In this document: in pieces, positions 1 to 64,000 of the stretch
How positions within the stretch are numbered: position 1 is the first letter of the stretch
Layout: the number at the start of each line of letters is the position of its first letter
From: a virus
Reading direction: 5' to 3' (one strand)
DNA length: 64,000 nucleotides
IMG/VR virus record: IMGVR_UViG_3300042453_004886
Coordinates: 64,001-128,000 of that record
Program-made: the position numbers and the translations under genes
The notes under the pieces: generated by a model
What the model saw: only the letters and a program-made list of their open reading frames with translations
Databases searched by the model: none
Told to the model about the DNA's origin: nothing

Positions 1-620
1 TCTTCATCGCTTTCTGACGAGCTTCCACCCGAAATGGCATTACCAGTAAAAGAACTCAAGTCCTGTGAGGCTGTAGACCCCACGTAAAACTGAATTTGAG
101 GGTATATAGAGCTTGTGAGTAACTTGCCAGCAGGAATAGTAAGAGCTCCGTTATTGAGAGCTTCAACGTTAAGTTTTATGGATGCGATATTACTGGTTTG
201 ATCAAAGCTACCCTGAGAACCCGTTACGCGTAGCGTTGTTGACGGGCTGGCGCTGATAAGCTGAGTTCCTACAGGTATAGGACTTGAAAATGTTACACCA
301 GCAGGTCTTACGGCAAAAACTGTTCCAGTTGATTTTGTCCCTGCAGCAGGAACGTAGTTAAAATCTAAAAGCCTTGCTTTTAGCTTGTCCCCTGTAGCTG
401 TGCTGATATAAAACGAGTCTGTAAGCTGTTTTAAGGTCTCCCAGTAGTTAGATATGGTTGCGGCTATTCCTCGTAGAAGTGCGCCCGCTATAGACCCTTC
501 AGAAAAGTCTGTAATGCGCTTGTTTGTAGGTAACTGACCTTGGAGCTGCTTGTTTTCAATAGAAGATTTTATCTCTGAAAAAATGTTGTCATAAGTTTTT
601 GATTCAAACTCTCTTGGCAT
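1..620 (-). CDS. Baseplate J-like wedge protein (runs off the window edge, partial)
   Basis: Not in the ORF track. ATG at 620 translates MPREFESKTYDNIFSEIK...ITDFSEGSIAGALLRGIA...FYISTATGDKL; the DFSEGS and TATG..L pattern and position after a gp25-like gene fit baseplate J. Confidence 0.8.
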   Translation of the reverse strand, partial: MPREFESKTYDNIFSEIKSSIENKQLQGQLPTNKRITDFSEGSIAGALLRGIAATISNYWETLKQLTDSFYISTATGDKLKARLLDFNYVPAAGTKSTGTVFAVRPAGVTFSSPIPVGTQLISASPSTTLRVTGSQGSFDQTSNIASIKLNVEALNNGALTIPAGKLLTSSIYPQIQFYVGSTASQDLSSFTGNAISGGSSSESDE

Positions 621-629
621 ACTAACTCC

Positions 630-1115
630 CTAATTCATGACAACATCAGTTGTTAAAGTTCCTGTTTCGGATGAATCAGTTAGCTCATATGAAACAGTCA
701 CTTTTATCTCACCAAACTCTTGTTTAAGCTCAAACTGAATATCTAATACGTTTATTCTATCGTCTTTATTTATTGCTTCAAACAGTTTTGTTTTCAATTT
801 CTGAATAAAAACCAAATTAAAAGGTTCTGATAAAAGGGTACCCAAGTCTGATCCGTAATCAGTCCCGTTCTCAACTGTTTCAGTCTCTGTTATAGCCGTA
901 CCGGAAGAACCAGCAGTTTTGTAGCCGTATATAAGTTTTGAATAGTCTCCTACCTTGGTAGTAATTCTTCTTATAATCGATCTTTTTATGAGCTCTTCAT
1001 TTGTTATAAGAGATAGATCTCCGTTTACTACAACAAAATCAGGATCATCAATACTAAATCCAGCAACGTATCCAAAATTGCCAGTCTCTATTTGAAGGTC
1101 ACCTTGATCAGCCAC
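630..1115 (-). CDS. gp25-like baseplate wedge initiator
   Basis: 161 aa; GDL..V...E.IKRSIIRR.TT..G...YGSDLG..L.EP...I.EA...DDRI pattern; immediately upstream of the J-like gene. Confidence 0.7.
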   Translation of the reverse strand: MADQGDLQIETGNFGYVAGFSIDDPDFVVVNGDLSLITNEELIKRSIIRRITTKVGDYSKLIYGYKTAGSSGTAITETETVENGTDYGSDLGTLLSEPFNLVFIQKLKTKLFEAINKDDRINVLDIQFELKQEFGEIKVTVSYELTDSSETGTLTTDVVMN

Positions 1116-2016
1116 CTATAGTACCTCCCTGTTTTTTCTGAGTAGAAACTTCATTATCTGAAGAAACATACGCAGGAATCCCACTCATGCCTTCCCACTG
1201 AGGTAGCTGAACTTGTGTTTTTGTTTTTGATTTTGACCAATCATCTGATATATGGCTTTCAACTTTTTGATTGCAATTTAGGTAAATTTTATCTCCATCT
1301 ACTCTTATATCGGTTCCAGCAGATAGGCTAATTTTACTTTTTGCAATTAAACCAATATCCCCTGCGGATAGTCCAAATTCGTCTTTTACACTCTGCAAGA
1401 GATTTATAGCTTTATGAATAAGCAAGTCGGCTTCGTTTAACATCGTGTGAGCAAACATAATCCTTGAGTGAGCTGTATCAACCATGACAGGAGCTTCAGT
1501 TCTGATTGCAGTTCCAGCTCGTTTCATGAAAGATCTTCCAACTTTAACTTCACTGGAAGTCAAAATATCAACCTTGTTACCAGAAGCCATAAAGACAGAG
1601 TTTGCAGCTACTACATCCCCAAATTGACCCGTGCTTGATGTTATTTTTGACGTAGCAAACGACATAAAATTTTCAGCAGTGCTACCAAATAAAGTTTTAA
1701 GTTTAGTTATAAACAACTCAATTTCTGGGTAGTCTTTAGTACCTACCGCTGCTAGCTCTGTTGCTAAAATGCTATTTAATGAAAGAACCGTATTTTGCTT
1801 TAACTTTTTAGTTTGCTCTGGGTGAGAATCTTCTGCTGGTATTTGTTTAGAACCTGCGTCAGGGTCAGCTACAAAAGTTGAGTTAACAGCCTTCTCAGCT
1901 GCAGCAGACAAAAAGGTAGCCTGAGTAGAAACCTTCTGAACTGAAGTCTTAACCCCATCAGCAAAGCTTAAAACTTTGGTTATAAGTCCAGAGAAATCTT
2001 CCACGCTAAGCTCCAA
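1108..2016 (-). CDS. Putative baseplate spike-type protein
   Basis: 302 aa; late beta-repeat-like stretch IGLIAKSKISLSAGTDIRVDGDKIYLN resembles Mu gp45/P2 gpV spike ends; synteny before gp25/J. Confidence 0.45.
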   Translation of the reverse strand: MELSVEDFSGLITKVLSFADGVKTSVQKVSTQATFLSAAAEKAVNSTFVADPDAGSKQIPAEDSHPEQTKKLKQNTVLSLNSILATELAAVGTKDYPEIELFITKLKTLFGSTAENFMSFATSKITSSTGQFGDVVAANSVFMASGNKVDILTSSEVKVGRSFMKRAGTAIRTEAPVMVDTAHSRIMFAHTMLNEADLLIHKAINLLQSVKDEFGLSAGDIGLIAKSKISLSAGTDIRVDGDKIYLNCNQKVESHISDDWSKSKTKTQVQLPQWEGMSGIPAYVSSDNEVSTQKKQGGTIGG

Positions 2017-3331
2017 GAACTTGGAATATGTTTGCTATGTGGGCCCCATTAAATAGATACTTGGAGTATTTTATTCCCTCTCCCGCCAGTATTTTTATTT
2101 TATCACCAGTAGCTTCACTGTCTGCAGATAAAGCTTCTATCCTGCAAAGAACTGTAAAACATATTATTAATACAATTGCCTGAGATCCAAGAGGACCTCC
2201 TATTTGGTTAGCTGCTGTTTTCCAAGAGTTTAGTTTAGACTTAAAGTCACTATTAGTTGAAGCAGCGTTTGTAATAAAGTCCTGTTTTATAGATTGTAAT
2301 AAATCAGAAGTGGCCTCAAAACTTTTATCAACTGCATCTTTGAACTTTGGATTTGCTTGGATAATTGAACTTACTTGATCGGGGTATCTAACTGTGTTTT
2401 CAATCGGGTTGGAATCAAAGAACCACCACCAAAAGCTATCTGTTCCAAAATTTGTGGTTTCTCTGCCGATAAACATAGACATAAGCAGCTCTACTACTGA
2501 CTGTCCTTGAGGTAATAGAGTTTTAAGTTTTAACATCCAGGCAGAAGGTTCTCTTGCTGATACATTTTGCTGCGTGTAAATGCTCAATACTTGATAGCAT
2601 ACCCCAGTATCAAGTTCTTTAAGAATAGTATCTAAGTTAACGATTGCTTTAAAAATATTGTGGTCCGATTCGGTACGTAAAACATAAGCTGAAAACAGCT
2701 GAAAAAGATTTTTAGACGGGTCGTCTTTTATTTTTTGTAAGTCAAGCGATTCTGCAATCGTACTCTTGAGAACATTAGGTATGCTGTTATAACCAGGTAG
2801 TATGTACTGGGGGAAACAACTTAGCATTAATTCTATTTCTGACTTTGAACTGTTAGCAGGATCAAGTTTTTTAGAATTAAATAAACTATAAAGGTCTGAG
2901 TTATAACTTTCCAAATTTGAAGACATTGCAAGGTAAAAAATGTTTCCCGGTAGGCTTGGAATGCTTAAGTCATAATCAAGTCTTTTCTTTAAAACTTCTG
3001 GATTTTTTTCAGGTTGCTTGGAAAAATTGTAATTAACAGAGCTTTCTATTTCTGATACAGGGCTTAGCCTTGAGTCATGGGTGTAAATATACGAGCACAT
3101 GATTTCTTTTAACTGAGTACACAGCTTCGACATGGCAAGCATTGGAGAAGTTTTTATGGTGTTTAGAGCTTCTATGGAGTTTCTTGATACACGAGCTATT
3201 TGATCTTGCACTACTTTTAGTGAGTCAATATCTTGAGATATTGCTACTGCGTTTTCTACAACTTCAGAAACTGGAGCGTTTGCTTCTATTATTCTTGCTC
3301 TTAAAGCATTTGTATTTTTAGCGTAGCTCAT
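2006..3331 (-). CDS. Hypothetical baseplate-region protein
   Basis: 441-aa ORF tightly packed with neighbours; no motif recognised. Confidence 0.6.
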   Translation of the reverse strand: MSYAKNTNALRARIIEANAPVSEVVENAVAISQDIDSLKVVQDQIARVSRNSIEALNTIKTSPMLAMSKLCTQLKEIMCSYIYTHDSRLSPVSEIESSVNYNFSKQPEKNPEVLKKRLDYDLSIPSLPGNIFYLAMSSNLESYNSDLYSLFNSKKLDPANSSKSEIELMLSCFPQYILPGYNSIPNVLKSTIAESLDLQKIKDDPSKNLFQLFSAYVLRTESDHNIFKAIVNLDTILKELDTGVCYQVLSIYTQQNVSAREPSAWMLKLKTLLPQGQSVVELLMSMFIGRETTNFGTDSFWWWFFDSNPIENTVRYPDQVSSIIQANPKFKDAVDKSFEATSDLLQSIKQDFITNAASTNSDFKSKLNSWKTAANQIGGPLGSQAIVLIICFTVLCRIEALSADSEATGDKIKILAGEGIKYSKYLFNGAHIANIFQVLGA

Positions 3332-3823
3332 CTAATCGTTCCTGCTAGGAGGGATTTCTTGTCCTGTGCGGTTAAAAACTCGGCCAGCCAAGTCTTTTGC
3401 AAGATGCTGGGGGTGAGGAGAAGCCGGCAACAGCGATTGTATATGTTCTCCTGCCTTGCTTACGATTTCGTCTGTAGATTTGATCAAAGGAACTTCGTGC
3501 CCAAGGTGAGAAAGTCTATCTTCTAGCAAATTACCAAGTTCTGGTAGTTTAAGTAACTTACTTGGATCAAATTCTTTAAGAGCGGTTTCAAATTTTTTAT
3601 TTAAACCTTCTATCTGCTCATTAATAAAATTTTTTCCAGTTTTTAGTAATTCTTCTTGACCGTACATTTTATAAGAGGACACTAACTGATCAGCAGTATT
3701 TTTTACTATAGTTGATTGATCCCCAAGCAAGTTTGAAGTGTACTTATGGGTCTCTTCCATCGCGTTAAACTCACCTGTTAGCTTACTTAATACGTTTAGC
3801 TGATTAAAGTCAAAATTAAACAT
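3332..3823 (-). CDS. Hypothetical protein
   Basis: 163-aa ORF abutting both neighbours in the operon. Confidence 0.6.
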   Translation of the reverse strand: MFNFDFNQLNVLSKLTGEFNAMEETHKYTSNLLGDQSTIVKNTADQLVSSYKMYGQEELLKTGKNFINEQIEGLNKKFETALKEFDPSKLLKLPELGNLLEDRLSHLGHEVPLIKSTDEIVSKAGEHIQSLLPASPHPQHLAKDLAGRVFNRTGQEIPPSRND

Positions 3824-3825
3824 AT

Positions 3826-5961
3826 TTACCCCCGTACAATCATTCTATTTCTAGATAAAAGATTCAGTACAAATCTGGTTCTTTCAAGTAGAGTGCTATT
3901 CCATACCGTGTCGACTGTAGGGTAGTCGTAATGCTTTGAGTAAGGCTCTATTATTTTTTGAATATTTTCATCCGTAACTGCAGTTACATCAGACAGGCTA
4001 GCTATAAAAGAATTTGCCAATTCTTGTCCCATCTCACCATTAAAAAGACTTAGCATTACAAAAACTACAAATGCCGAGTCCCACGGTCTTACGTAGATCT
4101 CTTTTTTTATCCCAATATCATCTACTAAAGTAACTGTTCTTGAATCTTTAAGGACTAACATATTTTTAAGACCGTTTTTGTTAACGGTAAGTCGCTTGAA
4201 CTCTGAATACAGATTAATTATTTCTTGTGCTAATGTTCTGACTTGAGCAGACCATACACCAAACAACCAAGAATCAATATCTGCACGACTTAAAGCAGCG
4301 TCAGCTGTATTCGAGGATCTAAAATTTATTTTACTGGCGTAGTTGTTGTTTGATACCTGCCCAGTGCTTATAACATTTGAAAGTGCATAGTCATTGTTTT
4401 CCCATTTGGATGATTTTATTAACCTCAAGTAATTTATGTTATGAGAAATCAATCCACCGTATTCTGAATAATCTTCTGACAAGGTAGAGTAATCTAATAA
4501 ATACTGGGCATACTTGGTTTTTTGAGTAGAGCTAAACAAAGAGTTATTTGTTAACGAATCCTCTAAAAAACCAAACATGTTTGGTATTGCTATAACGTTT
4601 GTTTTATTGTCTTCTTCGCTATACGTATAAACAGTTATTGCCTTATTAGCTAGATACTCTCTTAAAAGATTACTATGACTATTTTGAAGGATAGAAAGAC
4701 GTAGTACTGCTATAAGAGAAGCTAACGAATTACTAGACTTAGAAGAATTGCTGGATGCTGGCTGTTGTATATCATCAAAAACAAAATTCAGACTTTGTGT
4801 AAAGCTAGTTGAAAAGGGATCAAGTAGGTTTGTAAAAGCAGCACAGAAAGAAGCAGATAGTTTCTTTTCTATCTGAAAAGTGTTATCAGAAGAGTTATTT
4901 AGCTCATCTAATAAATTACTGTTTTTTGACTCTTTATTTTCGAAGAAAGAATCCGAATAAGTAGAACTTTTTATAAAACCAAAATGCTTTCCAGACTTCC
5001 AATCTTTAAGTTCAGAATTAGCCAGCGTTGTAACAAACATGGGTATTTGGTAATTTTTTGTATCTACTCCACTTTCTGTACTTGCAGATACTGAGTTTGA
5101 AACTATCCCATGAACTACTTTTACAGAGGGCTCTTTAACACTTACTTTGTTTTGTTCTGCTAGCTTTTTTGTAACTTTCTTCAAAGACTTTATCTGCGGC
5201 TCATTTGAGCCCATCGAAGATGATGAAACATCTTTAGCGAGGTTGTGTACCTCGTCACCAAACGTGGCTAGATTGCCCGATTCGCCGTCGTTTACCCATA
5301 TGCCATACCCTGCAGGGTTACTGACTTTTTGGGCCTCTTTAATGAGCTCTGGGGTGATATTTGAAACGTTGTCTAGCAGTAGTCGGTATTTATCGTGAGT
5401 TGTAGAGAAAATATGAGCGCCGCGGGGATTCTGGCTAACAGGAGCAAACTTGTAACCTGGAAAACTCTCGGAACCTGTGAAATTTATTTCGTTGCTTGCT
5501 CCTGTCAAGAACGCTATTCTAGCGGGTTGATCTGGTTTATTTTCTATGTAAATTACAGATTTATCTTCATTTGATCCCGAGTTGTTTATCGTGTTGTAAC
5601 TTATAATTTTTGACTCAGTAAACCCCTTTGAAAGAATTACTGTAACAGGGGTTCCAGTAACAGGTATGAACGTAGAACCTGCAGAAGACTGTAAAAGTTT
5701 TGCAGAGTACAGCGTAAAGTTAGATCCAACACTGGTTTTAAATCTTTGGACAAATTCTTTACCGGGTGCCGTTACAACCTGAACAATGTTTGTGTTTTCA
5801 CTGCCCGAAGGCTCTGCCCCAGCAACTGCTACAATTGCTTTTTGCTTGTGAGCGTCTACTTCCACAATAAACCCATCATACGTAGACGGGTCGTGGTGCC
5901 GACTAAGCGTAGCTTGCAGCTGCTCTTGTTTTATTCCACCATGAAATCCCGAGTTTAACAT
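3826..5961 (-). CDS. Baseplate-associated protein (possible N-terminal OB-fold)
   Basis: 711 aa; starts on the hub gene stop; N-terminal DGFIVEVDAHKQKAIVAV is reminiscent of gp5/gpV OB-folds. Confidence 0.45.
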   Translation of the reverse strand: MLNSGFHGGIKQEQLQATLSRHHDPSTYDGFIVEVDAHKQKAIVAVAGAEPSGSENTNIVQVVTAPGKEFVQRFKTSVGSNFTLYSAKLLQSSAGSTFIPVTGTPVTVILSKGFTESKIISYNTINNSGSNEDKSVIYIENKPDQPARIAFLTGASNEINFTGSESFPGYKFAPVSQNPRGAHIFSTTHDKYRLLLDNVSNITPELIKEAQKVSNPAGYGIWVNDGESGNLATFGDEVHNLAKDVSSSSMGSNEPQIKSLKKVTKKLAEQNKVSVKEPSVKVVHGIVSNSVSASTESGVDTKNYQIPMFVTTLANSELKDWKSGKHFGFIKSSTYSDSFFENKESKNSNLLDELNNSSDNTFQIEKKLSASFCAAFTNLLDPFSTSFTQSLNFVFDDIQQPASSNSSKSSNSLASLIAVLRLSILQNSHSNLLREYLANKAITVYTYSEEDNKTNVIAIPNMFGFLEDSLTNNSLFSSTQKTKYAQYLLDYSTLSEDYSEYGGLISHNINYLRLIKSSKWENNDYALSNVISTGQVSNNNYASKINFRSSNTADAALSRADIDSWLFGVWSAQVRTLAQEIINLYSEFKRLTVNKNGLKNMLVLKDSRTVTLVDDIGIKKEIYVRPWDSAFVVFVMLSLFNGEMGQELANSFIASLSDVTAVTDENIQKIIEPYSKHYDYPTVDTVWNSTLLERTRFVLNLLSRNRMIVRG

Positions 5962-8900
5962 TAATCAACAATCCCAAATTTGGCGCCTACTCTGTTTGCA
6001 TTAATTTGACTGGCATACGCTGCCATTTGTCTTCTCAAGTAGGCTAAAACTTGTTCCATTCTTTCATTGTTCTGTGACCTGACTCGGCTGTCAGCCGGAA
6101 GACGTGAGTTTACTTCATCCAACCTAGTTGGAAAATAAGTATGAGCATTTACACAATATGAGTAAGCAAGCTCTAGACTAAGTCTTTGATTAGCCGTGTA
6201 ATACGGTGTTTTTCTAAAGTATGAGGGATTTTCAATTAAATAGTGAGCTACTTGAAATTGTCTTGTGTACGAAAACTGAACTCGAGCTCTAGACCCCATA
6301 AAATACGATTGGCTAGAATTATAATTATACTGCATTATACTTTCTAGATGATCTTTAATATTTTGTATCATTTCAGCAGAACTTCTAAGTTCATGTGTAT
6401 CTGCTTGACTAGCAAGGGGTACCCCAAGAAGTGCTAAAGTGTAATCAATTCCAGTTCGTGTAATTTCATTAAATCTCGTTTGCATTAAACCTATAGACTG
6501 CGGACATATCCTAGCTTCAGCTCTAAATTTTATGATTGGTTTGTTAGTTTCAATAAAGTTATTAAAATCACCACTTTGATGTATTGCTCTAAAGAACTCA
6601 TCTGGATATAAACCTGAGGAAACCTGATTTATAAATGCATTAACTTCTGTAAGATCGTTTTGATTATCTATAAAATTTCTTAGTTCATTCAAGCAGTCAG
6701 CAAACCTTCTTAAAAATACAGTAAATTGCTTTTTGGATTCTTCGTAGTTTACTCCGTAGTTTTCGTCCCAGTTTATATTTGATTCTTGATAGTCGTCGTA
6801 TGAAGTAATTTCTCCGCCAGTAGAAGCCAGCCAATTAAAACAATAACTATACAAATGCTTTCTGTAAGCGTCTCTAACATTAATGTTTTCTTCTACTCCA
6901 GCGTCTTCTAAACCAAATACTCGTCCAGCTAAACCATACGTGTTATTAAATAAATTTTCAGTAAGATTTACAATGGTATTATCTGTATTTTGTCCGTAGT
7001 ATCTTAAAAATTGAGTTGTAACTGGACATTGATCTACATGACGTGGGTAGTAGGCACTTATTCTATCCACTAAAGTAGCAAACAAGTTTGCATTTATATT
7101 TCTTAAGGGCCTAAAATCCAAACTTCTACAAGCATTAGCAGCAACTTGGCCTCGAGTAGTGCTTGAAATTTGTTCTGCATCTTTTTGAACTTGGGAAGAG
7201 TCTGTTGGTAATTTGAGTGCATCTGCTAATTTTAAATTTTGAAGCTTTATAACTTCTACTAAAAGTTTTCTTGCTTTTACGGGGTCTTGAGAGCCTTCTT
7301 TACTTACTCCAACAAGCATAGTAGTACAGCCGTTTTGAACGCCCCCAGACGCAAACATGTGAATTACGCCTTCAATTCTAAATTGATCCCCATTAAAGTA
7401 ACCAAGGTTATGCGTTTCAAGAACATGCCCAGGTCTTATATCTGGATTTAACGGCACCAATAAATCCACCGAGTGAACATCTCTGGAGTAGATGCTCATC
7501 ATTGCATTTAGTATAAGATCGGCTACAACATCTGTTGTCTTGCTGTCGCCGGTTTCATCCCAGAAATATCTATGTCTAACTGGATATCTAATTTTAGACA
7601 AAAATTTAAGAGGTCCATTGATATCAGCCATAGAGGTACTTAAATTATAATTTCTTAAATTTATGTCTCTACTTGAAAAATCAAATGTAGCCCTGTTAAG
7701 AGCTGCTGCATCAGCAGGATCTACAACTTCTCCAGCATCAATAATGCCATCTGTGTTTTTCCATATGCTTACAAGATTCTGCTTGTTAACCTCTTTAATT
7801 GTTCCAAGGGCACCAAAAGGATTACCCCTGAGACTGTGAGATACCCTTACACCTACACCGCCAGATCCTTTTGTTGCACTAGGATTTAAAAGTGTAAATT
7901 TGGTAATCATACCTAAAGTCATCCAGCTTGCGTGAGCAGATATGATATTTGGCTGGATAGTCGCCCCACTTTTATTTTTTGCTTGCCTTTTATAGGTGTA
8001 AACCCAAGGATCTGATTCTCCCCTTAGTATATTTATACCAACGGGTAGTTCAGAAAAAGAAATAGGTTCATCTCTTTCTACTTCATTGGTGTTAGGAGAT
8101 GAAAATAGAGCATCCCTTCCATCTGTTTTTGCAGAACTTTTTAGTTTTAAAGGACGGTAAAAAGCAGCCGCGTAAGACTGCACATTTGTCATGTTTATTC
8201 TAGTTTCACCTGGTTCAGGGGCAGGATTATCTTTCAAGAATTTTTCATATTTTTCATAAGTTAACTTATCCTCTGCCGTAGAAGAACTTAAGGCCAAACT
8301 TAGAGCTTTTGGGCTAGCATCTTTGTATGCTTTTATAGCTATTCTCAATGCTTCTCTTATCGTTACTATATCTTGACTTACAAGGGTAGATAAAGAACTA
8401 AGTTCTTCCTGCCACGAAGTTTCATATAACTTTTTAAGTTTTTTTGCAGATTCTCTTACATACAAAAATACTGGTCTTGGAATAAGTGTAGAAGGTTCAG
8501 CTATAGTGTAGTTGGAATAGTCAATTGGCCGTAGTGCGGTTTGACCAACAGCTTCTAATGGGTCATCTTGTTTGGTTAAATCTATTTCAGTAAATCCAGA
8601 CTCACCTTTAATAAAAGATTGATTTCCATTATTATTAGAACTATATATTGGATTTCCAGGACCTGAAGTAAGTATATAACCTACATTTGCTAGGGAGGAG
8701 CCTTTAAAAACATCAAAGTTATCACTGATTTCTTGCAAGAATCCAAAAAACCAGTGTTCATAGCCAGCTGGAAGCTCACTACCGCTGTAAGACCCCAATA
8801 TACCAGAATACAACGACGTAGCGTCAGTAAGGTCAAAACTTACGTTTGGTCTTGAAATTTGTGATATTTGATTATAAATTATATCTTCTGGAAGTGTTCC

Positions 8901-9992
8901 GTCATCAATATTTACGCTTTCTTGAAAAGTCTCAAGTTCTCCAAACAGGTTACCGTCTGGTTGTGTTTTGTAAGCTTCCCCTAAGCTTCGTATAGTCCAA
9001 GCAATCTTGCCACTTTCAATATCGCAATAAAGCTCTCTAGGTATTGTTTCTACAAGAGAAAACCACCTGAGTGCATCCACAGGAAACTGGTCAGCAATTG
9101 AAAAAGGCACACCTACACCCCCCAAGACAGAGAGACCGTTTTTAGAGCCCTGTATGTCCTTCTCCATGAGGCCTGAGAGCTTCATGGGAGGTCTCCCAGA
9201 GGGATGAAACAATAAAGTTGTGTCTCCTGGTGTGCATGCCCCCGCAGAGCCTTGAACAATCAAAGCTCTCATAATTTCATTTCTACTTACACCACTTGTC
9301 GATGCAAGGTTGGCTTTTGGAACTTTTAAAGATCCAAAAAATTTGTTATCAATCAAAAATCTCAAATGATCCCTTGCAATAACCGTGCAAGTAATGCCGT
9401 CTTGAGGATTTTCACCCCTGCCTAGTTTAAGTTCAACGGAATCAATAATACCGTTGAATACCTTGCTAAAAACCTTAGGGTTTAAAACAAATTTATTGTC
9501 TGCAGATTTAGTTATGTATTTTTCTACTGATTCAAACTTGTTTATGTAACCCATGAAGATTTCTATCTTCATTTCAGGCCTTAGCTCGTAACTTTTTTCT
9601 TTATATGTTGAGTTAGAGCCCCAAGTAACGACATGTTCAGGGTCGTAATTACTAGCGTTTAATTCAGGTACTTTTGAACTGTAACTAAGGCCAGGAGGAG
9701 GTATTATTCCGTTAAGGTCAAGAATATCCGTAGCAAGAGTAATCTTTGCAGTAGAAGCAGCGTAGTACCTTACTAGCTGTACTCTGGAGCTAACGATTTT
9801 CCAGTCTGTAAAGTTATGGTATATAGTTTGCCAATTTCCAAGAACAATGGGTTTGTCTGGGTTTTCAACGTTGTAAACCGTGTACTCTTCTTGAGTACAG
9901 ACTGCTACGCAAACAGGAACTTTTGCCGAACTGGAAAGTGTATTTCCATTTGAGTCAAGTGTGTACTTGTAAGAGTAATTTTCCCAGCCCAT
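5961..9992 (-). CDS. Baseplate hub / late-control-D-like protein with large insertions
   Basis: 1343 aa; KIEIFMGYI..FNGIIDSVE..CTVIARD and LLVPLNPDIRPGHVLE..FRIEGVIHMF..TTML are hub-like (Mu gp44/gpD) patterns; follows the tail tube. Confidence 0.65.
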   Translation of the reverse strand: MGWENYSYKYTLDSNGNTLSSSAKVPVCVAVCTQEEYTVYNVENPDKPIVLGNWQTIYHNFTDWKIVSSRVQLVRYYAASTAKITLATDILDLNGIIPPPGLSYSSKVPELNASNYDPEHVVTWGSNSTYKEKSYELRPEMKIEIFMGYINKFESVEKYITKSADNKFVLNPKVFSKVFNGIIDSVELKLGRGENPQDGITCTVIARDHLRFLIDNKFFGSLKVPKANLASTSGVSRNEIMRALIVQGSAGACTPGDTTLLFHPSGRPPMKLSGLMEKDIQGSKNGLSVLGGVGVPFSIADQFPVDALRWFSLVETIPRELYCDIESGKIAWTIRSLGEAYKTQPDGNLFGELETFQESVNIDDGTLPEDIIYNQISQISRPNVSFDLTDATSLYSGILGSYSGSELPAGYEHWFFGFLQEISDNFDVFKGSSLANVGYILTSGPGNPIYSSNNNGNQSFIKGESGFTEIDLTKQDDPLEAVGQTALRPIDYSNYTIAEPSTLIPRPVFLYVRESAKKLKKLYETSWQEELSSLSTLVSQDIVTIREALRIAIKAYKDASPKALSLALSSSTAEDKLTYEKYEKFLKDNPAPEPGETRINMTNVQSYAAAFYRPLKLKSSAKTDGRDALFSSPNTNEVERDEPISFSELPVGINILRGESDPWVYTYKRQAKNKSGATIQPNIISAHASWMTLGMITKFTLLNPSATKGSGGVGVRVSHSLRGNPFGALGTIKEVNKQNLVSIWKNTDGIIDAGEVVDPADAAALNRATFDFSSRDINLRNYNLSTSMADINGPLKFLSKIRYPVRHRYFWDETGDSKTTDVVADLILNAMMSIYSRDVHSVDLLVPLNPDIRPGHVLETHNLGYFNGDQFRIEGVIHMFASGGVQNGCTTMLVGVSKEGSQDPVKARKLLVEVIKLQNLKLADALKLPTDSSQVQKDAEQISSTTRGQVAANACRSLDFRPLRNINANLFATLVDRISAYYPRHVDQCPVTTQFLRYYGQNTDNTIVNLTENLFNNTYGLAGRVFGLEDAGVEENINVRDAYRKHLYSYCFNWLASTGGEITSYDDYQESNINWDENYGVNYEESKKQFTVFLRRFADCLNELRNFIDNQNDLTEVNAFINQVSSGLYPDEFFRAIHQSGDFNNFIETNKPIIKFRAEARICPQSIGLMQTRFNEITRTGIDYTLALLGVPLASQADTHELRSSAEMIQNIKDHLESIMQYNYNSSQSYFMGSRARVQFSYTRQFQVAHYLIENPSYFRKTPYYTANQRLSLELAYSYCVNAHTYFPTRLDEVNSRLPADSRVRSQNNERMEQVLAYLRRQMAAYASQINANRVGAKFGIVD

Positions 9993-10041
9993 TGCGCCCT
10001 CAAATTAAAATCTATTTTATTCTATAAATATAAGTATAAAT

Positions 10042-10069
10042 TCGGGGGCTTGATTAATCAAGCCCCCGA
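10042..10069 (-). terminator. Terminator-like hairpin after the tail tube gene
   Basis: Perfect 28-bp palindrome TCGGGGGCTTGATTAATCAAGCCCCCGA followed by an AT-rich tract on the minus strand. Confidence 0.7.
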
Positions 10070-10084
10070 CTTTAATTAAATAAA

Positions 10085-10642
10085 CTAGGAGTTCATTAAT
10101 TCAATACCTTCAGCGGTACCTTGCCACTGATTAGCGACAATGTTACGACCTGAGGTAGCACCGAAGCTCATGGTGTCTGTTTTGCAAAGGTGAAGTCTGT
10201 AGGTTTTCTTTGCGTTTCCACTTTTTTCGTTTAAGTACTTGATTTGACCATTCCAGCTCTTCATCTGCTGGTCTACGAAGTCTTCCTGTCCAGTCTGGAC
10301 ACGGAAGTCAATTGAGAATCTTGCTGCTCGTTTGATTCTTGAGACTTCGTTTCTACCAATCTGGTCTCCGCTGAAGAATCCAAAAGTTTCTTCAAGGACA
10401 CCGGTATTAAGCATTCCGCGTTCCATCTGCCAGACGATGTTAATTTCACCGTCAAGGTGACGAGGCATTCTCTGGTTTAGTTCCAAGTAGGTTTCAGTGA
10501 CGTTTACTACACGAACAAGGATAGAAGTAAAACGACCAACTAAAACCTGCTGACTTGCCCCAGAAGAAGAGTTATAGCTAAACACAGTTACATCGACATC
10601 AAACCCCTGAATGGGATCTGTCATGTTTGCATTAAATGGCAT
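10085..10642 (-). CDS. Tail tube protein
   Basis: 185 aa directly after the sheath gene; beta-rich with PIQGFDVDV and W..ERG.L. Confidence 0.75.
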   Translation of the reverse strand: MPFNANMTDPIQGFDVDVTVFSYNSSSGASQQVLVGRFTSILVRVVNVTETYLELNQRMPRHLDGEINIVWQMERGMLNTGVLEETFGFFSGDQIGRNEVSRIKRAARFSIDFRVQTGQEDFVDQQMKSWNGQIKYLNEKSGNAKKTYRLHLCKTDTMSFGATSGRNIVANQWQGTAEGIELMNS

Positions 10643-10668
10643 TTTAAATATCTCCTTTACTTACCAAA

Positions 10669-13287
10669 CTAAACTGTTCCAGTAGCAACTGTAAGGGAAA
10701 CAGGAACAACAGACCTGTGTAAACCAACCTTGATAAAGTCAGCTGGATAAACAGGTGTAAAGAAGATATCTACACGAAGAATGCCAGCAGCTGCCTGAGC
10801 TGGAGGATTATTTTCGTCGTCTACCTTGATGTCTGAGAAGTTTTCAATTTCTCCTGCAGACTTCATGAGATAAAGCAGATTTCTGAGAGACAGTTTGATA
10901 TTTTCTCTTAGAGCAGAGTTGTTAGGCTCTGACTTTGCAAACTGCAATCTTGCAAATGCGTTTGATCTGATGTAGTTGTAAGTCCTGCGAAGAGAAATCC
11001 ACTTCCAGCTGGTTTCCTTGGAAAGGCTGAGTCCATTCAAGCAGTGGAAAACACCAGTTACTTGATCTGGAATAATCATTTCTACTCTAGCTTTTGTAAA
11101 CTCATTGTATGAAAGTGTTCCAGGATTCTGAACGTCTACGGCAGAAACTCCTATAAAAGCAGGTGAGCTGCTTCGTGCTGCTGGCGATATCTGAAAAGGA
11201 GTCATAGCCAAGTGACCTGCGTAAAAACCATCGGGCGGCACGCTTAAAGGAGCAAGATCGTTTCTCTTGCTGTAAGAGCAGTGCCCCGCAACCATGACGG
11301 CGTACTTGCTATCCAAGTTTTGTGTAAGCTCTCTTGCAGCCGGTACTGAAAGCCTTCTATCAGCTGAAAGAACTGCAATACGTAAGCCGGTGACTTCGTC
11401 TGAGCTTTCAGCTTGAGCAATAAGTTCACTACGCACGCGTGGATTTGAGTTTCCTGATGCAATAATGATGTTTGCTTGATTCTGACCAAGTACCTTGATG
11501 GCCTTTACCCAGTCTTCTATCGAGGGATCTGGACCGTCGTACCCTCTGGTTAGCCTTCCATTAAATGTAGCAATTGAAGCGGACTTGTTTTCGGGGGTCT
11601 TACCAACATAAAAGATCCTGGCAATATCCGAATTCTTTGTAGCAACAACCATGGGATACTGACCATCATCAAGTACACCGTCATCGGTAAGTTTAAAAGA
11701 ATAGGGCTCAGAAATTTGATTGTCTGAGTAGTTATCCGAGTAGGATAGTACAACAGTAATGTTTCCATCTGTTCCATAGCTTACGTTAGCTTGGATATTA
11801 TTACCCCAAGCACCCTCAGCGTTTGCCTCAATCATGAGAACATCGCCGTTGACTACAGGAGCTGGAGTAAATACACCAGGAACACCTTTTGTATAGGTTC
11901 CTAGCTTGATTTCTCCTTCTCTGACCCTGTAAGTTGTAGCACCCATGCTTAGTTTTAGGGTTCCTGAGTTATCCTTGTAAGCATAAATAATTTTATCTTC
12001 TTCATTACTTACAACAATATCTAGATTGCCTAAAGAAAGATTGCCACTGTCACCAAGAGCAATTTCTCCACCTGTTAGGCTTATCTTTGTTTTCTTGTCA
12101 GCGTCAACCCCTTCTTTGGCTACAGTTGCAGTAATTTCAGATCGAATAAACTTGAAAAGCCTTACAGTTTCAAAAGCTCTTTTAGGTCCTTGAATAGCTC
12201 CACCCAGCTTGGAAATAGCGCCTGCGTTCAAGGCTTCAAAATCAACTCCAGGGGAGTCGATTTTTGTTTGCATGACCAAGTTTGTATCTACAGGAGTGGA
12301 GTCTTCGTTAGACACTCTTGTAACAAGAAATTTACTGCTGTCTCCTTCAAGGGCATCTTCAATACCCGTACGAATAAGGAGAGCTTCTGGATCAAGCGTG
12401 AGCGGCTGTAAGCTAAATCCAAGATGTCTGGCATTTGCATTTGCAATAAGAGCTTCTACAAGCTTTGGTGCATCAGTGATGTTCTTTTGAGTGATCGCAT
12501 CAGCTCCAAGTAAAACATGAATTCTTGCAGAGCTGTTTGCAGTAGCAGTTACATCAAACCTGAGAGAAATAGATCCGTTTATAAGACGAATTTCTGAACT
12601 TAATGAAGTATCCGCAGCAAGTGCTATAGTACCTCCAGCATCTACTCTAAGTAAAGAAGCCTGCTCAGCATACCTGATTGAGATTTTTGTATTACTCTGT
12701 GCAGAGTCATTTCCTGGGTTCTGTGGATCTATATTGTAGGTTCTCATTGCAAACCTGATAGGCATGTTCAAGGCATTTGGATTAGAGGTACGAATTGTTA
12801 CAATGTTTCCATCGGTGCTTACATCGCTAAAGTCAAATAGACCTTTTCTCATGACAGCTGCAAAATCGTTTGCAACGTCAATAGACTTGTCTACACCGTT
12901 ACCTACAAAAGGAATCTTGAAAGCGGTTGAGTAAACAGTTACAGTCTCGCTTACTCCAATGACGTTTGTGTTTTCAACGTCAAATTTCAAATAAGCTCCG
13001 GAGTTTAGGCCCGAGCCCATAACTCGAACAACACCAAAGTCGTTAGCGCCTTGGTCAGCAGCTGTTTGAATAGCAATAGAACCAGATCCGCTGCCGCTAA
13101 ACTCCCTTCCAGTTTTGCCGTACTTTTTAGCAAGACTGGCGGCATCAATAAGTTGAAATACGTTACGAGGCCCCTTTAAAAACCTTCCAACAACACCAAT
13201 TCTGTTAGTGGTTGCTGGCGAAAGTTGCCTTGGTGTTTGATCAATTTCTTCAAAAGAAATATTTGGAAAAACCAAAGGGTCTGCCAT
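10669..13287 (-). CDS. Contractile tail sheath protein
   Basis: 872 aa; N-terminal FEEID...IGVVGRFLKGP and C-terminal VPPDGFYAG..WKWISLRR..KVDDENNPP...GILRVDIFFTPVYPADFIKV sheath signatures. Confidence 0.92.
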   Translation of the reverse strand: MADPLVFPNISFEEIDQTPRQLSPATTNRIGVVGRFLKGPRNVFQLIDAASLAKKYGKTGREFSGSGSGSIAIQTAADQGANDFGVVRVMGSGLNSGAYLKFDVENTNVIGVSETVTVYSTAFKIPFVGNGVDKSIDVANDFAAVMRKGLFDFSDVSTDGNIVTIRTSNPNALNMPIRFAMRTYNIDPQNPGNDSAQSNTKISIRYAEQASLLRVDAGGTIALAADTSLSSEIRLINGSISLRFDVTATANSSARIHVLLGADAITQKNITDAPKLVEALIANANARHLGFSLQPLTLDPEALLIRTGIEDALEGDSSKFLVTRVSNEDSTPVDTNLVMQTKIDSPGVDFEALNAGAISKLGGAIQGPKRAFETVRLFKFIRSEITATVAKEGVDADKKTKISLTGGEIALGDSGNLSLGNLDIVVSNEEDKIIYAYKDNSGTLKLSMGATTYRVREGEIKLGTYTKGVPGVFTPAPVVNGDVLMIEANAEGAWGNNIQANVSYGTDGNITVVLSYSDNYSDNQISEPYSFKLTDDGVLDDGQYPMVVATKNSDIARIFYVGKTPENKSASIATFNGRLTRGYDGPDPSIEDWVKAIKVLGQNQANIIIASGNSNPRVRSELIAQAESSDEVTGLRIAVLSADRRLSVPAARELTQNLDSKYAVMVAGHCSYSKRNDLAPLSVPPDGFYAGHLAMTPFQISPAARSSSPAFIGVSAVDVQNPGTLSYNEFTKARVEMIIPDQVTGVFHCLNGLSLSKETSWKWISLRRTYNYIRSNAFARLQFAKSEPNNSALRENIKLSLRNLLYLMKSAGEIENFSDIKVDDENNPPAQAAAGILRVDIFFTPVYPADFIKVGLHRSVVPVSLTVATGTV

Positions 13288-13325
13288 ACCGTTTTCCTCC
13301 TAGCATTAGGGTAGCGAGTAGCCCC

Positions 13326-14576
13326 CTACTTGAACACTGCAAACTCCCTAATATTAGAAGATCCAAAAGAAATGTAGTGATCCGTAATAATATATAAATT
13401 ACCATTACTTGGATCAACCAAGTCAATATTTTTTACAACGGAACCAGCATTTGGATGTCCTACCCCGTAAACAAGTTTTGACATAGAACTATTCCAAGCA
13501 ACAGGTATCCAGCTGGATGTATCACTTGTGTCTAATAGCTTATTTGTCAACTTAGCCCCCGGACCAGGAATTTTATTAATAACAGTCCCGTCATACTTAA
13601 TTATACTACTAGATGTCTTATTAAAGTATACTGGAATATTTCCATTTTGTAGTATTCCAATAGGTAAAATATCTAATCTAATAAATGCTCTGTCAGAGTT
13701 TTTATCTTTAAGTGCATCTACTGAAAGAGGTTCCCTTGTTTTAGGGTCAACTAGCCTGTTGGTTGTTTTATCCCAAGTTACAGAAACTCCGGAAGGAGTA
13801 TTTAAAATAACAACTCCATAGCCCGTAACCAAAACATCATGTTTTTCAAGGTAAAAAACAGGAGCTCCGTCAGCCTGTAGCGATCCAATAATGGGGTCTT
13901 TACCACGAACCCCCTGATCCACTCGCCATTCTCTTAATGGGTAGTAGTGAACCTGCCACATCAACTCTGCAGTGTGAATAATCAGGCTACTTCCCGCATC
14001 CCAGTTTGTCGTAGGAAAATTACACCAAGTTACAAAAGAACTTTTTACCCACCCGTTAAGATTAAATAAATCAGTAGAAAGAATTAGTCTTACATATTCA
14101 ACATACTTTCTAAGCATACTTTCAGCATCGTTTGTTTCAAACGACTGCACAGAGGTTGTTGTTCCAAAAACATTGGATGGGTCACCTATAATTGTTGAGC
14201 TTTGCGGTAAAGTTCTCAGGCTGTAAGACAAAAAATCGAGTCTTATTTTAATATTTGCAGTTGCAGTATCTATAGCATTTCTTGGCTTTGTAGGGTCAGA
14301 ACCCATGAGACCATAAGGCTTAAAACTTATAGAAGTATTGGTAGATTCAGGAGTTGGCCTACTTGTTCCTTCATAGTTAAACGGGTAAACAGATAAAGTA
14401 AGGCCCGACTCTTTTAGTTCAACCCCATTAAAGTTTCTGTACTTCTTTACCTTAAGCGGAGCTCCGTTGTAGTTAATACCCGCTCCGCCGTTTAGTAGCT
14501 CATGCTTTGCAAGCTGAACAATGGTCGTTTCAATGATGTCATCTATTGTGGTGGGTACGCCAAATTGACGAATCAT
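13326..14576 (-). CDS. Putative neck / tail-terminator protein
   Basis: 416 aa directly upstream of the sheath; assigned mainly by synteny. Confidence 0.45.
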   Translation of the reverse strand: MIRQFGVPTTIDDIIETTIVQLAKHELLNGGAGINYNGAPLKVKKYRNFNGVELKESGLTLSVYPFNYEGTSRPTPESTNTSISFKPYGLMGSDPTKPRNAIDTATANIKIRLDFLSYSLRTLPQSSTIIGDPSNVFGTTTSVQSFETNDAESMLRKYVEYVRLILSTDLFNLNGWVKSSFVTWCNFPTTNWDAGSSLIIHTAELMWQVHYYPLREWRVDQGVRGKDPIIGSLQADGAPVFYLEKHDVLVTGYGVVILNTPSGVSVTWDKTTNRLVDPKTREPLSVDALKDKNSDRAFIRLDILPIGILQNGNIPVYFNKTSSSIIKYDGTVINKIPGPGAKLTNKLLDTSDTSSWIPVAWNSSMSKLVYGVGHPNAGSVVKNIDLVDPSNGNLYIITDHYISFGSSNIREFAVFK

Positions 14577-14577
14577 A

Positions 14578-16245
14578 CTACATACCCGTATCCAGCATGC
14601 GCTTGATCTTGTTTAGACCATCTTTCATCTGGGTAGAAGGATTGCCTTGCACGGCACTTGCGCCCCCAAGTGTAGAAGACTCAAGGTGAACTGTTTCTAG
14701 CCTTTCTAGGGCAATTCCAGATATAAGTACCGAGTCCTTTGAGGTGTTAAAGTTAGCAAATGCTTGGGTTAGTCTCAAATCCTTCTGAACAACTGCACTT
14801 TCAAGACCATCAGGCATTTCAGTTATTTCAAATAGAAATGTAACTTCAGTCTCGGCATCGGAAGTGTACCCGACAAAATCAAGCGCGGGTGTATAAACTT
14901 CTGTCTTTTCTGGGCCTACAAACACCTTTAGAGTAGGTATAACAGAAGCAAGAACGTTGTTCAAAGGACTTCTTCTGGTAACTTCTCCGATATTCTTTGC
15001 AACGTTTTCTACCAAGTTTAAAGCAGTCCAGCCCTCTTGAACTACGACTGTAAACTCACCTTTTGATGCAGATCCAAGATAAATTTTGTATTTTAAAACG
15101 TTACTGTTAACAACACTGCTTCCGTCTTTTTTATTACTCAAAGAGGCTCGACCAGAAGCAAGCTTGAAAGCCAACAAATCTGTTGACATGTGACATCCAT
15201 TGGTGGTTATTGGTAAATTAAAAGAACAGTTTTTAATGTTAGCAAATATAGTTGGATTGGCATCTGATGAAAGATCAAGATAGTTAGGACCATAACCAAA
15301 CAGAAGCCCAGCTACGCCAGGTTTCAGAGTAGTCCCATCCAAGTGAACTAAAGATGCTCCAATAAAAGAAACCGGCCTTGATGAAGAGTTTCTTGGTTGA
15401 AACTCAGACTCAACAACAGAAGCTGTGAAATTTACAGTAATATCTTTACTGTTGTGAACGATAGATTTAGATAAAGACTGGGCAGGCTTTAACTTATCTA
15501 TAGTTATGACTTCTGTAGCTGATCTTGTTCTATTACTGTCATTAGCACTTTGATCGGAAGGGCTGATCCAAGCAACTCGAGATCCATAGCTTTGAACCGT
15601 GAGCAGAGAAAGCTTTCTCATAATTGTAGAGGGACTATCCCCTATTGAAACGGGGATATTAAGCTTTTCACCGTCAATGTAAACAAAAAGATTTCCAGCT
15701 TGAGTCGCGCCTGTTACTGTTTCTGCAGTTGATTTTACTGGGTCAACTTTATTTAAATCTATATCCAAAGCCATTGCTAAAGTTTTGTCATCAAGGTGGC
15801 TATCAATTACCGTAGCTTGAATAGCACTAACAACGCCGCCTAAAACAGGACTTCTGATGAAGTTTTCAAGATCATCAAGAGCTTGCTTTTCAAGAAGCTT
15901 GGCGTAATCGCGCTGAGCATCGATCTGAGCAGCCAGCTGAGAGGTCATCATGGCACAGGCTAGCTTTGCAACAATTTGCCTGATACCTGTTGTAACGACG
16001 TCTACAGAAAGAACCTGCTCAAGTAAAATTTCTGCAGCTCTTTGAACACCAGGGTTAGAAAGATCTGTAATCTTACCGTAAAAAACATTTCTTCCAAGAG
16101 TATCAGTGGCAGTTAAAAGTCTGAACTTTACTCTTGGAAAAGCATGATTTGTAATATATGGGAGAACAGAGTCATCCCCTACATTTGAAAGAATGACGTT
16201 CAGGTTTTTAACCATCGATATTGTAGTGGCATCTGTAAATTCCAT
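14578..16245 (-). CDS. Putative head-tail adaptor with C-terminal extension
   Basis: 555 aa; N-terminal helical block (QIVAKLACAMM..DYAKLLEKQALDDLENF) resembles Mu gp36-like adaptors; lies between head and tail genes. Confidence 0.5.
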   Translation of the reverse strand: MEFTDATTISMVKNLNVILSNVGDDSVLPYITNHAFPRVKFRLLTATDTLGRNVFYGKITDLSNPGVQRAAEILLEQVLSVDVVTTGIRQIVAKLACAMMTSQLAAQIDAQRDYAKLLEKQALDDLENFIRSPVLGGVVSAIQATVIDSHLDDKTLAMALDIDLNKVDPVKSTAETVTGATQAGNLFVYIDGEKLNIPVSIGDSPSTIMRKLSLLTVQSYGSRVAWISPSDQSANDSNRTRSATEVITIDKLKPAQSLSKSIVHNSKDITVNFTASVVESEFQPRNSSSRPVSFIGASLVHLDGTTLKPGVAGLLFGYGPNYLDLSSDANPTIFANIKNCSFNLPITTNGCHMSTDLLAFKLASGRASLSNKKDGSSVVNSNVLKYKIYLGSASKGEFTVVVQEGWTALNLVENVAKNIGEVTRRSPLNNVLASVIPTLKVFVGPEKTEVYTPALDFVGYTSDAETEVTFLFEITEMPDGLESAVVQKDLRLTQAFANFNTSKDSVLISGIALERLETVHLESSTLGGASAVQGNPSTQMKDGLNKIKRMLDTGM

Positions 16246-16265
16246 GGTTACCTACCTGAATAAAA

Positions 16266-16311
16266 GACCAGCCGAGAGATAGCATGCCTTTCGGCAGAGG
16301 CCCGGCTGGTC
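16266..16311 (-). terminator. Intrinsic terminator after the capsid gene cluster
   Basis: Minus strand GACCAGCCG...TGCC-GAAA-GGCA...CGGCTGGTC followed by TTTTATT. Confidence 0.7.
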
Positions 16312-16320
16312 GTCATAGTT

Positions 16321-16689
16321 TTACTGCTTTCTGGCGCGAGGCTTTGCTGGAGCAGCCTCGGAAGAAACAGATTCTTCAGCAGCTGCCTCTTCTTCAGCAA
16401 CTACGGGCTCTTCCTTGGGCGCTGACTTTGACACTACCTTGGCTTCAACTTGAAGCTTTGACAGTTCAAGAGCAAGAGTCTCAAGAGAAAAGTTTACAGG
16501 GCTAAAGTGAGGAAAGCCCGATCCAGAAAAAGCCTGGAAATTTGAGTGAGCGTACGCAATGCCACCGCGCATAGCAAGGAGCTTTTCAGCGAGTACTGCG
16601 TCTTCAACAGAAACAAGATCGCCAACCATCAAGTGCTGACCAAGATCAGCATTGTGGTGAGCATGTCGTGTCAATAAAACAAACGTCAT
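16321..16689 (-). CDS. Hypothetical head-region protein
   Basis: 122 aa with an Ala/Glu/Pro-rich tail ending KPRARKQ. Confidence 0.65.
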   Translation of the reverse strand: MTFVLLTRHAHHNADLGQHLMVGDLVSVEDAVLAEKLLAMRGGIAYAHSNFQAFSGSGFPHFSPVNFSLETLALELSKLQVEAKVVSKSAPKEEPVVAEEEAAAEESVSSEAAPAKPRARKQ

Positions 16690-16710
16690 AAAAAGCTCCT
16701 TGCTTGCGAA

Positions 16711-17238
16711 CTATCGAACGCGGTGGGCGCGGATAGGATCAACAGCAGTCAACACACCGCCTACAACCTTGAGAGTTGCAAGCTTGAGTGAACGACCCTT
16801 GTAAAAATCGCTATCAGGAACAGCTGCAGCCATCTTGAAAGCACCTGCGGCTACACCAGCCTCAGGAACGCCAGCGGCAACCACATCCTCAGCGTCGCGA
16901 GCAACATCCATGGCCACACCAGCGGCGGCAACAAGACCACCGACCTTCAGCTCAACACCGGTGGTAAGTTCACCAGTAAGAACAGGGTGAGCATAGAGGT
17001 GATAGTGACCATCAGCAAGACCTGAAACATCAAGCTCAGCATCCGTGTTGGCAACAAGATCACCAAGAACAAAATCAAGTGAACGAACGTGAAAGTTGCC
17101 AATAGCTTCCTTCAGGCGAACAATGCCCTTGGATACAGCAACCTTACCGGCAGCCTTCTTGTAGGCAAGAACGCCTTCAACAATACCGGGCTCTGCAAAG
17201 CGAGAATCGAGAGCCCCCCAAGCTTCATTAAATCCCAT
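16711..17238 (-). CDS. Putative capsid decoration protein
   Basis: 175 aa, Ala/Val/Gly-rich, same GC-richer codon style as the capsid gene, directly downstream of it. Confidence 0.5.
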   Translation of the reverse strand: MGFNEAWGALDSRFAEPGIVEGVLAYKKAAGKVAVSKGIVRLKEAIGNFHVRSLDFVLGDLVANTDAELDVSGLADGHYHLYAHPVLTGELTTGVELKVGGLVAAAGVAMDVARDAEDVVAAGVPEAGVAAGAFKMAAAVPDSDFYKGRSLKLATLKVVGGVLTAVDPIRAHRVR

Positions 17239-17301
17239 GATTTAAATACTCCTTTTAAGTTGGGGGAAGTTTCCTTCCCCCGCCTCAACTCCTAAACCAA
17301 G

Positions 17302-18468
17302 TTAGGCAATAATGGTAGGGCCACCGATCTTGTTCTCAACTGCAGCAGCGCTGGCGGCTACGGTCATGATACCAATCCAATCGGGATACATGACGTAGGG
17401 AAGGCCGCAGTTACCAATCTGGACAGAGCGCCCAGGAGCCTGAGGAGGCGTGGTGTCGGGGCCAGAACGGCTCCAGAGACCAGGCTTACCATCTGGTGCT
17501 TCGCCAGGAGCAAATACAGTACGGCCAATGCTAAGGCCGGACTGCATCTGGTGATTCTTGGCCACAACAGCAATCTTGTGCTGGGGCCAGATCTTGTGGC
17601 GACCGACTGAACCGCTGAGAGCGCCACCGGTGCCGGTGATGAGGCCGTCATCAACGATCATGTCGAAGGTGAGAACTTCAAGACCAGCAATGGCCTTGAT
17701 TTCGCCGTTCTCCCAGGTGACGTGACCGGTGACGTTGCCAGCACCGCTGCCTTCGAGGTAGGCGCGAATCTTGGGATGGCTCTCGAGCATGGCCTTGAGG
17801 TCAGAGGTCATGATGATGCTGGTAGGAGGGGTCTTGGCAAGGTTCATCATGCGGCGACGCATCTTGATGATGTCAACAATGGGATTGGCATCGTCATCGG
17901 TCCAAACCTTGGAGCCATCGCCAGCCTGGAAACCGGGAGTTGTACCGACGGTAACCAGATTCTGTGAAGGAATACCAGTGTTAACGTTAATCTTCATGCC
18001 GGTGCGAGGGTCGGTGTAGTTAATGCTACCGAGAAGGCACTGGGCGCGAAGCATGGTCCAGAGCATGTTCTGACGAGCAACAAGCTGCTGCATGCGGTCG
18101 GCCACGATACGCATACCGTTGGCTTCGTTCATGCTACCAGGCTCACGCAGGTTGTTGATGACATCTTGAGGGAGGAAGTCTGACTCACGGATGTACACCG
18201 GGTAGACAGACATGCGCTCGACGCGGGTCGAGGGCTGGAGGGCGTCTGGACGACCGGGCTCAACAATAGGTGCAAACCCGAGATCCATGGTAACGCGCTC
18301 AATTACGATGGTGCGATCCATCGTGTACTGAGCAGGGAAAAACTGGGCAAGAGGATCACCAGAAAACTGCTCGAACTTCTTTGCGAGCATGGTTAACTGG
18401 GTACCACCCAGAGCTAGAATATCGACTGAGCCTGCCTGAGACCAGTCATTAGCAAAAGGCGCTGGCAT
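17302..18468 (-). CDS. Major capsid protein (HK97 fold, lambda gpE-like)
   Basis: 388 aa; FFPAQYT..APIVEPGRP..VYIRES..LRAQCLLGSINY pattern; follows the protease/scaffold gene. Confidence 0.88.
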   Translation of the reverse strand: MPAPFANDWSQAGSVDILALGGTQLTMLAKKFEQFSGDPLAQFFPAQYTMDRTIVIERVTMDLGFAPIVEPGRPDALQPSTRVERMSVYPVYIRESDFLPQDVINNLREPGSMNEANGMRIVADRMQQLVARQNMLWTMLRAQCLLGSINYTDPRTGMKINVNTGIPSQNLVTVGTTPGFQAGDGSKVWTDDDANPIVDIIKMRRRMMNLAKTPPTSIIMTSDLKAMLESHPKIRAYLEGSGAGNVTGHVTWENGEIKAIAGLEVLTFDMIVDDGLITGTGGALSGSVGRHKIWPQHKIAVVAKNHQMQSGLSIGRTVFAPGEAPDGKPGLWSRSGPDTTPPQAPGRSVQIGNCGLPYVMYPDWIGIMTVAASAAAVENKIGGPTIIA

Positions 18469-18497
18469 ACGGTTACTCTCCTTTTACTGGGCTCAGC

Positions 18498-20135
18498 CTA
18501 CTGGCCCATGCGCTCCTTAAGAATGGTTTCGTAAGCAAACGAGTTGCTGCTTACGTCGCCGCTGCTCAAAACCTGCTTGTTGCCGACCTGAGCAAAGTTG
18601 ACACGATTTTCGGCGGGAAGCTTGGCAAGCAGGTCGAGTACGACATCTGCAAGAGCGGCTTCGTTACCGTTCATCGAGAGCTTCTGGTTCACACCAGCAG
18701 TCTTGATGGCTGCAAGGGCTTCGTCCACAAGAACAGGGGGCACGCCCTCTGCCTTGAGTGCTTCAGCCTTCTGACTAAGCTTGAGTTCAGCAGCTTCCGT
18801 AGCTGAAACAGCAACCTCAGCAGCCATGTTTGAAAGCTGCTCGGTGGCTGAATCAAGCTTGACGCGGGTCTCGTCAAGCTTTGACTGAAGACCTGCCTTC
18901 TCCGCTTCAAGTGCGGAGACCGTCTGACTGAACTTTTGCTCAAGCTCGGCCATGCGAGCCAGGAGCTGTTCATTCATTTCTGGCATCGATGTACCCTCCT
19001 CTTGGGTCTTTACTGCCGAGGGGGTCTCCACCCCTGCAGCATGGGAACTCAGCTGTTCTGAAGGAGCAGCTGAACGGGGCTCAGAGCCCTGACTTAAAAA
19101 AGCGACGTGAGCAACAGAACCTGCGGGTTGAAGCGGAGGCATTGCTCGGAACTGACGGGTTTCTCCACCATTTTCATTGGACATGGCCATCTGAACCTGG
19201 TTAGCAGAAAGATTGCCAAGGTCTTCGCCCTTGACACGCTGACCGTTCTTGTAAAGTGCGCTAGGTGCAGCAGCACTTGCGGTATACTTGCCCTCTGACT
19301 TGCAGCCACATTCGCTCATGGGCTTTTCGCAGTCTGGGCACATGGCATCAGAAGCCATCTTCTCTTCTGCCATGCCGGCTTTTGCAGACATCTTCTCCAT
19401 GTCGGCTTTTGAAGACATCTCTTCCTCTTCAGGCATATCTGCCTTCATGGCGTAAGCTTCTTCTTTCTTCATGGGTACTCCGTTGTTGTAAACCATACTC
19501 TTTGACATAGGGGAGGCAGTCAGCTGCTGCTCCTGCTCCTCCTTGGCAATCGAGAAGAAATTTAGAAGCTTATCAATTCCTGTTGAAAGCTTCTGGAGAA
19601 CTGATGTAGTTTCTTCCTGAGACATGTCATGCTCCCTTTGATTTAAGACAAAGAAATGAATATCCTCAGGATTCTCACTTAGTACTTGATTCTGAGGAAG
19701 CCCCGGAACAAAAGGCGCATTGGTCAAAGCAACAGCGGTCAACAAAGTACCAATGTTGCCTCGACCAATTTGCTTGGAGTGTGCATTGCGGGTAAGCTCT
19801 GCACTGGAATAACGATACTTGCCTTCTCTAATTTCTTTTACAACTGTGGGATCAACTGCTTCGAACTGCCCGTAAAGAATTTCGCCTTCTTGAACAATAT
19901 TCTTTAAAAAAGCAGTGGCAGGTTCGCCATCAGTAGCACCAGGATAACGAGAGTGGCCATATCTAAGATAGGGCTCAAATCCAGCTTCATTGTTAGAAAA
20001 GTTTCTTTTGATCTCATTAAAGTCATCTTGGGTAAAAACAACGTACTTGTACACTGGGTGCTCCCAGGCGCCCAGCTTTGCTATTGGAATTTGTAGTGTA
20101 TTCGCTAATGTAATATTATACGAGTCCACTATCAC
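18498..20135 (-). CDS. Capsid maturation protease-scaffold fusion (Mu gpI-like)
   Basis: IAKLGAWEHP..YGHS..YRYSSAEL..LLTAVALTNAPFV protease domain followed by an acidic/coiled-coil scaffold region. Confidence 0.85.
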   Translation of the reverse strand: MIVDSYNITLANTLQIPIAKLGAWEHPVYKYVVFTQDDFNEIKRNFSNNEAGFEPYLRYGHSRYPGATDGEPATAFLKNIVQEGEILYGQFEAVDPTVVKEIREGKYRYSSAELTRNAHSKQIGRGNIGTLLTAVALTNAPFVPGLPQNQVLSENPEDIHFFVLNQREHDMSQEETTSVLQKLSTGIDKLLNFFSIAKEEQEQQLTASPMSKSMVYNNGVPMKKEEAYAMKADMPEEEEMSSKADMEKMSAKAGMAEEKMASDAMCPDCEKPMSECGCKSEGKYTASAAAPSALYKNGQRVKGEDLGNLSANQVQMAMSNENGGETRQFRAMPPLQPAGSVAHVAFLSQGSEPRSAAPSEQLSSHAAGVETPSAVKTQEEGTSMPEMNEQLLARMAELEQKFSQTVSALEAEKAGLQSKLDETRVKLDSATEQLSNMAAEVAVSATEAAELKLSQKAEALKAEGVPPVLVDEALAAIKTAGVNQKLSMNGNEAALADVVLDLLAKLPAENRVNFAQVGNKQVLSSGDVSSNSFAYETILKERMGQ

Positions 20136-20280
20136 TCACAACTTTCAGTAAACAAGACCTTTAACTTTGAACACTTAATATAACTCTAGCAGATAAAATA
20201 GTATTTGTAAAAATAATAAAATAAAAAACTTTAATTACAGCTACTAAAATTTTATGCTGTAAGTAGAAACCTTGCAAGCT

Positions 20281-20844
20281 CTACTCACCCTTATTGAGCA
20301 TCTTATTATAAATTCTAGCAATAAATTGACTAAGTGGAAACTTTTGTTTGAAATCTGTGGGCTCTTGTTCTGAAACAACAGACTCTTCAAACTGGATGTG
20401 AGGAACAACAGGCTCCTCGGGCTGTACCAATTCTTTGATTCTTTGCTTCTCGCTTTTACCTGCTGCTATAAGCTGCCTGGAAAGCTCTTTTTCAAGCTCA
20501 TTGAGAAGCTTGGCACTGATTGCCTTGGCTTCCTTTTTGTTGCTTGCAGCGGCAAATACACCGTTTGCAATGATAGAGGCAACAGACTTCAAGTTAGGAT
20601 TATCTTCGCTAAGCTCTGAAAGCTGACTGCTCAGGTTCTGAAGAACAGCAGGAGCAGATTGACTGATGACAGGATTCGAGCTTGATCTTGCTTGAACCTG
20701 TAAAATATCAATCTGCCGTTTCAAGGGTCTTGCCACAAAGCCAATAAAAAAAGAAACCAGCACAGTTGCGGTGAGTTCTACAGGATCAATTCCAAGTGCT
20801 TTAAAAACACCAAGAATAAGCGGTAAAGCGTGATCCAAACTCAT
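20281..20844 (-). CDS. Membrane protein (holin-like candidate)
   Basis: Two N-terminal hydrophobic segments (LPLILGVFKALGI; LTATVLVSFFIGFVA). Confidence 0.45.
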   Translation of the reverse strand: MSLDHALPLILGVFKALGIDPVELTATVLVSFFIGFVARPLKRQIDILQVQARSSSNPVISQSAPAVLQNLSSQLSELSEDNPNLKSVASIIANGVFAAASNKKEAKAISAKLLNELEKELSRQLIAAGKSEKQRIKELVQPEEPVVPHIQFEESVVSEQEPTDFKQKFPLSQFIARIYNKMLNKGE

Positions 20845-20853
20845 TTCATTCCT

Positions 20854-21330
20854 CTACTTTTCACCCAGCTTGGGGATTTGAACACCTACTCCTGGAGCAA
20901 TATGTAGCTGCTGGGTTTGCTTGGTTGTATTTACCCATACTTGCTGAACAGAAAGCTCTACAAGAGTGAGCAGCAAGGCCTGAAGCAAACCAAACGTGAC
21001 AAGATGTTTCCAGCTCAAATTAAACTGTCTCTTCTCGTTGAAAAAAGACTTGGCAACCTGAATAACGTCGTGGTTATCTGTATTGCTTTTCTTAAGATCT
21101 TCTAGTTCTTTCTTGATGACGTGTAGCTCATTTTCGTGGACAATAGCCCATGTCTTTAAACCACCTCTTCCGTCACCGTTTCCGTTTATCGTCTTCAAAA
21201 GATAATCAAGCGCATTTTTCATGTCGTCTTGGCGATCTTCAAGATTTTCAGTCAATTGAAGAACGCGCTCAAGTTGCCTGCCGTGTTCTATCGCCATCTG
21301 GAGAAGAGCATTATACGGGGGGCTATCCAT
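20854..21330 (-). CDS. Coiled-coil protein with one C-terminal TM segment (holin/XhlA-like candidate)
   Basis: Coiled coil with NGNGDGRGGL, then LVTFGLLQALLLTLV. Confidence 0.45.
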   Translation of the reverse strand: MDSPPYNALLQMAIEHGRQLERVLQLTENLEDRQDDMKNALDYLLKTINGNGDGRGGLKTWAIVHENELHVIKKELEDLKKSNTDNHDVIQVAKSFFNEKRQFNLSWKHLVTFGLLQALLLTLVELSVQQVWVNTTKQTQQLHIAPGVGVQIPKLGEK

Positions 21331-21519
21331 TTAACCCTCTCCTTCTAGACCTAAATCCTCTGAAAGTATAGGTCCTTCAATCTTGACCTTCTTTGATCGC
21401 TTTCTGCGGGTTCTAGGTAACATCTCGTTGATCTTTTTTGATAGCACTTCAAGCTGAGACTCAGCGTGCTTTAAAAGCTCTTCTACCTCTTCAGGAGATA
21501 GGTTTTTCTCAGAAGCCAT
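21331..21519 (-). CDS. Small hypothetical protein
   Basis: 62 aa abutting both neighbours, preceded by GGAGG. Confidence 0.6.
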   Translation of the reverse strand: MASEKNLSPEEVEELLKHAESQLEVLSKKINEMLPRTRRKRSKKVKIEGPILSEDLGLEGEG

Positions 21520-21846
21520 TTACCCTCCTCCAAGGCTAGGAGTGATGTTTACCTTCATCTCAGATATGGTCTGTGTTCTTCCGTCGGAAAGAATCAACTC
21601 AAGCTCTGCATCCAGATTTAGCTCTGAAAAATCTGTATCTCCAAGTTGCCAATAAAACTCGCATCGGCCTTCTCTTGGAGATCCAATAACAACGCATGCA
21701 CGCCTTAAAAGAATTTCTCCAGTATCTTTTCTTCCAATTACAAAATTTAAAACTTTATTTGTCAGGTCAAAAGTTGTACCGTTTGCTTTAAGGCTAAAGC
21801 GTATAGTTGGTAGAGTTCTGTACTGTTTTATTTCTATTGTGACCAT
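21520..21846 (-). CDS. BppU-like (upper baseplate N-terminal domain) protein
   Basis: IKQYRTLPTIRFSL..FDLTNKVLNFVI..GRCEFYW..DTD matches the BppU N-terminal pattern. Confidence 0.6.
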   Translation of the reverse strand: MVTIEIKQYRTLPTIRFSLKANGTTFDLTNKVLNFVIGRKDTGEILLRRACVVIGSPREGRCEFYWQLGDTDFSELNLDAELELILSDGRTQTISEMKVNITPSLGGG

Positions 21847-21848
21847 GC

Positions 21849-21980
21849 CTAGTCACCCTCATATATAAATTCTACTGTAACTTCAAAAGTTTCCTGTTGA
21901 ACGGCTACTTCAAGAGGGGCAAGAATTTCCACGCCGTGGATTCTTTTATTGAACCATTTGCCTCGAGTAAACAAGGCCAT
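21849..21980 (-). CDS. 43-aa hypothetical protein (not in the ORF track)
   Basis: ATG at 21980 gives MALFTRGKWFNKRIHGVEILAPLEVAVQQETFEVTVEFIYEGD*, filling the gap between neighbours. Confidence 0.55.
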   Translation of the reverse strand: MALFTRGKWFNKRIHGVEILAPLEVAVQQETFEVTVEFIYEGD

Positions 21981-21984
21981 CAAA

Positions 21985-22464
21985 TCAACCGCCATACTGC
22001 GTCACATCTCCAAATTCATTTAAGGCTATGTCCACGTAGTACTCTTCTTGCAAGTTTTCTGGAGACCAGCTTGTGGCAGAATCTTTTTTTACTGCAAAGT
22101 TAATTCTTGTTGGACCTTCAGGGTCGTTAGGTATTTTCCTGATATTTTTATCTTTTAAGCCCTGAACTTCTCTGGTTGTAAAATCAATTTTATTTATTAC
22201 AGGGGTAAAATCGATGGGAAGTTCGGTGTCCACATAGCTGTGAGTTGTTCTCAAGTTAGCCGATCCGGTGTCCCAGAGAACAATAAAAATACTGTTATCA
22301 GGGAGGGTTAGCTCAGCACCATAGACACCGTTGCCGAGCTCTACAACGCCTTGAGTGGATCTTGCCTGGTACTGTGAACCAGTTTTGGTTTTAATCGTAT
22401 ATCCTACGGTTGTGAGTCCCGTCTGGGATTGGCCGAAGGATGCACTCAGGAACAAGATGGCCAT
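21985..22464 (-). CDS. Hypothetical virion protein
   Basis: 159-aa beta-rich ORF with a GAGGAG RBS. Confidence 0.6.
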   Translation of the reverse strand: MAILFLSASFGQSQTGLTTVGYTIKTKTGSQYQARSTQGVVELGNGVYGAELTLPDNSIFIVLWDTGSANLRTTHSYVDTELPIDFTPVINKIDFTTREVQGLKDKNIRKIPNDPEGPTRINFAVKKDSATSWSPENLQEEYYVDIALNEFGDVTQYGG

Positions 22465-22514
22465 TCATTTCTTCTCCTGATGAAACTTTTTTTATCATAT
22501 AATAAATTTCTAAA

Positions 22515-23045
22515 TTAATAAATGTTTTTTACAAAATCAGATTTACGAAAATCGTGTGGCATCATCTGATAATTCTTAATTTCGGGAAGAAGGACAACAC
22601 CTGCTTCTCTGAAAACCAAATTAATCAAATGACTGAATATCATCTTATTATCAAATTCTAACCCATGTCTGGGAATTTTGTTATTGAATTTTATAAGTGC
22701 AGCTACAGATTCAAAATAATTGTAACCAAGGTCGATATATATTCTTAGTAAGTCAAGCGCTTCTAACTTGACATCAAAGTGATCTACTTCAACTCTCCAG
22801 ACTTGATAAACGTCCGGATTAAACATTTCTCCGGGTGCTAGAAATAAAACTTCTTTTATAGACTCTAACTGTACTTCATAAGTAAAAATACAACCATCTG
22901 CTCTGACACGTGAAACTATTTTGATATCTGGTAAGCTGTGTCCTGTTAAAAAATTAAAAATCTTTTCTCTGTAGTTATGCTTTACTTTTATAAGAATATC
23001 ACCAGGTTCGAACCCATATTTATTTGTAACTGGTTTCAATCCCAT
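22515..23045 (-). CDS. Permuted papain-like (YaeF/YiiX NlpC/P60) fold, probably inactive
   Basis: EPGDILI..., G..Y, MIFSHLINLVFREAGV (in place of YCSELV..AY..AG) and terminal PHDF; catalytic Cys absent. Confidence 0.5.
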   Translation of the reverse strand: MGLKPVTNKYGFEPGDILIKVKHNYREKIFNFLTGHSLPDIKIVSRVRADGCIFTYEVQLESIKEVLFLAPGEMFNPDVYQVWRVEVDHFDVKLEALDLLRIYIDLGYNYFESVAALIKFNNKIPRHGLEFDNKMIFSHLINLVFREAGVVLLPEIKNYQMMPHDFRKSDFVKNIY

Positions 23046-23066
23046 GACTTCATCCTACATAAGAAA

Positions 23067-23092
23067 GGGTGGGCAGGTTGCCCTGCCCACCC
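23067..23092 (-). terminator. Intrinsic terminator
   Basis: GGGTGGGCAGG/CCTGCCCACCC stem followed by TTTCTT on the minus strand. Confidence 0.7.
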
Positions 23093-23113
23093 CGGTTACG
23101 ACCTAGCTAGAGC

Positions 23114-24721
23114 TTAGCCCTGGAAAGGAGCGATCCAAACCATGATCTTCATACCTTCAACAAGATCATTCTTGTTGAGGCTGATGGTGGTGCTGGAAAC
23201 CTCGGTGTAGAAAGCGGGCTCGTCTTCGGCAATACCGTCAACGAACACGAGGATGGCATCGCTGCCCATGACATACTGAGGAATGGTAAGTACCTTATCA
23301 ACGTTGGCGGAAATGTCGCCAGCGGTGATTTCATAGCGGTACTTCTGCATCTTCATGGCATTGCGAGCAGCAGCTTCGTCTTCAATGGCCTGATCAAGAG
23401 CAGCAAGGGCATCTTCAGCGGTAGAACCGGAAGCGATACCGAGTTCAGCAGCGAGAGCGTCAGAGATACCGACGTTGTCGGCACCGGCTACGCTGGCGAT
23501 GAGGTTGATGAAGGAGTCAAGAGCAGCGTCAAGAGCATCGTGATCGTCACGAAGGGTCTTGACAACAGCATCGAGCTCTTCAGCAGCATCCTTGATGGAA
23601 GTGGTGGCATCGAGGTAGTTGCTGCCAGAGAAAGCAGCAAAGGTGCCGTCGGTGTTAAGGCCAACTGCGAGCTCGATAGCATCAACTTCATCCTGGAGAG
23701 CGCCGCTGCCGGCCTCGATGAGGTCAGCGAGGTCGTTAAGGGCCTGAGCAACGTCAGCAGGGTTCTTGGCGCCCCAGCCGAGTTCAGCAGCATCCTTCTC
23801 GAAGGAGATCATAGCAGCAGCGTTGCCATCGGCGTTGTCGATGGTTACGCCAGCCATGAGCATGATGGCGCCAGTGATGTCAGCGCCAGCTTCGAGGGTG
23901 AGCTTACCGGCAACATCGAGGGTTGAGTTGAGGTCAGCAGCACCGGCTACGGTGAGGAGAGCGCCGAAGTTAGCGTCGCCATCAACGTTGAGCTCAGCGT
24001 CGAAATCAACGTTACCGACAACACCGAGGGTTGAACCCATGGTGACAGCGCCGTCAGCGTTGAAGGTACCAGCAACGTCAACGTTGCCGCTGAATTCAGC
24101 AGCGCCAGCGTCAACATCCTTGACCTTGATGTCGAGGAGAGCAGAACCAAGTACATCGCCAGCAAGATAAGAAGCGATGAACTGAGCATTGGTTTCATCC
24201 CAGACGAAACCAGCGTGCTCGCGGTCAGAACCGCTGATAGCACCGCGGTGTACGGAGACACCGGCGAGGCCAGCGGGAACAGGATCGTTAGCGCCAGTGC
24301 CGTGGTTGACGTGGATGAGGCGGTCAGCAACTTCAACAACGGTTGACTCAACAGTGGTGGTAGAACCCTGAACAACAAGGTCGCCCACAACGGTGAGGGT
24401 GCCACCGACGGTAGCAGCGCCAACGGTTTCGAGGGTGTCAGCAGTTACCTTGCCAAGGAACTCGCGGTCGCCAGCGATTTCAGCCTTGAGATCAAGACCG
24501 TTGGCGCCAACCTCGAGAGCATCAGCTGATTCGAGCTTGATACCGAGTGAGTTGCTGAGGATCTCGATACCCTTGTCGGCAGCGAGGTTGAGACGGAAAG
24601 CGCGGGTAGTCTGATCAAGAACGATGGCGCCGTCAGCAGCGACGACGTCATTGTTGAAAAGAGCAGCCTTCACGCTTTGGGCGCGAAGTGACTTATAGGC
24701 AAAAGCCTGATTAAGAGCCAT
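23114..24721 (-). CDS. Fibre-like structural protein
   Basis: 535 aa; short beta repeats (VDVAGTFNADG, LNVDGDANFG, LDVAGKL), acidic coiled coil and a small C-terminal beta domain. Confidence 0.6.
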   Translation of the reverse strand: MALNQAFAYKSLRAQSVKAALFNNDVVAADGAIVLDQTTRAFRLNLAADKGIEILSNSLGIKLESADALEVGANGLDLKAEIAGDREFLGKVTADTLETVGAATVGGTLTVVGDLVVQGSTTTVESTVVEVADRLIHVNHGTGANDPVPAGLAGVSVHRGAISGSDREHAGFVWDETNAQFIASYLAGDVLGSALLDIKVKDVDAGAAEFSGNVDVAGTFNADGAVTMGSTLGVVGNVDFDAELNVDGDANFGALLTVAGAADLNSTLDVAGKLTLEAGADITGAIMLMAGVTIDNADGNAAAMISFEKDAAELGWGAKNPADVAQALNDLADLIEAGSGALQDEVDAIELAVGLNTDGTFAAFSGSNYLDATTSIKDAAEELDAVVKTLRDDHDALDAALDSFINLIASVAGADNVGISDALAAELGIASGSTAEDALAALDQAIEDEAAARNAMKMQKYRYEITAGDISANVDKVLTIPQYVMGSDAILVFVDGIAEDEPAFYTEVSSTTISLNKNDLVEGMKIMVWIAPFQG

Positions 24722-24866
24722 GAGGTTTAACCTCCCTCATATAGAACGTTACTAAACTGAGCATTCACCGTGAATGCTCTCCTATGGATTTTAGCTGGAA
24801 GTAATTCTATTATGAGGCAAATTTTGGTCTAGGTTTTGACAAAAAAATAACACAAGGAACATTATA

Positions 24867-25277
24867 CTATGGAATCAAAGTGTAGTTTGCGGGAAAAGGT
24901 ATGACATAAATTTCGAAAGTTTCTTCACCCTCTGTGGGATCCGTTAATCTTATCGTTGTAGAGTCAATTTCAAGATAAGCTTCCCCTGGAACTTGCTTTA
25001 CTGTATTTGCGTAAAAAACAATACTGTTTGTTCCTGGAGCGTAAGATACACCTTGAGCTGACAGATCAATATCTACCACACCAGCAGGCATACTCTCAAC
25101 GTAAAACCTCTGGGTTTGAACATTTCTCGTCTGCTGAAGTTGATCTTCAAGCGTCACAACACGAGCAGTTAGAGCATTGATAACTTGCTCTAACTGCTCG
25201 TGTGAAAGCTGTCCTACGCCGCCCAGTTGGCTATGGTGATCGGGAATCCAGGGGAAGTTTTGAATCTTTGGCGACAT
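24867..25277 (-). CDS. Small structural protein sharing a C-terminal domain with 23114..24721
   Basis: YAPGTNSIVFYANTVKQVPGEAYLEIDSTTIRL versus YVMGSDAILVFVDGIAEDEPAFYTEVSSTTISL. Confidence 0.55.
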   Translation of the reverse strand: MSPKIQNFPWIPDHHSQLGGVGQLSHEQLEQVINALTARVVTLEDQLQQTRNVQTQRFYVESMPAGVVDIDLSAQGVSYAPGTNSIVFYANTVKQVPGEAYLEIDSTTIRLTDPTEGEETFEIYVIPFPANYTLIP

Positions 25278-25307
25278 TCAGCTTCTCCAGTGAAACAGGT
25301 ACGGTGG

Positions 25308-25571
25308 TTAGTCTGGCTCAGCCTGAGCCTTCTTTTCCAGGTGCTCTTCAATAATAGCACTTCTTTGCTTCAGAGCTTCCTCAAACGCGGGGTGAAGATC
25401 GATACCAATTTTACTGGATATCTGCTCAACCTGAAGCATCAAAGCTTTAAGTTGTTCATTTTGAAGCTCATCAAATTTTGATACAGTTTCTTTTTTTACT
25501 TCTGATATAAGTTTTTTAGATATAAACTTTAAAACACCTGATTTTGTTTTTTCAAAATACTCTTTAGGCAT
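25308..25571 (-). CDS. Hypothetical protein
   Basis: 87 aa; overlaps the upstream gene stop. Confidence 0.55.
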   Translation of the reverse strand: MPKEYFEKTKSGVLKFISKKLISEVKKETVSKFDELQNEQLKALMLQVEQISSKIGIDLHPAFEEALKQRSAIIEEHLEKKAQAEPD

Positions 25572-25992
25572 CTTTAACCTCTATAGTAAACTCTTCCATG
25601 TATATTTTTGCGTTTTCATGCGTAGAAGCTAAAAATACGTTATACCTTCCAGGAATTGAAAAACTAAGCTTTAGCTCTTTAGACAGCTCTACACTCTGCT
25701 TGTTTATGTTTATATTTACAGGCTTTACTTTGCTGTTATTCTTAATTGTAATAACCTCATCAATTTTTGCTGTAAGCTTATCTGGTTTTATGTCTAGAAC
25801 TTCTTTTTCAAGTAAAATTACTTCGTCATTTTCATTCTTTGCAAGATAGAATTTATAGTAGTTGTAAGTGTTTATAACTTTAGACCCTTCATCCAGGTAT
25901 AGATAATTTCCTGAGCGAAAGTTATCATCTGATCGATCTTCAACCTGTGTAATATATCCAGATTCCAAATCACCAAACACTACTGAAATCAT
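25564..25992 (-). CDS. Hypothetical protein
   Basis: 142 aa with a GGAG RBS, in operon context. Confidence 0.6.
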   Translation of the reverse strand: MISVVFGDLESGYITQVEDRSDDNFRSGNYLYLDEGSKVINTYNYYKFYLAKNENDEVILLEKEVLDIKPDKLTAKIDEVITIKNNSKVKPVNININKQSVELSKELKLSFSIPGRYNVFLASTHENAKIYMEEFTIEVKDA

Positions 25993-26005
25993 AAATACTC
26001 CTAAT

Positions 26006-27130
26006 TTATGCCGGTATAAAAGTGTAAAGGTATGAAATTCTTAAGTTCATAGGAACATATGAAGCGCCTGATCCAGAGCTTTGTCCTATAGTAGCACTTT
26101 CAAAAGTTAGTGTAGTTTCACTGCTTGAAGCTAAAACTGCGTACCCGTCACTTTCGTTTCTCTCGGGGGTCCAGTATTGACCAGCTAGCTCCGCTTTTCC
26201 GCCAATAAACAATAAAGAAAGAATAACAAGCTTTTTTCCGCCAGGTGCCGCAGGAAAACTATACGTGTAGTCTGTATCAGTAGTAGGTGTAGCTACCACT
26301 ACACTAGCCCAGTATAAATTATCAAGTCTATCGTAATGATTTTTTAGATTTTGTTCTAGCTTACTATAATCTACAGCGCCGTCTAGAATATTAGTCGCAC
26401 TTATTGTTAGATTATCTAGGTAACCTAATAGTTTACTTGTAGGAATAGATCCATCTCTAATAATGCTACCTTCAATAGTTCCGTCTGGATTAATTAATCT
26501 GCCTACATAACCGTTTGTATTAGATGAGGTCCATATACCAATTCCACCTGCTTGAACTGCTCCTACATAAATAGCTCCACGTTGACTATGATTATTCGTG
26601 TGTGCATTATCTGCGCCCCATCCTCTAATTCCAAGAGCGCTTCCATAAAAAATAGCTTGGTTATCCGGATGTGAAGGCTCAATTTTTACAGTGCCTGAAT
26701 TCGAATTAGCTTCGCTAGCGGTGCCGGGCTGAGTGCCGTCTTTTAGAGGAATAGGCGTAAATGGCTCATAATGGGCAATGTTCCAAACTAGCTCATCGTC
26801 TTTAATTCTTGAAATAGATCCTTTTGTGGTTGTATCTAACTTCAACCAGTGATTTTCACTACTGACTACCTTAAAAAGAGCTTCTGCATTTAAATTTGGA
26901 TTTGGTTCATTTCCGTTTGCTACTGGAATGTACGCACTATTAAGATTTACACCCTCGCCTCGGGCGTGAAGACCGTCAACCATATCTGCATTGAAATAGC
27001 CAAGAGGAGCTGTTCCATTCGCATCCGGACCGTTATTTAATGAGGAGTTGTGTCCCTGGCCGATACCGTGGACTCGGTTTTTACCTGTAATTTTCTTCTG
27101 GATGTGGTTAATAAACTGCAGAAAGTCCAC
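26006..27130 (-). CDS. Tail-fibre-like protein
   Basis: FNADMVDGLHA and DGSIPTSKL / DGAVDYSKL motifs typical of phage fibre shafts. Confidence 0.55.
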   Translation of the reverse strand: MDFLQFINHIQKKITGKNRVHGIGQGHNSSLNNGPDANGTAPLGYFNADMVDGLHARGEGVNLNSAYIPVANGNEPNPNLNAEALFKVVSSENHWLKLDTTTKGSISRIKDDELVWNIAHYEPFTPIPLKDGTQPGTASEANSNSGTVKIEPSHPDNQAIFYGSALGIRGWGADNAHTNNHSQRGAIYVGAVQAGGIGIWTSSNTNGYVGRLINPDGTIEGSIIRDGSIPTSKLLGYLDNLTISATNILDGAVDYSKLEQNLKNHYDRLDNLYWASVVVATPTTDTDYTYSFPAAPGGKKLVILSLLFIGGKAELAGQYWTPERNESDGYAVLASSSETTLTFESATIGQSSGSGASYVPMNLRISYLYTFIPA

Positions 27131-27133
27131 GGT

Positions 27134-28840
27134 TTACTCCTTTACTGGCGGCTTAGGCGTAGCCTGATTTTGCTGAGGACCCGGCGCAGGGTTTGCAGCA
27201 CCCGGCTGAATGCCCTTGGCAATAGAAGCCATGTTTTCCCGATGACGATAGCGAGCTTCTGAGTTTTTCATATTAAAATCCTGGGAAGCTTTTTCACTAT
27301 CCATTTTTTGCTTATCTTTGAGCATCTTTGCTTTGGTAGCCAAATCTTGTTTCTTGACTTCCAGATCACGATCTTTTTGACTGACAGACTCTACGCTAGC
27401 TTTTGCTCTGACCATGGCAGCGTCTGCCTTGATCTTGTCGTTATCAACCTTCTTGACAGGAGCCATAAGGATCTTCTTTTGGTCTTCCTGACTGAGGATG
27501 GGCTTGAGCGTCTTGGAGGGCAAGCCAAACATCTCTCGAACTTCGTTGAGATCCTGCTCGTCTGCAGGGTTGAGGTAACCATTTTTGACCAGCTTATCAA
27601 ACACACTTGCCAGAACCGTACTGGTGGCTGGGTCAAAGGGCTCAATGATAAACTCGCCGGGATCTGTATTGTCAAAGTTCAAGCGAATCATCTGACCGAT
27701 GACCTGTTCACAGAACGGCTCCACGATTTCTTTTGCAAGTGCTTGAATCATGAGCTTGAAAACATTCCAGTGAGTCTGACCAGGATTGCTTAGTCCAGCT
27801 GAGCCTTCTTCTAGTAGAAGCTGCGGAATAAGTAATCCCCTGAATATTGCTCTGTTGTAATAATTAATTGCATCCAAGAATACTGTACCAAAATTGTTTC
27901 CAGTTGTCAGAGTATCAATCTTGATATCGTCTTGCATCGAAGGACGCTGGAAAACAAGAGCAGTTCCTCGATGCATCTCTGCCAGAGCTGCTTCAGCGGC
28001 CTCTCTGATGGTCATATTGCGTAGTTTTCCAGTTGTATGGTCATGGACACTATCTGGAGTTACACCGGCTGGAACGACCGCGTAGGTGATTGGAGTGCCG
28101 TACCTGTCGAGAGCAACGTTATACATCTCAAGAACGATATCCTTGAGGGTCCAGTTCTTGTAGATCTTCTGAATAGCAGAGGTGCCCGTGTACATGCCTG
28201 AACGCTTGTTATGTACGGTCAAACAAAGCTTGGACTTGGGCAGATGGTTGTAAGTAGCTCCATCTACCCCAATCTGCCAGATACCGCAGTGGGTGATTCC
28301 AGCAGGAGGCGTGTAATAAGGATTATCCAGAGGAGCTTTGTCAATCAATCTTCCGTGAACATTGGGGACAATCAAAATAGACGCAGGGTGGTAGTTAATG
28401 ATTTCATCAATTTGAATCTTGCCTTCTACAAGCTTCCAGAGAACCTCTGAAACGCTGTAACCAAAGATGAGGCTGGATTCCGTGAGTTCACCAATGGCGT
28501 ACTCAACAGTCCCTTCCATTTCATCAATGGCTTTTCTGACAAAAGTTTGAATCTGAGCATCGGGGTGCCGGTATTCCCTGACGGAGGCGATCAGGGAGAG
28601 TTTCATGAACTCGATACCGGCACCCACGGTCTCATCTGTCTTGGCTGCCCGCTCATACTCAATCAGACGACTGAAGTTGGCGGGAGCCATGTACTGAGTA
28701 AGCATTCCCGGGCCACGAGAAAGCGTACTCCCTATCTGGCGTGCGCTGCCGCGAGGAAGGCGATCACGCTCTAATTCAGCACTGGCTGTTTCAGCTGCAG
28801 CTTGTACTGGATTTGCAGTTTCTCGCCTTCTTCTGGCCAT
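27134..28840 (-). CDS. Portal protein (Mu gp29 / DUF935-like)
   Basis: 568 aa; GFSVSE-like GYSVSEVLW, LDRYGTPI, QMIRLNF and REMFGLP portal patterns. Confidence 0.85.
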   Translation of the reverse strand: MARRRRETANPVQAAAETASAELERDRLPRGSARQIGSTLSRGPGMLTQYMAPANFSRLIEYERAAKTDETVGAGIEFMKLSLIASVREYRHPDAQIQTFVRKAIDEMEGTVEYAIGELTESSLIFGYSVSEVLWKLVEGKIQIDEIINYHPASILIVPNVHGRLIDKAPLDNPYYTPPAGITHCGIWQIGVDGATYNHLPKSKLCLTVHNKRSGMYTGTSAIQKIYKNWTLKDIVLEMYNVALDRYGTPITYAVVPAGVTPDSVHDHTTGKLRNMTIREAAEAALAEMHRGTALVFQRPSMQDDIKIDTLTTGNNFGTVFLDAINYYNRAIFRGLLIPQLLLEEGSAGLSNPGQTHWNVFKLMIQALAKEIVEPFCEQVIGQMIRLNFDNTDPGEFIIEPFDPATSTVLASVFDKLVKNGYLNPADEQDLNEVREMFGLPSKTLKPILSQEDQKKILMAPVKKVDNDKIKADAAMVRAKASVESVSQKDRDLEVKKQDLATKAKMLKDKQKMDSEKASQDFNMKNSEARYRHRENMASIAKGIQPGAANPAPGPQQNQATPKPPVKE

Positions 28841-28866
28841 TTTTACCTCTTGGTTAGGCAGGGCAT

Positions 28867-29711
28867 CTATCTATTAAATCTACCATCAAAGTCGCCACGC
28901 ATGAATGCTAAAGACTCTGCTGCTTTTTGTTCTCTTTCTGACAGAGCAGAGAGGGACTCTGCCCAGGCTTCTGCTTCTGTATCTGACATGGCGTAGAACT
29001 CTGATGGCTGAATGTTTCCATACCTGGCTAGCTGAGCGCCAATGTCTAGGTTCAGGAAACGGCGATACTGCTGCCGAACAGCTTTTTTGAGAGCTGCTGG
29101 ACCTGCTGCATCTCAGGCTTACCAAGGAAGAACATCTCAAGGAATAGTGCTTGATAAAACTGACCATCCTTGAGGGTAAGCATGTCTGACCGCTTGCTCC
29201 AAGAGAAGTTTGAAAGATCCTGCTTGTCAACCTTTTCAAGGCACTGGTAAGCAAGAGCTTCTTCAAGCTTACCGCGCTTTGATAGCTCTTCGCCGTCAAA
29301 GCCTTCAAGAAGCGCACGACGATCCGAGTTACGGGGCTCGCGGAAAATAACCTTACGCCCACTGAGAAGCTCTACAGGCTTGATGCCGGACTCAAGAAGA
29401 GTCTTTGCAAGCTTCTCTGCCTGAGCGTACTCATCCTTGTTGATAGTGTTGGCTTGAATGAAAAGTTGCTCATAGAACTGACCATCCTTGTAGCTCAGGA
29501 GATCAGCCTTCTTCTGCCAAGTAAGCTGGGCAAGATCAGATTCGCCATCTTTTACCAAGCAGGTGTAAGCAAGTGCTTCTTCCATGCGGCCTGGCTTGCT
29601 CAGCTCTTCACCGCCAAAACCTTCCTGAAGAAGGCGACGGTCTGAGTTTCCTGCTTCTCTAAAAACAATCATCCTACCGCTAGGTAGTTCTACTGGAGCG
29701 CTGAGATTCAT
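28867..29711 (-). CDS. Tail assembly chaperone GT (-1 frameshift product, about 281 aa)
   Basis: A AAA AAG at 29088-29082; the -1 frame stays open for 71 codons (AVRQQYRRFLNLDIGAQLARYGNIQPSEFYAMSDTEAEAWAESL...FNR*) to TAG at 28867. Confidence 0.75.
29052..29711 (-). CDS. Tail assembly chaperone G (two internal repeats)
   Basis: PVELPSGRMIVFREAGNSDRRLL / PVELLSGRKVIFREPRNSDRRALL; slippery heptamer near the 3' end. Confidence 0.75.
   Translation of the reverse strand: MNLSAPVELPSGRMIVFREAGNSDRRLLQEGFGGEELSKPGRMEEALAYTCLVKDGESDLAQLTWQKKADLLSYKDGQFYEQLFIQANTINKDEYAQAEKLAKTLLESGIKPVELLSGRKVIFREPRNSDRRALLEGFDGEELSKRGKLEEALAYQCLEKVDKQDLSNFSWSKRSDMLTLKDGQFYQALFLEMFFLGKPEMQQVQQLSKKLFGSSIAVS
29082..29088 (-). 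promoter_or_regulatory. -1 ribosomal frameshift slippery site
   Basis: Minus strand TCA AAA AAG is an X XXY YYZ heptamer in the correct phase. Confidence 0.75.
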
Positions 29712-29865
29712 GAGATTCCTCCTGTTTTTACTTGGTGTCTAGAAAAATATAGCACCTAATTTATTCTAGTTAAGTATTTTAGAAAAGTCTAGTAGAAAAT
29801 AGAAGATTTAAAAAATAATTGTTGTAAAATGTTTTTATAGATAATTCTACAAAACCGAGGTAAAG

Positions 29866-32800
29866 ATGGATCGGTTTTCAAATCCAAGAGACTTTAGATA
29901 TAAAGAAGAAATAGAAACAACTTTAGTAAATCTTTTTAATGCTGTCCTTGATGAATACGCTGAGGCAGATGTCTTCTCTGAGGATACGGCTGAAGCTGTA
30001 GACTCGTCTACAAAATTAAAATTAGAAGCTATCCAAGTTATAAAAGACTTTCTCCAGGACAAATATACTGGAAACATCTTTAATGATGTCATGACCCTTA
30101 CTCAAGAGGGTAACTTAAAATTTATTGCAGAAGAACTTATAAATCTGTATGGGGATCCTCAAAACCTCAGCGTACTTTTAGATGATTTTTCTAAAGATGG
30201 TATAAAAGGCACTCACGCTGGCGTAATCAAACATTTATCAAAGTTTTCGCAAGATTTCGTAAAAGCCAGCTTTTTTAGCAGATTCAACGATCAGCAGGAC
30301 TTAAAAGATGACGGCACGTTTGACTACAGGCTTGGTAGGTCTTTTTTAACAAGCAAATACTCAAAACTGAGCCGGGTAAACAGATTAGGAGCACCAGAGC
30401 TCGGGCTAGATGCCAGAGGCATGGTGGACTTTTACAGAAACCTTGTAAAAGACTCTTACAGCCCAGGGCTTGTTTCAGGTTACAACATTGGTCGAGCAAT
30501 GCTTGGATCTATTGTTGGAGCCAAAGAATCCGTACAAATCGGTATGTTCCAGATGGAACACGGGATTCTTCTTGACGCTTTGAGACTTCAACAAGAGCTC
30601 GGTACAAAAGTTAATCTCATGCTCAGCCCACCTCAAAAAAGAGATGGGGCACCCCAAGAAGTCGGATTCTTCAACGTCATTGCCCGAAACTTACTGGGTG
30701 GAACTTCTGTAGAATTTGACAAACAAGTTATGGAGGGCGTAGCAAAAGCCGGTTACGCACACTACAAATTCTTAGGCGTAGACCTTGAGTCCTCCTTGGA
30801 AAACAGAAAAGTCATGATTGGTTCATTCAACATGACCCGAGGCGCTCTGGGCCAGATCATTGACCAGTCTAGAAATTTAGTCAGTAAACACCCGCACAAC
30901 TTTGAGCTTGGGTTCTTGATTGACTACGGGTTGGTTAAAAACCACGGACTTAGAAAGTCTGCATTTGAACGTATAACCAAAGAAGCAAAAGATTACGCTG
31001 GTTGGTTGTTTAATAGAGGAAATGACAGACTAAAACCACTTGGTTACAATCCAGAGCATATTCTATCCGGTCCTCAAACTTATGAAAAAATAAGGCAGGC
31101 GCTAGGATTTGGAGATGGGGTAAACCCTGAAAACTTGACTAAAAAAGTCAATGCTTTCTTTGCTCTGAACGTTATTACAGACCGAGGAATGGGCGTTGAT
31201 AGCGAGGGAAGACCTACAGGTAGATCTATATCTGGAAATAATCCACAGGAAGGTTTTTACCACACACTAGAGCAAAAACTAAGAGCTAGCACAGAATCTA
31301 AAATTACAATCCTTATATCTAGCAACTTTAAAGGAATAAGAAATCAAAACATTGGTGGAAGTCAAGACGCCTTCGAGTCTGGTGCATTTAAAGCACTACA
31401 AGATTTGAAAAGACAGTATCAAGACAGACTAGAAATAATTGAAACTCACGAACACATCCACGCTAAGACAGCTTTGATCTACGGAGAAAGCGGTGAGCTA
31501 GACATTATCAGCGGAAGCGCAAACGTGTCTGGACAAGGTTTTGGTGGTGAATCACAAGACGTAGGCCTATACTTGTCTTCAAAACATTTTGTAAAAGCTT
31601 CCAAGTATTTAGAAAAGCAAGCAGAAAACGTACTTGGTTACTTACAGACCTTGGCCGTAAGACCTGTACTCAGAAAATCACTGGTAAGAGAAAGCAACGC
31701 AATATCAGAAACACTGATGCGTGAGCTCAAGCTTCGTCTGAGCCCAGAACTGATGAAACGAGTTACTTTTACAGCAATTCAGCACATGGGTAGTGATGGA
31801 GAAATTTACCAAAAAGGTACACGAGTAAGTATATCTTTAAACATCAAGGGAGTCAGGGGTAAAGGAAGGTTTTACGTTGCAAACGCTCTCTCATTTGACG
31901 TATTTGAATACCTTGGAGAGCCAACAAGACTGTATATTCCGCAGCTGTACAAGATCATAGACCCAGTTCTGGGTATGCACCCAGAACAGCGCGTGAATAT
32001 GGATCCAAAAGCGCCAGGTTCTACAGGTATGCGTGGAGCGCTTACCGTGCAAGAATTTAGCGCGGCAGCTGTTGTGGCTGCAGGTATTGATTCTGCATAC
32101 AGTCAGCTAAACTCTGAGGCAGCAAAACTTACTGGATCCTACAGCGAACATATTTTAGATAAAACTGTGTTTGCAAGAATGATAAAAAAATCTATGAAGG
32201 AAGGCTTCAGAGAAACCTTTAAAAACTTTGAAGGTCTTCCCCTTGGCCAGTCTTCTCACGCAAGATCTTTCAAAAGACTTATCTTTGGCTTGACTGTTAG
32301 AGAACTATCAAAAGGTACGAGCTTATCTGAGACCGAGAAAAAGGTTTTACTTGAGCAAGCAAGGCTGATGGGCCTTAACAAGACTGAGTCTGGTTTAGTT
32401 TCAAGAATACTTAGAAAGGTAGCCGCGTTATTTGGGTTTAAAACACCGGATACTAAAGTTGCTTCTCTCTTGGATCTTTCTGATTACCCTGAAGTAGACC
32501 CACACACTCTCGATAGAAGCTTTTACTTGGATGAATTTGATTACGATACAGATTTGATGGGTAATAAAATACAGCACAAAGCAAATGCTCCCAGCGAAGT
32601 TATACGTGTACTCGAAAACGGAACCCGAGTAGAAAAATCAAAATTAAGGTTCACCGTACTTGCTCAGAGTCTAAGTCACGAAGCTCCTGCAAACATCTTT
32701 ATAACAGAAGGTTTTAACGAGCTTTACGCGTTTAACTACGATTCAACTGCAGAAACTCTCTACGGTTTTCTAAACGCCGCTAAACCAGATGCTCTACCAC

Positions 32801-35800
32801 AGCGTCAGCAGAACATGTTGGGTTCTGACACTGGTTTACTTACAGTTACGGGTAGTGCGGCAGAATATATTAAAAAAGTAAAACTAAAAATAAAAGGACC
32901 TGAAAAGGACTCAGCAGGAAACGTTTTAGAATCTCGTGCAAGGTTTGGAAACAGATTTAACATCCTACTTATGAATGGTATGGGTGAATCTACCTTCATG
33001 AACTCAAAAGTCATGAATGGTGCCTATGTTACCCGAGAAATCAAAAAAACAAAAAGTTACTTTACAGGTAGCGTAGGTGGTTCGATTACAAATGATGAAA
33101 TATCATTTATTGACCAAAGACTGAAACGGGACAAAGAAGGTAACTGGACTTTATACGATCCAAAAAGTAAAAAATACGAAAGAGTATCCCAAGAGGATGG
33201 AAAACCACTTCTTACAATAGATATAGATCAAAGAAACATAAAGCTTTTGGAATTCTTTAACTCCGAGGGGGTTAAAACCGATTCCACAATGCCAAACCCT
33301 ATCTATGACATGTCCGGGCACAAACTGGAAATCATGGACATACAGACCAGTATGGGTGCCAGTGGAAAGCTCGAAATAGAGTTCAACTACAGGGTTCTTT
33401 CACCTGCAGGCGGATCTATGAGAATCTTGTCCAGCGGTCTAAAAATGGTCACTGTAGGTGTAAAGGGTGGCTTTTTTGATGTCATTGCAGGCGGAATAAA
33501 CAAATCTATTGAGTCTTTAAAATCCGAGGACTTGACCTATAGAACAAAAGAAGGCGGATCCTTAAGTCTTGGTACCTACGGAGAATTCTATCAAGACGTG
33601 TTTACCATGTGGGGTAAAAAAATAGATCCCTCGATGTCTGAAAAACAAAAAGAATCCATGACAGGTGAAATGATTCACTTGATGGTAGGTGAATCTATTG
33701 TAAAAACAGGCGTTGTATTCCTGCAGACAGCTGCAATTCGTTTAGAAGAAAAAAGATTTTACAGCAGGGTTGTTGACATATTTAGTGATGACGCAAAGTT
33801 TGATGTATTTAAAAGAATGCTTGAAAGCTTTGAAAAACAGTCTGAATCAGCAAAAAAAGGTACCGGTATTAATAGGACTATCTTAAAAGGTATCAATCAT
33901 CTTTTAGGAGGCTCTGGCTTAGACGAGGTAAAACTTACCGAAGAGCTTAAACAAAAAAATAGAAAAAATCTACTTAAGTCAATCAGATCAATAAGAAATA
34001 AACTACTTAGAGGTGACGATTTCGGTACCGTACTCAGTAGCATATCGGACAAGCACGCCCTGACAGCGGCAGCAGCCCTGCACGTCATGCAATCCATGCT
34101 GGCTGGCGTAAAAGCAGATAGCTTCATGGAAGAGACGTCCAGGCGTCTTTCTGGTGCGGCTATCACACCGATGAACGAACCTCAATTTGACTTTAGCACG
34201 CCGGTTCCCTTGGTGCTTGACGACGCTTTCTCAGTAAAAGCTTTTCCAATGTCTAACCGCATGAGCGCTCTTATGCCAGGAAACCAAGCTGGTAGCCATA
34301 CTCAAACTGTTCTTGGAGCTCTGTCTAGAAACCTGGGAGTCGAAAAACGAGATAGACAGCTGTCAGAACTTTTTTCGCTGGCTTACTTGGGAGGAAGTGC
34401 AACTCAGATTGCTCAAAGAGCACTCGGTAAAAAATCAAAGGTATCCATCAAAGATCTTAGTTCATTCCATCAAGATTACATGCCAAGTCTTCTTATTGGT
34501 GGTGTCAACTTTGAACCACTTGCTTATGCATTTGCAGGCATGTCCAGAGAACACGAAGCTGCGTTTGGAACTATAACAGATTCAGTAAGAAGGCTTACAT
34601 ATGAAGATCTAAGTCCAGAAGAAATAAAAATAGAAGAAGCTAAGGCTATAGAAGCAGTAAAAAGTTTAGGTACACCAGGTACAAGAATTGCTCAAAACTT
34701 TTCTTCTGGTGTGCAGTCTGCAAGATCAGACATGAAGATATTTGAGCTCATGAAAAAATACAAGGTAGGCTCACCTAGAATGAGAATACCTGTTTTTGAG
34801 TTTACTGCTGTAGGTAGCGGCAGAAACAGATTCAGTGCTTCAAACCTTGTGGCCTATGAAGAGGTCTCGTTGCTCTCTGCTGAAACGTTGACGGAACTTC
34901 AGGGTGTGTTTAGCGACTTTTCCTCCGAAATATTTGACTTGCACGTAGAAGCAATGCGAGGGCTGCACAAAGTAAGAGCTCTCAGGCTTCAAATGGCTGC
35001 TACAGGAGGTTTGGTTACAAAAGAAACCAGAGACCAGTACTTGGGATACTTGGACAAGATAAGAAGGCTTCAAAGCGAAATAGAAAACCTTGCTGCAACA
35101 GATGTTCAAAAATCCGGAGCAAACATTATTGGAGGCTTTGCTGTAATTGCTAACTTTATACCTGGCTTTCACAACATGAAGCTAGGTGAAGATCAAAACA
35201 TAAGGACTTTTGAAACTTCAATCATAGTTGGTGACGAAGTCATGATGAGAGTCATGAACAAAGCAGAAAAAGCTATGAAAGCAGCAGACTCTCTTGTAGA
35301 TAGAAAAGAGTTCAAAGAAAAGCTATCAAAAAAAGCGCAGAAAGCTATGGATAACCATCTTAAAAAAGTAACAAAAGCTGCAGATGTAAAGTTTGAAGCT
35401 GCCTTGCTTGAAAGCACGGATGACGCAAAAGGATACACTTCTAAAAAATCAGGTGTAGGTAAGATCCTTGAAGGATTTACCAATCTTGGTGCTGACTACT
35501 ACAAAAAAATGAGTACTATTTCGTCAACTTCCACATTCTTGAATAGTTTAATAAACATAAGTGAAGCATTTGAAACTATTTACGGAGTTCAGATATCTGG
35601 AAAAACTAATATTGATGACGTTGTAAAAACTTTTACAAGATCAGACGATACTAGTTATTTCCGTACACAGGGCTCTCAAGATTTTTCACAAAACATTCAA
35701 CAGCTAAAAGCTTTAAAGCACGCTCAATCTGTACTTGGAACAGGGACAAGTACATACCTAGACAGTGAGCTACAAGTTCACAAAGAAAACATTCTAAAAG

Positions 35801-38800
35801 GTGTAGCTAATACAATCAAAGCACTCCAAAACGAAAAGAAATACGGTCAAGAAGTAGCTACACTAGCAAAATCATTTGAAGCTCTAAGAAAAGACCTTTT
35901 CTGGGTTAATCGAGTAAAAGAACTTAAAAAGATTGGCGAGGGCGGAGAGTTTGAAAGCGTTCAGGAAGCAAGAGATATTATCTTTAATAAGTTATCAAAA
36001 GTAACCGATTTTATAAGATACTTTGAAGATACCCCAAGACTAGGACTGGACAGAGATATAATTCTTCAAAGATTAAGGAAAGACAGAGATAAACTATTAA
36101 AAGAAAAATCAATCGTTGACACAATTATTAAAAAAGAACAAAGAATTATAGACAACGAAGATAAAGTAAAAAATATAATACGTTCCATACAAAAAAAGAG
36201 TCAAGGATCTACTCTTGGTGAAGTTTTAAGTGAAAGAACAAAAGTTACAGAAGAAAACGGAGAAAAAAAGAAGTCTGTATCAACAGAAGTTATTGGATCC
36301 TTTGGTCAAGCAAACGTTGACTTGTTACGGGTACAACTAAGCATATTTGAAAACAAAGCCAGAATGGCCGGGCTGTCTAAGGGTGTAGCAGACGTTCTTC
36401 ACGACACAATAAGAATGAAGAAGTTTGAAATTGCACTCTACGAAAATAGATTAAACCCTGCTGACTTAAGAAAAGGTATAGATACTTTAAAAAATCTAAT
36501 TAACTCAACAAATAATATGAGCGATAAAAAGTATTACGGAAAAATGCTTGATGTTGCTCAGTACAGGTTAGAAGTATCTACAGGCACTAAACGTAGTAAA
36601 AACAACCTTATAAAGAGAAGCGCAGAAGACGTATCTCATGCTCTCTATGCAGCCGGATTTAGCGTTCTTCAAGCTGTGGAAGATGAGTCTTCTCAAAACT
36701 CATTTGGCAGTGAAGACGAAACTGTAAAATATGTAAGAAAAGTTCAAAACCTTCTTGGTGTTTCTAATGTAAAAAATGCACTTCAACTAAGAAGTTACTT
36801 AAGAGGCATAGGGCTAGAATCTGCTTACAGCAGAGCGGGTGCTCCACTTGGATCTGAAGGTGGTGTCAAGTCTGCTCCTATATTCTCAATAAGAGAAGGA
36901 AATAGAATATTCAGACAGCTTGGTACAAGTTTTGAACTTGATGAAAAAGCCAATAGACGTTCTATATTCTTACACATGAGCGGAATGGCTCTTAATCTGG
37001 GTGACTTTGACGGTGACGTTGCAATTCTCACAACTATTGAAAGATACACATTCCTTGAACACTTAAAGCACAAACTCGGTGGAGAAGATAACCTTATTGA
37101 CGTAGAAAGATCTGCAAAAGAACTCATCAAGCAGCTTGAGCAAGCGGGTGCAGATAAAGGCACCATAGATGAATATAGGCTTCTTATAAGCAAACAACGA
37201 GATCCACTTACTAATAACTTGCTAAACCTGAAAGAAGAATATTTAAATCTAAAAACTTCTGTTACGGACTCAGCAAGAAGACTTGTAAGCACTCACATTG
37301 CCGAATACTGGGGTCTTGGAGAGAATGGTCTTTCAAAGCTTGCAGCAAACTATTATGGTAACGCTTACACGGATCCTGATGCTGACAAAGAACTTCTTGA
37401 ACAAAGACTTGCTGTCAAGCTCAATAAGTTCTCGAGTGATATGTACAGCAGCCTTCGCGAAAAAGCATCCAAACTCATAGATAAAAAGATAGCTCAATCA
37501 GACAATTTTGATAAGACTGCAAAAGCTTATGAAGCTCTTCAAGATAACGAAGAATACAGAAAGCATGTAAGAGAGTGGGTTAATAAAGATTCAGGAGCTC
37601 TTGTTGAAGAAAGTTTGGGTGATTTAAAAAACATTTTCAGCACAATAGCCGGTGTTGAGATGTCAGCAGATGAGATTTTAAGATTTGGTATCAAGACTGC
37701 TTTTGCATCTACAAAACTGATTGGTAACTTCTCTAATTTGCAAAATACCCAGCACGCACTATCCACCATGAGCAAGTTTGCAAGTCAAAAATTTTACACT
37801 GACGTTATAAACACATATGCAAATGTAAGTGGTGGGGACATCAGAGCAGTTGCTCCAGAAATTGAGTCCCACTACCAGCAGCTTCAAAAAGAAAAGCAAG
37901 AAACGTTAAATATTATTGTTAGCAGTAATCAGGGTTTCATGCAAAGACTGCAGCAGGCAACTCGTGATGCAATCAAGCCAAAAACTTCAGGTGCTACAAG
38001 CGAATCCAATAAAGGTGTCCTGCAAGAGCTTTATGAAGATAGCGTACTCATTCGAGCTATTGATGCTTCTGTAGCTCTTGTAACGGGTAAATCTTTATTT
38101 GGAAATTCTGTTAACTACAGTTTTAACAGCGCAAACGAACAAAAAATTCTTCGTAGCCTGAATGTTAACGAACTTATCAAGATTGAAACTACACCAGATG
38201 GTTCAACTCGAGCAACCTTAAAAACCGACTACGATTCAAGCTTAAAGTTTATTGTAGACGAATTGCTTGATCCTCTCGTGCGTGCTTCCAAAGACGAGCA
38301 CAGAGCAAGGGCTCTTTTACAAGAACGCTGGAAAGGAAAAGAACTAGACGCAGCTCAAAAAGACGCTTTGACCAACATAGATATCCAAGCAGAAACTCAA
38401 GCACTCATGTATGGAAAACTTCTTATAAACCAGTTCCAAGACATCAAGAGAATTTTGAAATACAGAAAAGCAGCTGAGTCCGCCGGGGAGGACGGATTTG
38501 AAAGAGCTCGATTCGGATTATCCAGACAGCTTAAACTTGTGTTCTTGCAAGAACACATGCGAGGTGGTCGCCTCAATACACCAGAAGCATTCCAGCGCGT
38601 TGTAGGAGACGTTTATCAAGATTACGCAAAAGCTGAGATGCTTGATTCTCTTGAATCCGATGCAAGAGCACTCGACCCCACAGGAAGGCTTTACGACAGC
38701 TTGCTTCCGGCTTTCAGTAAATATGCTCAGGGTGAAAATGAACTTGAAATTTATAAAGCCCTCGTTCGTAAAAACCCGGAACAATACACGGCTCTAGGAA

Positions 38801-39759
38801 ATATTCACATGGCGCTGGTAGAAGCCGCCACTGGTCAGAATCCTTTGGAAACCGTACAGCAAGTCATGCAGCTCAGAGAAGAAAAAGTAAAAGAAGTTTA
38901 TGCTGGACAAATCGAGAAAAAGATAGAAGCAGTCGGTAAAGCTAAAACGGTTGTATCGATGGCTATAGGAGGTTTCCTTGTAATGGGCGGTTTGGCCGCA
39001 ACAGAAGCTCACGCCGCAACAACTGATAAAGATAAAGAATCACCCTTCAGGGATAAAAAAGATTCTCTTACAAAAGTTATTACTGAAACCATCTTTAACT
39101 GGGAACCCCATTTAACCGCTGCTTCTATATACTCCCAGCAAGGGTTTGATACCAATTCTAAACTTGTTGCAATCGCTGGCTTAACCGCAACCATGGCTGC
39201 AGCTCATGTAGCAACTGGTTTTTCTGAAAGACTCGTCAAGAAAGCAGGATTCAGATCTGCAGACGGAATGACCTTTAATAAAAACTTGGAACACGCGGGC
39301 GGTTTGCTTGGAGTAGTTTCTGCTGTATTTGCAGGAAGTGCTATTTCAGGAATTCAAGAAGAATTCATGAAGCGCGAAATGAGAACCCCTGTCAGCAATC
39401 TTGCTACTCAAATAACTGAAGAACTTGCTACCCGAGACGCAATTATCATGGCTTCTTCTGAAGATATTACTGATCTAACAGACCAAGAAGATGCAGTAGT
39501 TGAACTAGCTTACGATGAAAATGGAGATGCTATTCCTGTTCCAGAAGGACTTACTAGAGATGAGGCGCTTAACATGAGTGACGAAAATCACTCAAGCGTT
39601 CCTATGATGCTTACAGAGCGCGACAACATGGGTATTCCAGAAGTCTACAAGAATCCCGTGCTTGATGAAAATGGAAAAGTTACACGTCCTTCAAGAACAC
39701 CGCAAGAAAACTACAAAGATGCCCTTAGAGAGCACAGAATTAGAACTGGTGGTTTGTAG
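29866..39759 (+). CDS. Giant virion protein: PLD-family domain + two-barrel virion RNA polymerase + probable tape-measure/membrane segments
   Basis: ATG at 29866 and TAG at 39757-9 are on the + strand (track label wrong). HYKFLGVD..IGSFN (H299), HAKTALIY..SGSAN (H532), SRAGAP (R2323), NLGDFDGD (D2380), three hydrophobic segments after about aa 3025; next to the G/GT chaperone. Confidence 0.8.
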   Translation: MDRFSNPRDFRYKEEIETTLVNLFNAVLDEYAEADVFSEDTAEAVDSSTKLKLEAIQVIKDFLQDKYTGNIFNDVMTLTQEGNLKFIAEELINLYGDPQNLSVLLDDFSKDGIKGTHAGVIKHLSKFSQDFVKASFFSRFNDQQDLKDDGTFDYRLGRSFLTSKYSKLSRVNRLGAPELGLDARGMVDFYRNLVKDSYSPGLVSGYNIGRAMLGSIVGAKESVQIGMFQMEHGILLDALRLQQELGTKVNLMLSPPQKRDGAPQEVGFFNVIARNLLGGTSVEFDKQVMEGVAKAGYAHYKFLGVDLESSLENRKVMIGSFNMTRGALGQIIDQSRNLVSKHPHNFELGFLIDYGLVKNHGLRKSAFERITKEAKDYAGWLFNRGNDRLKPLGYNPEHILSGPQTYEKIRQALGFGDGVNPENLTKKVNAFFALNVITDRGMGVDSEGRPTGRSISGNNPQEGFYHTLEQKLRASTESKITILISSNFKGIRNQNIGGSQDAFESGAFKALQDLKRQYQDRLEIIETHEHIHAKTALIYGESGELDIISGSANVSGQGFGGESQDVGLYLSSKHFVKASKYLEKQAENVLGYLQTLAVRPVLRKSLVRESNAISETLMRELKLRLSPELMKRVTFTAIQHMGSDGEIYQKGTRVSISLNIKGVRGKGRFYVANALSFDVFEYLGEPTRLYIPQLYKIIDPVLGMHPEQRVNMDPKAPGSTGMRGALTVQEFSAAAVVAAGIDSAYSQLNSEAAKLTGSYSEHILDKTVFARMIKKSMKEGFRETFKNFEGLPLGQSSHARSFKRLIFGLTVRELSKGTSLSETEKKVLLEQARLMGLNKTESGLVSRILRKVAALFGFKTPDTKVASLLDLSDYPEVDPHTLDRSFYLDEFDYDTDLMGNKIQHKANAPSEVIRVLENGTRVEKSKLRFTVLAQSLSHEAPANIFITEGFNELYAFNYDSTAETLYGFLNAAKPDALPQRQQNMLGSDTGLLTVTGSAAEYIKKVKLKIKGPEKDSAGNVLESRARFGNRFNILLMNGMGESTFMNSKVMNGAYVTREIKKTKSYFTGSVGGSITNDEISFIDQRLKRDKEGNWTLYDPKSKKYERVSQEDGKPLLTIDIDQRNIKLLEFFNSEGVKTDSTMPNPIYDMSGHKLEIMDIQTSMGASGKLEIEFNYRVLSPAGGSMRILSSGLKMVTVGVKGGFFDVIAGGINKSIESLKSEDLTYRTKEGGSLSLGTYGEFYQDVFTMWGKKIDPSMSEKQKESMTGEMIHLMVGESIVKTGVVFLQTAAIRLEEKRFYSRVVDIFSDDAKFDVFKRMLESFEKQSESAKKGTGINRTILKGINHLLGGSGLDEVKLTEELKQKNRKNLLKSIRSIRNKLLRGDDFGTVLSSISDKHALTAAAALHVMQSMLAGVKADSFMEETSRRLSGAAITPMNEPQFDFSTPVPLVLDDAFSVKAFPMSNRMSALMPGNQAGSHTQTVLGALSRNLGVEKRDRQLSELFSLAYLGGSATQIAQRALGKKSKVSIKDLSSFHQDYMPSLLIGGVNFEPLAYAFAGMSREHEAAFGTITDSVRRLTYEDLSPEEIKIEEAKAIEAVKSLGTPGTRIAQNFSSGVQSARSDMKIFELMKKYKVGSPRMRIPVFEFTAVGSGRNRFSASNLVAYEEVSLLSAETLTELQGVFSDFSSEIFDLHVEAMRGLHKVRALRLQMAATGGLVTKETRDQYLGYLDKIRRLQSEIENLAATDVQKSGANIIGGFAVIANFIPGFHNMKLGEDQNIRTFETSIIVGDEVMMRVMNKAEKAMKAADSLVDRKEFKEKLSKKAQKAMDNHLKKVTKAADVKFEAALLESTDDAKGYTSKKSGVGKILEGFTNLGADYYKKMSTISSTSTFLNSLINISEAFETIYGVQISGKTNIDDVVKTFTRSDDTSYFRTQGSQDFSQNIQQLKALKHAQSVLGTGTSTYLDSELQVHKENILKGVANTIKALQNEKKYGQEVATLAKSFEALRKDLFWVNRVKELKKIGEGGEFESVQEARDIIFNKLSKVTDFIRYFEDTPRLGLDRDIILQRLRKDRDKLLKEKSIVDTIIKKEQRIIDNEDKVKNIIRSIQKKSQGSTLGEVLSERTKVTEENGEKKKSVSTEVIGSFGQANVDLLRVQLSIFENKARMAGLSKGVADVLHDTIRMKKFEIALYENRLNPADLRKGIDTLKNLINSTNNMSDKKYYGKMLDVAQYRLEVSTGTKRSKNNLIKRSAEDVSHALYAAGFSVLQAVEDESSQNSFGSEDETVKYVRKVQNLLGVSNVKNALQLRSYLRGIGLESAYSRAGAPLGSEGGVKSAPIFSIREGNRIFRQLGTSFELDEKANRRSIFLHMSGMALNLGDFDGDVAILTTIERYTFLEHLKHKLGGEDNLIDVERSAKELIKQLEQAGADKGTIDEYRLLISKQRDPLTNNLLNLKEEYLNLKTSVTDSARRLVSTHIAEYWGLGENGLSKLAANYYGNAYTDPDADKELLEQRLAVKLNKFSSDMYSSLREKASKLIDKKIAQSDNFDKTAKAYEALQDNEEYRKHVREWVNKDSGALVEESLGDLKNIFSTIAGVEMSADEILRFGIKTAFASTKLIGNFSNLQNTQHALSTMSKFASQKFYTDVINTYANVSGGDIRAVAPEIESHYQQLQKEKQETLNIIVSSNQGFMQRLQQATRDAIKPKTSGATSESNKGVLQELYEDSVLIRAIDASVALVTGKSLFGNSVNYSFNSANEQKILRSLNVNELIKIETTPDGSTRATLKTDYDSSLKFIVDELLDPLVRASKDEHRARALLQERWKGKELDAAQKDALTNIDIQAETQALMYGKLLINQFQDIKRILKYRKAAESAGEDGFERARFGLSRQLKLVFLQEHMRGGRLNTPEAFQRVVGDVYQDYAKAEMLDSLESDARALDPTGRLYDSLLPAFSKYAQGENELEIYKALVRKNPEQYTALGNIHMALVEAATGQNPLETVQQVMQLREEKVKEVYAGQIEKKIEAVGKAKTVVSMAIGGFLVMGGLAATEAHAATTDKDKESPFRDKKDSLTKVITETIFNWEPHLTAASIYSQQGFDTNSKLVAIAGLTATMAAAHVATGFSERLVKKAGFRSADGMTFNKNLEHAGGLLGVVSAVFAGSAISGIQEEFMKREMRTPVSNLATQITEELATRDAIIMASSEDITDLTDQEDAVVELAYDENGDAIPVPEGLTRDEALNMSDENHSSVPMMLTERDNMGIPEVYKNPVLDENGKVTRPSRTPQENYKDALREHRIRTGGL

Positions 39760-39760
39760 T

Positions 39761-40045
39761 TTAAGTAAAAAGCAAGAATGCGATAGCTTCCTGCATCTCT
39801 CTGAGGAAAACTTTGTCTTGATCGGTAAGCTCTGATTTCTTCAACCGTTTTAAACGCTCTAGAAGGTGCCTTGGAGTACCCTTGTATACCGAAACCATAC
39901 GCTCAACTGTATCTCCGATTTTACGGCCTTCCAGGACGGAATAATCGCGAATTGCCTCTGCGAACGATGCTGCAATGCTTGCATTGAACTGAACTTTGTC
40001 TTTTGGACCTTTTGCGTACTTACTTCTGTTATTTTCTGAGCTCAT
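39761..40045 (-). CDS. Ribbon-helix-helix type DNA-binding protein
   Basis: KVQFNASI-AASFAEAIRDYSVLEGRKIGDTVERMV fits beta-helix-helix (CopG/Arc-like). Confidence 0.6.
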   Translation of the reverse strand: MSSENNRSKYAKGPKDKVQFNASIAASFAEAIRDYSVLEGRKIGDTVERMVSVYKGTPRHLLERLKRLKKSELTDQDKVFLREMQEAIAFLLFT

Positions 40046-40411
40046 GACGTCATCTTGCCCCCAAATTTATTTTGAACCCTGGTTTTTATATACTGCCCTT
40101 AAATATTCTAGGATATTCTAGATATTCTTGTCTATAAAATTTATTGAAATAAAATCTAGATTTTCTGTATGCTGAAAATTTTTTAGCTATAAATTTCAGA
40201 TTACTTTATTTGAAAAATTCATTAGAAAACTTGCGGGATATCAATATAGGAAAATCTATATTCTAAACAGCGAAAGTAGAGCTGGATGGATGGGGTTCTA
40301 TATGGTCCCCCGGACACCCCCCTACACCCTACAAGGGTTTAGGGTATCGGTGTTCGTTCTGGACCATAGAGCCACACCTGTGCGTGTGGCCATGCTGCAT
40401 AGGAGGAAACC

Positions 40412-40915
40412 ATGCAGTTCAAGAAGAGCAAGCCCGTCAAGGGCAAGAAGCCCGTCGTCGCCGTGCCCGCCGCCAAGCCCCGCAAGGGGCTTCTGGCCCG
40501 GGTCGCGGAGGCCCTTGGCTTCGGCGCTCAGGCCCCGGTCCGCGACAGCGAGCTGGCCCAGTCCAGAATCTCCCGGGTTCTCCTCGACAACGCCCTCCGG
40601 GGCGAGCGCGAGTTCTCCACGGAGCTGATCAATCGGAGTCGCAAGACTCTGGAAGATCAGATCCGGGCGGTCCGGGCGGCGGGGGACTTCCGGGCCCCCA
40701 AGGCCGAGGCCCAGAACGTCGCTCCCGCTCCCGTCGTCGCCGCCGCTCCTGTCGCCGCCCGGATCTGGGGTGTTTTCAACACCCTTGACCGGGCCCGGCT
40801 GCGGGCGTGGTCCAAAGCTTGGGTCCAGGCCCAGGCCGAGGCCCAGGCCCAGGCCCAGGCCCAGCCCGTCGCCACCCGGGCGCGGGATTCCCGGGGGCGG
40901 TTCGTGAAGGCGTAA
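40412..40915 (+). CDS. Basic Ala/Pro-rich early protein, copy 1
   Basis: AGGAGG RBS; 167 aa ending RDSRGRFVKA. Confidence 0.8.
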   Translation: MQFKKSKPVKGKKPVVAVPAAKPRKGLLARVAEALGFGAQAPVRDSELAQSRISRVLLDNALRGEREFSTELINRSRKTLEDQIRAVRAAGDFRAPKAEAQNVAPAPVVAAAPVAARIWGVFNTLDRARLRAWSKAWVQAQAEAQAQAQAQPVATRARDSRGRFVKA

Positions 40916-41022
40916 GCCTCACGACCGGCCCAAACTCCCCATGGGCCTTGGTAACCCATGGGGACGCGACAGGTTTAGTAGTCTCATCCTATTAGAAAAA
41001 CTACTTTTCTTTTTCCTTTTCA

Positions 41023-41092
41023 GAGGGGGTCAGCTTTGCTGACCCCCTTTAAAAAGAGCGACTGGTGCGTACTTAACGTAATAGTCAAACCC
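41023..41092 (+). promoter_or_regulatory. Class-1 hairpin/promoter element, copy 1
   Basis: GGGGGTCAGC-TTT-GCTGACCCCC TTTAAAAAGAGCGACT GGTGC-N18-AAACCC. Confidence 0.7.
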
Positions 41093-41142
41093 TTTTACAG
41101 AGCCACACCTGTGCGTGTGGCCACACTGCAGAGGAGAAAACC

Positions 41143-41640
41143 ATGCAGAAAAAGAAGAAGACCGTCGTCGTCGCTGTGCCCGTCGCCCCCGCCGCCGAGC
41201 CCCGCAAGGGGCTGTTCGCCCGGGTCCTCGAGGCCCTCGGTTTCCGCTCGGCGCCGCTCGTGCGCGACAGCGAGCTCGACCAGCCCAGGCTGTGCCGGAT
41301 GCTCCTTGACAACGCCCTCCGGGGCGAGCGGATGGTGTCGGAGGAGATGCTCAACCGGGGTCGTAAGACCCTGGAGCAGCAGATCCAGGCGGTCAGGGCG
41401 GCTGGGGACTTCCGGGCCCCCGTCGCCACGCCCGTCGCCGTCGCTCCCGTCGCCGTCGCTCCCGCCGCCGCTCCCGCCCGGGTCTGGGGTGTCTTGAACA
41501 CCCTGGATAAGGCACGGCTTCGGGCCTGGTCCCGGGCTTGGTCCGAGGCCCAGGCCGAGGCCCAGCCCGTGGCCGAGCCCGTGGCCGAGCCCGTCGCCAC
41601 CCGGGCCCGGGATGCCCGGGGCCGGTTCGTGAAGGCGTAA
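41143..41640 (+). CDS. Basic Ala/Pro-rich early protein, copy 2
   Basis: GAGGAG RBS; 165-aa paralog ending RDARGRFVKA. Confidence 0.8.
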   Translation: MQKKKKTVVVAVPVAPAAEPRKGLFARVLEALGFRSAPLVRDSELDQPRLCRMLLDNALRGERMVSEEMLNRGRKTLEQQIQAVRAAGDFRAPVATPVAVAPVAVAPAAAPARVWGVLNTLDKARLRAWSRAWSEAQAEAQPVAEPVAEPVATRARDARGRFVKA

Positions 41641-41747
41641 GCCTCACGACCGGCAACAGATCCCCATGGGCCTTGGTAACCCATGGGGACGCGTAGAGGT
41701 TTAGTAGTCTCATCCTATTAGAAAAACTACTTTTCTTTTCCTTTTTA

Positions 41748-41817
41748 GAGGGGGTCAGCTTTGCTGACCCCCTTTAAAAAGAGCGACTGGTGCTTACTGG
41801 AAGTAACAGTCTAACCC
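41748..41817 (+). promoter_or_regulatory. Class-1 element, copy 2
   Basis: Same hairpin, TTTAAAAAGAG, GGTGC-N18-TAACCC. Confidence 0.7.
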
Positions 41818-41855
41818 TTTTGCGGCCATTTTAATCACGAAAGGAGGTGATAAGT

Positions 41856-42011
41856 ATGCGGATGAGCATGGAAGAGAAGTACGTTCGTAGGCGCCAGAAC
41901 CTGGCGCTGTTCGTTCTTCTCGTCCTGTTCCTCGTCGCTGGCGCGATGGAGAACCCCATGGATCGGTTTTCCTTGGGGTCCTCCACGCCCAGCAGCGTGG
42001 AGCAGGACTAA
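41856..42011 (+). CDS. 51-aa single-TM peptide (not in the ORF track)
   Basis: AAGGAGGTGA RBS; MRMSMEEKYVRRRQNLALFVLLVLFLVAGAMENPMDRFSLGSSTPSSVEQD*. Confidence 0.75.
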   Translation: MRMSMEEKYVRRRQNLALFVLLVLFLVAGAMENPMDRFSLGSSTPSSVEQD

Positions 42012-42018
42012 TTGACTT

Positions 42019-42054
42019 CCTACTCGGCGCTAGCGCCGCAATGCGCTGAGTAGG
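42019..42054 (+). terminator. Conserved branched hairpin (copies at 42019, 44818, 49331)
   Basis: CCTACTC-GGCGCTAGCGCC-GCAATGCG-N-TGAGTAGG then CTCTTTTT. Confidence 0.6.
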
Positions 42055-42062
42055 CTCTTTTT

Positions 42063-42136
42063 GAGAGGGTAGTAGCTTCGGCTGCTGCCCTCTTTAAAAA
42101 GAGGGATCGGTGCTTACCCCTTTCTAAGGTCTTACC
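42063..42136 (+). promoter_or_regulatory. Class-1 element, copy 3
   Basis: GAGAGGGTAGTAGC-TTCG-GCTGCTGCCCTCT TTAAAAAGAGGGATC GGTGC-N18-TTACC. Confidence 0.7.
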
Positions 42137-42215
42137 AGGCCTTGCTGTCGCACATTCGTCAGAAATCCCTTTCCCCCCTTTCAGGGGGGATTTTGCCATG
42201 AAAGGAGAAACTACC

Positions 42216-43649
42216 ATGGCAAGCTCAATTCGCGACGCGTTCCTCCCCCTCATTCCGGAGCTGAAGCTCCGGCAGGAGGCGCGGAGGGAAGCCCTCCGCG
42301 CGGACCGCCGGCAGGCCCGGGCAGAGGCCCGAGAGGCCGGCAAGGCCAAGGAGGCGCTCCGGGCGGCTAAGCGGTCCGAGCGCCGCGCCGCCCGCCAGGT
42401 GGCCGCCCATGAGCGCCGCGAGGCCCTCAAGGCGGCCTTTGCAAAGGCCGCCGAGGGCCGCCCCAAGTGGGTCCAGGTCGCCTCCCGGGTGCTACTCATT
42501 CACCCGGACGAGGTCGCTAGACGGCCTCGAAAGGCCGTCCTGGGAGCGCTTCCCACCTGGGCGCTCGTGGACCTGTACTGCCCAGACCCCTTCTGGGAAG
42601 GGGTTATCTGGGAAAACCTCTTCCACGAGGGGGAGGAGCTTATTTCCCGAGAGTTCCTGGAGAAGATCCTCCGGGGCACTTCTTGGAAAAAGCTCCAAGA
42701 GGCTTTTTCCAGATGGTGCCAGCTCGAAAACAGGCCCCCGGAGTGGGAGCCCTACGCGGCGTGGAAGTTCTTTATCTCCGGTGTTTACACGGGGGGCAAG
42801 AAGTTCTTCCCGCTAGCGGGAAGGGTCAGCCACATCCAGGGCATCCTGGAGCACGGCCCAGCGCCGGAAACCCTGTCGGAGGAGGACCTGGATGCCTACG
42901 TCCGGCATCCTGGGGAGTTCAGGCTGAGTGAGCTCCTGGAGAGCGCCGAGGATCGGAAGAACCTCGCGGTTCTCCAAGAGTACCTGGAGCGCCAGCGGGA
43001 GACGTATCTCCCGGAGGAGTTCCGGGAGATCACTGCCAATCAGATCCTCAGCAGGTGGAAGACGCACAAAGACGTGCGCTTCCGCCTGGAAGGGCAGGAG
43101 TGGAGCTCTCCCGACGGGAAGATGGCGGCCCGGTTCTTGCCCAGGACCGACATCAGGGGGCTGCTGGCCGGTGACATCACCGACTGCTGCCAGCACCCTA
43201 TCGGGGCAGGGTCCGAGGCTGCCTGGGACGCGGTCAGGCAGCCCAGCACGGGCAACCTGGCCTTCTTCCGGAAGGGCCGGATTGTGGCATTTACCTGGGT
43301 GTGGGAAGCCCAGGACGGGAGCATGGTGCTTGACTCGATCGAGTACCTGAGCTCCCGCTACATGCCAGAGGTGGCTCAGGCACTTGCTGCTTTTGCAAAG
43401 CAGCTGAGGTGTGAAGGAGTCTCCACCTTTTGGGTTGGGGGCTACTCTGAAGCAGAGCTGGCCTCCCAAGTCCGGGTCCTGGCGGGATTGCTAGGCAGTC
43501 CTCGGTGGGTAAAGGCTTCCCAAGAGGGGGCCTCCCTGAATGGGGAAACTCTCCAGGGCCCCAACCTGGTCCCTTCCGGGGAATTGCCAAAGCCCGTCTT
43601 TTGGATGGGCTACTCGGACCTGCACTACAACATAGTCAGGTTCGATTGA
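42216..43649 (+). CDS. Early protein with a C-terminal GNAT-like domain
   Basis: Start placed at ATG 42216 after AAAGGAG; basic coiled-coil N-terminus; GDITDCCQH..G....A......GNLAFF..GRIVAFTWVW..VLDSIE beta-rich block. Confidence 0.55.
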   Translation: MASSIRDAFLPLIPELKLRQEARREALRADRRQARAEAREAGKAKEALRAAKRSERRAARQVAAHERREALKAAFAKAAEGRPKWVQVASRVLLIHPDEVARRPRKAVLGALPTWALVDLYCPDPFWEGVIWENLFHEGEELISREFLEKILRGTSWKKLQEAFSRWCQLENRPPEWEPYAAWKFFISGVYTGGKKFFPLAGRVSHIQGILEHGPAPETLSEEDLDAYVRHPGEFRLSELLESAEDRKNLAVLQEYLERQRETYLPEEFREITANQILSRWKTHKDVRFRLEGQEWSSPDGKMAARFLPRTDIRGLLAGDITDCCQHPIGAGSEAAWDAVRQPSTGNLAFFRKGRIVAFTWVWEAQDGSMVLDSIEYLSSRYMPEVAQALAAFAKQLRCEGVSTFWVGGYSEAELASQVRVLAGLLGSPRWVKASQEGASLNGETLQGPNLVPSGELPKPVFWMGYSDLHYNIVRFD

Positions 43650-43700
43650 TGGGCTGGAGTTTGGTAGTACCTCCATCAATAAAAACTACCACCTTTTTTA

Positions 43701-43778
43701 GAGGGGCACACAGCTTAGGCTGTGTTGCCCCTCTTTAAAAAGAGGAACTGGTGCGTACTGGACGTATTGGTTTACCCC
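43701..43778 (+). promoter_or_regulatory. Class-1 element, copy 4
   Basis: Hairpin + CCCTCTTTAAAAAGAGG + GGTGC-N18-TACCCC. Confidence 0.7.
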
Positions 43779-43801
43779 TTAGCTCTTGAAAGGAGCTAAA
43801 G

Positions 43802-44227
43802 GTGATCACCGTTTGCAACAAGGAAAACTACCTTATTATTGAGGACGAGGTGCTCGACCTCGTCCGAGGCCAGTACCCCGCAGGAGGGCTGGCCCAAGTC
43901 GTCGGTGCGGAGAGCTCGCACCGGGTCGTCACTCTCCGGGACTGCGGAGACCTAGTGGGCATTTGCCTGCTTGACGTCGAGGAGGCCACGGTCGACGACC
44001 TCGTCGTCAAACCCAGGTACAGAAAGTACCTGGGCGAGATGCTCGCCTCGGTCCGAGAGATCGCCGGAGAAGGGGCTTGGACGGCGTACTGCCGGGCTAA
44101 GACGTCTGCTGTCACCGTTCGGGCTATGGCCCGCAGGGGGCAGCTGAGGCTTCTCCATCTCGGAGAGCCGGAGTACGACGACTACTTTGCCGAAGAGATG
44201 GTGGAGGTAGAGTTTCAGCTACTCTAG
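43802..44227 (+). CDS. GNAT-like acetyltransferase candidate
   Basis: AAAGGAG RBS; DLVGICLL..ATVDDLVVKPRYRKY resembles GNAT motif A. Confidence 0.5.
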   Translation: MITVCNKENYLIIEDEVLDLVRGQYPAGGLAQVVGAESSHRVVTLRDCGDLVGICLLDVEEATVDDLVVKPRYRKYLGEMLASVREIAGEGAWTAYCRAKTSAVTVRAMARRGQLRLLHLGEPEYDDYFAEEMVEVEFQLL

Positions 44228-44262
44228 CCTCCTTCCTGAGTGACTTCCTGAAACCTTTTTTA

Positions 44263-44340
44263 GAGGGGCACACGGCTTAGGCTGTGTTGCCCCTCTTTAA
44301 AAAGAGGGAATGGTGCGTGCATTGGGCAGCACTTAACCCC
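44263..44340 (+). promoter_or_regulatory. Class-1 element, copy 5
   Basis: Hairpin + CCCTCTTTAAAAAGAGGG + GGTGC-N18-AACCCC. Confidence 0.7.
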
Positions 44341-44364
44341 CTTTCATGTTCAGGAAGGATCCAC

Positions 44365-44550
44365 ATGAACATGAATGCCACCCGGAGCGATGTGTTCCGG
44401 GCTGTCGTGCAGGAGAACAAAATCCTGCGCGAGCGTCTTGAGGAATGTCAGAGGTTGATCAATCTCTTTTCGGACCTCGAGACGCGCCTTGCTGAAGAAA
44501 GGGCAAGGCAAATTGAGTTTGAACGGGAGCTCTTCTGGAGCTGCCGTTAA
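44365..44550 (+). CDS. Small coiled-coil early protein (61 aa)
   Basis: Start moved to ATG 44365 after AGGAAGG; the track start lies inside the promoter element. Confidence 0.7.
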   Translation: MNMNATRSDVFRAVVQENKILRERLEECQRLINLFSDLETRLAEERARQIEFERELFWSCR

Positions 44551-44563
44551 AACTCACCTTTTT

Positions 44564-44632
44564 GAGAGGGGGCAGGGATGCCCCCTCTTTAAAAAGAGGG
44601 ACCGGTGCGTACTGGATGCATTGGTTTACCCC
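44564..44632 (+). promoter_or_regulatory. Class-1 element, copy 6
   Basis: GAGAGGGGGCA-GGGA-TGCCCCCTCT TTAAAAAGAGGGACC GGTGC-N18-TACCCC. Confidence 0.7.
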
Positions 44633-44672
44633 TTTGTTACGCGGCCATCTCTAAAAGAAAGGAGGTGATTAC

Positions 44673-44801
44673 ATGATGGAGTCGGATTTCCTCCGGGCCG
44701 AAGCGGCCCTCGAGGAGGCGATCCTCCGGGCTGAAGAAGCTGCCGAAACGGCGGCAGCCCGGGAGGAGTGGGCCGCTGCTTTCGCGGCGGTCTGGGGTTA
44801 G
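44673..44801 (+). CDS. 42-aa acidic helical leader peptide (not in the ORF track)
   Basis: AAGGAGGTGA RBS; MMESDFLRAEAALEEAILRAEEAAETAAAREEWAAAFAAVWG*. Confidence 0.8.
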   Translation: MMESDFLRAEAALEEAILRAEEAAETAAAREEWAAAFAAVWG

Positions 44802-44861
44802 TTTTTTCGTTTCTTTTCCTACTCGGCGCTAGCGCCGCAATGCGATGAGTAGGCTCTTTTT

Positions 44862-44937
44862 GAGAGGGTAGTAGCTTTAGCTGCTGCCCTCTTTAAAAAG
44901 AGGGACCGGTGCGTACTAGCACTAAAGGTTTCCTCCC
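44862..44937 (+). promoter_or_regulatory. Class-1 element, copy 7
   Basis: Hairpin + CCCTCTTTAAAAAGAGGGACC GGTGC-N18-TCCTCCC. Confidence 0.65.
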
Positions 44938-45011
44938 AGAAACAAAGGAAGATGAGCTCACTCGGTGAGATCTTCCTTGCTGTCAGAGACAGCAATGTTG
45001 CGTACATAAAA

Positions 45012-45072
45012 GCGGGGTCTAACCCCTCTTTAAAAAGAGGAATTGGTGCGTACACGCATTAAATGTCTTCCT
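45012..45072 (+). promoter_or_regulatory. Class-1 element, copy 8 (short hairpin)
   Basis: GGGG-TCTAA-CCCC TCTTTAAAAAGAGGAATT GGTGC-N18-TTCC. Confidence 0.65.
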
Positions 45073-45171
45073 TTTTTCCCCGGATTTTTTATCGCGTAAT
45101 CCGGTGATCGCCATATACTTGGCGCCCTTTGCTCGGGGAGAGAGCGTTTTCAGCGCATGAGGAGGAAACCA

Positions 45172-48100
45172 ATGCGTATGAACAAATTGGTGAATCAAAA
45201 GCACCAAGCGCTGGCGAAGCTGGCGGTGGAGAGATTCAAGAAAGCACAGGAAGCTCCTGAGGAGAAACCTGAGCCGACTATGGATCTCATCGCTCGGGCG
45301 AACGAGAAGGCTGTTGAATACAGCCGGCTTCGTAAGCTTGCCCTTGAAGTTCTCTCTCATGAGAGCTCTGAAGAGGGCTGTGTCGAATTCGGGATCAAAC
45401 CTGAAGACGACATGGGCGTAATTCGCCGCAAAGTGGTGAACCGTTTCAAAGCGGGTAACCACTCGGTGGTCCGGGGCGAGCTCAAGACGCTGTTCCCTCG
45501 TCACGAGGAGGACATCTACGAGCCCGCCGAGGTCACCAAGCAGGATGTTGCCGACATGGCACTCCTGTTCGGCGCGGAGTGGCCCACCGACGAAGCCTTC
45601 GGCTTGTTCGGTGTTACCTTTGACTGGGACAATGCCGGAAGGCTTGTTGTCAACGGTAAGAAGGCTCTGAGGAACGTCATCGCCGTTTTCGGTGGTGGTA
45701 TGCCTCACGAGCTCTTTCAATATCAGACTGCAGCTCTGGTATTGTTGGCCGCCCAAGGTGCTGCAGCCCAGGAGCGTGAGAGGTTTGCATCAAACGCAAG
45801 CCCTTACCAGGTCCAGAAAGCGCTGACGAAAGCCTTCCAGAAGGTGATCAACAGCGGGCCTGTGAACAAGGGTAGCGAACAACCGGCCTACGGGTTTGTT
45901 GATGCAACCTGTGCGCTCCGACTCAAGGAGATCGTTCGACCGATCGAAGTCCTGCTGGTAGAAGATAGCATCGTCTACCTGGAGCAGATTGATCCCATTC
46001 TTGGCAACAAGATGGTGAAAGAACTGCACCCGGACTACGGTGTGGATATCGAATCGGGTAACTACCGGCCTGCCGGTAAGATGCTCGACGAGAACCACAT
46101 CGCGGTAAGGTCGAGCGATGGGGCCAAAAGTGCCAAGCGCACCCGTATGGCCTCAGGTGAGCAACAGGAACCGGTGAATCCTGTGCTCTCTCGTGTTTCC
46201 TACAGAGGAACTCGAGCAACCGGCTCCCTGATCACCGCGTTCCTTGCGCCGTGTGCAGACCCGTTCTTGGCGGGTGGTCCTGGCGGTAGCCTTGATTTGT
46301 CGGGTGAAACCGGCGTCAAGACCAGCTACTGGGACGACGCGCTGCACAGCGGCACGAGCTTCGATATCCGTTCCGCCGAGGATAGAGAAGCCTTCCTGAA
46401 CACCCTCCCCAGCGATGGGGATGTTCTCGGCGAGACCCTTAGCGTGTTTGGCGCCCCACCTGTCAAGGTGCCTTCAGACGCTAGGGGCGTGGTCACTAAG
46501 GTGACCGCGGCCCCCGATGGAGCCTACCGCAATATGCGGTGGCAGGTGCATAGTCGTTTCAAGGAAACTTCTGTGTTCACCAAGCTCCGCGGATCAATCA
46601 AGACGATGGTCTCTGCAGGCCTAGTTGCGAAGATCCGACTCGGGGAAGGGTCCATCACCCACTTCGACATCCGCAATAGCGGACTTGCCCTGTCGGGGTG
46701 GGAAGGAGAGGATTTGTTCCTCTCAGGAGACGCATTCAAGGGAACCGGGAAAGGCAACAGCCAATTCCGGGTGGAAGTCGCCGTTGAAACGATATGGCAT
46801 TTCCTTCCTTTGGAAGCGGACAGTCTCCTATCCTCTCTGCTCCCGGAGGCGCTCTACAAGGGCGGAATCGTGGAGTATGACGAGGCGTTCGATCTCGACG
46901 GGGCTTACGAGCCTCTGATGAGGGAATTCGAGCGTCGTTTTGCCAAAGTCGCTGACCTTGGTAAGACAGTCGAACTGCCTGAAGTCTGGGACAAGTGGTT
47001 GCTTGAGCATGCCACGAAGGTCGGGCTGAAGGTGGAAGACCTCGTCTGGAGCCCCTTCCAAAAGGAGGGAGTCACTGGCAAGCAGGTGGCTTTCAACATT
47101 GGTAAGGGTATCACGGGGCTCCCAGAGTACCGCGTATTTGTACTTTACGACGATGGCTGCAAGGCTGTTGTGAGGACCACGACTGCGTTTAAAACCGCGA
47201 TGTTGGTCCGTGTAGAGTACGGAAGCGTCAGGAAGGCAGCCAGCAAGGCCCAACTTATGCTCGAAGTCGCTTACGGCGCTAAGGCAATGGGTCTTGACGA
47301 GCTCGCTGAGTTCCTCGAGTACGAGGGGCGTTCCAAAGCGCGTGCGGTGCTCAAGCTCATCCGTTCGGTTGGTCCCAAGGCAGCAATTGCTGAGGGAAGT
47401 CGAGTAATCGATGCCGCCGAAGCAACGGATGAGGACCTGCTTGAGATCGAAACCCTGCTCGAGAGTGATCTCGAAGCATGGCCGGAAGATCTTGTTATCG
47501 AATGCAAGTTCGAGGACAAGAACGGAAAGCTGTGGAGAGTTGTCTTGGCTCACCACTTGGTTTCGGTCATCTCAAAGGAGAACCCCCAGAGAAAGGCAAT
47601 CTCTGGCATTCTCGATGCGATCCTTAACAAAGATCGTACAAGGTTCGAGAATAACATCCGGGTCCTTGAAGGTGGGCTGTCTAACATGGTTTCTTTGGCC
47701 AATAAGAAACTGTGGAAGAAGGTTCACGCAGGTCCAAATGCTGCACACGGTAAGCGGGTCATCGTACTCGCCTCTCACGTGGGCTGCCATGAGGAACTGC
47801 TCGTCAATCCGTTCGGCAAAAATGCTAGACATCTAGCCAAGCAGAACGGTTGCGAGATCAAGGAACTGGATGGGCGGTGGGTAGTCGTCCAGCGAGCTCC
47901 ACAAAGCCTGCCGATTTTGCTGAGAATCGTGTTAACCACGGCTATCGGTAAGAACGTGTTCGGCATGACGGACCTTGCTGCCTCGATCGACAACGGCGAT
48001 CACGATGGAGACACTATCCTCGTGACGGTCATCCCTGACCAAATCGCCGAAGTGACCCTGCAGAAGTACAACGCTCGCAGAAAGTCGCTGTCGATTCACG

Positions 48101-48975
48101 AGGGTACGCACAAGGCGGATCCGTATCACTGGATCGAGCAAAACACGTTTGTGGATGGAAAACACAACGTCTGGGCTCGTCCTTCCGTGGTTACGGTTGA
48201 AAACTTGCGCAAGTACGACGAGGCGGGCATCCGGGCATATACACTTGAAATGCCTTCGGATGCCAACAGGGCACACCTCGCCCTTGCCATCGCTTCGATG
48301 CAGCTTCCCACAGGCTGGGGGGAGTTCAGCATCGAGGAGGCCAACGGCCTGATGTTCAGCGTCTACGAGCCGGAGCTTGGTGGTTTTAACCCCAAGTTCG
48401 CTGCTGCTCATGCCGCAATTGCCAATCTTGGCAATGAACGTCTCAAGGAGTTCCTCCAAGCTACGGATAAGCTCGACCTTCGGGAAGACTTCGCCAAGGC
48501 TTGGCTTCGGTCCGCAGATGCCAAAAGCTGGTGTCAGAAGACCGTGAGTTACGCAAAGTTTAACAGCAATGGAAAGCTTTCCGTATGGAACCTCACCCAG
48601 GCCACGGTCCCTCAGGAGCAGAGGCTCGCAGCCGTACCCAGGTTAGTTGCTTTTGCAATGAAACTCCTGTCAGTTGGGAACGTCAACAACCAGTTGATGC
48701 TCAATCTGGACAAGGTCGTTGTCGAGAGCATGGTCAAGGAGACCAAGGGCGAAAACCGGCGTTACTACCCGGTTCTAGTCAAGGGTAAGCCAGAAGTGGT
48801 CGAGCTGAAAAGCGTGATCAAGAAACTGGCAGCAAAGGGAGTCCCGGGCGCTCAGCGCTTGGAGATCTGGATGGACCACATCCTCCCTGAGTTCTCCAAG
48901 TACCACCCCAAGGAGTACCATGCCGCAATGGCCTTCAACGGGGACTACGATTGTTCCGATTCGGAGGAAGAATAG
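45172..48975 (+). CDS. Single-chain two-barrel RNA polymerase-like protein 1 (non-virion type)
   Basis: Start at ATG 45172 after GAGGAGG; VVVQRAP (R at 47893) lies 35 residues before the first Asp of NGDHDGD (47998), the E. coli beta' R425-D460 spacing; TKLRGSIK resembles the beta double-Lys motif. Confidence 0.8.
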   Translation: MRMNKLVNQKHQALAKLAVERFKKAQEAPEEKPEPTMDLIARANEKAVEYSRLRKLALEVLSHESSEEGCVEFGIKPEDDMGVIRRKVVNRFKAGNHSVVRGELKTLFPRHEEDIYEPAEVTKQDVADMALLFGAEWPTDEAFGLFGVTFDWDNAGRLVVNGKKALRNVIAVFGGGMPHELFQYQTAALVLLAAQGAAAQERERFASNASPYQVQKALTKAFQKVINSGPVNKGSEQPAYGFVDATCALRLKEIVRPIEVLLVEDSIVYLEQIDPILGNKMVKELHPDYGVDIESGNYRPAGKMLDENHIAVRSSDGAKSAKRTRMASGEQQEPVNPVLSRVSYRGTRATGSLITAFLAPCADPFLAGGPGGSLDLSGETGVKTSYWDDALHSGTSFDIRSAEDREAFLNTLPSDGDVLGETLSVFGAPPVKVPSDARGVVTKVTAAPDGAYRNMRWQVHSRFKETSVFTKLRGSIKTMVSAGLVAKIRLGEGSITHFDIRNSGLALSGWEGEDLFLSGDAFKGTGKGNSQFRVEVAVETIWHFLPLEADSLLSSLLPEALYKGGIVEYDEAFDLDGAYEPLMREFERRFAKVADLGKTVELPEVWDKWLLEHATKVGLKVEDLVWSPFQKEGVTGKQVAFNIGKGITGLPEYRVFVLYDDGCKAVVRTTTAFKTAMLVRVEYGSVRKAASKAQLMLEVAYGAKAMGLDELAEFLEYEGRSKARAVLKLIRSVGPKAAIAEGSRVIDAAEATDEDLLEIETLLESDLEAWPEDLVIECKFEDKNGKLWRVVLAHHLVSVISKENPQRKAISGILDAILNKDRTRFENNIRVLEGGLSNMVSLANKKLWKKVHAGPNAAHGKRVIVLASHVGCHEELLVNPFGKNARHLAKQNGCEIKELDGRWVVVQRAPQSLPILLRIVLTTAIGKNVFGMTDLAASIDNGDHDGDTILVTVIPDQIAEVTLQKYNARRKSLSIHEGTHKADPYHWIEQNTFVDGKHNVWARPSVVTVENLRKYDEAGIRAYTLEMPSDANRAHLALAIASMQLPTGWGEFSIEEANGLMFSVYEPELGGFNPKFAAAHAAIANLGNERLKEFLQATDKLDLREDFAKAWLRSADAKSWCQKTVSYAKFNSNGKLSVWNLTQATVPQEQRLAAVPRLVAFAMKLLSVGNVNNQLMLNLDKVVVESMVKETKGENRRYYPVLVKGKPEVVELKSVIKKLAAKGVPGAQRLEIWMDHILPEFSKYHPKEYHAAMAFNGDYDCSDSEEE

Positions 48976-48980
48976 CAAAC

Positions 48981-49055
48981 TGATCGGGAACTTGGCGGCT
49001 TTGTCTTAAGAACGCACAGAAAGTGCAAAAGCAAAGCTGCTAAGTTACCTGATCA
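48981..49055 (+). ncRNA. Conserved 3' structured RNA element, copy 1
   Basis: Long stem (AACTTGGCGGCTTTG / CAAAGCTGCTAAGTT, two G-U pairs) capped by GAACGCAC-AGAAA-GTGCAA. Confidence 0.55.
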
Positions 49056-49080
49056 AGACAACTAAATAACCTTTTTAACA

Positions 49081-49154
49081 GAGGGGGCTGGTTCATTCCA
49101 GTACCCCTCTTTAAAAAGAGGGACCGGTGCGTCGGTGCGTCCAAGGTGCAACCC
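49081..49154 (+). promoter_or_regulatory. Class-1 element, copy 9
   Basis: Hairpin + CCCTCTTTAAAAAGAGGGACC GGTGC-N18-CAACCC. Confidence 0.7.
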
Positions 49155-49190
49155 TTTTGCGGCCACTTAATCACGAAAGGAGGTGATTAC

Positions 49191-49310
49191 ATGATGGAAG
49201 ACTTCCTCGCGGAGGCCATCCTCCGGGCTGAAGAAGCTGCCGAAACGGCAGCAGCCCGGGAGGAGTGGGCAGCTGCTTTTGAAGCCCTGGACCAGTGGGT
49301 CTGGGGCTAG
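49191..49310 (+). CDS. 39-aa acidic leader peptide, paralog of 44673..44801 (not in the ORF track)
   Basis: AAGGAGGTGA RBS; MMEDFLAEAILRAEEAAETAAAREEWAAAFEALDQWVWG*. Confidence 0.8.
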   Translation: MMEDFLAEAILRAEEAAETAAAREEWAAAFEALDQWVWG

Positions 49311-49374
49311 TTTCTTGTTTGTTTTCCTTTCCTGCTCGGCGCTAGCGCCGCAATGCGTTGAGTAGGCTCTTTTT

Positions 49375-49449
49375 GAGAGGGTAGTAGCTTCGGCTGCTGC
49401 CCTCTTTAAAAAGAGGGACCGGTGCGTCGGTGCGTCCAAGGTGCAACCC
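49375..49449 (+). promoter_or_regulatory. Class-1 element, copy 10
   Basis: Same hairpin as copy 3 + GGTGC-N18-CAACCC. Confidence 0.7.
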
Positions 49450-49548
49450 TTTTTGCAGGTTTTTCTCGTGGAACCTGATGATCGCCATACAGCTGGCGCC
49501 TTTTGGTCGGGGAGTGACCGCATGCTAGTCGAAAGAAAAGGTAGGACT

Positions 49549-52500
49549 ATGATGTCCGAATACCTGAAGCTTCGCGAATCGGTAGCAAGTGCTCTGTTGG
49601 GTGACACCAACGAGCACGGGCTGCCGCCCGTCGAGGCCGGCTTCGAAGCCTTCAGCAGACAAACTGCTAAGGCGCTGAAATCCTTGGGAATGGCATTCCA
49701 GGGTGCAACCCTTGTGGAAGAAGAGTTTAACAGACTCTTCGGAAACTTGGGCGATCACGGGTGGGAGCTCACCCCCGTGGACCAGATGGACCTTGTTGTC
49801 CTCTCGGTTATGCTGGGAGCGCAATTCCAGGGATGGGAGACAATTTCCTTTGATAAGGAGATTCTCTCGTTCGATCAGGCTGGCAACCTGGTCGTCGGTG
49901 GCCGCAAGGCTATCGGCCCCGTGCTGCTCGTGCAGAGCGTCAGGGATCTTGGGAATCCCGTCGTCGTAAATACGGCGGTGCTTTCCAAGTACCAGGCCGC
50001 GGCCTACGTCATGCTTCTCGGAGCACGTCGTGGCCTGAGTTCCGCCTTGAAGGCGTGCGACCGGTTCCTCATCGATCCCGAACAGGGGTTCATCGATGCG
50101 GATCGGAAAAGACTCCTTGACGGGAGTCTCCGCGTCGTCGAGGTAGAGCTCCTTGGCAATCTGCTGGAGCCCGTCGAAAAGACCGACCGTCTGCTCGTGA
50201 ACTCGGTGGTTCGGGAACTGCTTCCCAACTACCGCGTTCGCGCCTCAAAGGACAGCTACGCCCCATTCGGAAAGCTGGCCCCGGTACCTGGTTTCCTCGA
50301 CGTTCCAACCGTCGACGAGGCCAAAGGCGTGAAGCGGGCGGATGCCGCAGATGTCACTCAGTGCAGACCGGTTAACCCCGAGCTCTGCGCTCTGTCGTAT
50401 CAAGGCACGCGGGGCACAGGCGTTCTCTTGGACGTCTTGCTCGCCCCGTGCGGTCTCGCGACACTCACCGGGTTCGGAGACGGAACCGCTGCAGTGCTCT
50501 CCCGAGAATTCGGGGACAAGGCAGCCTTCCATGATCCGTTCGTGGTGAGGGCCACCAGTTTCGCGGTCAAGAGCCAGGAGGACTGCGAAAAGTTCATGGC
50601 GACTATTCCCAAGGTAGGGGAAGAACTCGTCGGCAGCAAGTTGAGCGTGCACGGTGCGCCAACGAAACTGTTGCCCCTTGGCAAGAAGCTCGTCACCGGG
50701 GTCTCCCAAGCCACGGAAGACCCCACGTATGGCAACATACGCTGGGAAGTGAGGGGCGAGGCAATCGACCGTAGCGGAGATGGTAAGCTCCGCGGGCTTC
50801 TCAAAGCCATGACGGTGTTCCCAGCCGTCAAGATCCACCACGGGCATGGCTTCCCGTGGAAGGAACTTACCAGGAACGAACTCGTCATCGCCCTTCCGGG
50901 CAATGTTAGGACGAAGTTTGACCTCCTAGCCGGGATGGCGTGCTGGAAAGGCAGCGGAAAAGGCTCGGGTAAAAACCGGGTCGAGACCGCCGTCCAGACC
51001 TTCAAGCGGCACCTTACCCATGATGAGTTCGAAACTCACATGGGGGAGGTACTCCCCGCTGAGGGCTTCGACGCCGATGGCACCCCACGCTACGACGAGA
51101 CCGTAGACGTGGGTGGAGGATACTCACAGCTGGTCCAGTCTTTCGAGGAGCACTATGCTGTTCCTCTTAGGATTGGCCGTCTCATCGCCAAGGACCTGTG
51201 GTCCAGGCTTCTGGATGCTTACCTCAGACAACTGGGTAAGCGGAAAGCAGACCTGGAGTGGGAGCCCACCCCGATTGGTGGCCAGGCAGCCAGCTTGGAA
51301 ATCATGAAGGGAATCACGGGCAAACCGGAGGTGCTTACGTTCGTCGTCCTTGACGATGGGCGGACAGCGCTTGTGCAGCAGACAACTGCATTCACCACAG
51401 CCATGGTGCTGAAGGTGGAGCACACGTCTGTTGCCCGGAGCGTGTCGATCGCGCACATGATGCTGGACGCTGCCATAGCGTTCAAGGCACTTGGGCACGA
51501 GAAGACCGCTCGTTACCTTGAAGAACAGTCCAGGACCCCTGCAAAGGGTGTCGAGCGGCTGTTTGACTTGGTAAACGGGCACATCCCGGTCAGCCACAGG
51601 ACCGTCGGTCTCCACCCCGGCAAAAGCCGGCTGCTCCCCGAGGGAACCGCCATGCTCAAGGCCATTATCGAGAGCGATCTCGAGACCTGGCCTGCTGATC
51701 TCTGCCTCAGTGCAGGGCTCAACGAGCAGGAGTTCTGCGTCGACAGGACCGTTCTGGCAACCATGCACGCGGAATCGCCGCAGCGGGGTGCCGTGAAGGG
51801 GCTGATCGAAGCAGCTCTTGGCGGGGATCTCACCCGGTTCCAGAACAATTTCCGGACGCTTCGCGCCGCTTTGCACAAGATGCTCAGCGCCGCGAACAAG
51901 GGTTTCTTCAAGAAGCTCATGTCTGGACCGCGAGGCTCCCATGCCAAGCGTGTCCCGATCACCTCGTCCGGTGCTGCTCATGATGAACTTCAGATCCACC
52001 CAAAAGGGCAGGTCTGGAGGAATTTGGAAACCATCTTGGGAGAGAAGATGGTGGACGGGCAGTATGTCCTGCTTCTCCGGGCGCCGATGAAGACCCCGAG
52101 CTTGCTCAGGGTCAAGTCGTCGTTCTCCGTAGGGGTGAACAAGTTCGCCGTCTCCGAGAAAACCGCGTCGTCGTCACGAGGTGATTTCGATGGAGAAGGC
52201 GTCGTAGTCGTCCCGCTGTCCCAAGAGGCCGTCGAGGAGCTTCTGAGCGCTAACTACAGCGCTTGGGAGCTCAGCTTGAAAGCTCACTCGATCAAGACGG
52301 GAGGCGAATTCCACTGGGAAGACGCCAACCTGCTGATCGATGGAAAGCACAACGTTTGGGGTAAAGCCAAGCGTGTGTCGATCCAGAGCTCGATCGCGCT
52401 CGATGAGGGAACCATCCGGGCCTACCGCATGGAAATGCCCGGCGACGCCAACAAGGCCACCATGGCCCTCATGTTGGCTGCAATGGGCAAGTACCAGCTG

Positions 52501-53127
52501 AACAACGTCCTTGGGCTTCTCTTCGAAGTCTGGGAGGCGGAGCTTGGCGGGTACGATCCGAAGTTTGCTGATGCCCACAAGGCAATGCAGATCGAGGATC
52601 CCATCGAGCGCGAGGAGGAGTTCCTCAAGGCATGCGCCAAATTGAACTTCACGGAGGAGTTCGGGCGTGCTTGGCTTTCCATCTCCGCGGCGAAAACCTC
52701 AACGATGAAAGCCCTTCAGAAAGGCTATCTCATTGGGGAGCACATGACGTTCCGGCACGTCATCAGCCAGAGCACTCCTGCCGACGAACGATCGATGTCC
52801 GCATGGATGGCGATCGCGTTCGCGATGAAGCTGCTTTCGAGCGGTGAAATCAACAACGAACTCATGCTCAACCTCGATATTGCCCGAGTTGAGAATTGGG
52901 TGGTTGTCGGTAAGGACCGGAAAGGCAAAGACATCCAGCGCCCCACCGGAGAAAGCTACGACCTTGCACAAGGTATCAGCTTCCTCTGGAAGCAGGGGCA
53001 CCCTGCGGCTACTCGGCTGCAGCACTGGATGATGGCGGTTCTTCCGAGGCTGCGCGAGTTGAGCAAGGAGAAATCCTACAGGGCTTTCAGCCCGGACATG
53101 CTCAACAGCTCATCTGAGGAAGACTAG
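49549..53127 (+). CDS. Single-chain two-barrel RNA polymerase-like protein 2 (variant DFDGE motif)
   Basis: Start placed at ATG 49549 (track start 49441 is in the promoter element); collinear paralog of protein 1; LLLRAP (R at 52078) 35 residues before the first Asp of RGDFDGE (52183); GDGKLRGLLK. Confidence 0.78.
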   Translation: MMSEYLKLRESVASALLGDTNEHGLPPVEAGFEAFSRQTAKALKSLGMAFQGATLVEEEFNRLFGNLGDHGWELTPVDQMDLVVLSVMLGAQFQGWETISFDKEILSFDQAGNLVVGGRKAIGPVLLVQSVRDLGNPVVVNTAVLSKYQAAAYVMLLGARRGLSSALKACDRFLIDPEQGFIDADRKRLLDGSLRVVEVELLGNLLEPVEKTDRLLVNSVVRELLPNYRVRASKDSYAPFGKLAPVPGFLDVPTVDEAKGVKRADAADVTQCRPVNPELCALSYQGTRGTGVLLDVLLAPCGLATLTGFGDGTAAVLSREFGDKAAFHDPFVVRATSFAVKSQEDCEKFMATIPKVGEELVGSKLSVHGAPTKLLPLGKKLVTGVSQATEDPTYGNIRWEVRGEAIDRSGDGKLRGLLKAMTVFPAVKIHHGHGFPWKELTRNELVIALPGNVRTKFDLLAGMACWKGSGKGSGKNRVETAVQTFKRHLTHDEFETHMGEVLPAEGFDADGTPRYDETVDVGGGYSQLVQSFEEHYAVPLRIGRLIAKDLWSRLLDAYLRQLGKRKADLEWEPTPIGGQAASLEIMKGITGKPEVLTFVVLDDGRTALVQQTTAFTTAMVLKVEHTSVARSVSIAHMMLDAAIAFKALGHEKTARYLEEQSRTPAKGVERLFDLVNGHIPVSHRTVGLHPGKSRLLPEGTAMLKAIIESDLETWPADLCLSAGLNEQEFCVDRTVLATMHAESPQRGAVKGLIEAALGGDLTRFQNNFRTLRAALHKMLSAANKGFFKKLMSGPRGSHAKRVPITSSGAAHDELQIHPKGQVWRNLETILGEKMVDGQYVLLLRAPMKTPSLLRVKSSFSVGVNKFAVSEKTASSSRGDFDGEGVVVVPLSQEAVEELLSANYSAWELSLKAHSIKTGGEFHWEDANLLIDGKHNVWGKAKRVSIQSSIALDEGTIRAYRMEMPGDANKATMALMLAAMGKYQLNNVLGLLFEVWEAELGGYDPKFADAHKAMQIEDPIEREEEFLKACAKLNFTEEFGRAWLSISAAKTSTMKALQKGYLIGEHMTFRHVISQSTPADERSMSAWMAIAFAMKLLSSGEINNELMLNLDIARVENWVVVGKDRKGKDIQRPTGESYDLAQGISFLWKQGHPAATRLQHWMMAVLPRLRELSKEKSYRAFSPDMLNSSSEED

Positions 53128-53132
53128 CTGTG

Positions 53133-53200
53133 TCACAAATAAACTCGAGCTATCCCACGAACGCACACGAAGTGCAAGGGATGCTCGAGTTTTGCTGTGA
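53133..53200 (+). ncRNA. Conserved 3' structured RNA element, copy 2
   Basis: Different stem sequence (AAACTCGAGC/GCTCGAGTTT, ATCCC/GGGAT) with the same cap GAACGCAC-ACGAA-GTGCAA. Confidence 0.55.
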
Positions 53201-53227
53201 TTCGATCAACTAAATAACTTTTTAACA

Positions 53228-53301
53228 GGGGGGCTTGGTTCATTCCAATGCCCCTCTTTAAAAAGGGTAACTGGTGCGTACAAAAACTCACAATCTACCC
53301 C
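53228..53301 (+). promoter_or_regulatory. Class-1 element, copy 11
   Basis: Hairpin + CCCCTCTTTAAAAAGGG + GGTGC-N18-TACCCC. Confidence 0.7.
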
Positions 53302-53483
53302 TGAGGCGGCGTCCCTATGAACAACGTGCTCTATGAGCACGGATTTGGTTTGGCTGGGGCCTTCGGCCCCAGGCAAACCGTTCGGACACGCCTGCGGCGT
53401 GGGGGATCACGCCTGCGGCGTGAGGGACTGCGTCCCTAGGACTATCCAGGCCTTGCGGCCTGGATAAGTTGGGGCGAGGTAAG

Positions 53484-53554
53484 TCGTGCTCAAACCGGAG
53501 GGGAGGGCTGGCGCCCTCCCCTCCGGTTTGGCACAGCGGCGCTTCGCGCCGCGG
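53484..53554 (+). repeat. Two-hairpin element, copy 1 (copy 2 at 54181-54251)
   Basis: CAAACCGGAGGGGAGGGC-TGGC-GCCCTCCCCTCCGGTTTG then GCGGCG-CTTCG-CGCCGC. Confidence 0.8.
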
Positions 53555-53636
53555 TCTCCGTTGTTGGGGTTTGTGGGTTTCAGTGGGGTTAATTGACGGG
53601 GAATACCCCCAGTCACACTCAACGCAAGGAGGAACC

Positions 53637-54107
53637 ATGCGACACTTGATCGATCCCACTAGTCTCCGGGAAGTCACCAGCTCGGCCGGCAACACGGCCC
53701 TGCTGGGGAAGTTGATCACGGGCGAGGACTTCGCTATCCAGTCGAGTCAGAAGTTCGATGGCGCAGCTCAGATCCACGAGCTGCACACCCGGCTGACGGA
53801 GAGCGGGAACCCTGTCTGGCTCTGGGGACTTGCCCCCTCGGAGCGGACCGGCAGGCTGGAGTGCTGGGTCAACCGGGCCCTGCTGCTCGGATCTCTGTCG
53901 GACGAGCAGACTCTCCGGAAGCTCCAAGCGGTCTACCCGCAGGCGAGCTTCTTCTCCGGATGGGGCATCGAGTCCGAGGAGGACGCGCTGACGCGCCTCC
54001 TCCTCGGAGCTCAGGCTACCCAGGCTCCCGCTCCCCAGGCCGCTGCTCCCGTCACAAAGGCCCGCCGCAAGGCTGAGGCCAAGGCCGCGGAGGAGCTGCC
54101 CTTCTAG
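53637..54107 (+). CDS. Hypothetical protein with an acidic ...EELPF C-terminus
   Basis: Start moved to ATG 53637 after AGGAGG; 156 aa. Confidence 0.75.
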   Translation: MRHLIDPTSLREVTSSAGNTALLGKLITGEDFAIQSSQKFDGAAQIHELHTRLTESGNPVWLWGLAPSERTGRLECWVNRALLLGSLSDEQTLRKLQAVYPQASFFSGWGIESEEDALTRLLLGAQATQAPAPQAAAPVTKARRKAEAKAAEELPF

Positions 54108-54180
54108 CGAAGGGCAGCTCGGGGACCCCAGAACGCTTCGCGTTCTGGGGTCCCAACCCCAGCGGTTCACTTTGTCTGTT

Positions 54181-54251
54181 TCGTGCTCAAGTCGGAGGGG
54201 AGGGCTGGCGCCCTCCCCTCCGACTTGGCACAGCGGCGCTTCGCGCCGCGG
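54181..54251 (+). repeat. Two-hairpin element, copy 2
   Basis: Same as 53484 with compensatory AC/GT to GT/AC change in the stem (CAAGTCGG..CCGACTTG). Confidence 0.8.
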
Positions 54252-54778
54252 CTTCCACGGCGTCAATTCCCCTCTCCCGGGGAATTGGTGGAGGGGTAGC
54301 TTCGCTACCCCCGCCTGGCGGCGGCCAAGCGTGGGCTTGGGTCGGTTCAGTCCGGCCTTCCCGCGTCTCGGCTGCCACTGAAGCCGGACGCCCCGGCCCG
54401 GCCCCCCTTCGGGGGGCCGGGCCGGGGGCGTTTTGTTGCGTACACTATACAAGGGTGTGCAACAAAGCGGAAAATTTGAGGGGAAAGACCTCTGGTAACA
54501 CTCACGTCACGAAAGCCAACACCATGGCAAGACGTAAGTTACCATTTGGCAACCCCTCAAACCACCTCTACCGGGTGGGGACATCCGGTAGAAACCCGTG
54601 AAAACGGGAGTTGTCCGTACCAGACAAGTTCTTGCAGGAGCTTGTCTGGGTAGCGGGTGTGGCTGCAACCACACACGGTACTACGGACCTTTGAAGCCGA
54701 GGCTCTGAGACTGATCAGCTCAGGGCCTTGGGCTTCATTGCTTTACACAAAATCAATTTTACACATAAGGAGAAACCT

Positions 54779-55105
54779 GTGTTCATTAACCTCACGCCTC
54801 ACACCATCACGGTGCTTGACCAGGACTCCGTCCTGGTCAAGGCGATCCCGCCCTCCGGGGCGGTGGCTCGCCTGGAGAAGCGGGACGGGGATGCCATCCT
54901 CGTGGATGGGATCCCCGTCAAACGTCCCCATTTCGGGGAGGTCATGAACCTCCCCGAGCCCCAGGATGGGATCTTTTTCATTGTGTCCGCCATGGTGCGG
55001 ACCAGTCCGGGGCTGCTCTCCCGAGGAGACTTGGTCTCCCCTGCGGACTTCGTCCGGGACAGCCAGGGAAACATTGTTGGCTGTCGGGCGTTCGACGCCA
55101 ACTAG
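54779..55105 (+). CDS. Conserved-type viral hypothetical protein (NLTPH motif)
   Basis: GTG after AAGGAG; INLTPH..LPEP..GIFFIVS..V..RGDLVSP..VRD..GNIVG pattern. Confidence 0.7.
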   Translation: MFINLTPHTITVLDQDSVLVKAIPPSGAVARLEKRDGDAILVDGIPVKRPHFGEVMNLPEPQDGIFFIVSAMVRTSPGLLSRGDLVSPADFVRDSQGNIVGCRAFDAN

Positions 55106-55159
55106 GTCAGTAAGTCAGGGCCGGGCTATAAGCCCGGCCCTCGCTCGAGAGGAGAACCC

Positions 55160-55294
55160 ATGAAAGAAGAAGAATACGCGGCCCTCCGGGACGCGGAGTT
55201 CATCTGCGCCTCGTGTGGAACAAACCACACGGGGCGTGGGGGCTTGCTCATGAAAGACGGTTGGGGGTGTGAGGACCCCTACTGTCAGTACTGA
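55160..55294 (+). CDS. 44-aa zinc-ribbon peptide (not in the ORF track)
   Basis: GAGGAG RBS; MKEEEYAALRDAEFICASCGTNHTGRGGLLMKDGWGCEDPYCQY* with CxxC and CxxxxC. Confidence 0.7.
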   Translation: MKEEEYAALRDAEFICASCGTNHTGRGGLLMKDGWGCEDPYCQY

Positions 55295-55575
55295 GCGAAC
55301 CAGGGCCGGGCTATAAGCCCGGCCCTCGCAACACTGCACGTGCTCGAACGGACCTTCGGTGCGTACATAACGTAGCGATCGCCACCAGCGGAGCTATATT
55401 GCGTACACCAGCTAAAGGTGTCCCTAGGACTAACCGGAGCAACGTGCAAAAAAATTGATGGGGGTAACCCCACCAAGGCCTGATTTCGCAAGAAATTAGG
55501 TGGGAACTGTCTTGGGGCTTTTCCCTCTGACATTCCCAAATGTCGTAGCCGATTCTATTCGTAAAGGAGGCCAGC

Positions 55576-56031
55576 ATGCTGGTCAAGATCCACGCTAACA
55601 TCCGAGTTTACGTCCCGGGGGAAAACGAGCTGACCATCAACGGTCAGGTCAAGAAGCCGTTTCTGGGGCTCCGGGGCCCTGGTGACATCAACGTCACGAT
55701 CTACGGCGGTACCGCCGGGGTCGAGGGTCTCGAGAAGCTCGTGAAAGAGCTGAAGAGCCACGCGCCGAAGACCGGGTACGGTTACGTGCAGGTCACGGGA
55801 GTGCGCAGGTCGGACTCGGGATTCATCGGTTTTGCGGGTGACGTCACCTGCACCGGGAGTCCTACCAACAAGATGCTGGAGTGGGCGGAAGGCCTCGATC
55901 TCGTTGCCCTGCAGAGGGACGTCGAGGAAGAGCTGAACGGGCGTTCTTCCCGTGCTCGCACCTGGGCACAGAAGAACACCAACGCCCAGCCCCGGAAGGA
56001 CGATGACAACGGAACGGCAATGCCCTTCTAG
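55576..56031 (+). CDS. Possible SSB-like protein (acidic DDDNGTAMPF tail)
   Basis: AAGGAGG RBS; beta-rich N-terminus; acidic tail ending PF. Confidence 0.5.
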   Translation: MLVKIHANIRVYVPGENELTINGQVKKPFLGLRGPGDINVTIYGGTAGVEGLEKLVKELKSHAPKTGYGYVQVTGVRRSDSGFIGFAGDVTCTGSPTNKMLEWAEGLDLVALQRDVEEELNGRSSRARTWAQKNTNAQPRKDDDNGTAMPF

Positions 56032-56089
56032 TCATCGTTAAATTTCAGGGGAGGACTTCGTCCTCCCCTGAAACCCCCCGGAGGTCACC

Positions 56090-56515
56090 TTGGATTTTCC
56101 CGTCTACGAGTTGGACGTTAGCCGTCCAAAATACAGAAGACGAAAGAAAACCTTAAAAAGTGTCCTCACCGCTCTGGTTGGAATATCCGTGATGTACGCC
56201 ATGGCAAGATATTTGCCTGGCGCACGTTACGGATGGGTCGAGGCGGATTACCACCAGTTCCAGGGAAACTACATGGGAACCATGTTCAAAGGAAACCGGG
56301 AATACGTGGTGATCTACAAGAACTCGGAAGTTCGCTCGTTTGAAATCAACCCAGGCATCAGCCTGAGCTTACCTCATCTGGGAGCAATGGTTGAAGTTCA
56401 CTATAACAACGAGCAATTTCCGAAAATCATGCAGGGAAGAGACCTGAAGGCAATTCATATTCCGGACCCTGCACCGGAAAACGAAGGATTGCCTACGCGT
56501 TACGGCGTATTCTAG
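56090..56515 (+). CDS. Single-TM membrane protein
   Basis: GGAGG RBS, TTG start; basic stretch then VLTALVGISVMYAMA. Confidence 0.65.
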   Translation: MDFPVYELDVSRPKYRRRKKTLKSVLTALVGISVMYAMARYLPGARYGWVEADYHQFQGNYMGTMFKGNREYVVIYKNSEVRSFEINPGISLSLPHLGAMVEVHYNNEQFPKIMQGRDLKAIHIPDPAPENEGLPTRYGVF

Positions 56516-56524
56516 GAGGTTCAG

Positions 56525-57769
56525 GTGCCGATAGATATCATACCGGCACTTGGAGCCGGATCTCTTCTGGGAATGCTTGCGCTTTTCCCGGGGTTTCACT
56601 TTGCCATGGTCCTGCTTGTTGCGGGACCATGGATCCTCAACCACTTCACGCTAGCCAGTGGAATTTTGTGCATGGCAAGCGCGGTATGCGTGAGTAAATG
56701 CATGCATACCTTGGCGGTGGTGTATCACCCGGTATCGGGTAACAACATCGCCTCGGCAGATCCTGCTCAGCGCTTGGCTGCAGCGGGACAAGGCCGTTAT
56801 GCCACAGCGCTCATGGGAGACGCTGTCTGGGGCTCTGCCACAACCTTGGCGATTTTGCTAGGGGCTGTGGTGCTGTTCCAGACCTGGCTCCAGACAGACC
56901 TGATCAAGCAGGCGATCAAGCTAATTTCCAGCTTGAGCGGATTGGCAATCTTGGTCTGGATAATAGCTCTATTAGCCAGCTCCAAGAATCTGCTGGCAAC
57001 GATTTTCGTGTTCGGGAGTAGTGCAGCCCTGGGCGTCATTGCCCTGATGCACCCCGCAGTAGAGGGATCTACTCACACGATGACTCCGTTGCTGACAGGA
57101 ATGTTCGCGTTTCCAGTTCTTCTGAACACTCTCTTCGAGAAGCACTCCTCGTACCAGAGGATCGAAGTAGAGAAGCAAGACGAACTGGAGACAGATCCAG
57201 GCTTGAAACTCATCGGATTTATCACGGGTATTCTATCCGTGGGACTTCCGGGTTTGGGAACCTCAAGCTTGGTGTCCGTAAGTCAAGGCCTGACAGAATC
57301 AGATGCAGAATATCTCACCATGGCTTCCTTTGCGGAAACTACAGGTGAAATGATGGCGCTGATTCTGGGCATCCTGAGCATTGCCTCCCGTAGCTCAGAT
57401 GCAGCAATTATTCAGCAGGCCTTGCTGAAGCATACGGGAGAGTTCGCCATTCACCCGACTTTCATGTACCTGCTGCTGGGAACGATGCTCGTGTCCTGCT
57501 GGGTGGGTCTGAAACTGGTTAACGTGGTGAGCTTTCCGTACAGAGTCATGCTTAACCTCATCCCGGTGAAGCTTCAGGCTCTGATTGTGGCTTCGGCCAT
57601 GATCGGGCTGGTGTGGCATCACACGTCGATGTGGGGCATGGGGATCGTCTTGGCAGGCACCCTGATTCACCTCGGAGCTAAACAGCTCTATGTGTCGAAT
57701 CAAGTCCTGTTTGCCTGCATGGTGATCCCGATGCTGATGAACATGGCTCAATTCAACCCGTTCCGGTAA
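56525..57769 (+). CDS. TctA-like (tripartite tricarboxylate transporter permease family) polytopic membrane protein
   Basis: 414 aa, many TM segments; LFPGFH, P..G..IASADPAQRLAAAGQGRYA and LPGLG resemble TctA/DUF112 repeat motifs. Confidence 0.55.
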   Translation: MPIDIIPALGAGSLLGMLALFPGFHFAMVLLVAGPWILNHFTLASGILCMASAVCVSKCMHTLAVVYHPVSGNNIASADPAQRLAAAGQGRYATALMGDAVWGSATTLAILLGAVVLFQTWLQTDLIKQAIKLISSLSGLAILVWIIALLASSKNLLATIFVFGSSAALGVIALMHPAVEGSTHTMTPLLTGMFAFPVLLNTLFEKHSSYQRIEVEKQDELETDPGLKLIGFITGILSVGLPGLGTSSLVSVSQGLTESDAEYLTMASFAETTGEMMALILGILSIASRSSDAAIIQQALLKHTGEFAIHPTFMYLLLGTMLVSCWVGLKLVNVVSFPYRVMLNLIPVKLQALIVASAMIGLVWHHTSMWGMGIVLAGTLIHLGAKQLYVSNQVLFACMVIPMLMNMAQFNPFR

Positions 57770-57771
57770 AT

Positions 57772-58218
57772 TTGAGGGAAAGAGCGCATGACGTTCTTCT
57801 ATGCGAGGCGGTTATTGACTGGTCAGACCAGCAAGACACCCCACCCGACATAGGAGAGATAAGCGTGTCGACGCACTCTGACCTTCAATTCCCCAACTTC
57901 TCGAAGCTCTTAGTGGAAGCAATCGACCGCCTGAAGAAAGAAGGAGCGACTCCGCTTTCCACAATGGAGCAAGTTGTTGTGGGATTCATCACAGCAGAGG
58001 AAGACAAAGATACCAGCATCGGTGAGCGAATCGTATACGAGCTTGATTTTCTCAAGCTGCCCAAGTGGGTTGCGCTCATCACCTGGTTATCCCCGTTCGG
58101 AATCTGTTCTCATCATCCCCGAATGATTCTCCGCATAGCAAACTACCTGCTCGGTTATACCCGAAGCGAGGAAGAGCACAAGTTGCCCCGGCTCATGCGG
58201 AAAGAGTTCGGAATATAA
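57772..58218 (+). CDS. Hypothetical protein
   Basis: 148-aa ORF directly after the TctA-like gene. Confidence 0.6.
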   Translation: MRERAHDVLLCEAVIDWSDQQDTPPDIGEISVSTHSDLQFPNFSKLLVEAIDRLKKEGATPLSTMEQVVVGFITAEEDKDTSIGERIVYELDFLKLPKWVALITWLSPFGICSHHPRMILRIANYLLGYTRSEEEHKLPRLMRKEFGI

Positions 58219-58313
58219 CTGAATATCCCCTGGCTCCTTTGAATTAAAGGAGTCGGGGGACTTCCCCTGATCATACCCAATACCTTCCCAATACCTTTAG
58301 GAGATTAAGACCC

Positions 58314-58736
58314 ATGCGCTATACTGCTCGAATTGCCAAAGTGTCGGACTTCCCCAACACGAATTCGTTGAGCGTGATTGCCGTTCTGAAGACAGAGAAC
58401 GGACAGCTCATCGAGGACGTCTGGGTGAGCTTCTATCTCCCGTACAGCCTCGACATCTCCAACGATGTCCGGTCCCGTGTCTGCACGGAGATCGGATTCG
58501 AAGCCCAGGGTTACTCCTCTCAGCCCATCCCGGGACGTGAAGGGAACCCCACCAAGGGTCTGCAGCCGCTCCACGCCTTGGTTGGCCTGGACCGTAAAAG
58601 CATCGTCAGCATGCTCTCCCGTGAGGTTCGCCGCGGCACGGTCGTCAAGGATAAGGCCTTGGCGAGCCGCAACAAGAACCTCGTGTCGCGTGCTGCTGAA
58701 TGGCTGCAGTCGGCTGTGAAGCAGGCTGCCGAGTAA
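58314..58736 (+). CDS. Hypothetical protein
   Basis: AGGAG RBS; 140 aa; followed by a hairpin. Confidence 0.7.
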   Translation: MRYTARIAKVSDFPNTNSLSVIAVLKTENGQLIEDVWVSFYLPYSLDISNDVRSRVCTEIGFEAQGYSSQPIPGREGNPTKGLQPLHALVGLDRKSIVSMLSREVRRGTVVKDKALASRNKNLVSRAAEWLQSAVKQAAE

Positions 58737-58793
58737 CCTAGTAAAACCCAGGGGAGGGCTTCGGCTCTCCCCAAACCTACCTAAGGAGAAACC

Positions 58794-58988
58794 ATGGGCA
58801 AGATCAATTTCCTGATCGTCAGCTGCACGCTGACGCTCATCATCAACTTCGTCAACATCCTCGCGATCACGCGGGGAGAATACGAATATGGCATTGGAAG
58901 CTGGGTTGGACTTTGCATGTCCACCATGGCCATCTGGATGGCCGGGACCTGCATCTACCAGTACAACAAAATCAAACAATCTCTGTAA
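58794..58988 (+). CDS. Small two-TM protein
   Basis: AAGGAG RBS; two hydrophobic segments in 64 aa. Confidence 0.7.
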   Translation: MGKINFLIVSCTLTLIINFVNILAITRGEYEYGIGSWVGLCMSTMAIWMAGTCIYQYNKIKQSL

Positions 58989-59014
58989 GAACAATCTCTG
59001 TAAGGAGGAAACCC

Positions 59015-59365
59015 ATGGGAACCAATGATTTGCTCCGTTCCTACATGAACGAGCAAGAAACTTACAACGCCAACCGGAAGACCCACATGCAGGTGATCGT
59101 CCAGCACCTGCGTGACAACAAAGTCCCTGAGTACAGCAGAGAGTCCTTCAAAGTGGCCCCCTGGTTCACCGGGTGGGTCTACTTCCTGAGCGAAGAGGGA
59201 GCCGTCACGGCATCCCTTTTCGAGAACGCAGAAGAAGTCCACTGGGGCAGCCTTACCACGGGAGAATGGTGCAACCGCATCGTTCTCGTCGAGGGACAGC
59301 TCTACACCTTTGGACAGTGGAGCAACCCGATGGGGCTCCCTGACGCCTTTGTCTGGAACGGATAA
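59015..59365 (+). CDS. Hypothetical protein
   Basis: Start moved to ATG 59015 after AAGGAGG. Confidence 0.7.
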   Translation: MGTNDLLRSYMNEQETYNANRKTHMQVIVQHLRDNKVPEYSRESFKVAPWFTGWVYFLSEEGAVTASLFENAEEVHWGSLTTGEWCNRIVLVEGQLYTFGQWSNPMGLPDAFVWNG

Positions 59366-59535
59366 GGTTTTCCCGAGGAGAGGTAGCCTCCTCGGGTTTA
59401 CGTGCCCCCTGAGCCTTGCAGGGCTCAGAATTGGGGAAGAGACGGGTGCAGTTGCAGCTGCACCCGACGCCACGGGCTGTTGCAGGGGGTAGGCGAAAGC
59501 CTACCCCCGCATCAGTTATCCCTTAAAGGAGACTT

Positions 59536-59757
59536 ATGAGACTCAGCGTGAACGCCCTGGAAGCTGTATGGTTCCGTTCGAACTTGCTCAAGAGCAAGAT
59601 CGATCGGCTGTACAAAACGACAGCGGACTACCCGGAGCTGGACGGATTGGTTGCGGATCTCCAGGACATGGTCCGTCGCCTGGAAATCGATACCTACACC
59701 CTCTGGCGGAACGAAGCCGCAGAGGAAGAAGAAAAGACTGGAGTGCTCAAACCATGA
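59536..59757 (+). CDS. Small helical hypothetical protein
   Basis: AAAGGAG RBS; 73 aa. Confidence 0.7.
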   Translation: MRLSVNALEAVWFRSNLLKSKIDRLYKTTADYPELDGLVADLQDMVRRLEIDTYTLWRNEAAEEEEKTGVLKP

Positions 59758-59969
59758 GTCACGAAGAAACTATGAAGGTTGCGTCCTCCCTGAGGCTGTT
59801 GACACAGCTGATCAACGAGCTGCAGGAAACTGCAGCTCAAATCCCTGATGGAAAGCTGTCCCGAGAAATCCGGGGCAGCCGTGAATTGGCGAGAGATATC
59901 CGGGGCATGCTCGGAACTCTCCGCAGAACCCCTGAAACGAGTGTCATACGCTCGATTCAGAAACTATAG
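59754..59969 (+). CDS. Small helical hypothetical protein
   Basis: ATGA overlap with the upstream stop; MSHEETMKVASSLRLL... Confidence 0.65.
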   Translation: MSHEETMKVASSLRLLTQLINELQETAAQIPDGKLSREIRGSRELARDIRGMLGTLRRTPETSVIRSIQKL

Positions 59970-59980
59970 AGGAGGAACCC

Positions 59981-60277
59981 ATGGAAGTCTACAAATTTCT
60001 GGAAGCAATCAAGAAAATCCAGAATGTCGAGTTCTTCCCAAAGCCCAATGGATACCAGTGGGTGGTCGGGGAGGAGCTTTCGGTGATCAGCACCGAAGGA
60101 TCTTACGGAGGACGAGAAGGCCTGCTCGAGATGACGATCTTGTCGGATTGGAGTTTCGAGCCAGCAGGCTTTCTGACGGCTGAAGAGGCAATGGAAGGCG
60201 TTTACGCTTTCCTGGATGGCAAGAACTGGAAGGCGGAGATCTTCCGGTTCCGGGACGCCAAACAAAAGCAAAGCTAA
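59981..60277 (+). CDS. Hypothetical protein
   Basis: GAGGAGG RBS; 98 aa; followed by a GGGGCCAGGC-TTA-GCCTGGCCCC hairpin. Confidence 0.7.
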   Translation: MEVYKFLEAIKKIQNVEFFPKPNGYQWVVGEELSVISTEGSYGGREGLLEMTILSDWSFEPAGFLTAEEAMEGVYAFLDGKNWKAEIFRFRDAKQKQS

Positions 60278-60354
60278 CACAGGGGCCAGGCTTAGCCTGG
60301 CCCCCGAACTTTTCCAGTCTACCTGGCTATCTTTACTTTAAATCTTGCTTTTTC

Positions 60355-60670
60355 AGTATCTCCACCCCGCAAGGGTCTAACCCACACTTCAGTATCTCCA
60401 CTAAATAAAGGTTTACCCCATTTTCAGTATCTACACTAAATAAAGGTTTACTACACTACAGATAGTGTATCAAATTCTGGTATCTCCACTAAATAAAGGT
60501 ATTCCCCACACTAGGGCTAGTGTTATTTTTTAAGACAGGGCTTTAAAATCTGGTATCTCCACTAGATAAAGGTTTACTACACTAGCGCTAGTGGTGTTAT
60601 ATTTTTAAAACACTACACTAGATCTAGTGTATTAAAATTCTGGTATCTCCACTAAATATGGGTCTACCCC
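60355..60670 (+). repeat. Six tandem class-2 promoter-like repeats
   Basis: RGTAT at 60355, 60391, 60426, 60479, 60552 and 60642, each followed by CTMCAC... (usually TAAATAAAGGT) and, after 18 nt, TAACCC/TACCCC/TACT/TTCCCC. Confidence 0.8.
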
Positions 60671-60909
60671 CTCGAAAAGAATTAAAGAGGGTAGAGTATG
60701 AATAAGTTATCAAAGTAACCAAGTAACTACCAAGATAGCAGGGATAGAGGAACCGAAGGTGGGGTAGATGACCCCAGAGTTGCTTTAAAGGGGTCTATAA
60801 GGCGCTAGAAGGCGCGTTGGCTACTTCACGATAGTTGACACCTGAGGTTATAATAAAAAAGCTTATAGCCTCTCGGCATCAGATATATCAAACAGGATGG
60901 AGAATAAAT

Positions 60910-61167
60910 ATGCTCGGAATGACTTTTCCTAACCTTGAATCTTACGAAATTGCAAAAGAATTAGCTGAAGAACTCGGTATTCAATATAAGATCAAGATCG
61001 GCCCATCAGACGAATCGCTGGAAGGTCTGAGGTTGGTCAGCTTTCACGGACTCCCCGATCGACTGATCATGATGTCCGATCTATTTGCTATTAGACTCAT
61101 GATGGCTCAAAAAGAAAGAGCTCAGCACATCCGAGATCTCAAAAAGATGTGGAGCATGACCACATGA
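60910..61167 (+). CDS. Hypothetical protein
   Basis: Start placed at ATG 60910 after GGAG (track start TTG 60835). Confidence 0.55.
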   Translation: MLGMTFPNLESYEIAKELAEELGIQYKIKIGPSDESLEGLRLVSFHGLPDRLIMMSDLFAIRLMMAQKERAQHIRDLKKMWSMTT

Positions 61168-61766
61168 AAGATTTCGGCGTCATACAAAAACTGAAAGACC
61201 ACATCCTTACAGATGTTCCTAACTTTAAATCCTGGGAGTGGGGCTTAGACAGCAAAGGAAACACCTGCGCCTGTTGTGGAAGATACACCAATTACAGAGC
61301 ATCTATAGAATATTCGATTAAATTAAATATTCCTATATGTGACAATTACTATTGCCTTGCTTTTAGCCCTGAACTATTTGATTTCTACCTGAGCAAATTC
61401 AAGGCTACCATGACTAGAAAAGAAAATTATAAAATTTATTCATTAATTTCAAAAAACCTATTGACAAACGAAATTGGGTTATTTGATAATAAAAATGTTG
61501 TTCCGGTTAAACTAAAAGAATTGAAAGGTTCCGAGGTTTATCCTGCAGCAAGAAAAATATTTAAAAAATATTCTTCGAGGGCTATTTACATTTTCGATGG
61601 TTCTGCGTTAATATCAAAATATCGAGAGTGTAGTTCTTGCAAAAGACAAGTTAAAACACAAAATCTCACGCTCTTTTCCGCAGCTTCGCCAGTTCAAGTA
61701 ATGAGATCAGACCACTATTTCTGCAAACAAACCCTCGAATGTAATTTTTGTTCCTCCCTGCTTTAA
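61164..61766 (+). CDS. Cys-rich (zinc-binding) hypothetical protein
   Basis: ATGA overlap with the upstream stop; CACC, CDNYYC, CSSC and CNFC clusters. Confidence 0.6.
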   Translation: MKDFGVIQKLKDHILTDVPNFKSWEWGLDSKGNTCACCGRYTNYRASIEYSIKLNIPICDNYYCLAFSPELFDFYLSKFKATMTRKENYKIYSLISKNLLTNEIGLFDNKNVVPVKLKELKGSEVYPAARKIFKKYSSRAIYIFDGSALISKYRECSSCKRQVKTQNLTLFSAASPVQVMRSDHYFCKQTLECNFCSSLL

Positions 61767-61932
61767 CCTCAACCCTATTCACACGATGCTCCCGCGCACG
61801 TGAATAGGGTTGAATGCTATTCATACCAAGTTCCATTGCAGACATCTGCAATTCCACAATCTCTCTTCCAAATAAGTTATACACAAGTTATCCACATATT
61901 CATTACCAAAATTAAGCCACCTAGATAAATCA

Positions 61933-61960
61933 GGGGGTACACTAGATCTAGTGTACCCCC
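61933..61960. promoter_or_regulatory. 28-bp perfect palindrome containing the ACACTA-N4-TAGTGT dyad
   Basis: GGGGGTACACTAGATCTAGTGTACCCCC; related dyads at 60452, 60508, 60580, 60614, 63163 and 63508. Confidence 0.6.
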
Positions 61961-62546
61961 ACTTTTCCACAAACCCGATTTTCAGCCACAGTTTTACAGG
62001 CTCCCGCCAAAAGTTCCTGCAAGTTACGTTCCCCGAAGTTCATTCCCAAGCTCCAAAGCTAAAACTCTCTACAATCGTCTCTAAGGCCCCTTAAATCTTT
62101 AAAACGTAAGAAGAGTGCTGCCCCCACTCTTTCTCGTCTTCTAGAAGCTCTGAGACACGTTTAAAGCAACGCTGTTCCTCACCGCTACCCCCACCCTTCT
62201 CTGCGAATCCATCTCCGAGCCCTGAGCCGGGGCTAGCAGGTCTCGAAATATCGCCTCCAAATCGGGGGCGGGGGGACTATAGGGGGGTATTATCTCTGCT
62301 ATATATTATATATTATATATTATTATTTATTATTATATTATATTATTAAAGTATTTCAAAGAGTATTTCTAGAATACTTTTAAGTATTCTCTGATAAGTT
62401 ACTCCTAAATAACCCCTGATGGGGTCATTTAGTCGTAACTTAGTTACCAAACATACGTTAGTATGTTTAGGACTATTTAATTCCTAGAAATACTCTTATA
62501 TTACTATTATTATATTATTTATTATTATAGTATGTAATTAATACTA

Positions 62547-62610
62547 CACCCTATATAGTATCAAATCAAAATACTCTTAAGAGTATTTTGATTTGATACT
62601 ATATAGGGTG
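62547..62610. repeat. Perfect 64-bp palindrome
   Basis: CACCCTATATAGTATCAAATCAAAATACTCTT|AAGAGTATTTTGATTTGATACTATATAGGGTG with no spacer. Confidence 0.95.
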
Positions 62611-62869
62611 GTTCAACTTAAGATATAGAGCCGTCCTTTAACATATCACTATTACTTTAAATACATAACTAGTTATATATAATATATAGTATGTACGCGC
62701 ATGCACACGCGTAGGAAAACCCAGAGGGAGTGGTACCCCTTCGTACCACTCCCTCTGGAGTTAAATCTTCAACTTCTCCCCGCTAAGAAGGCCGTCCTTA
62801 CTTCCACTCATTTCGGGGCTCAATTTCCACCCTACTCTTGCCTAAAATGCTTGTCAACTCTTTCTCCCC

Positions 62870-63163
62870 TTGGGTATAAAAACAGGGAAGCGGGCGGCTC
62901 CCGACTGCCTGCCCGCTTCCCCTCCGTCGAAGACAACCTACAAGAGCTACAAACCCGCACCAGGTGAACTCGAGGTCGTCTCCGAGACTTTTCCCAATTA
63001 TATTTCCCCAGATCCGAAAGGTCAACAAATTTTTATGGTTACCCAAGAAGAATGGCTTACTGAGCTCTCCAACATCAATTCCATTTTGCATCTCATCCAC
63101 AATTCAGAAGTGCTTGAGATTGCCCAAAATTATATCCACTACATCCAGGGTAAAATTTGCTAG
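62870..63163 (+). CDS. Possible hypothetical protein (start uncertain)
   Basis: The C-terminal half reads like protein and ends at a dyad hairpin; no clear RBS. Confidence 0.35.
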   Translation: MGIKTGKRAAPDCLPASPPSKTTYKSYKPAPGELEVVSETFPNYISPDPKGQQIFMVTQEEWLTELSNINSILHLIHNSEVLEIAQNYIHYIQGKIC

Positions 63164-63204
63164 GGTACACTACATCTAGTGTACCCCTCCTCAGGAGACC
63201 CGCC

Positions 63205-63489
63205 ATGTCCAGCAAGCAAAAATACAATATCGGCAACTTCCTCTCCGGTAAAAAACTATTCCTTGACGACAAATTCCTCGAGTACAAAAACATTTATGGC
63301 GGTAACTTCCGCATTCCCACCCGTGACATCCAAAGTGTGGTGGTATCACCACATAGCATTGGTTACGGCAAGGTCAAACTCCTCGGTAAAGGCACAGAGC
63401 TTGCCTATCTTGTCCTGCCCCTTCCTTGGGCGCACAGCACCCAGGACTGGCTCATGAGCAATCTATTTTCCGAGCTCAGGCACGGATAA
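63205..63489 (+). CDS. Bacterial PH-domain-like small protein
   Basis: AGGAG RBS at ATG 63205; FRIPTRDIQSVVV...GYGKVKLLG pattern. Confidence 0.5.
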   Translation: MSSKQKYNIGNFLSGKKLFLDDKFLEYKNIYGGNFRIPTRDIQSVVVSPHSIGYGKVKLLGKGTELAYLVLPLPWAHSTQDWLMSNLFSELRHG

Positions 63490-63560
63490 AAATTGAAGGG
63501 AAATAATAAACCCTACACTACTGCTAGTGTAGGGTTTAAAAATTACGGAGACACGCTGTA

Positions 63561-64000
63561 ATGTACATATACTTTAATAAGTATTACATAGCTTTACTCA
63601 TAAGTTTATTTGTATCTGGGTGTCTTGTTAAACCAAAAATAGATCCTGAAAACGGATTTGATATTTTTGGTATTTTTAATCCGAGTAGTCTTGAAGAAAA
63701 AATATTTAAAATATACGCTTATGATGCTAGTCTTACTAAACCAAAAGTTTTACTAAACGGTATTTTATCTTCACCCTCTATAAAAGTAATTGATAAAGAA
63801 ATAACATTTGAAAATGTATTAAAGCCAACAGATATAGTAAAATGCGTCTGGAGTGTAAAAATAACTAACCAACCTGAAGAAACTGGACTTTGGAGCAATC
63901 TCTCAAACTTTAAAAATACAACAAAAACCATTTTTTGGACAAAAGAACTAAATTTAATAGAATCAACTAAATCTGAACCAATTCAACTTTATACGCCATC
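63561..64000 (+). CDS. Lipoprotein (partial, runs off the window; not in the ORF track)
   Basis: MYIYFNKYYIALLISLFVSGC: signal peptide with lipobox VSG-C; frame open to the window end. Confidence 0.7.
   Translation, partial: MYIYFNKYYIALLISLFVSGCLVKPKIDPENGFDIFGIFNPSSLEEKIFKIYAYDASLTKPKVLLNGILSSPSIKVIDKEITFENVLKPTDIVKCVWSVKITNQPEETGLWSNLSNFKNTTKTIFWTKELNLIESTKSEPIQLYTP

Follow-up and report, generated by a model that had tools for sequence, protein, structure and literature searches.

A giant cysteine-free protein of a freshwater myovirus combines a PLD-type domain with a probable single-chain two-barrel RNA polymerase

Results

A giant gene adjoins the structural operon of a freshwater myovirus

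The window analysed here is a stretch of 64,000 nucleotides (bases 64001-128000) of a single viral contig of 194,626 bp (194.6 kb) from lake water. The contig was 100% complete by CheckV, and about 195 bp are repeated at both of its ends. It represents an uncultured freshwater contractile-tailed phage (myovirus), and DNA carrying the giant gene described below was found in lake and freshwater metagenomes, with no RNA run among the sequencing runs listed. The minus strand of the left half of the window is filled by a myovirus structural operon. Its first gene encodes a Mu-like portal protein (27134-28840), and it further contains genes for a prohead protease (18498-20135), a major head protein (17302-18468), a tail sheath (10669-13287) and a tube-like protein (10085-10642), a 1343-aa gene (5961-9992), and baseplate genes including a gp25-like wedge subunit (630-1115). 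The nearest relatives of the portal protein in the phage collection were those of Microcystis and Microcoleus phages, with identities of 27-30%.

On the plus strand, starting 155 bp from the structural operon, positions 29866-39759 form an open reading frame of 3297 aa, as an earlier sequence-only reading had stated; it is open under translation table 11. A Shine-Dalgarno sequence (GAGG) lies 8 nt upstream of its ATG, and the region upstream is AT-rich. The motifs quoted in that reading, namely HYKFLGVD...IGSFN (H299), HAKTALIY...SGSAN (H532, with Tyr in place of Asp), FNILLMNGMGES, SMRILSSGLK, SRAGAP (R2323) and NLGDFDGD (D2380), were all found at the residues given, and so were three hydrophobic segments near the C-terminus (aa 3026-3048, 3100-3119 and 3143-3165; 38941-39360, plus strand), which are followed by an acidic DENGDxIP tail. 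The GC content of the giant reading frame and of the structural genes was about 40%, versus 55-61% in the block 3' of the giant gene. A convergent 94-aa gene with a ribbon-helix-helix-like pattern (39761-40045, minus strand) is always placed tail-to-tail with the giant gene; it shared 67-89% identity among relatives and had no match in Pfam or PHROG.

The giant protein belongs to a small family with conserved gene order

To find homologs, 1.84 billion protein representatives were searched by HMMER with a profile of aa 2140-3010. As a result, nine family members were identified, seven of which were full-length (3065-3809 aa). The remaining two (P0005 and P0008) end at contig ends, and a split or short form of the protein was rejected. 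No members were added by word-based searches of 5.8 billion clusters or by a second homolog search with the family alignment, and a scan of IMG/VR found no relatives. Furthermore, neither the polymerase region nor the locus had a match among 50,697 phage records in tblastn and megablast, and phmmer of the giant protein against all open reading frames of its own genome, including two tandem RNA polymerase (RNAP)-like genes, detected no paralogue.

Family members were only 25-43% identical. Their gene order was conserved wherever the context was visible. One strand carries the Mu-like portal gene together with small genes and one of ~220-250 aa (~220 aa at the divergent junction); the giant gene is transcribed away from these on the opposite strand, and a gene of 86-101 aa stands tail-to-tail with it. 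With homologs of 3065-3809 aa in this shared neighbourhood, the giant gene is real.

The sequence-only reading had taken the protein to be an ejected virion RNAP that doubles as the tail tape measure, after gp96 of Thermus phage P23-45. This precedent is real; the literature cited for it, and for gp66 of phage phi14:2, was accurate. In addition, C-terminal hydrophobic segments occur in many tape measures, and the middle of the giant protein is long and helical or coiled-coil. However, the gene position speaks for another candidate. The 1343-aa gene occupies the canonical tape-measure position, after the sheath and tube-like genes and before the baseplate wedge and spike genes; its product had no family match and is a tape-measure candidate by position. 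The giant gene, by contrast, stands apart from the tail module; its neighbour is the portal gene, and it is read from the opposite strand, divergently to the tail genes. Given its sheath gene, the phage has a contractile tail; only ~290 residues of the giant protein extend past the polymerase region; and the length of its coiled coil differs by ~450 aa among close relatives, as seen in a variable insertion at ~aa 1800-2140 (35263-36285, plus strand) that is ~450 aa longer in homolog P0003. A tape-measure role of the giant protein is therefore highly improbable.

The N-terminal region carries a PLD-type domain

The proposal of an N-terminal PLD-type domain was borne out by a Pfam PLDc_2 match in two stretches (E 8.8e-13; 48.7 bits against a cut-off of 27), which recurred in six of the seven full-length members. 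The first half-domain spans aa 216-329 (30511-30852, plus strand) and contains a complete HxK(x4)D...GSxN motif (H299, K301 and D306; 30760-30831, plus strand) that was invariant in the seven full-length members. The second half-domain, at ~aa 470-560 (31273-31545, plus strand), corresponds to the second Pfam stretch and has an HxK...GSxN motif (H532 and K534; 31459-31524, plus strand) in which Tyr stands for the motif Asp. Both HxK dyads were retained in all seven full-length members, and the motif Asp of the second site was missing throughout the family, being replaced by Tyr or another residue.

The two HxK half-sites with GSxN are the arrangement known from the PLD superfamily, whose PLDc_2 members comprise Nuc-type nucleases, cardiolipin synthases and poxvirus K4-type enzymes. 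The giant protein differs from these in lacking the motif Asp of the second site; the region matched no solved PLD by sequence and no NCBIfam subfamily. Since His, Lys and GSxN have been kept among members that are only 25-43% identical, the N-terminal region (~aa 200-620) is probably an active phosphodiesterase of the PLD superfamily, as judged from its sequence.

Conserved residues point to a two-barrel RNA polymerase

The superfamily of two-barrel RNAPs has been defined by eight invariant residues, namely the three Asp of the catalytic loop, R446 and P448 of Rpb1, and D837, K979 and K987 of Rpb2 (Ruprich-Robert and Thuriaux 2010, PMC2919709). Invariant candidates for all eight were found in the giant protein: D2380, D2382, D2384, R2323, P2327, E1041, R1186 and K1193. 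The candidate catalytic, beta-prime-like barrel (SRAGAP...RRS...GDFDGD...ERY; 36829-37050, plus strand) contains 19 invariant residues in 72 among the nine members. It includes SRAGAP (36829-36846, plus strand), with R2323 and P2327, and GDFDGD (aa 2379-2384; 37000-37017, plus strand), which has the form of the DxDxD magnesium-binding loop (DFDGD in Rpb1). RAGxP and GDxDGD, with its three Asp and the Gly, were invariant in all nine members, and a DxDGD motif is expected by chance about 0.05 times per protein of such size and composition. A reading of DFDGD as an EF-hand or calcium loop was rejected, as the Gly is at the wrong position.

The beta-like part contains the acidic motif FNILLMNGMGES (aa 1031-1042; 32956-32991, plus strand), with G1038 and E1041, and a candidate basic loop SMRILSSGLK (aa 1184-1193; 33415-33444, plus strand), with R1186 and K1193; these four residues were invariant in all eight proteins that cover this part. 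E1041 is tentatively considered the counterpart of Rpb2 D837 and E. coli beta D814, in a register taken from structure-guided spacing only and with Glu rather than Asp at the acidic position. QDE-1, whose basic residues are R738 and K743, likewise has Arg at the first of the two basic positions (PMC2919709). Two further deviations concern the beta-prime-like part, where the Arg and Pro are spaced as R-x-x-x-P (R-A-G-x-P) rather than R-x-P, and R2323 precedes D2380 by 57 residues versus the ~35 expected. Downstream, two invariant helical motifs, FASTKLIGNxxNxQ and LQQxxRxAIKxK (37702-37983, plus strand), may be equivalents of the bridge helix and trigger loop.

Similarity among phage two-barrel RNAPs is confined to the DxDxD region (PMC10770324). 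No RNAP match to the giant protein was obtained in Pfam, PHROGs, NCBIfam, or PDB sequence and profile searches; the PDB searches returned a coiled-coil match only, and searches of fragments against PHROGs, NCBIfam and Pfam yielded nothing besides PLDc_2. Pfam RNAP domains had no match in the whole phage genome, and the T7/N4-type RNA_pol family of Pfam had none at E up to 1 for the whole protein or at E up to 0.05 for any family member. In hhalign comparisons, the GDFDGD loop was placed on residues 445-469 of rpoC, on DFDGD of gp96 and on the catalytic loops of both tandem RNAP-like genes, with P values of only 0.004-0.14, and thus not significantly. The beta-like part gave no hhalign match, and a different register was suggested.

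A flap/wall-like domain lies within the beta-like part

The AlphaFold model of aa 880-1800 had a mean pLDDT of 51.7 and contained one confident beta domain at aa 1055-1179 (33028-33402, plus strand; pLDDT ~80), whose single best PDB match was an RNAP flap. In Foldseek, second-largest subunits of Pol III were matched at probabilities of 0.69-0.97, though the E-values were insignificant. Such a flap/wall domain inserted in the beta-like barrel is a feature of multisubunit-type beta subunits, and its surroundings were similarly spaced. In yeast Rpb2, D837 is followed after 16 residues by the flap/wall (853-972), after another 7 by K979 and after 8 more by K987. In E. coli beta, D814 is followed after 16 by the flap/wall (830-1057), then after 8 by K1065 and after 8 by K1073. 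In the giant protein, E1041 is followed after 14 by the flap/wall-like domain (1055-1179), then after 7 by R1186 and after 7 by K1193. The two basic residues thus lie 7 and 14 residues past the flap-like domain, compared with 7 and 15 in yeast and 8 and 16 in E. coli.

The model of aa 2140-3010 had a mean pLDDT of 57, with the DFDGD region below 50 and free of beta strands; its alignment was only 9 sequences deep. At depths of 8-9 sequences, pLDDT was below 50 at both barrel motif regions and no double-psi barrel was seen. Fold searches of this C-terminal model, in which the catalytic region is unmodelled, returned helical hairpins only. A complex prediction of the two putative barrel regions scored 0.00, with the fold of the partner uncertain, and a feature search of the ESM Atlas gave no usable match. 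The earlier proposal of a two-barrel RNAP is thus supported by the conserved catalytic residues and by the resemblance of one modelled domain to the flap/wall of RNAP beta, whereas the DFDGD barrel itself was not recovered in the AlphaFold model.

It could be argued that the protein is no polymerase at all but a giant internal or ejection protein with PLD as its sole enzyme, in which DxDGD has a metal-binding or structural function and the flap-like domain is a convergent beta sandwich. However, each of the eight signature residues has an invariant candidate, the order is as expected, and the spacing around the flap-matching domain agrees; moreover, two-barrel RNAP families are reported to share little beyond the DxDxD region. 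The genome also contains other RNAP-like genes and repeated promoter-like elements. A protein without polymerase function is accordingly judged unlikely, and we are highly confident that the giant protein contains a cell-type two-barrel RNAP. The enzyme is very probably of a single-chain beta/beta-prime type that occupies ~aa 900-3000 and is split by the variable coiled coil, its activity being predicted from the conserved residues.

Promoter-like elements and two RNAP-like genes lie downstream

In the 55-61% GC block, 11 copies of a composite element consisting of a T-run, a hairpin, CCTCTTTAAAAAGAG and GGTGCGTAC were found. All are on the plus strand and, in the whole genome, they are confined to 41044-53267. 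Several copies are located directly upstream of two tandem RNAP-like genes. The first (45157-48975) encodes RAP 35 residues before GDHDGD, and the second (49441-53127) encodes GDFDGE.

Features consistent with delivery in the virion

The giant protein contains no cysteine in 3297 aa, versus 0.88% cysteine in the phage proteome (P ~2e-13). Family members contain 0-1 cysteine each, and the two tandem RNAP-like proteins contain 0.7%. From the absence of cysteine, the C-terminal hydrophobic helices, the conserved adjacency to the portal gene, and the promoter-like elements and RNAP-like genes downstream, we infer that the giant protein is probably carried in the virion and starts phage transcription.

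An intracellular function is conceivable. The product would then be a two-barrel RNAP with a PLD domain that is not packaged and works within the cell, for instance as a transcriptase of middle or late genes or as some other membrane-anchored nucleotide polymerase. In favour of this, the gene shares its strand with the putative early block downstream, and it is preceded by a Shine-Dalgarno sequence of its own and an AT-rich region; the two tandem RNAP-like genes could be transcribed by the RNAP of the host. However, those tandem proteins have a normal cytoplasmic level of cysteine and the giant protein has none, the GC content of its gene fits the structural genes and not the early block, the portal gene is its neighbour in every relative, and giant size together with terminal hydrophobic helices is typical of ejected proteins. 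An unpackaged enzyme therefore appears to be a minor though not negligible possibility. On balance, the features are best explained by a virion-delivered protein that joins a PLD phosphodiesterase to a single-chain two-barrel RNAP, three membrane-type helices and an acidic tail, and that is not the tape measure.

Discussion

To our knowledge, giant virion-delivered two-barrel RNAPs are known from only two lineages, represented by gp66 of crAss-like phages and gp96 of P23-45. Each of them changed views on how far the ancient two-barrel enzyme can be remodelled. The giant protein resembles gp96, which works with the non-virion RNAP gp64, in its size, in its DFDGD motif and membrane segments, and probably in being a virion-type two-barrel polymerase, and in both phages further RNAP-like genes lie nearby behind a repeated conserved DNA motif, as in a polymerase cascade. 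The differences are nevertheless considerable. There is no detectable sequence similarity to gp96; the predicted polymerase is central in the giant protein, whereas that of gp96 is N-terminal; the giant protein has flap/wall-like and PLD domains and no metallopeptidase. Moreover, the gp96 enzyme is flat, lacks a clamp and resides in the tail of a siphovirus, whereas the present virus is a myovirus that has another protein as its tape-measure candidate. With phi14:2 gp66 (crAss-like phage; PDB 6VR4), the giant protein shares the form of a large single chain with a DFDxD motif and probably also the two barrels and the virion location. However, gp66 belongs to the QDE-1-like clade and to a podovirus-like virion, gave no sequence match to the giant protein, and has no PLD fusion reported in the papers searched. 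No PLD-RNAP fusion of any kind was reported in these papers.

The multisubunit RNAPs of cells and jumbo phages (Rpb2/Rpb1) likewise have a flap/wall-like domain between the acidic motif and the basic loop with matching spacing, and the same order of a beta-like module followed by a beta-prime-like module with an NADFDGD-like loop. Compared with them, the giant protein is a single chain without Pfam-level similarity or zinc-binding cysteines, and it has R-x-x-x-P spacing and Glu for Asp at the position of Rpb2 D837. Flap/wall-type domains have been treated as dispensable additions in the YonO paper. The virion RNAP of coliphage N4 (~3500 aa) is also giant and probably ejected, and the present enzyme would, like it, transcribe early genes. 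N4 uses DNA hairpin promoters, and the candidate promoters found here contain hairpins as well. The N4 enzyme is, however, a T7-like right-hand polymerase of unrelated fold, and N4 is a podovirus.

If the proposed identity is correct, the family would constitute a third lineage of giant virion two-barrel RNAPs, with no detectable sequence relationship to gp66 or gp96. It would be the first such enzyme in a contractile-tailed phage and the first to keep a flap/wall domain like the cellular enzymes; its fusion to another enzyme, the PLD phosphodiesterase, would likewise be a first. The family is new and very rare among such enzymes, and because of this rarity (nine among 1.84 billion) its annotation by routine pipelines is unlikely. 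Questions are thereby raised as to how a 370-kDa protein passes through a tail tube, why a PLD would be needed at entry, and whether the hairpin elements are a new class of promoter.

A possible course of infection can be outlined. The giant protein would be produced alongside the structural proteins, be packaged into the head close to the portal, and be expelled with the DNA through the contractile tail in a largely unfolded state, a passage that would be favoured by the complete lack of cysteine. Its C-terminal helices would anchor it at the cytoplasmic membrane, and at entry the PLD module would cleave a phosphodiester bond of a membrane phospholipid or of nucleic acid. Starting from the 11 elements with hairpins, the polymerase would then transcribe the neighbouring GC-rich block, whose two RNAP-like products would take over later transcription. 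In Thermus phage P23-45, experiments have shown that the pre-early genes, which include that of the non-virion polymerase, are transcribed by the virion enzyme from a repeated motif; by analogy, the proposed cascade would mirror this logic. The scheme in its most complete form, in which a flap-bearing beta/beta-prime single-chain RNAP within a cysteine-free 3297-residue protein is shot through a contractile tail, its PLD acts at entry on membrane lipid or host nucleic acid, and the membrane-held enzyme reads hairpin-type promoters and switches on two more phage RNAPs, would amount to a fully host-independent three-polymerase cascade in a freshwater myovirus lineage; taken as a whole, it is a doubtful proposition. 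In one relative, the same jump in GC content was observed, and an RNAP-like gene with GDGDGD was located downstream.

The GC-rich block downstream of the giant gene

Directly after the giant gene, which encodes a 3297-aa protein with a PLD domain and a candidate two-barrel RNA polymerase, the GC content rose sharply from about 40% to 55-61% (window 40000-60000). The ORFs of this high-GC stretch of about 20 kb were without matches in Pfam. A matching jump was present in the contig of a relative (L005:5000-13113), and because of this recurrence the jump was regarded as a conserved feature rather than the product of a chimeric assembly.

This early-type block contained two tandem genes on the + strand, each encoding an RNA polymerase-like protein of about 1250 aa with normal cysteine content. 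The first (window 45157-48975) carried the motif GDHDGD, with RAP located 35 residues upstream as in the spacing of E. coli beta-prime, and the second (window 49441-53127) carried GDFDGE. No sequence match to either was found in Pfam or PDB, and both are candidates for non-virion RNA polymerases. The same region harbored a composite element consisting of a T-run, a variable hairpin, CCTCTTTAAAAAGAG and GGTGCGTAC. Its 11 copies were all on the + strand and, within the whole 194.6-kb genome, were confined to window 41044-53267, several of them immediately upstream of the RNA polymerase-like genes. A phage polymerase may use these elements as promoters or as combined promoter-terminator units.

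Genes flanking the giant gene

A 94-aa gene (window 39761-40045, - strand) lay tail-to-tail with the giant gene, with 1 nt separating the two stop codons. Its counterparts were identified in three relatives (L001:16328-16615, L004:7037-7333 and L005:3110-3370), and the identities among the phages reached 67-89%, whereas those of their giant proteins were only about 27-36%. The gene had no match in Pfam or PHROG. Judged by its sequence pattern, a KVQFNASI strand followed by two helices with G-x-T, the protein resembles a ribbon-helix-helix DNA-binding protein, with a possible role in controlling the neighboring early block. Two ORFs on the opposite (-) strand, at window 28886-29362 and 29052-29711, lay a short distance upstream of the giant gene and overlapped in different frames; the latter encoded 219 aa, with conserved counterparts of 221-249 aa in relatives, and no functional assignment was obtained.

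Other features of the genome

Outside the window, two further giant ORFs were found on the - strand, encoding 2667 aa (genome 18870-26873) and 3208 aa (genome 48917-58543). Neither showed similarity to the 3297-aa giant protein by phmmer, and the 2667-aa product contained one cysteine in all.

In the early-type block of the relative L005, two 50-nt copies with 96% identity (L005:6232-6281 and 6729-6778) held the tRNA T-arm-like GGTTCGATTCC; they may represent tRNA genes or fragments. The contig ends (genome 1-196 and 194431-194626) shared a repeat of about 195 bp with one mismatch. This repeat points to an assembly that is either circular or terminally redundant, although the record lists it as linear.

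Follow-up and report, generated by a model that had tools for sequence, protein, structure and literature searches.

Tandem paralogous genes of an uncultured freshwater phage encode a new protein family with a predicted single-chain two-barrel RNA polymerase fold

Results

Two tandem paralogs share RNA polymerase-like motifs

The window analysed here is a 64,000-nucleotide stretch (positions 64,001 to 128,000 of IMG/VR record IMGVR_UViG_3300042453_004886) of the genome, about 195 kb, of an uncultured freshwater phage. It contains two large RNA polymerase (RNAP)-like genes, arranged in tandem on the + strand. Paralog 1 (45172..48975; 1267 aa) likely starts at the ATG at 45172, which lies behind an AGGAGG, and paralog 2 (49549..53127; 1192 aa) at the ATG at 49549. 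The frames are open over 45157..48975 and 49441..53127, which gives 1272 aa counted from the first ATG and 1228 aa counted from a GTG at 49441, respectively; the database copies, P0003 and P0004, have the same lengths as the proteins counted from ATG 45172 and ATG 49549. The two proteins align collinearly from end to end (BLASTP, 562 bits, 33% identity over 1249 columns), their N-terminal ~110 residues being the most diverged stretch. These coordinates and sizes agree with an earlier note on this DNA, which had described two collinear paralogs of about 1270 and 1190 aa.

Two motifs pointed out in that note could be read directly from both translations. The first, R-A-P followed by a predicted metal-binding loop in the putative beta'-like barrel, is encoded at 47893..48012 (+) in paralog 1, as R913-A-P and G-D948-H-D-G-D952 (1272-aa numbering), and at 52078..52197 (+) in paralog 2, as R844-A-P and G-D879-F-D-G-E883 (1192-aa numbering), where the third acidic residue is Glu. 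The first Asp lies exactly 35 residues after the Arg in both proteins, the same spacing as between R425 and D460 of E. coli beta'. The second motif, K-L-R-G-S-I-K in paralog 1 (46582..46602, +; residues 476–482) and K-L-R-G-L-L-K in paralog 2 (50785..50805, +; residues 413–419), is a candidate for the basic-residue pair of a beta-like barrel.

An exhaustive HMMER search yielded 24 metagenomic relatives, with 12 full-length members. In the full-length, 12-member alignment K413, R415, K419, R844, P846, D879, D881 and G882 are invariant, while in the 24-member alignment R844, P846, D879, D881 and G882 are invariant and K413 is present in at least 90% of rows. D883 is found in 23 of the 24 members, the sole exception being the Glu of paralog 2; the strict DxDxD triad is thus present in paralog 1 and absent from paralog 2 (DxDGE). 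Since catalytic-motif residues are invariant in both alignments, across proteins that share just 15–36% identity, the sequence evidence indicates that the motifs common to the paralogs exceed chance.

Paralog 2 has the longer branch (1.27, versus 0.79 for paralog 1), the longest in its clade. Paralog 1 retains 66 of 71 family-conserved positions, and the substitutions at conserved positions in paralog 2 are mostly conservative. Both genes are covered by contigs, all of them short, from three other lake or freshwater runs; the pieces are identical to the window in two of these runs, and a 2025 freshwater run holds a strain that is 3–5% diverged. None of the sequencing runs listed as holding the sequence is an RNA run. 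A tandem pair also occurs in one relative (P0007 and P0006, on one contig), while most relatives found on 12–16 kb contigs show a single copy. Given the intact frames, the conservative replacements, the presence in other runs and the tandem pair in a relative, both paralogs look maintained. A relative's neighbouring 412-aa gene was considered as a homolog of the window's 414-aa or 483-aa ORFs; comparison showed no homology.

The paralogs belong to a new sequence family

Neither the paralogs nor their neighbours were hit in scans against Pfam and PHROGs (for Pfam and the paralogs, at E ≤ 1), and the PF05183 HMM matched none of the 12 family members even at E 10. Searching PDB sequences with each paralog by phmmer gave chance matches only, and among 50,697 phage records tblastn detected nothing resembling the paralogs. 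From 5.8 billion proteins, a word-indexed search retrieved the query protein alone, and scanning IMG/VR with family patterns found no relative. Six-frame searches of the whole 194.6-kb genome with PF00623 and PF00562 (E ≤ 10), which matched 14 of 14 control genomes, detected no other RNAP family; a search with PF00940 was likewise empty, as were its controls. By these searches the two proteins form a new, unannotated sequence family.

Profile methods gave fainter signals. Sub-threshold matches of the family profile in the PDB fell at the NADFDGD barrel: in Thermus/Taq beta' the alignment runs without gaps from the R-A-P onwards, and in the beta' subunit of the AR9 nvRNAP it covers the DxDGD segment only. 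The best hhalign match to E. coli RpoC fell at residues 418–475, where the R-A-P...GDxDG stretch aligned without gaps; with E. coli RpoB as the target, hhalign showed no similarity. A weak lipoyl/hybrid-barrel-like signal was present just ahead of the basic motif (E 0.03). In an ESM-Atlas feature search, 23 of the 30 nearest clusters fell in the PF05183 set, and a shape search of the same resource returned only matches at TM 0.27–0.34, to viral clusters carrying HTH/sigma-r4.

The predicted structure spans both halves of an RNA polymerase

The AlphaFold2 model of paralog 2 had a pLDDT of 83.8 and a pTM of 0.82, and when it was compared with the PDB using Foldseek, all 40 matches at E ≤ 1e-3 were RNAP large subunits. 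In VIA-align the model matched QDE-1 with a Z score of 12.6 (471 residues aligned, model residues 97–1176), gp64 of the P23-45 group and P74-26 gp62 with Z scores of 11.6 and 11.2 (402–426 residues, model 178–1175), and RDR2 with a Z score of 10.7 (481 residues). Model residues ~77–741, which include the basic motif, aligned to Rpb2/beta chains (Z about 10.4–11, 340–400 residues), and residues ~743–1160 to Rpb1/beta' chains (Z about 10.4–11). Residues 794–904 superposed on the double-psi barrel of the p97 N-domain (rmsd 1.8 Å, 88 residues), and a 34-residue helix (945–978) follows soon after this barrel, with the beta'/Rpb1 alignments continuing to ~1160. For a model of 1192 residues, Z scores of 10–13 are moderate, and differences in domain arrangement kept the TM-scores low.

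The high-confidence model, together with matches that are almost all to RNAPs and span beta-like and beta'-like halves, supports the conclusion that both genes encode proteins with a predicted single-chain two-barrel RNAP fold, as had been proposed from the motifs. The family combines a predicted beta'-type double-psi barrel with an R-x-P strand and a DxDGD loop, features of the two-barrel RNAP superfamily, and the strict triad is found in paralog 1. Structure prediction with Foldseek had been named beforehand as the check on the proposal; the outcome was not a model lacking two barrels, and RNAPs were matched.

A shared leader cassette precedes each paralog

One leader cassette of ~380 nt, with the same promoter-like element, lies ahead of each paralog. 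The leader of paralog 1 (44560..45171, +) has conserved hairpins, promoter-like cores at 44587, 44891 and 45028, and an ORF for an acidic 42-aa peptide (44673–44801); that of paralog 2 (49080..49548, +) has conserved hairpins, cores at 49109 and 49404, and an ORF for an acidic 39-aa peptide (49191–49310). The element consists of a conserved hairpin plus CTTTAAAAAGAG..ACTGGTGCGTAC and stands ahead of every gene in a GC-rich block. All 11 copies are on the + strand, each 59–150 nt upstream of a start codon, the eleventh being just past paralog 2 (53230..53300). For the copy in the paralog 2 leader, the folding energy is −55.3 kcal/mol (z −3.3). The element is also kept beside relatives' RNAP-like genes that are just 22–36% identical. 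No further conserved promoter class emerged from k-mer searches upstream of the middle and late genes, outside the GC-rich block. Instead of being a promoter, or in addition, the element may serve as a terminator.

As the same cassette and promoter-like element precede both genes, the two paralogs should be switched on together. The common leader and element point to co-expression, which weakens the earlier proposal of a stepwise cascade between the two enzymes.

A homolog is present in a cultured Microcystis phage

The Fukuivirus homolog of the family is ORF65L of phage MaMV-DC (AGR48630.1, 1677 aa), annotated 'hypothetical protein'. BLAST and HMMER both left ORF65L undetected, the latter when the family profile was run over the genomes of Ma-LMM01 and MaMV-DC; hhalign later revealed the homolog, matching it to the 24-member profile with a probability of 98.7% (E 4.4e-16, 550 columns). 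The aligned region includes K-L-R-G-x-x-K and R-T-P...G-D-A-D-G-D in the same order, and on this profile evidence ORF65L belongs to the same family as both paralogs. The BFVD entry A0A075BUT7_2 matched the paralog 2 model in Foldseek (E 1.7e-17, TM 0.59 by target). We infer that ORF65L corresponds to UniProt A0A075BUT7 and that this entry is its second half, the entry's length of 839 being half of 1677. MaMV-DC is kin of the phage studied here, judging by their portal proteins (27% identity, E 6e-37). ORF65L is ~900 aa longer at its N-terminus than the window's paralogs, and it is the sole large gene of its kind within the 82 kb of MaMV-DC examined, whereas the window holds a tandem pair. These Microcystis phages are described in a paper on the group as having no RNAP (PMC9927357).

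A giant protein is a candidate third polymerase

The product of a gene at 29866..39759 (+) is 3297 aa long, carries a PLD domain at the N-terminus and hydrophobic segments at the C-terminus, and is a candidate for an injected polymerase. The gene adjoins the portal gene in the window, on relatives' contigs and in MaMV-DC. The protein contains RAGxP (residues 2323–2327) followed by GDFDGD (2379–2384), and this RAGxP...GDxDGD combination is kept in four of four homologs. Comparison of its profile with the RNAP family gave a weak match (E 0.035 over 47 columns), and an AlphaFold2 model of residues 2100–2800, built from 4 sequences, was unusable (pLDDT 49.5). Of the three polymerases in one phage that the earlier note had envisaged, two would be the RNAP-fold paralogs, while for the third the conserved motif has to be set against this profile match and this model. 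The giant protein is at present an unproven candidate for a virion-delivered polymerase.

Discussion

Much of the genome is probably transcribed by the phage itself. In the reading that we favour, and hold to be fairly probable, the products of the two genes are non-virion, single-chain two-barrel DNA-dependent RNAPs that are made together early, transcribe the middle and late genes and divide this labour between them. The N-terminal half of each protein would be beta/Rpb2-like and carry the conserved K-x-R-G-x-x-K; the C-terminal half would be beta'/Rpb1-like, with a double-psi barrel bearing R-x-P...G-D-x-D-G-D and then a long helix at the place of the bridge helix. Both genes would sit in the GC-rich early block, and the element there would be read by a polymerase already present before either paralog exists, most likely an enzyme brought in by the virion, the giant PLD protein being the candidate, and otherwise the host RNAP. 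Transcription of the AT-rich middle and late genes would then fall to the paralogs, made together at this early stage, and be divided by promoter class or by template state. Catalysis, a DNA template, the timing of expression, the reader of the element and the sharing of tasks are what we infer here. Paralog 1 would be the canonical enzyme, and the faster-evolving paralog 2, marked by DxDGE, a specialised or attenuated form; since the third Asp of its metal triad is replaced by Glu, its activity may be weak or absent.

The same replacement is central to a different and rather unlikely reading, in which the paralogs form one enzyme: paralog 1 would be catalytic and paralog 2 a weak or inactive partner that gives promoter specificity or regulation, either in a heterodimer resembling the QDE-1 homodimer or as a pseudo-enzyme subunit. 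With identical leader cassettes the two would be expected to be made together at similar levels, a second lineage also retains two copies, and the greatest divergence between the paralogs falls in the N-terminal ~110 residues; paralog 2, besides its long branch, alone among the 24 members alters the third catalytic Asp. However, Asp to Glu retains the carboxylate and all other conserved core residues are kept in paralog 2, which points to a functional active site. A single copy is moreover what most relatives found on 12–16 kb contigs show, as does MaMV-DC in the part examined, so that the enzyme would work alone.

One paralog could also have a job other than making mRNA, such as RNA-templated RNA synthesis, production of replication primers or production of a regulatory or decoy RNA. 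QDE-1 and RDR2, the best whole-chain structural matches, use RNA templates, the nearest feature-space clusters carry PF05183, and the altered metal loop of paralog 2 could shift its substrate or template preference. We nevertheless consider such a role quite improbable. QDE-1, gp64 and Rpb1/Rpb2 score within about 1–2 Z units of one another, so that no affinity to RNA-templated enzymes is shown, while the phage proteins of this fold that have been characterised, YonO, gp64, gp66 and gp96, are DNA-dependent transcriptases (PMC5467207; 10.1101/2022.12.01.518664). The phage has helicases, a clamp-loader-like ATPase and its own DnaG-type primase, and this primase weakens the priming role that had been suggested for one paralog. 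That the two-barrel fold is kept in a non-polymerase or non-functional protein, as a relic duplication or reused for another nucleic-acid function, would suit a family without an annotated member whose Microcystis phage relatives are published as lacking an RNAP (PMC9927357), but is very hard to reconcile with conservation concentrated exactly at the catalytic residues, with a metal-binding loop, RxP and basic motif that stay invariant at 15–36% identity, and with frames each open for more than 3.5 kb in genes that recur on short contigs of other freshwater runs.

Beyond the favoured reading of two early-made, DNA-dependent enzymes, a bolder scheme can be drawn, which we regard as doubtful. 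A host-independent transcription programme with three two-barrel polymerases would operate across the lineage, cultured Microcystis phages included: a PLD-fused, injected giant polymerase would act at hairpin promoters, followed by the two co-expressed single-chain enzymes, of which the DxDGE one would either pair with the canonical one as a heterodimer or differ in its preference for template or metal, as in RNA-templated or structure-dependent synthesis.

The locus adds a further two-barrel RNAP family, predicted from its fold, that Pfam and BLAST do not detect. It is unusual in offering a natural paralog pair that differs in the metal-binding loop and a clearly delimited, evolutionarily conserved cis-element, and the homolog in cultured Microcystis phages makes the family experimentally tractable. 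Should that homolog be active, the view that these bloom-controlling phages depend fully on transcription by the host (PMC9927357) would have to be revised, and a compact new polymerase–promoter pair would become available to study.

To our knowledge, single-chain two-barrel RNAPs are few and only a handful have been studied, namely YonO, gp64/gp62, gp96, gp66 and QDE-1; they have been used for reasoning on the origin of cellular RNA polymerase. P23-45 gp64 and P74-26 gp62 (PDB 8F72, 8F5M) are likewise single-chain, two-barrel, non-virion phage RNAPs, but at ~600 aa they are half the size of the window's paralogs. The structural match to gp64 is of the same order as those to other RNAPs, and hhalign of the family profile against P23-45 gp64 showed no sequence similarity (E 0.26, probability 0.2%). 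P23-45, a siphovirus of a thermophile, has one non-virion enzyme, in contrast to the tandem pair described here; gp64 is an early gene behind a phage-specific conserved motif, and the phage also encodes a giant virion RNAP fusion (10.1101/2022.12.01.518664). YonO of SPbeta is a phage late-gene transcriptase (PMC5467207), and its structure was absent among the matches listed for the paralog 2 model. QDE-1 and RDR2, eukaryotic RNAi polymerases, hold both barrels in one chain and have a DxDGD loop. The likeness to PF05183 is at the level of fold and language model: the nearest language-model clusters carry this domain, yet its HMM is unmatched by the family. The hybrid-barrel-like signal, if real, would be a beta-type feature, which the RdRP/YonO group is without (PMC7824862).

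Cellular and viral multisubunit RNAPs have the identical RAP-35-DxDGD spacing in beta', but consist of two or more subunits totalling more than 2500 aa, as opposed to one chain of ~1200 aa here. The basic motif is spaced K-6-K in the paralogs and K-8-K in the GDKxxxRHGxKG of beta, as in the RpoB sequence. Possible analogues of the 3297-aa protein are the virion RNAP fusions gp96 of P23-45, which is fused to the tape measure, and gp66 of phi14:2, a crAss-like phage; the likeness lies in giant size, location in the structural module and the DxDGD motif, and neither is reported to have an N-terminal PLD domain. Two polymerase sets per phage are the rule in phiKZ/AR9-like phages (PMC7598289).

Tandem RNA polymerase-like paralogs belong to a new sequence family

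The two collinear RNA polymerase (RNAP)-like genes described in the earlier note lie in tandem on the + strand, in open frames spanning 45157–48975 and 49441–53127. Their likely starts, at 45172 and 49549, have Shine-Dalgarno-like sequences upstream and give proteins of 1267 aa (paralog 1) and 1192 aa (paralog 2), exactly as long as their respective database copies, P0003 and P0004. The proteins are 33% identical across 1249 columns, and the RAP, GDxDG[D/E] and K-L-R-G-x-x-K motifs were found at the spacing claimed for them.

Neither paralog had a match in Pfam, PHROGs, PDB sequences, 50,697 phage genomes or IMG/VR. When a profile of both paralogs was run exhaustively with HMMER against 1.84 billion representatives, 24 other proteins were recovered, about ten of them full-length. 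Using paralog 2 numbering, K413, R415, K419, R844, P846, D879, D881 and G882 were invariant in 12 full-length sequences, and the last five of these residues were invariant in 24/24 sequences. D883 was kept throughout the 24 save in paralog 2, which has a glutamate. Paralog 2 has the longest branch within its clade and departs from 13 of 76 well-conserved positions, versus 5 of 71 for paralog 1; its replacements are mostly conservative, and other family members depart equally often.

In the family tree, one clade unites both window proteins with the database members P0005, P0006 and P0007. As P0006 and P0007 are encoded in tandem on a single contig of another assembly and are mutual closest relatives, the duplicate copies would have arisen, or been homogenised, separately in two lineages. 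Members of the other clades were each seen once on contigs of 12–16 kb.

Paralog 2 is predicted to adopt a two-barrel RNA polymerase fold

An AlphaFold2 model of paralog 2, built on a 12-sequence alignment, had a mean pLDDT of 83.8 and a pTM of 0.82, with only residues 19–71 and the last 19 residues weakly modelled. Foldseek comparison with the PDB gave 40 matches at E ≤ 1e-3, all of them large subunits of RNA polymerases (bacterial, plastid, archaeo-eukaryotic, poxvirus and plant Pol IV/V). On realignment with VIA-align, single-chain two-barrel enzymes took the top ranks: QDE-1 (Z 12.6; 471 residues, model residues 97–1176), gp64 of the P23-45 group (Z 11.6), P74-26 gp62 (Z 11.2) and RDR2 (Z 10.7). 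Multisubunit enzymes split cleanly over the model, with Rpb2/beta on residues 77–741 and Rpb1/beta' on 743–1160, and the double-psi barrel of the p97 N-domain superposed on residues 794–904 at 1.8 Å. K413 and K419 fall within the part aligned to Rpb2/beta, where they are candidates for the two active-site lysines.

Profile comparisons pointed in the same direction. The family profile matched beta' chains in the PDB at E 0.06–0.3, with a few chance matches interleaved; the Thermus/Taq beta' alignment was gapless from RAP through DFDGD, while that of the AR9 nvRNAP beta' covered the DxDGD segment only. With hhalign, the family's match to E. coli RpoC peaked at RpoC residues 418–475, and clusters carrying PF05183 formed the paralog's neighbourhood in a language-model search. 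The model and its structural matches thus speak against a lack of two barrels, which the earlier note had named as the refuting outcome. The observation is real and the RNAP fold assignment is sound.

The paralogs share a leader cassette within a GC-rich, probably early block

Both genes are located in a block at about 40,000–59,000 with a G+C content of 52–61%, compared with 36–46% over most of the remaining window; two capsid-module genes outside the block also reach 56%. The phage encodes tRNAs for AAA, AAY and AUA codons, namely tRNA-Lys(UUU), tRNA-Asn(GUU) and tRNA-Ile(UAU) (L015:858–929, 5523–5607 and 8248–8338). The G+C contrast and this tRNA set fit early genes that may be tuned to a GC-richer host and later genes that are AT-rich, which suggests a partitioning of codon usage between early and late genes.

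Every early-block gene is preceded by a promoter-like element, of which 11 copies, all on the + strand, lie between 41044 and 53268, each 59–150 nt upstream of a start codon. The element consists of a T-run, GAGGGG, a variable hairpin and CCCCT-CTTTAAAAAGAG-gaACTGGTGCGTAC, followed by ACCCcTTT. Its core reads as a bipartite signal, a hairpin and then the conserved CTTTAAAAAGAG..ACTGGTGCGTAC..ACCCcTTT; stems vary among copies with pairing retained by compensatory changes, and the downstream half keeps its sequence. The element also flanks RNAP-like genes on relatives' contigs (L003:4250; L004:17 and 4330; L005:232, 671 and 4502; L010:1051). Since the proteins encoded there are merely 22–36% identical, its retention argues for a protein-recognised signal that is co-inherited with the enzyme. 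Judged from sequence, the element is likely a lineage-specific promoter, possibly combined with a terminator.

A leader cassette of about 380 nt is present in triplicate, at 41720–42200 upstream of a 483-aa ORF, at 44540–45030 upstream of paralog 1 and at 49060–49550 upstream of paralog 2. Each copy opens and closes with an element; between the two lie an ORF of 39–54 aa and, after it, a 100-nt double hairpin that hardly varies from copy to copy. The small ORFs ahead of the two polymerase genes encode near-identical acidic peptides. A leader common to both paralogs predicts that they are switched on jointly by whatever reads the element, rather than one by the other, and so speaks against the cascade between them that had been proposed.

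Two further tandem paralogous early genes (40412–40915 and 41143–41640; 167 and 165 aa), with Lys-rich N-termini and Ala/Pro-rich repeats, each have their own element copy, and the block seems to have been assembled from duplicated promoter-gene units. At its AT-rich edge, a ~33-nt repeat (TTCAGTATCTCCACTAAATAAAGGTTTACCCCA-like) recurs five or six times within 60352–60672, at a spacing of 35–90 nt; it may mark an iteron-bearing origin or, alternatively, a second cluster of promoters. Downstream of paralog 2 are a GC-rich palindromic pair of 76 nt (53484–53559 and 54181–54256; 92% identity) and an exact 29-nt GC-rich palindromic pair (55116–55144 and 55301–55329), probably terminator-like hairpins.

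A giant PLD protein is a candidate third polymerase

The 3297-aa protein encoded at 29866–39759 (+) has a PLD domain, and its RAGxP...GDxDGD motif is kept in 4/4 homologs. A giant gene likewise adjoins the portal gene on relatives' contigs and in the cultured Microcystis phage MaMV-DC, where it is ORF82L (3560 aa; end at L022:1–1335). Of the three polymerases claimed, the two paralogs stand with an RNAP fold, but for the third there is the conserved motif and a match to the RNAP family profile of only 47 columns at E 0.035, which makes it a candidate and no more.

The window takes up bases 64001–128000 of a record that is 194,626 bp long and rated complete. Genes for a tail sheath, Mu-type portal and E-type major capsid protein mark the phage as contractile-tailed. 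Its portal is 27–30% identical to those of Microcystis Fukuiviruses and a Microcoleus phage (E 1e-35 to 1e-37), of which, by this comparison, the phage is distant kin. Outside the window, the structural region holds two more giant ORFs on its - strand, of 2667 aa (genome positions 18870–26873) and 3208 aa (48917–58543). Lake and freshwater metagenomes from several studies contain window sequence: short contigs identical to the window cover both RNAP-like genes in two 2024 lake runs, and those of a 2025 freshwater run represent a strain 3–5% diverged.

Function and relation to known enzymes

Most likely, both paralogs are non-virion DNA-dependent RNA polymerases that are expressed early and together, with paralog 1 canonical and paralog 2 specialised or attenuated. 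This function is inferred, as is the count of three polymerases. Alternatively, the two chains could form a heterodimer in which the second is regulatory; the joint leader and the glutamate at position 883 may be set beside this reading. One copy could instead serve a non-mRNA role, and QDE-1 does head the structural matches, but priming, one such job put forward earlier, is less likely because the phage carries its own DnaG-type primase. That the paralogs are a non-catalytic relic is a further rival, to be read against motif residues invariant in all 24 sequences.

Two early polymerases remain the preferred reading, and the sequence family extends to the cultured relative. The top BFVD match of the paralog 2 model was an uncharacterised MaMV-DC protein (Foldseek, E 1.7e-17), taken from its length to be ORF65L (1677 aa; L023:19225–24258). 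Profile comparison with hhalign confirms ORF65L as a homolog of the family (probability 98.7%, 550 columns, both motifs included). Two distinct uncharacterised proteins of the Acinetobacter jumbo phage vB_AbaM_ME3 (A0A172Q0S6 and A0A172Q021) were also RNAP-like against the model in BFVD, and a "minor tail protein" from an uncultured siphovirus likewise matched it. The Microcystis phage group has been said to be without an RNA polymerase (PMC9927357, 2023), and our literature search found no paper tying Microcystis phages to a two-barrel enzyme. The RNAP-like paralogs represent a new sequence family and, for a type of phage enzyme that was already known, a new arrangement.
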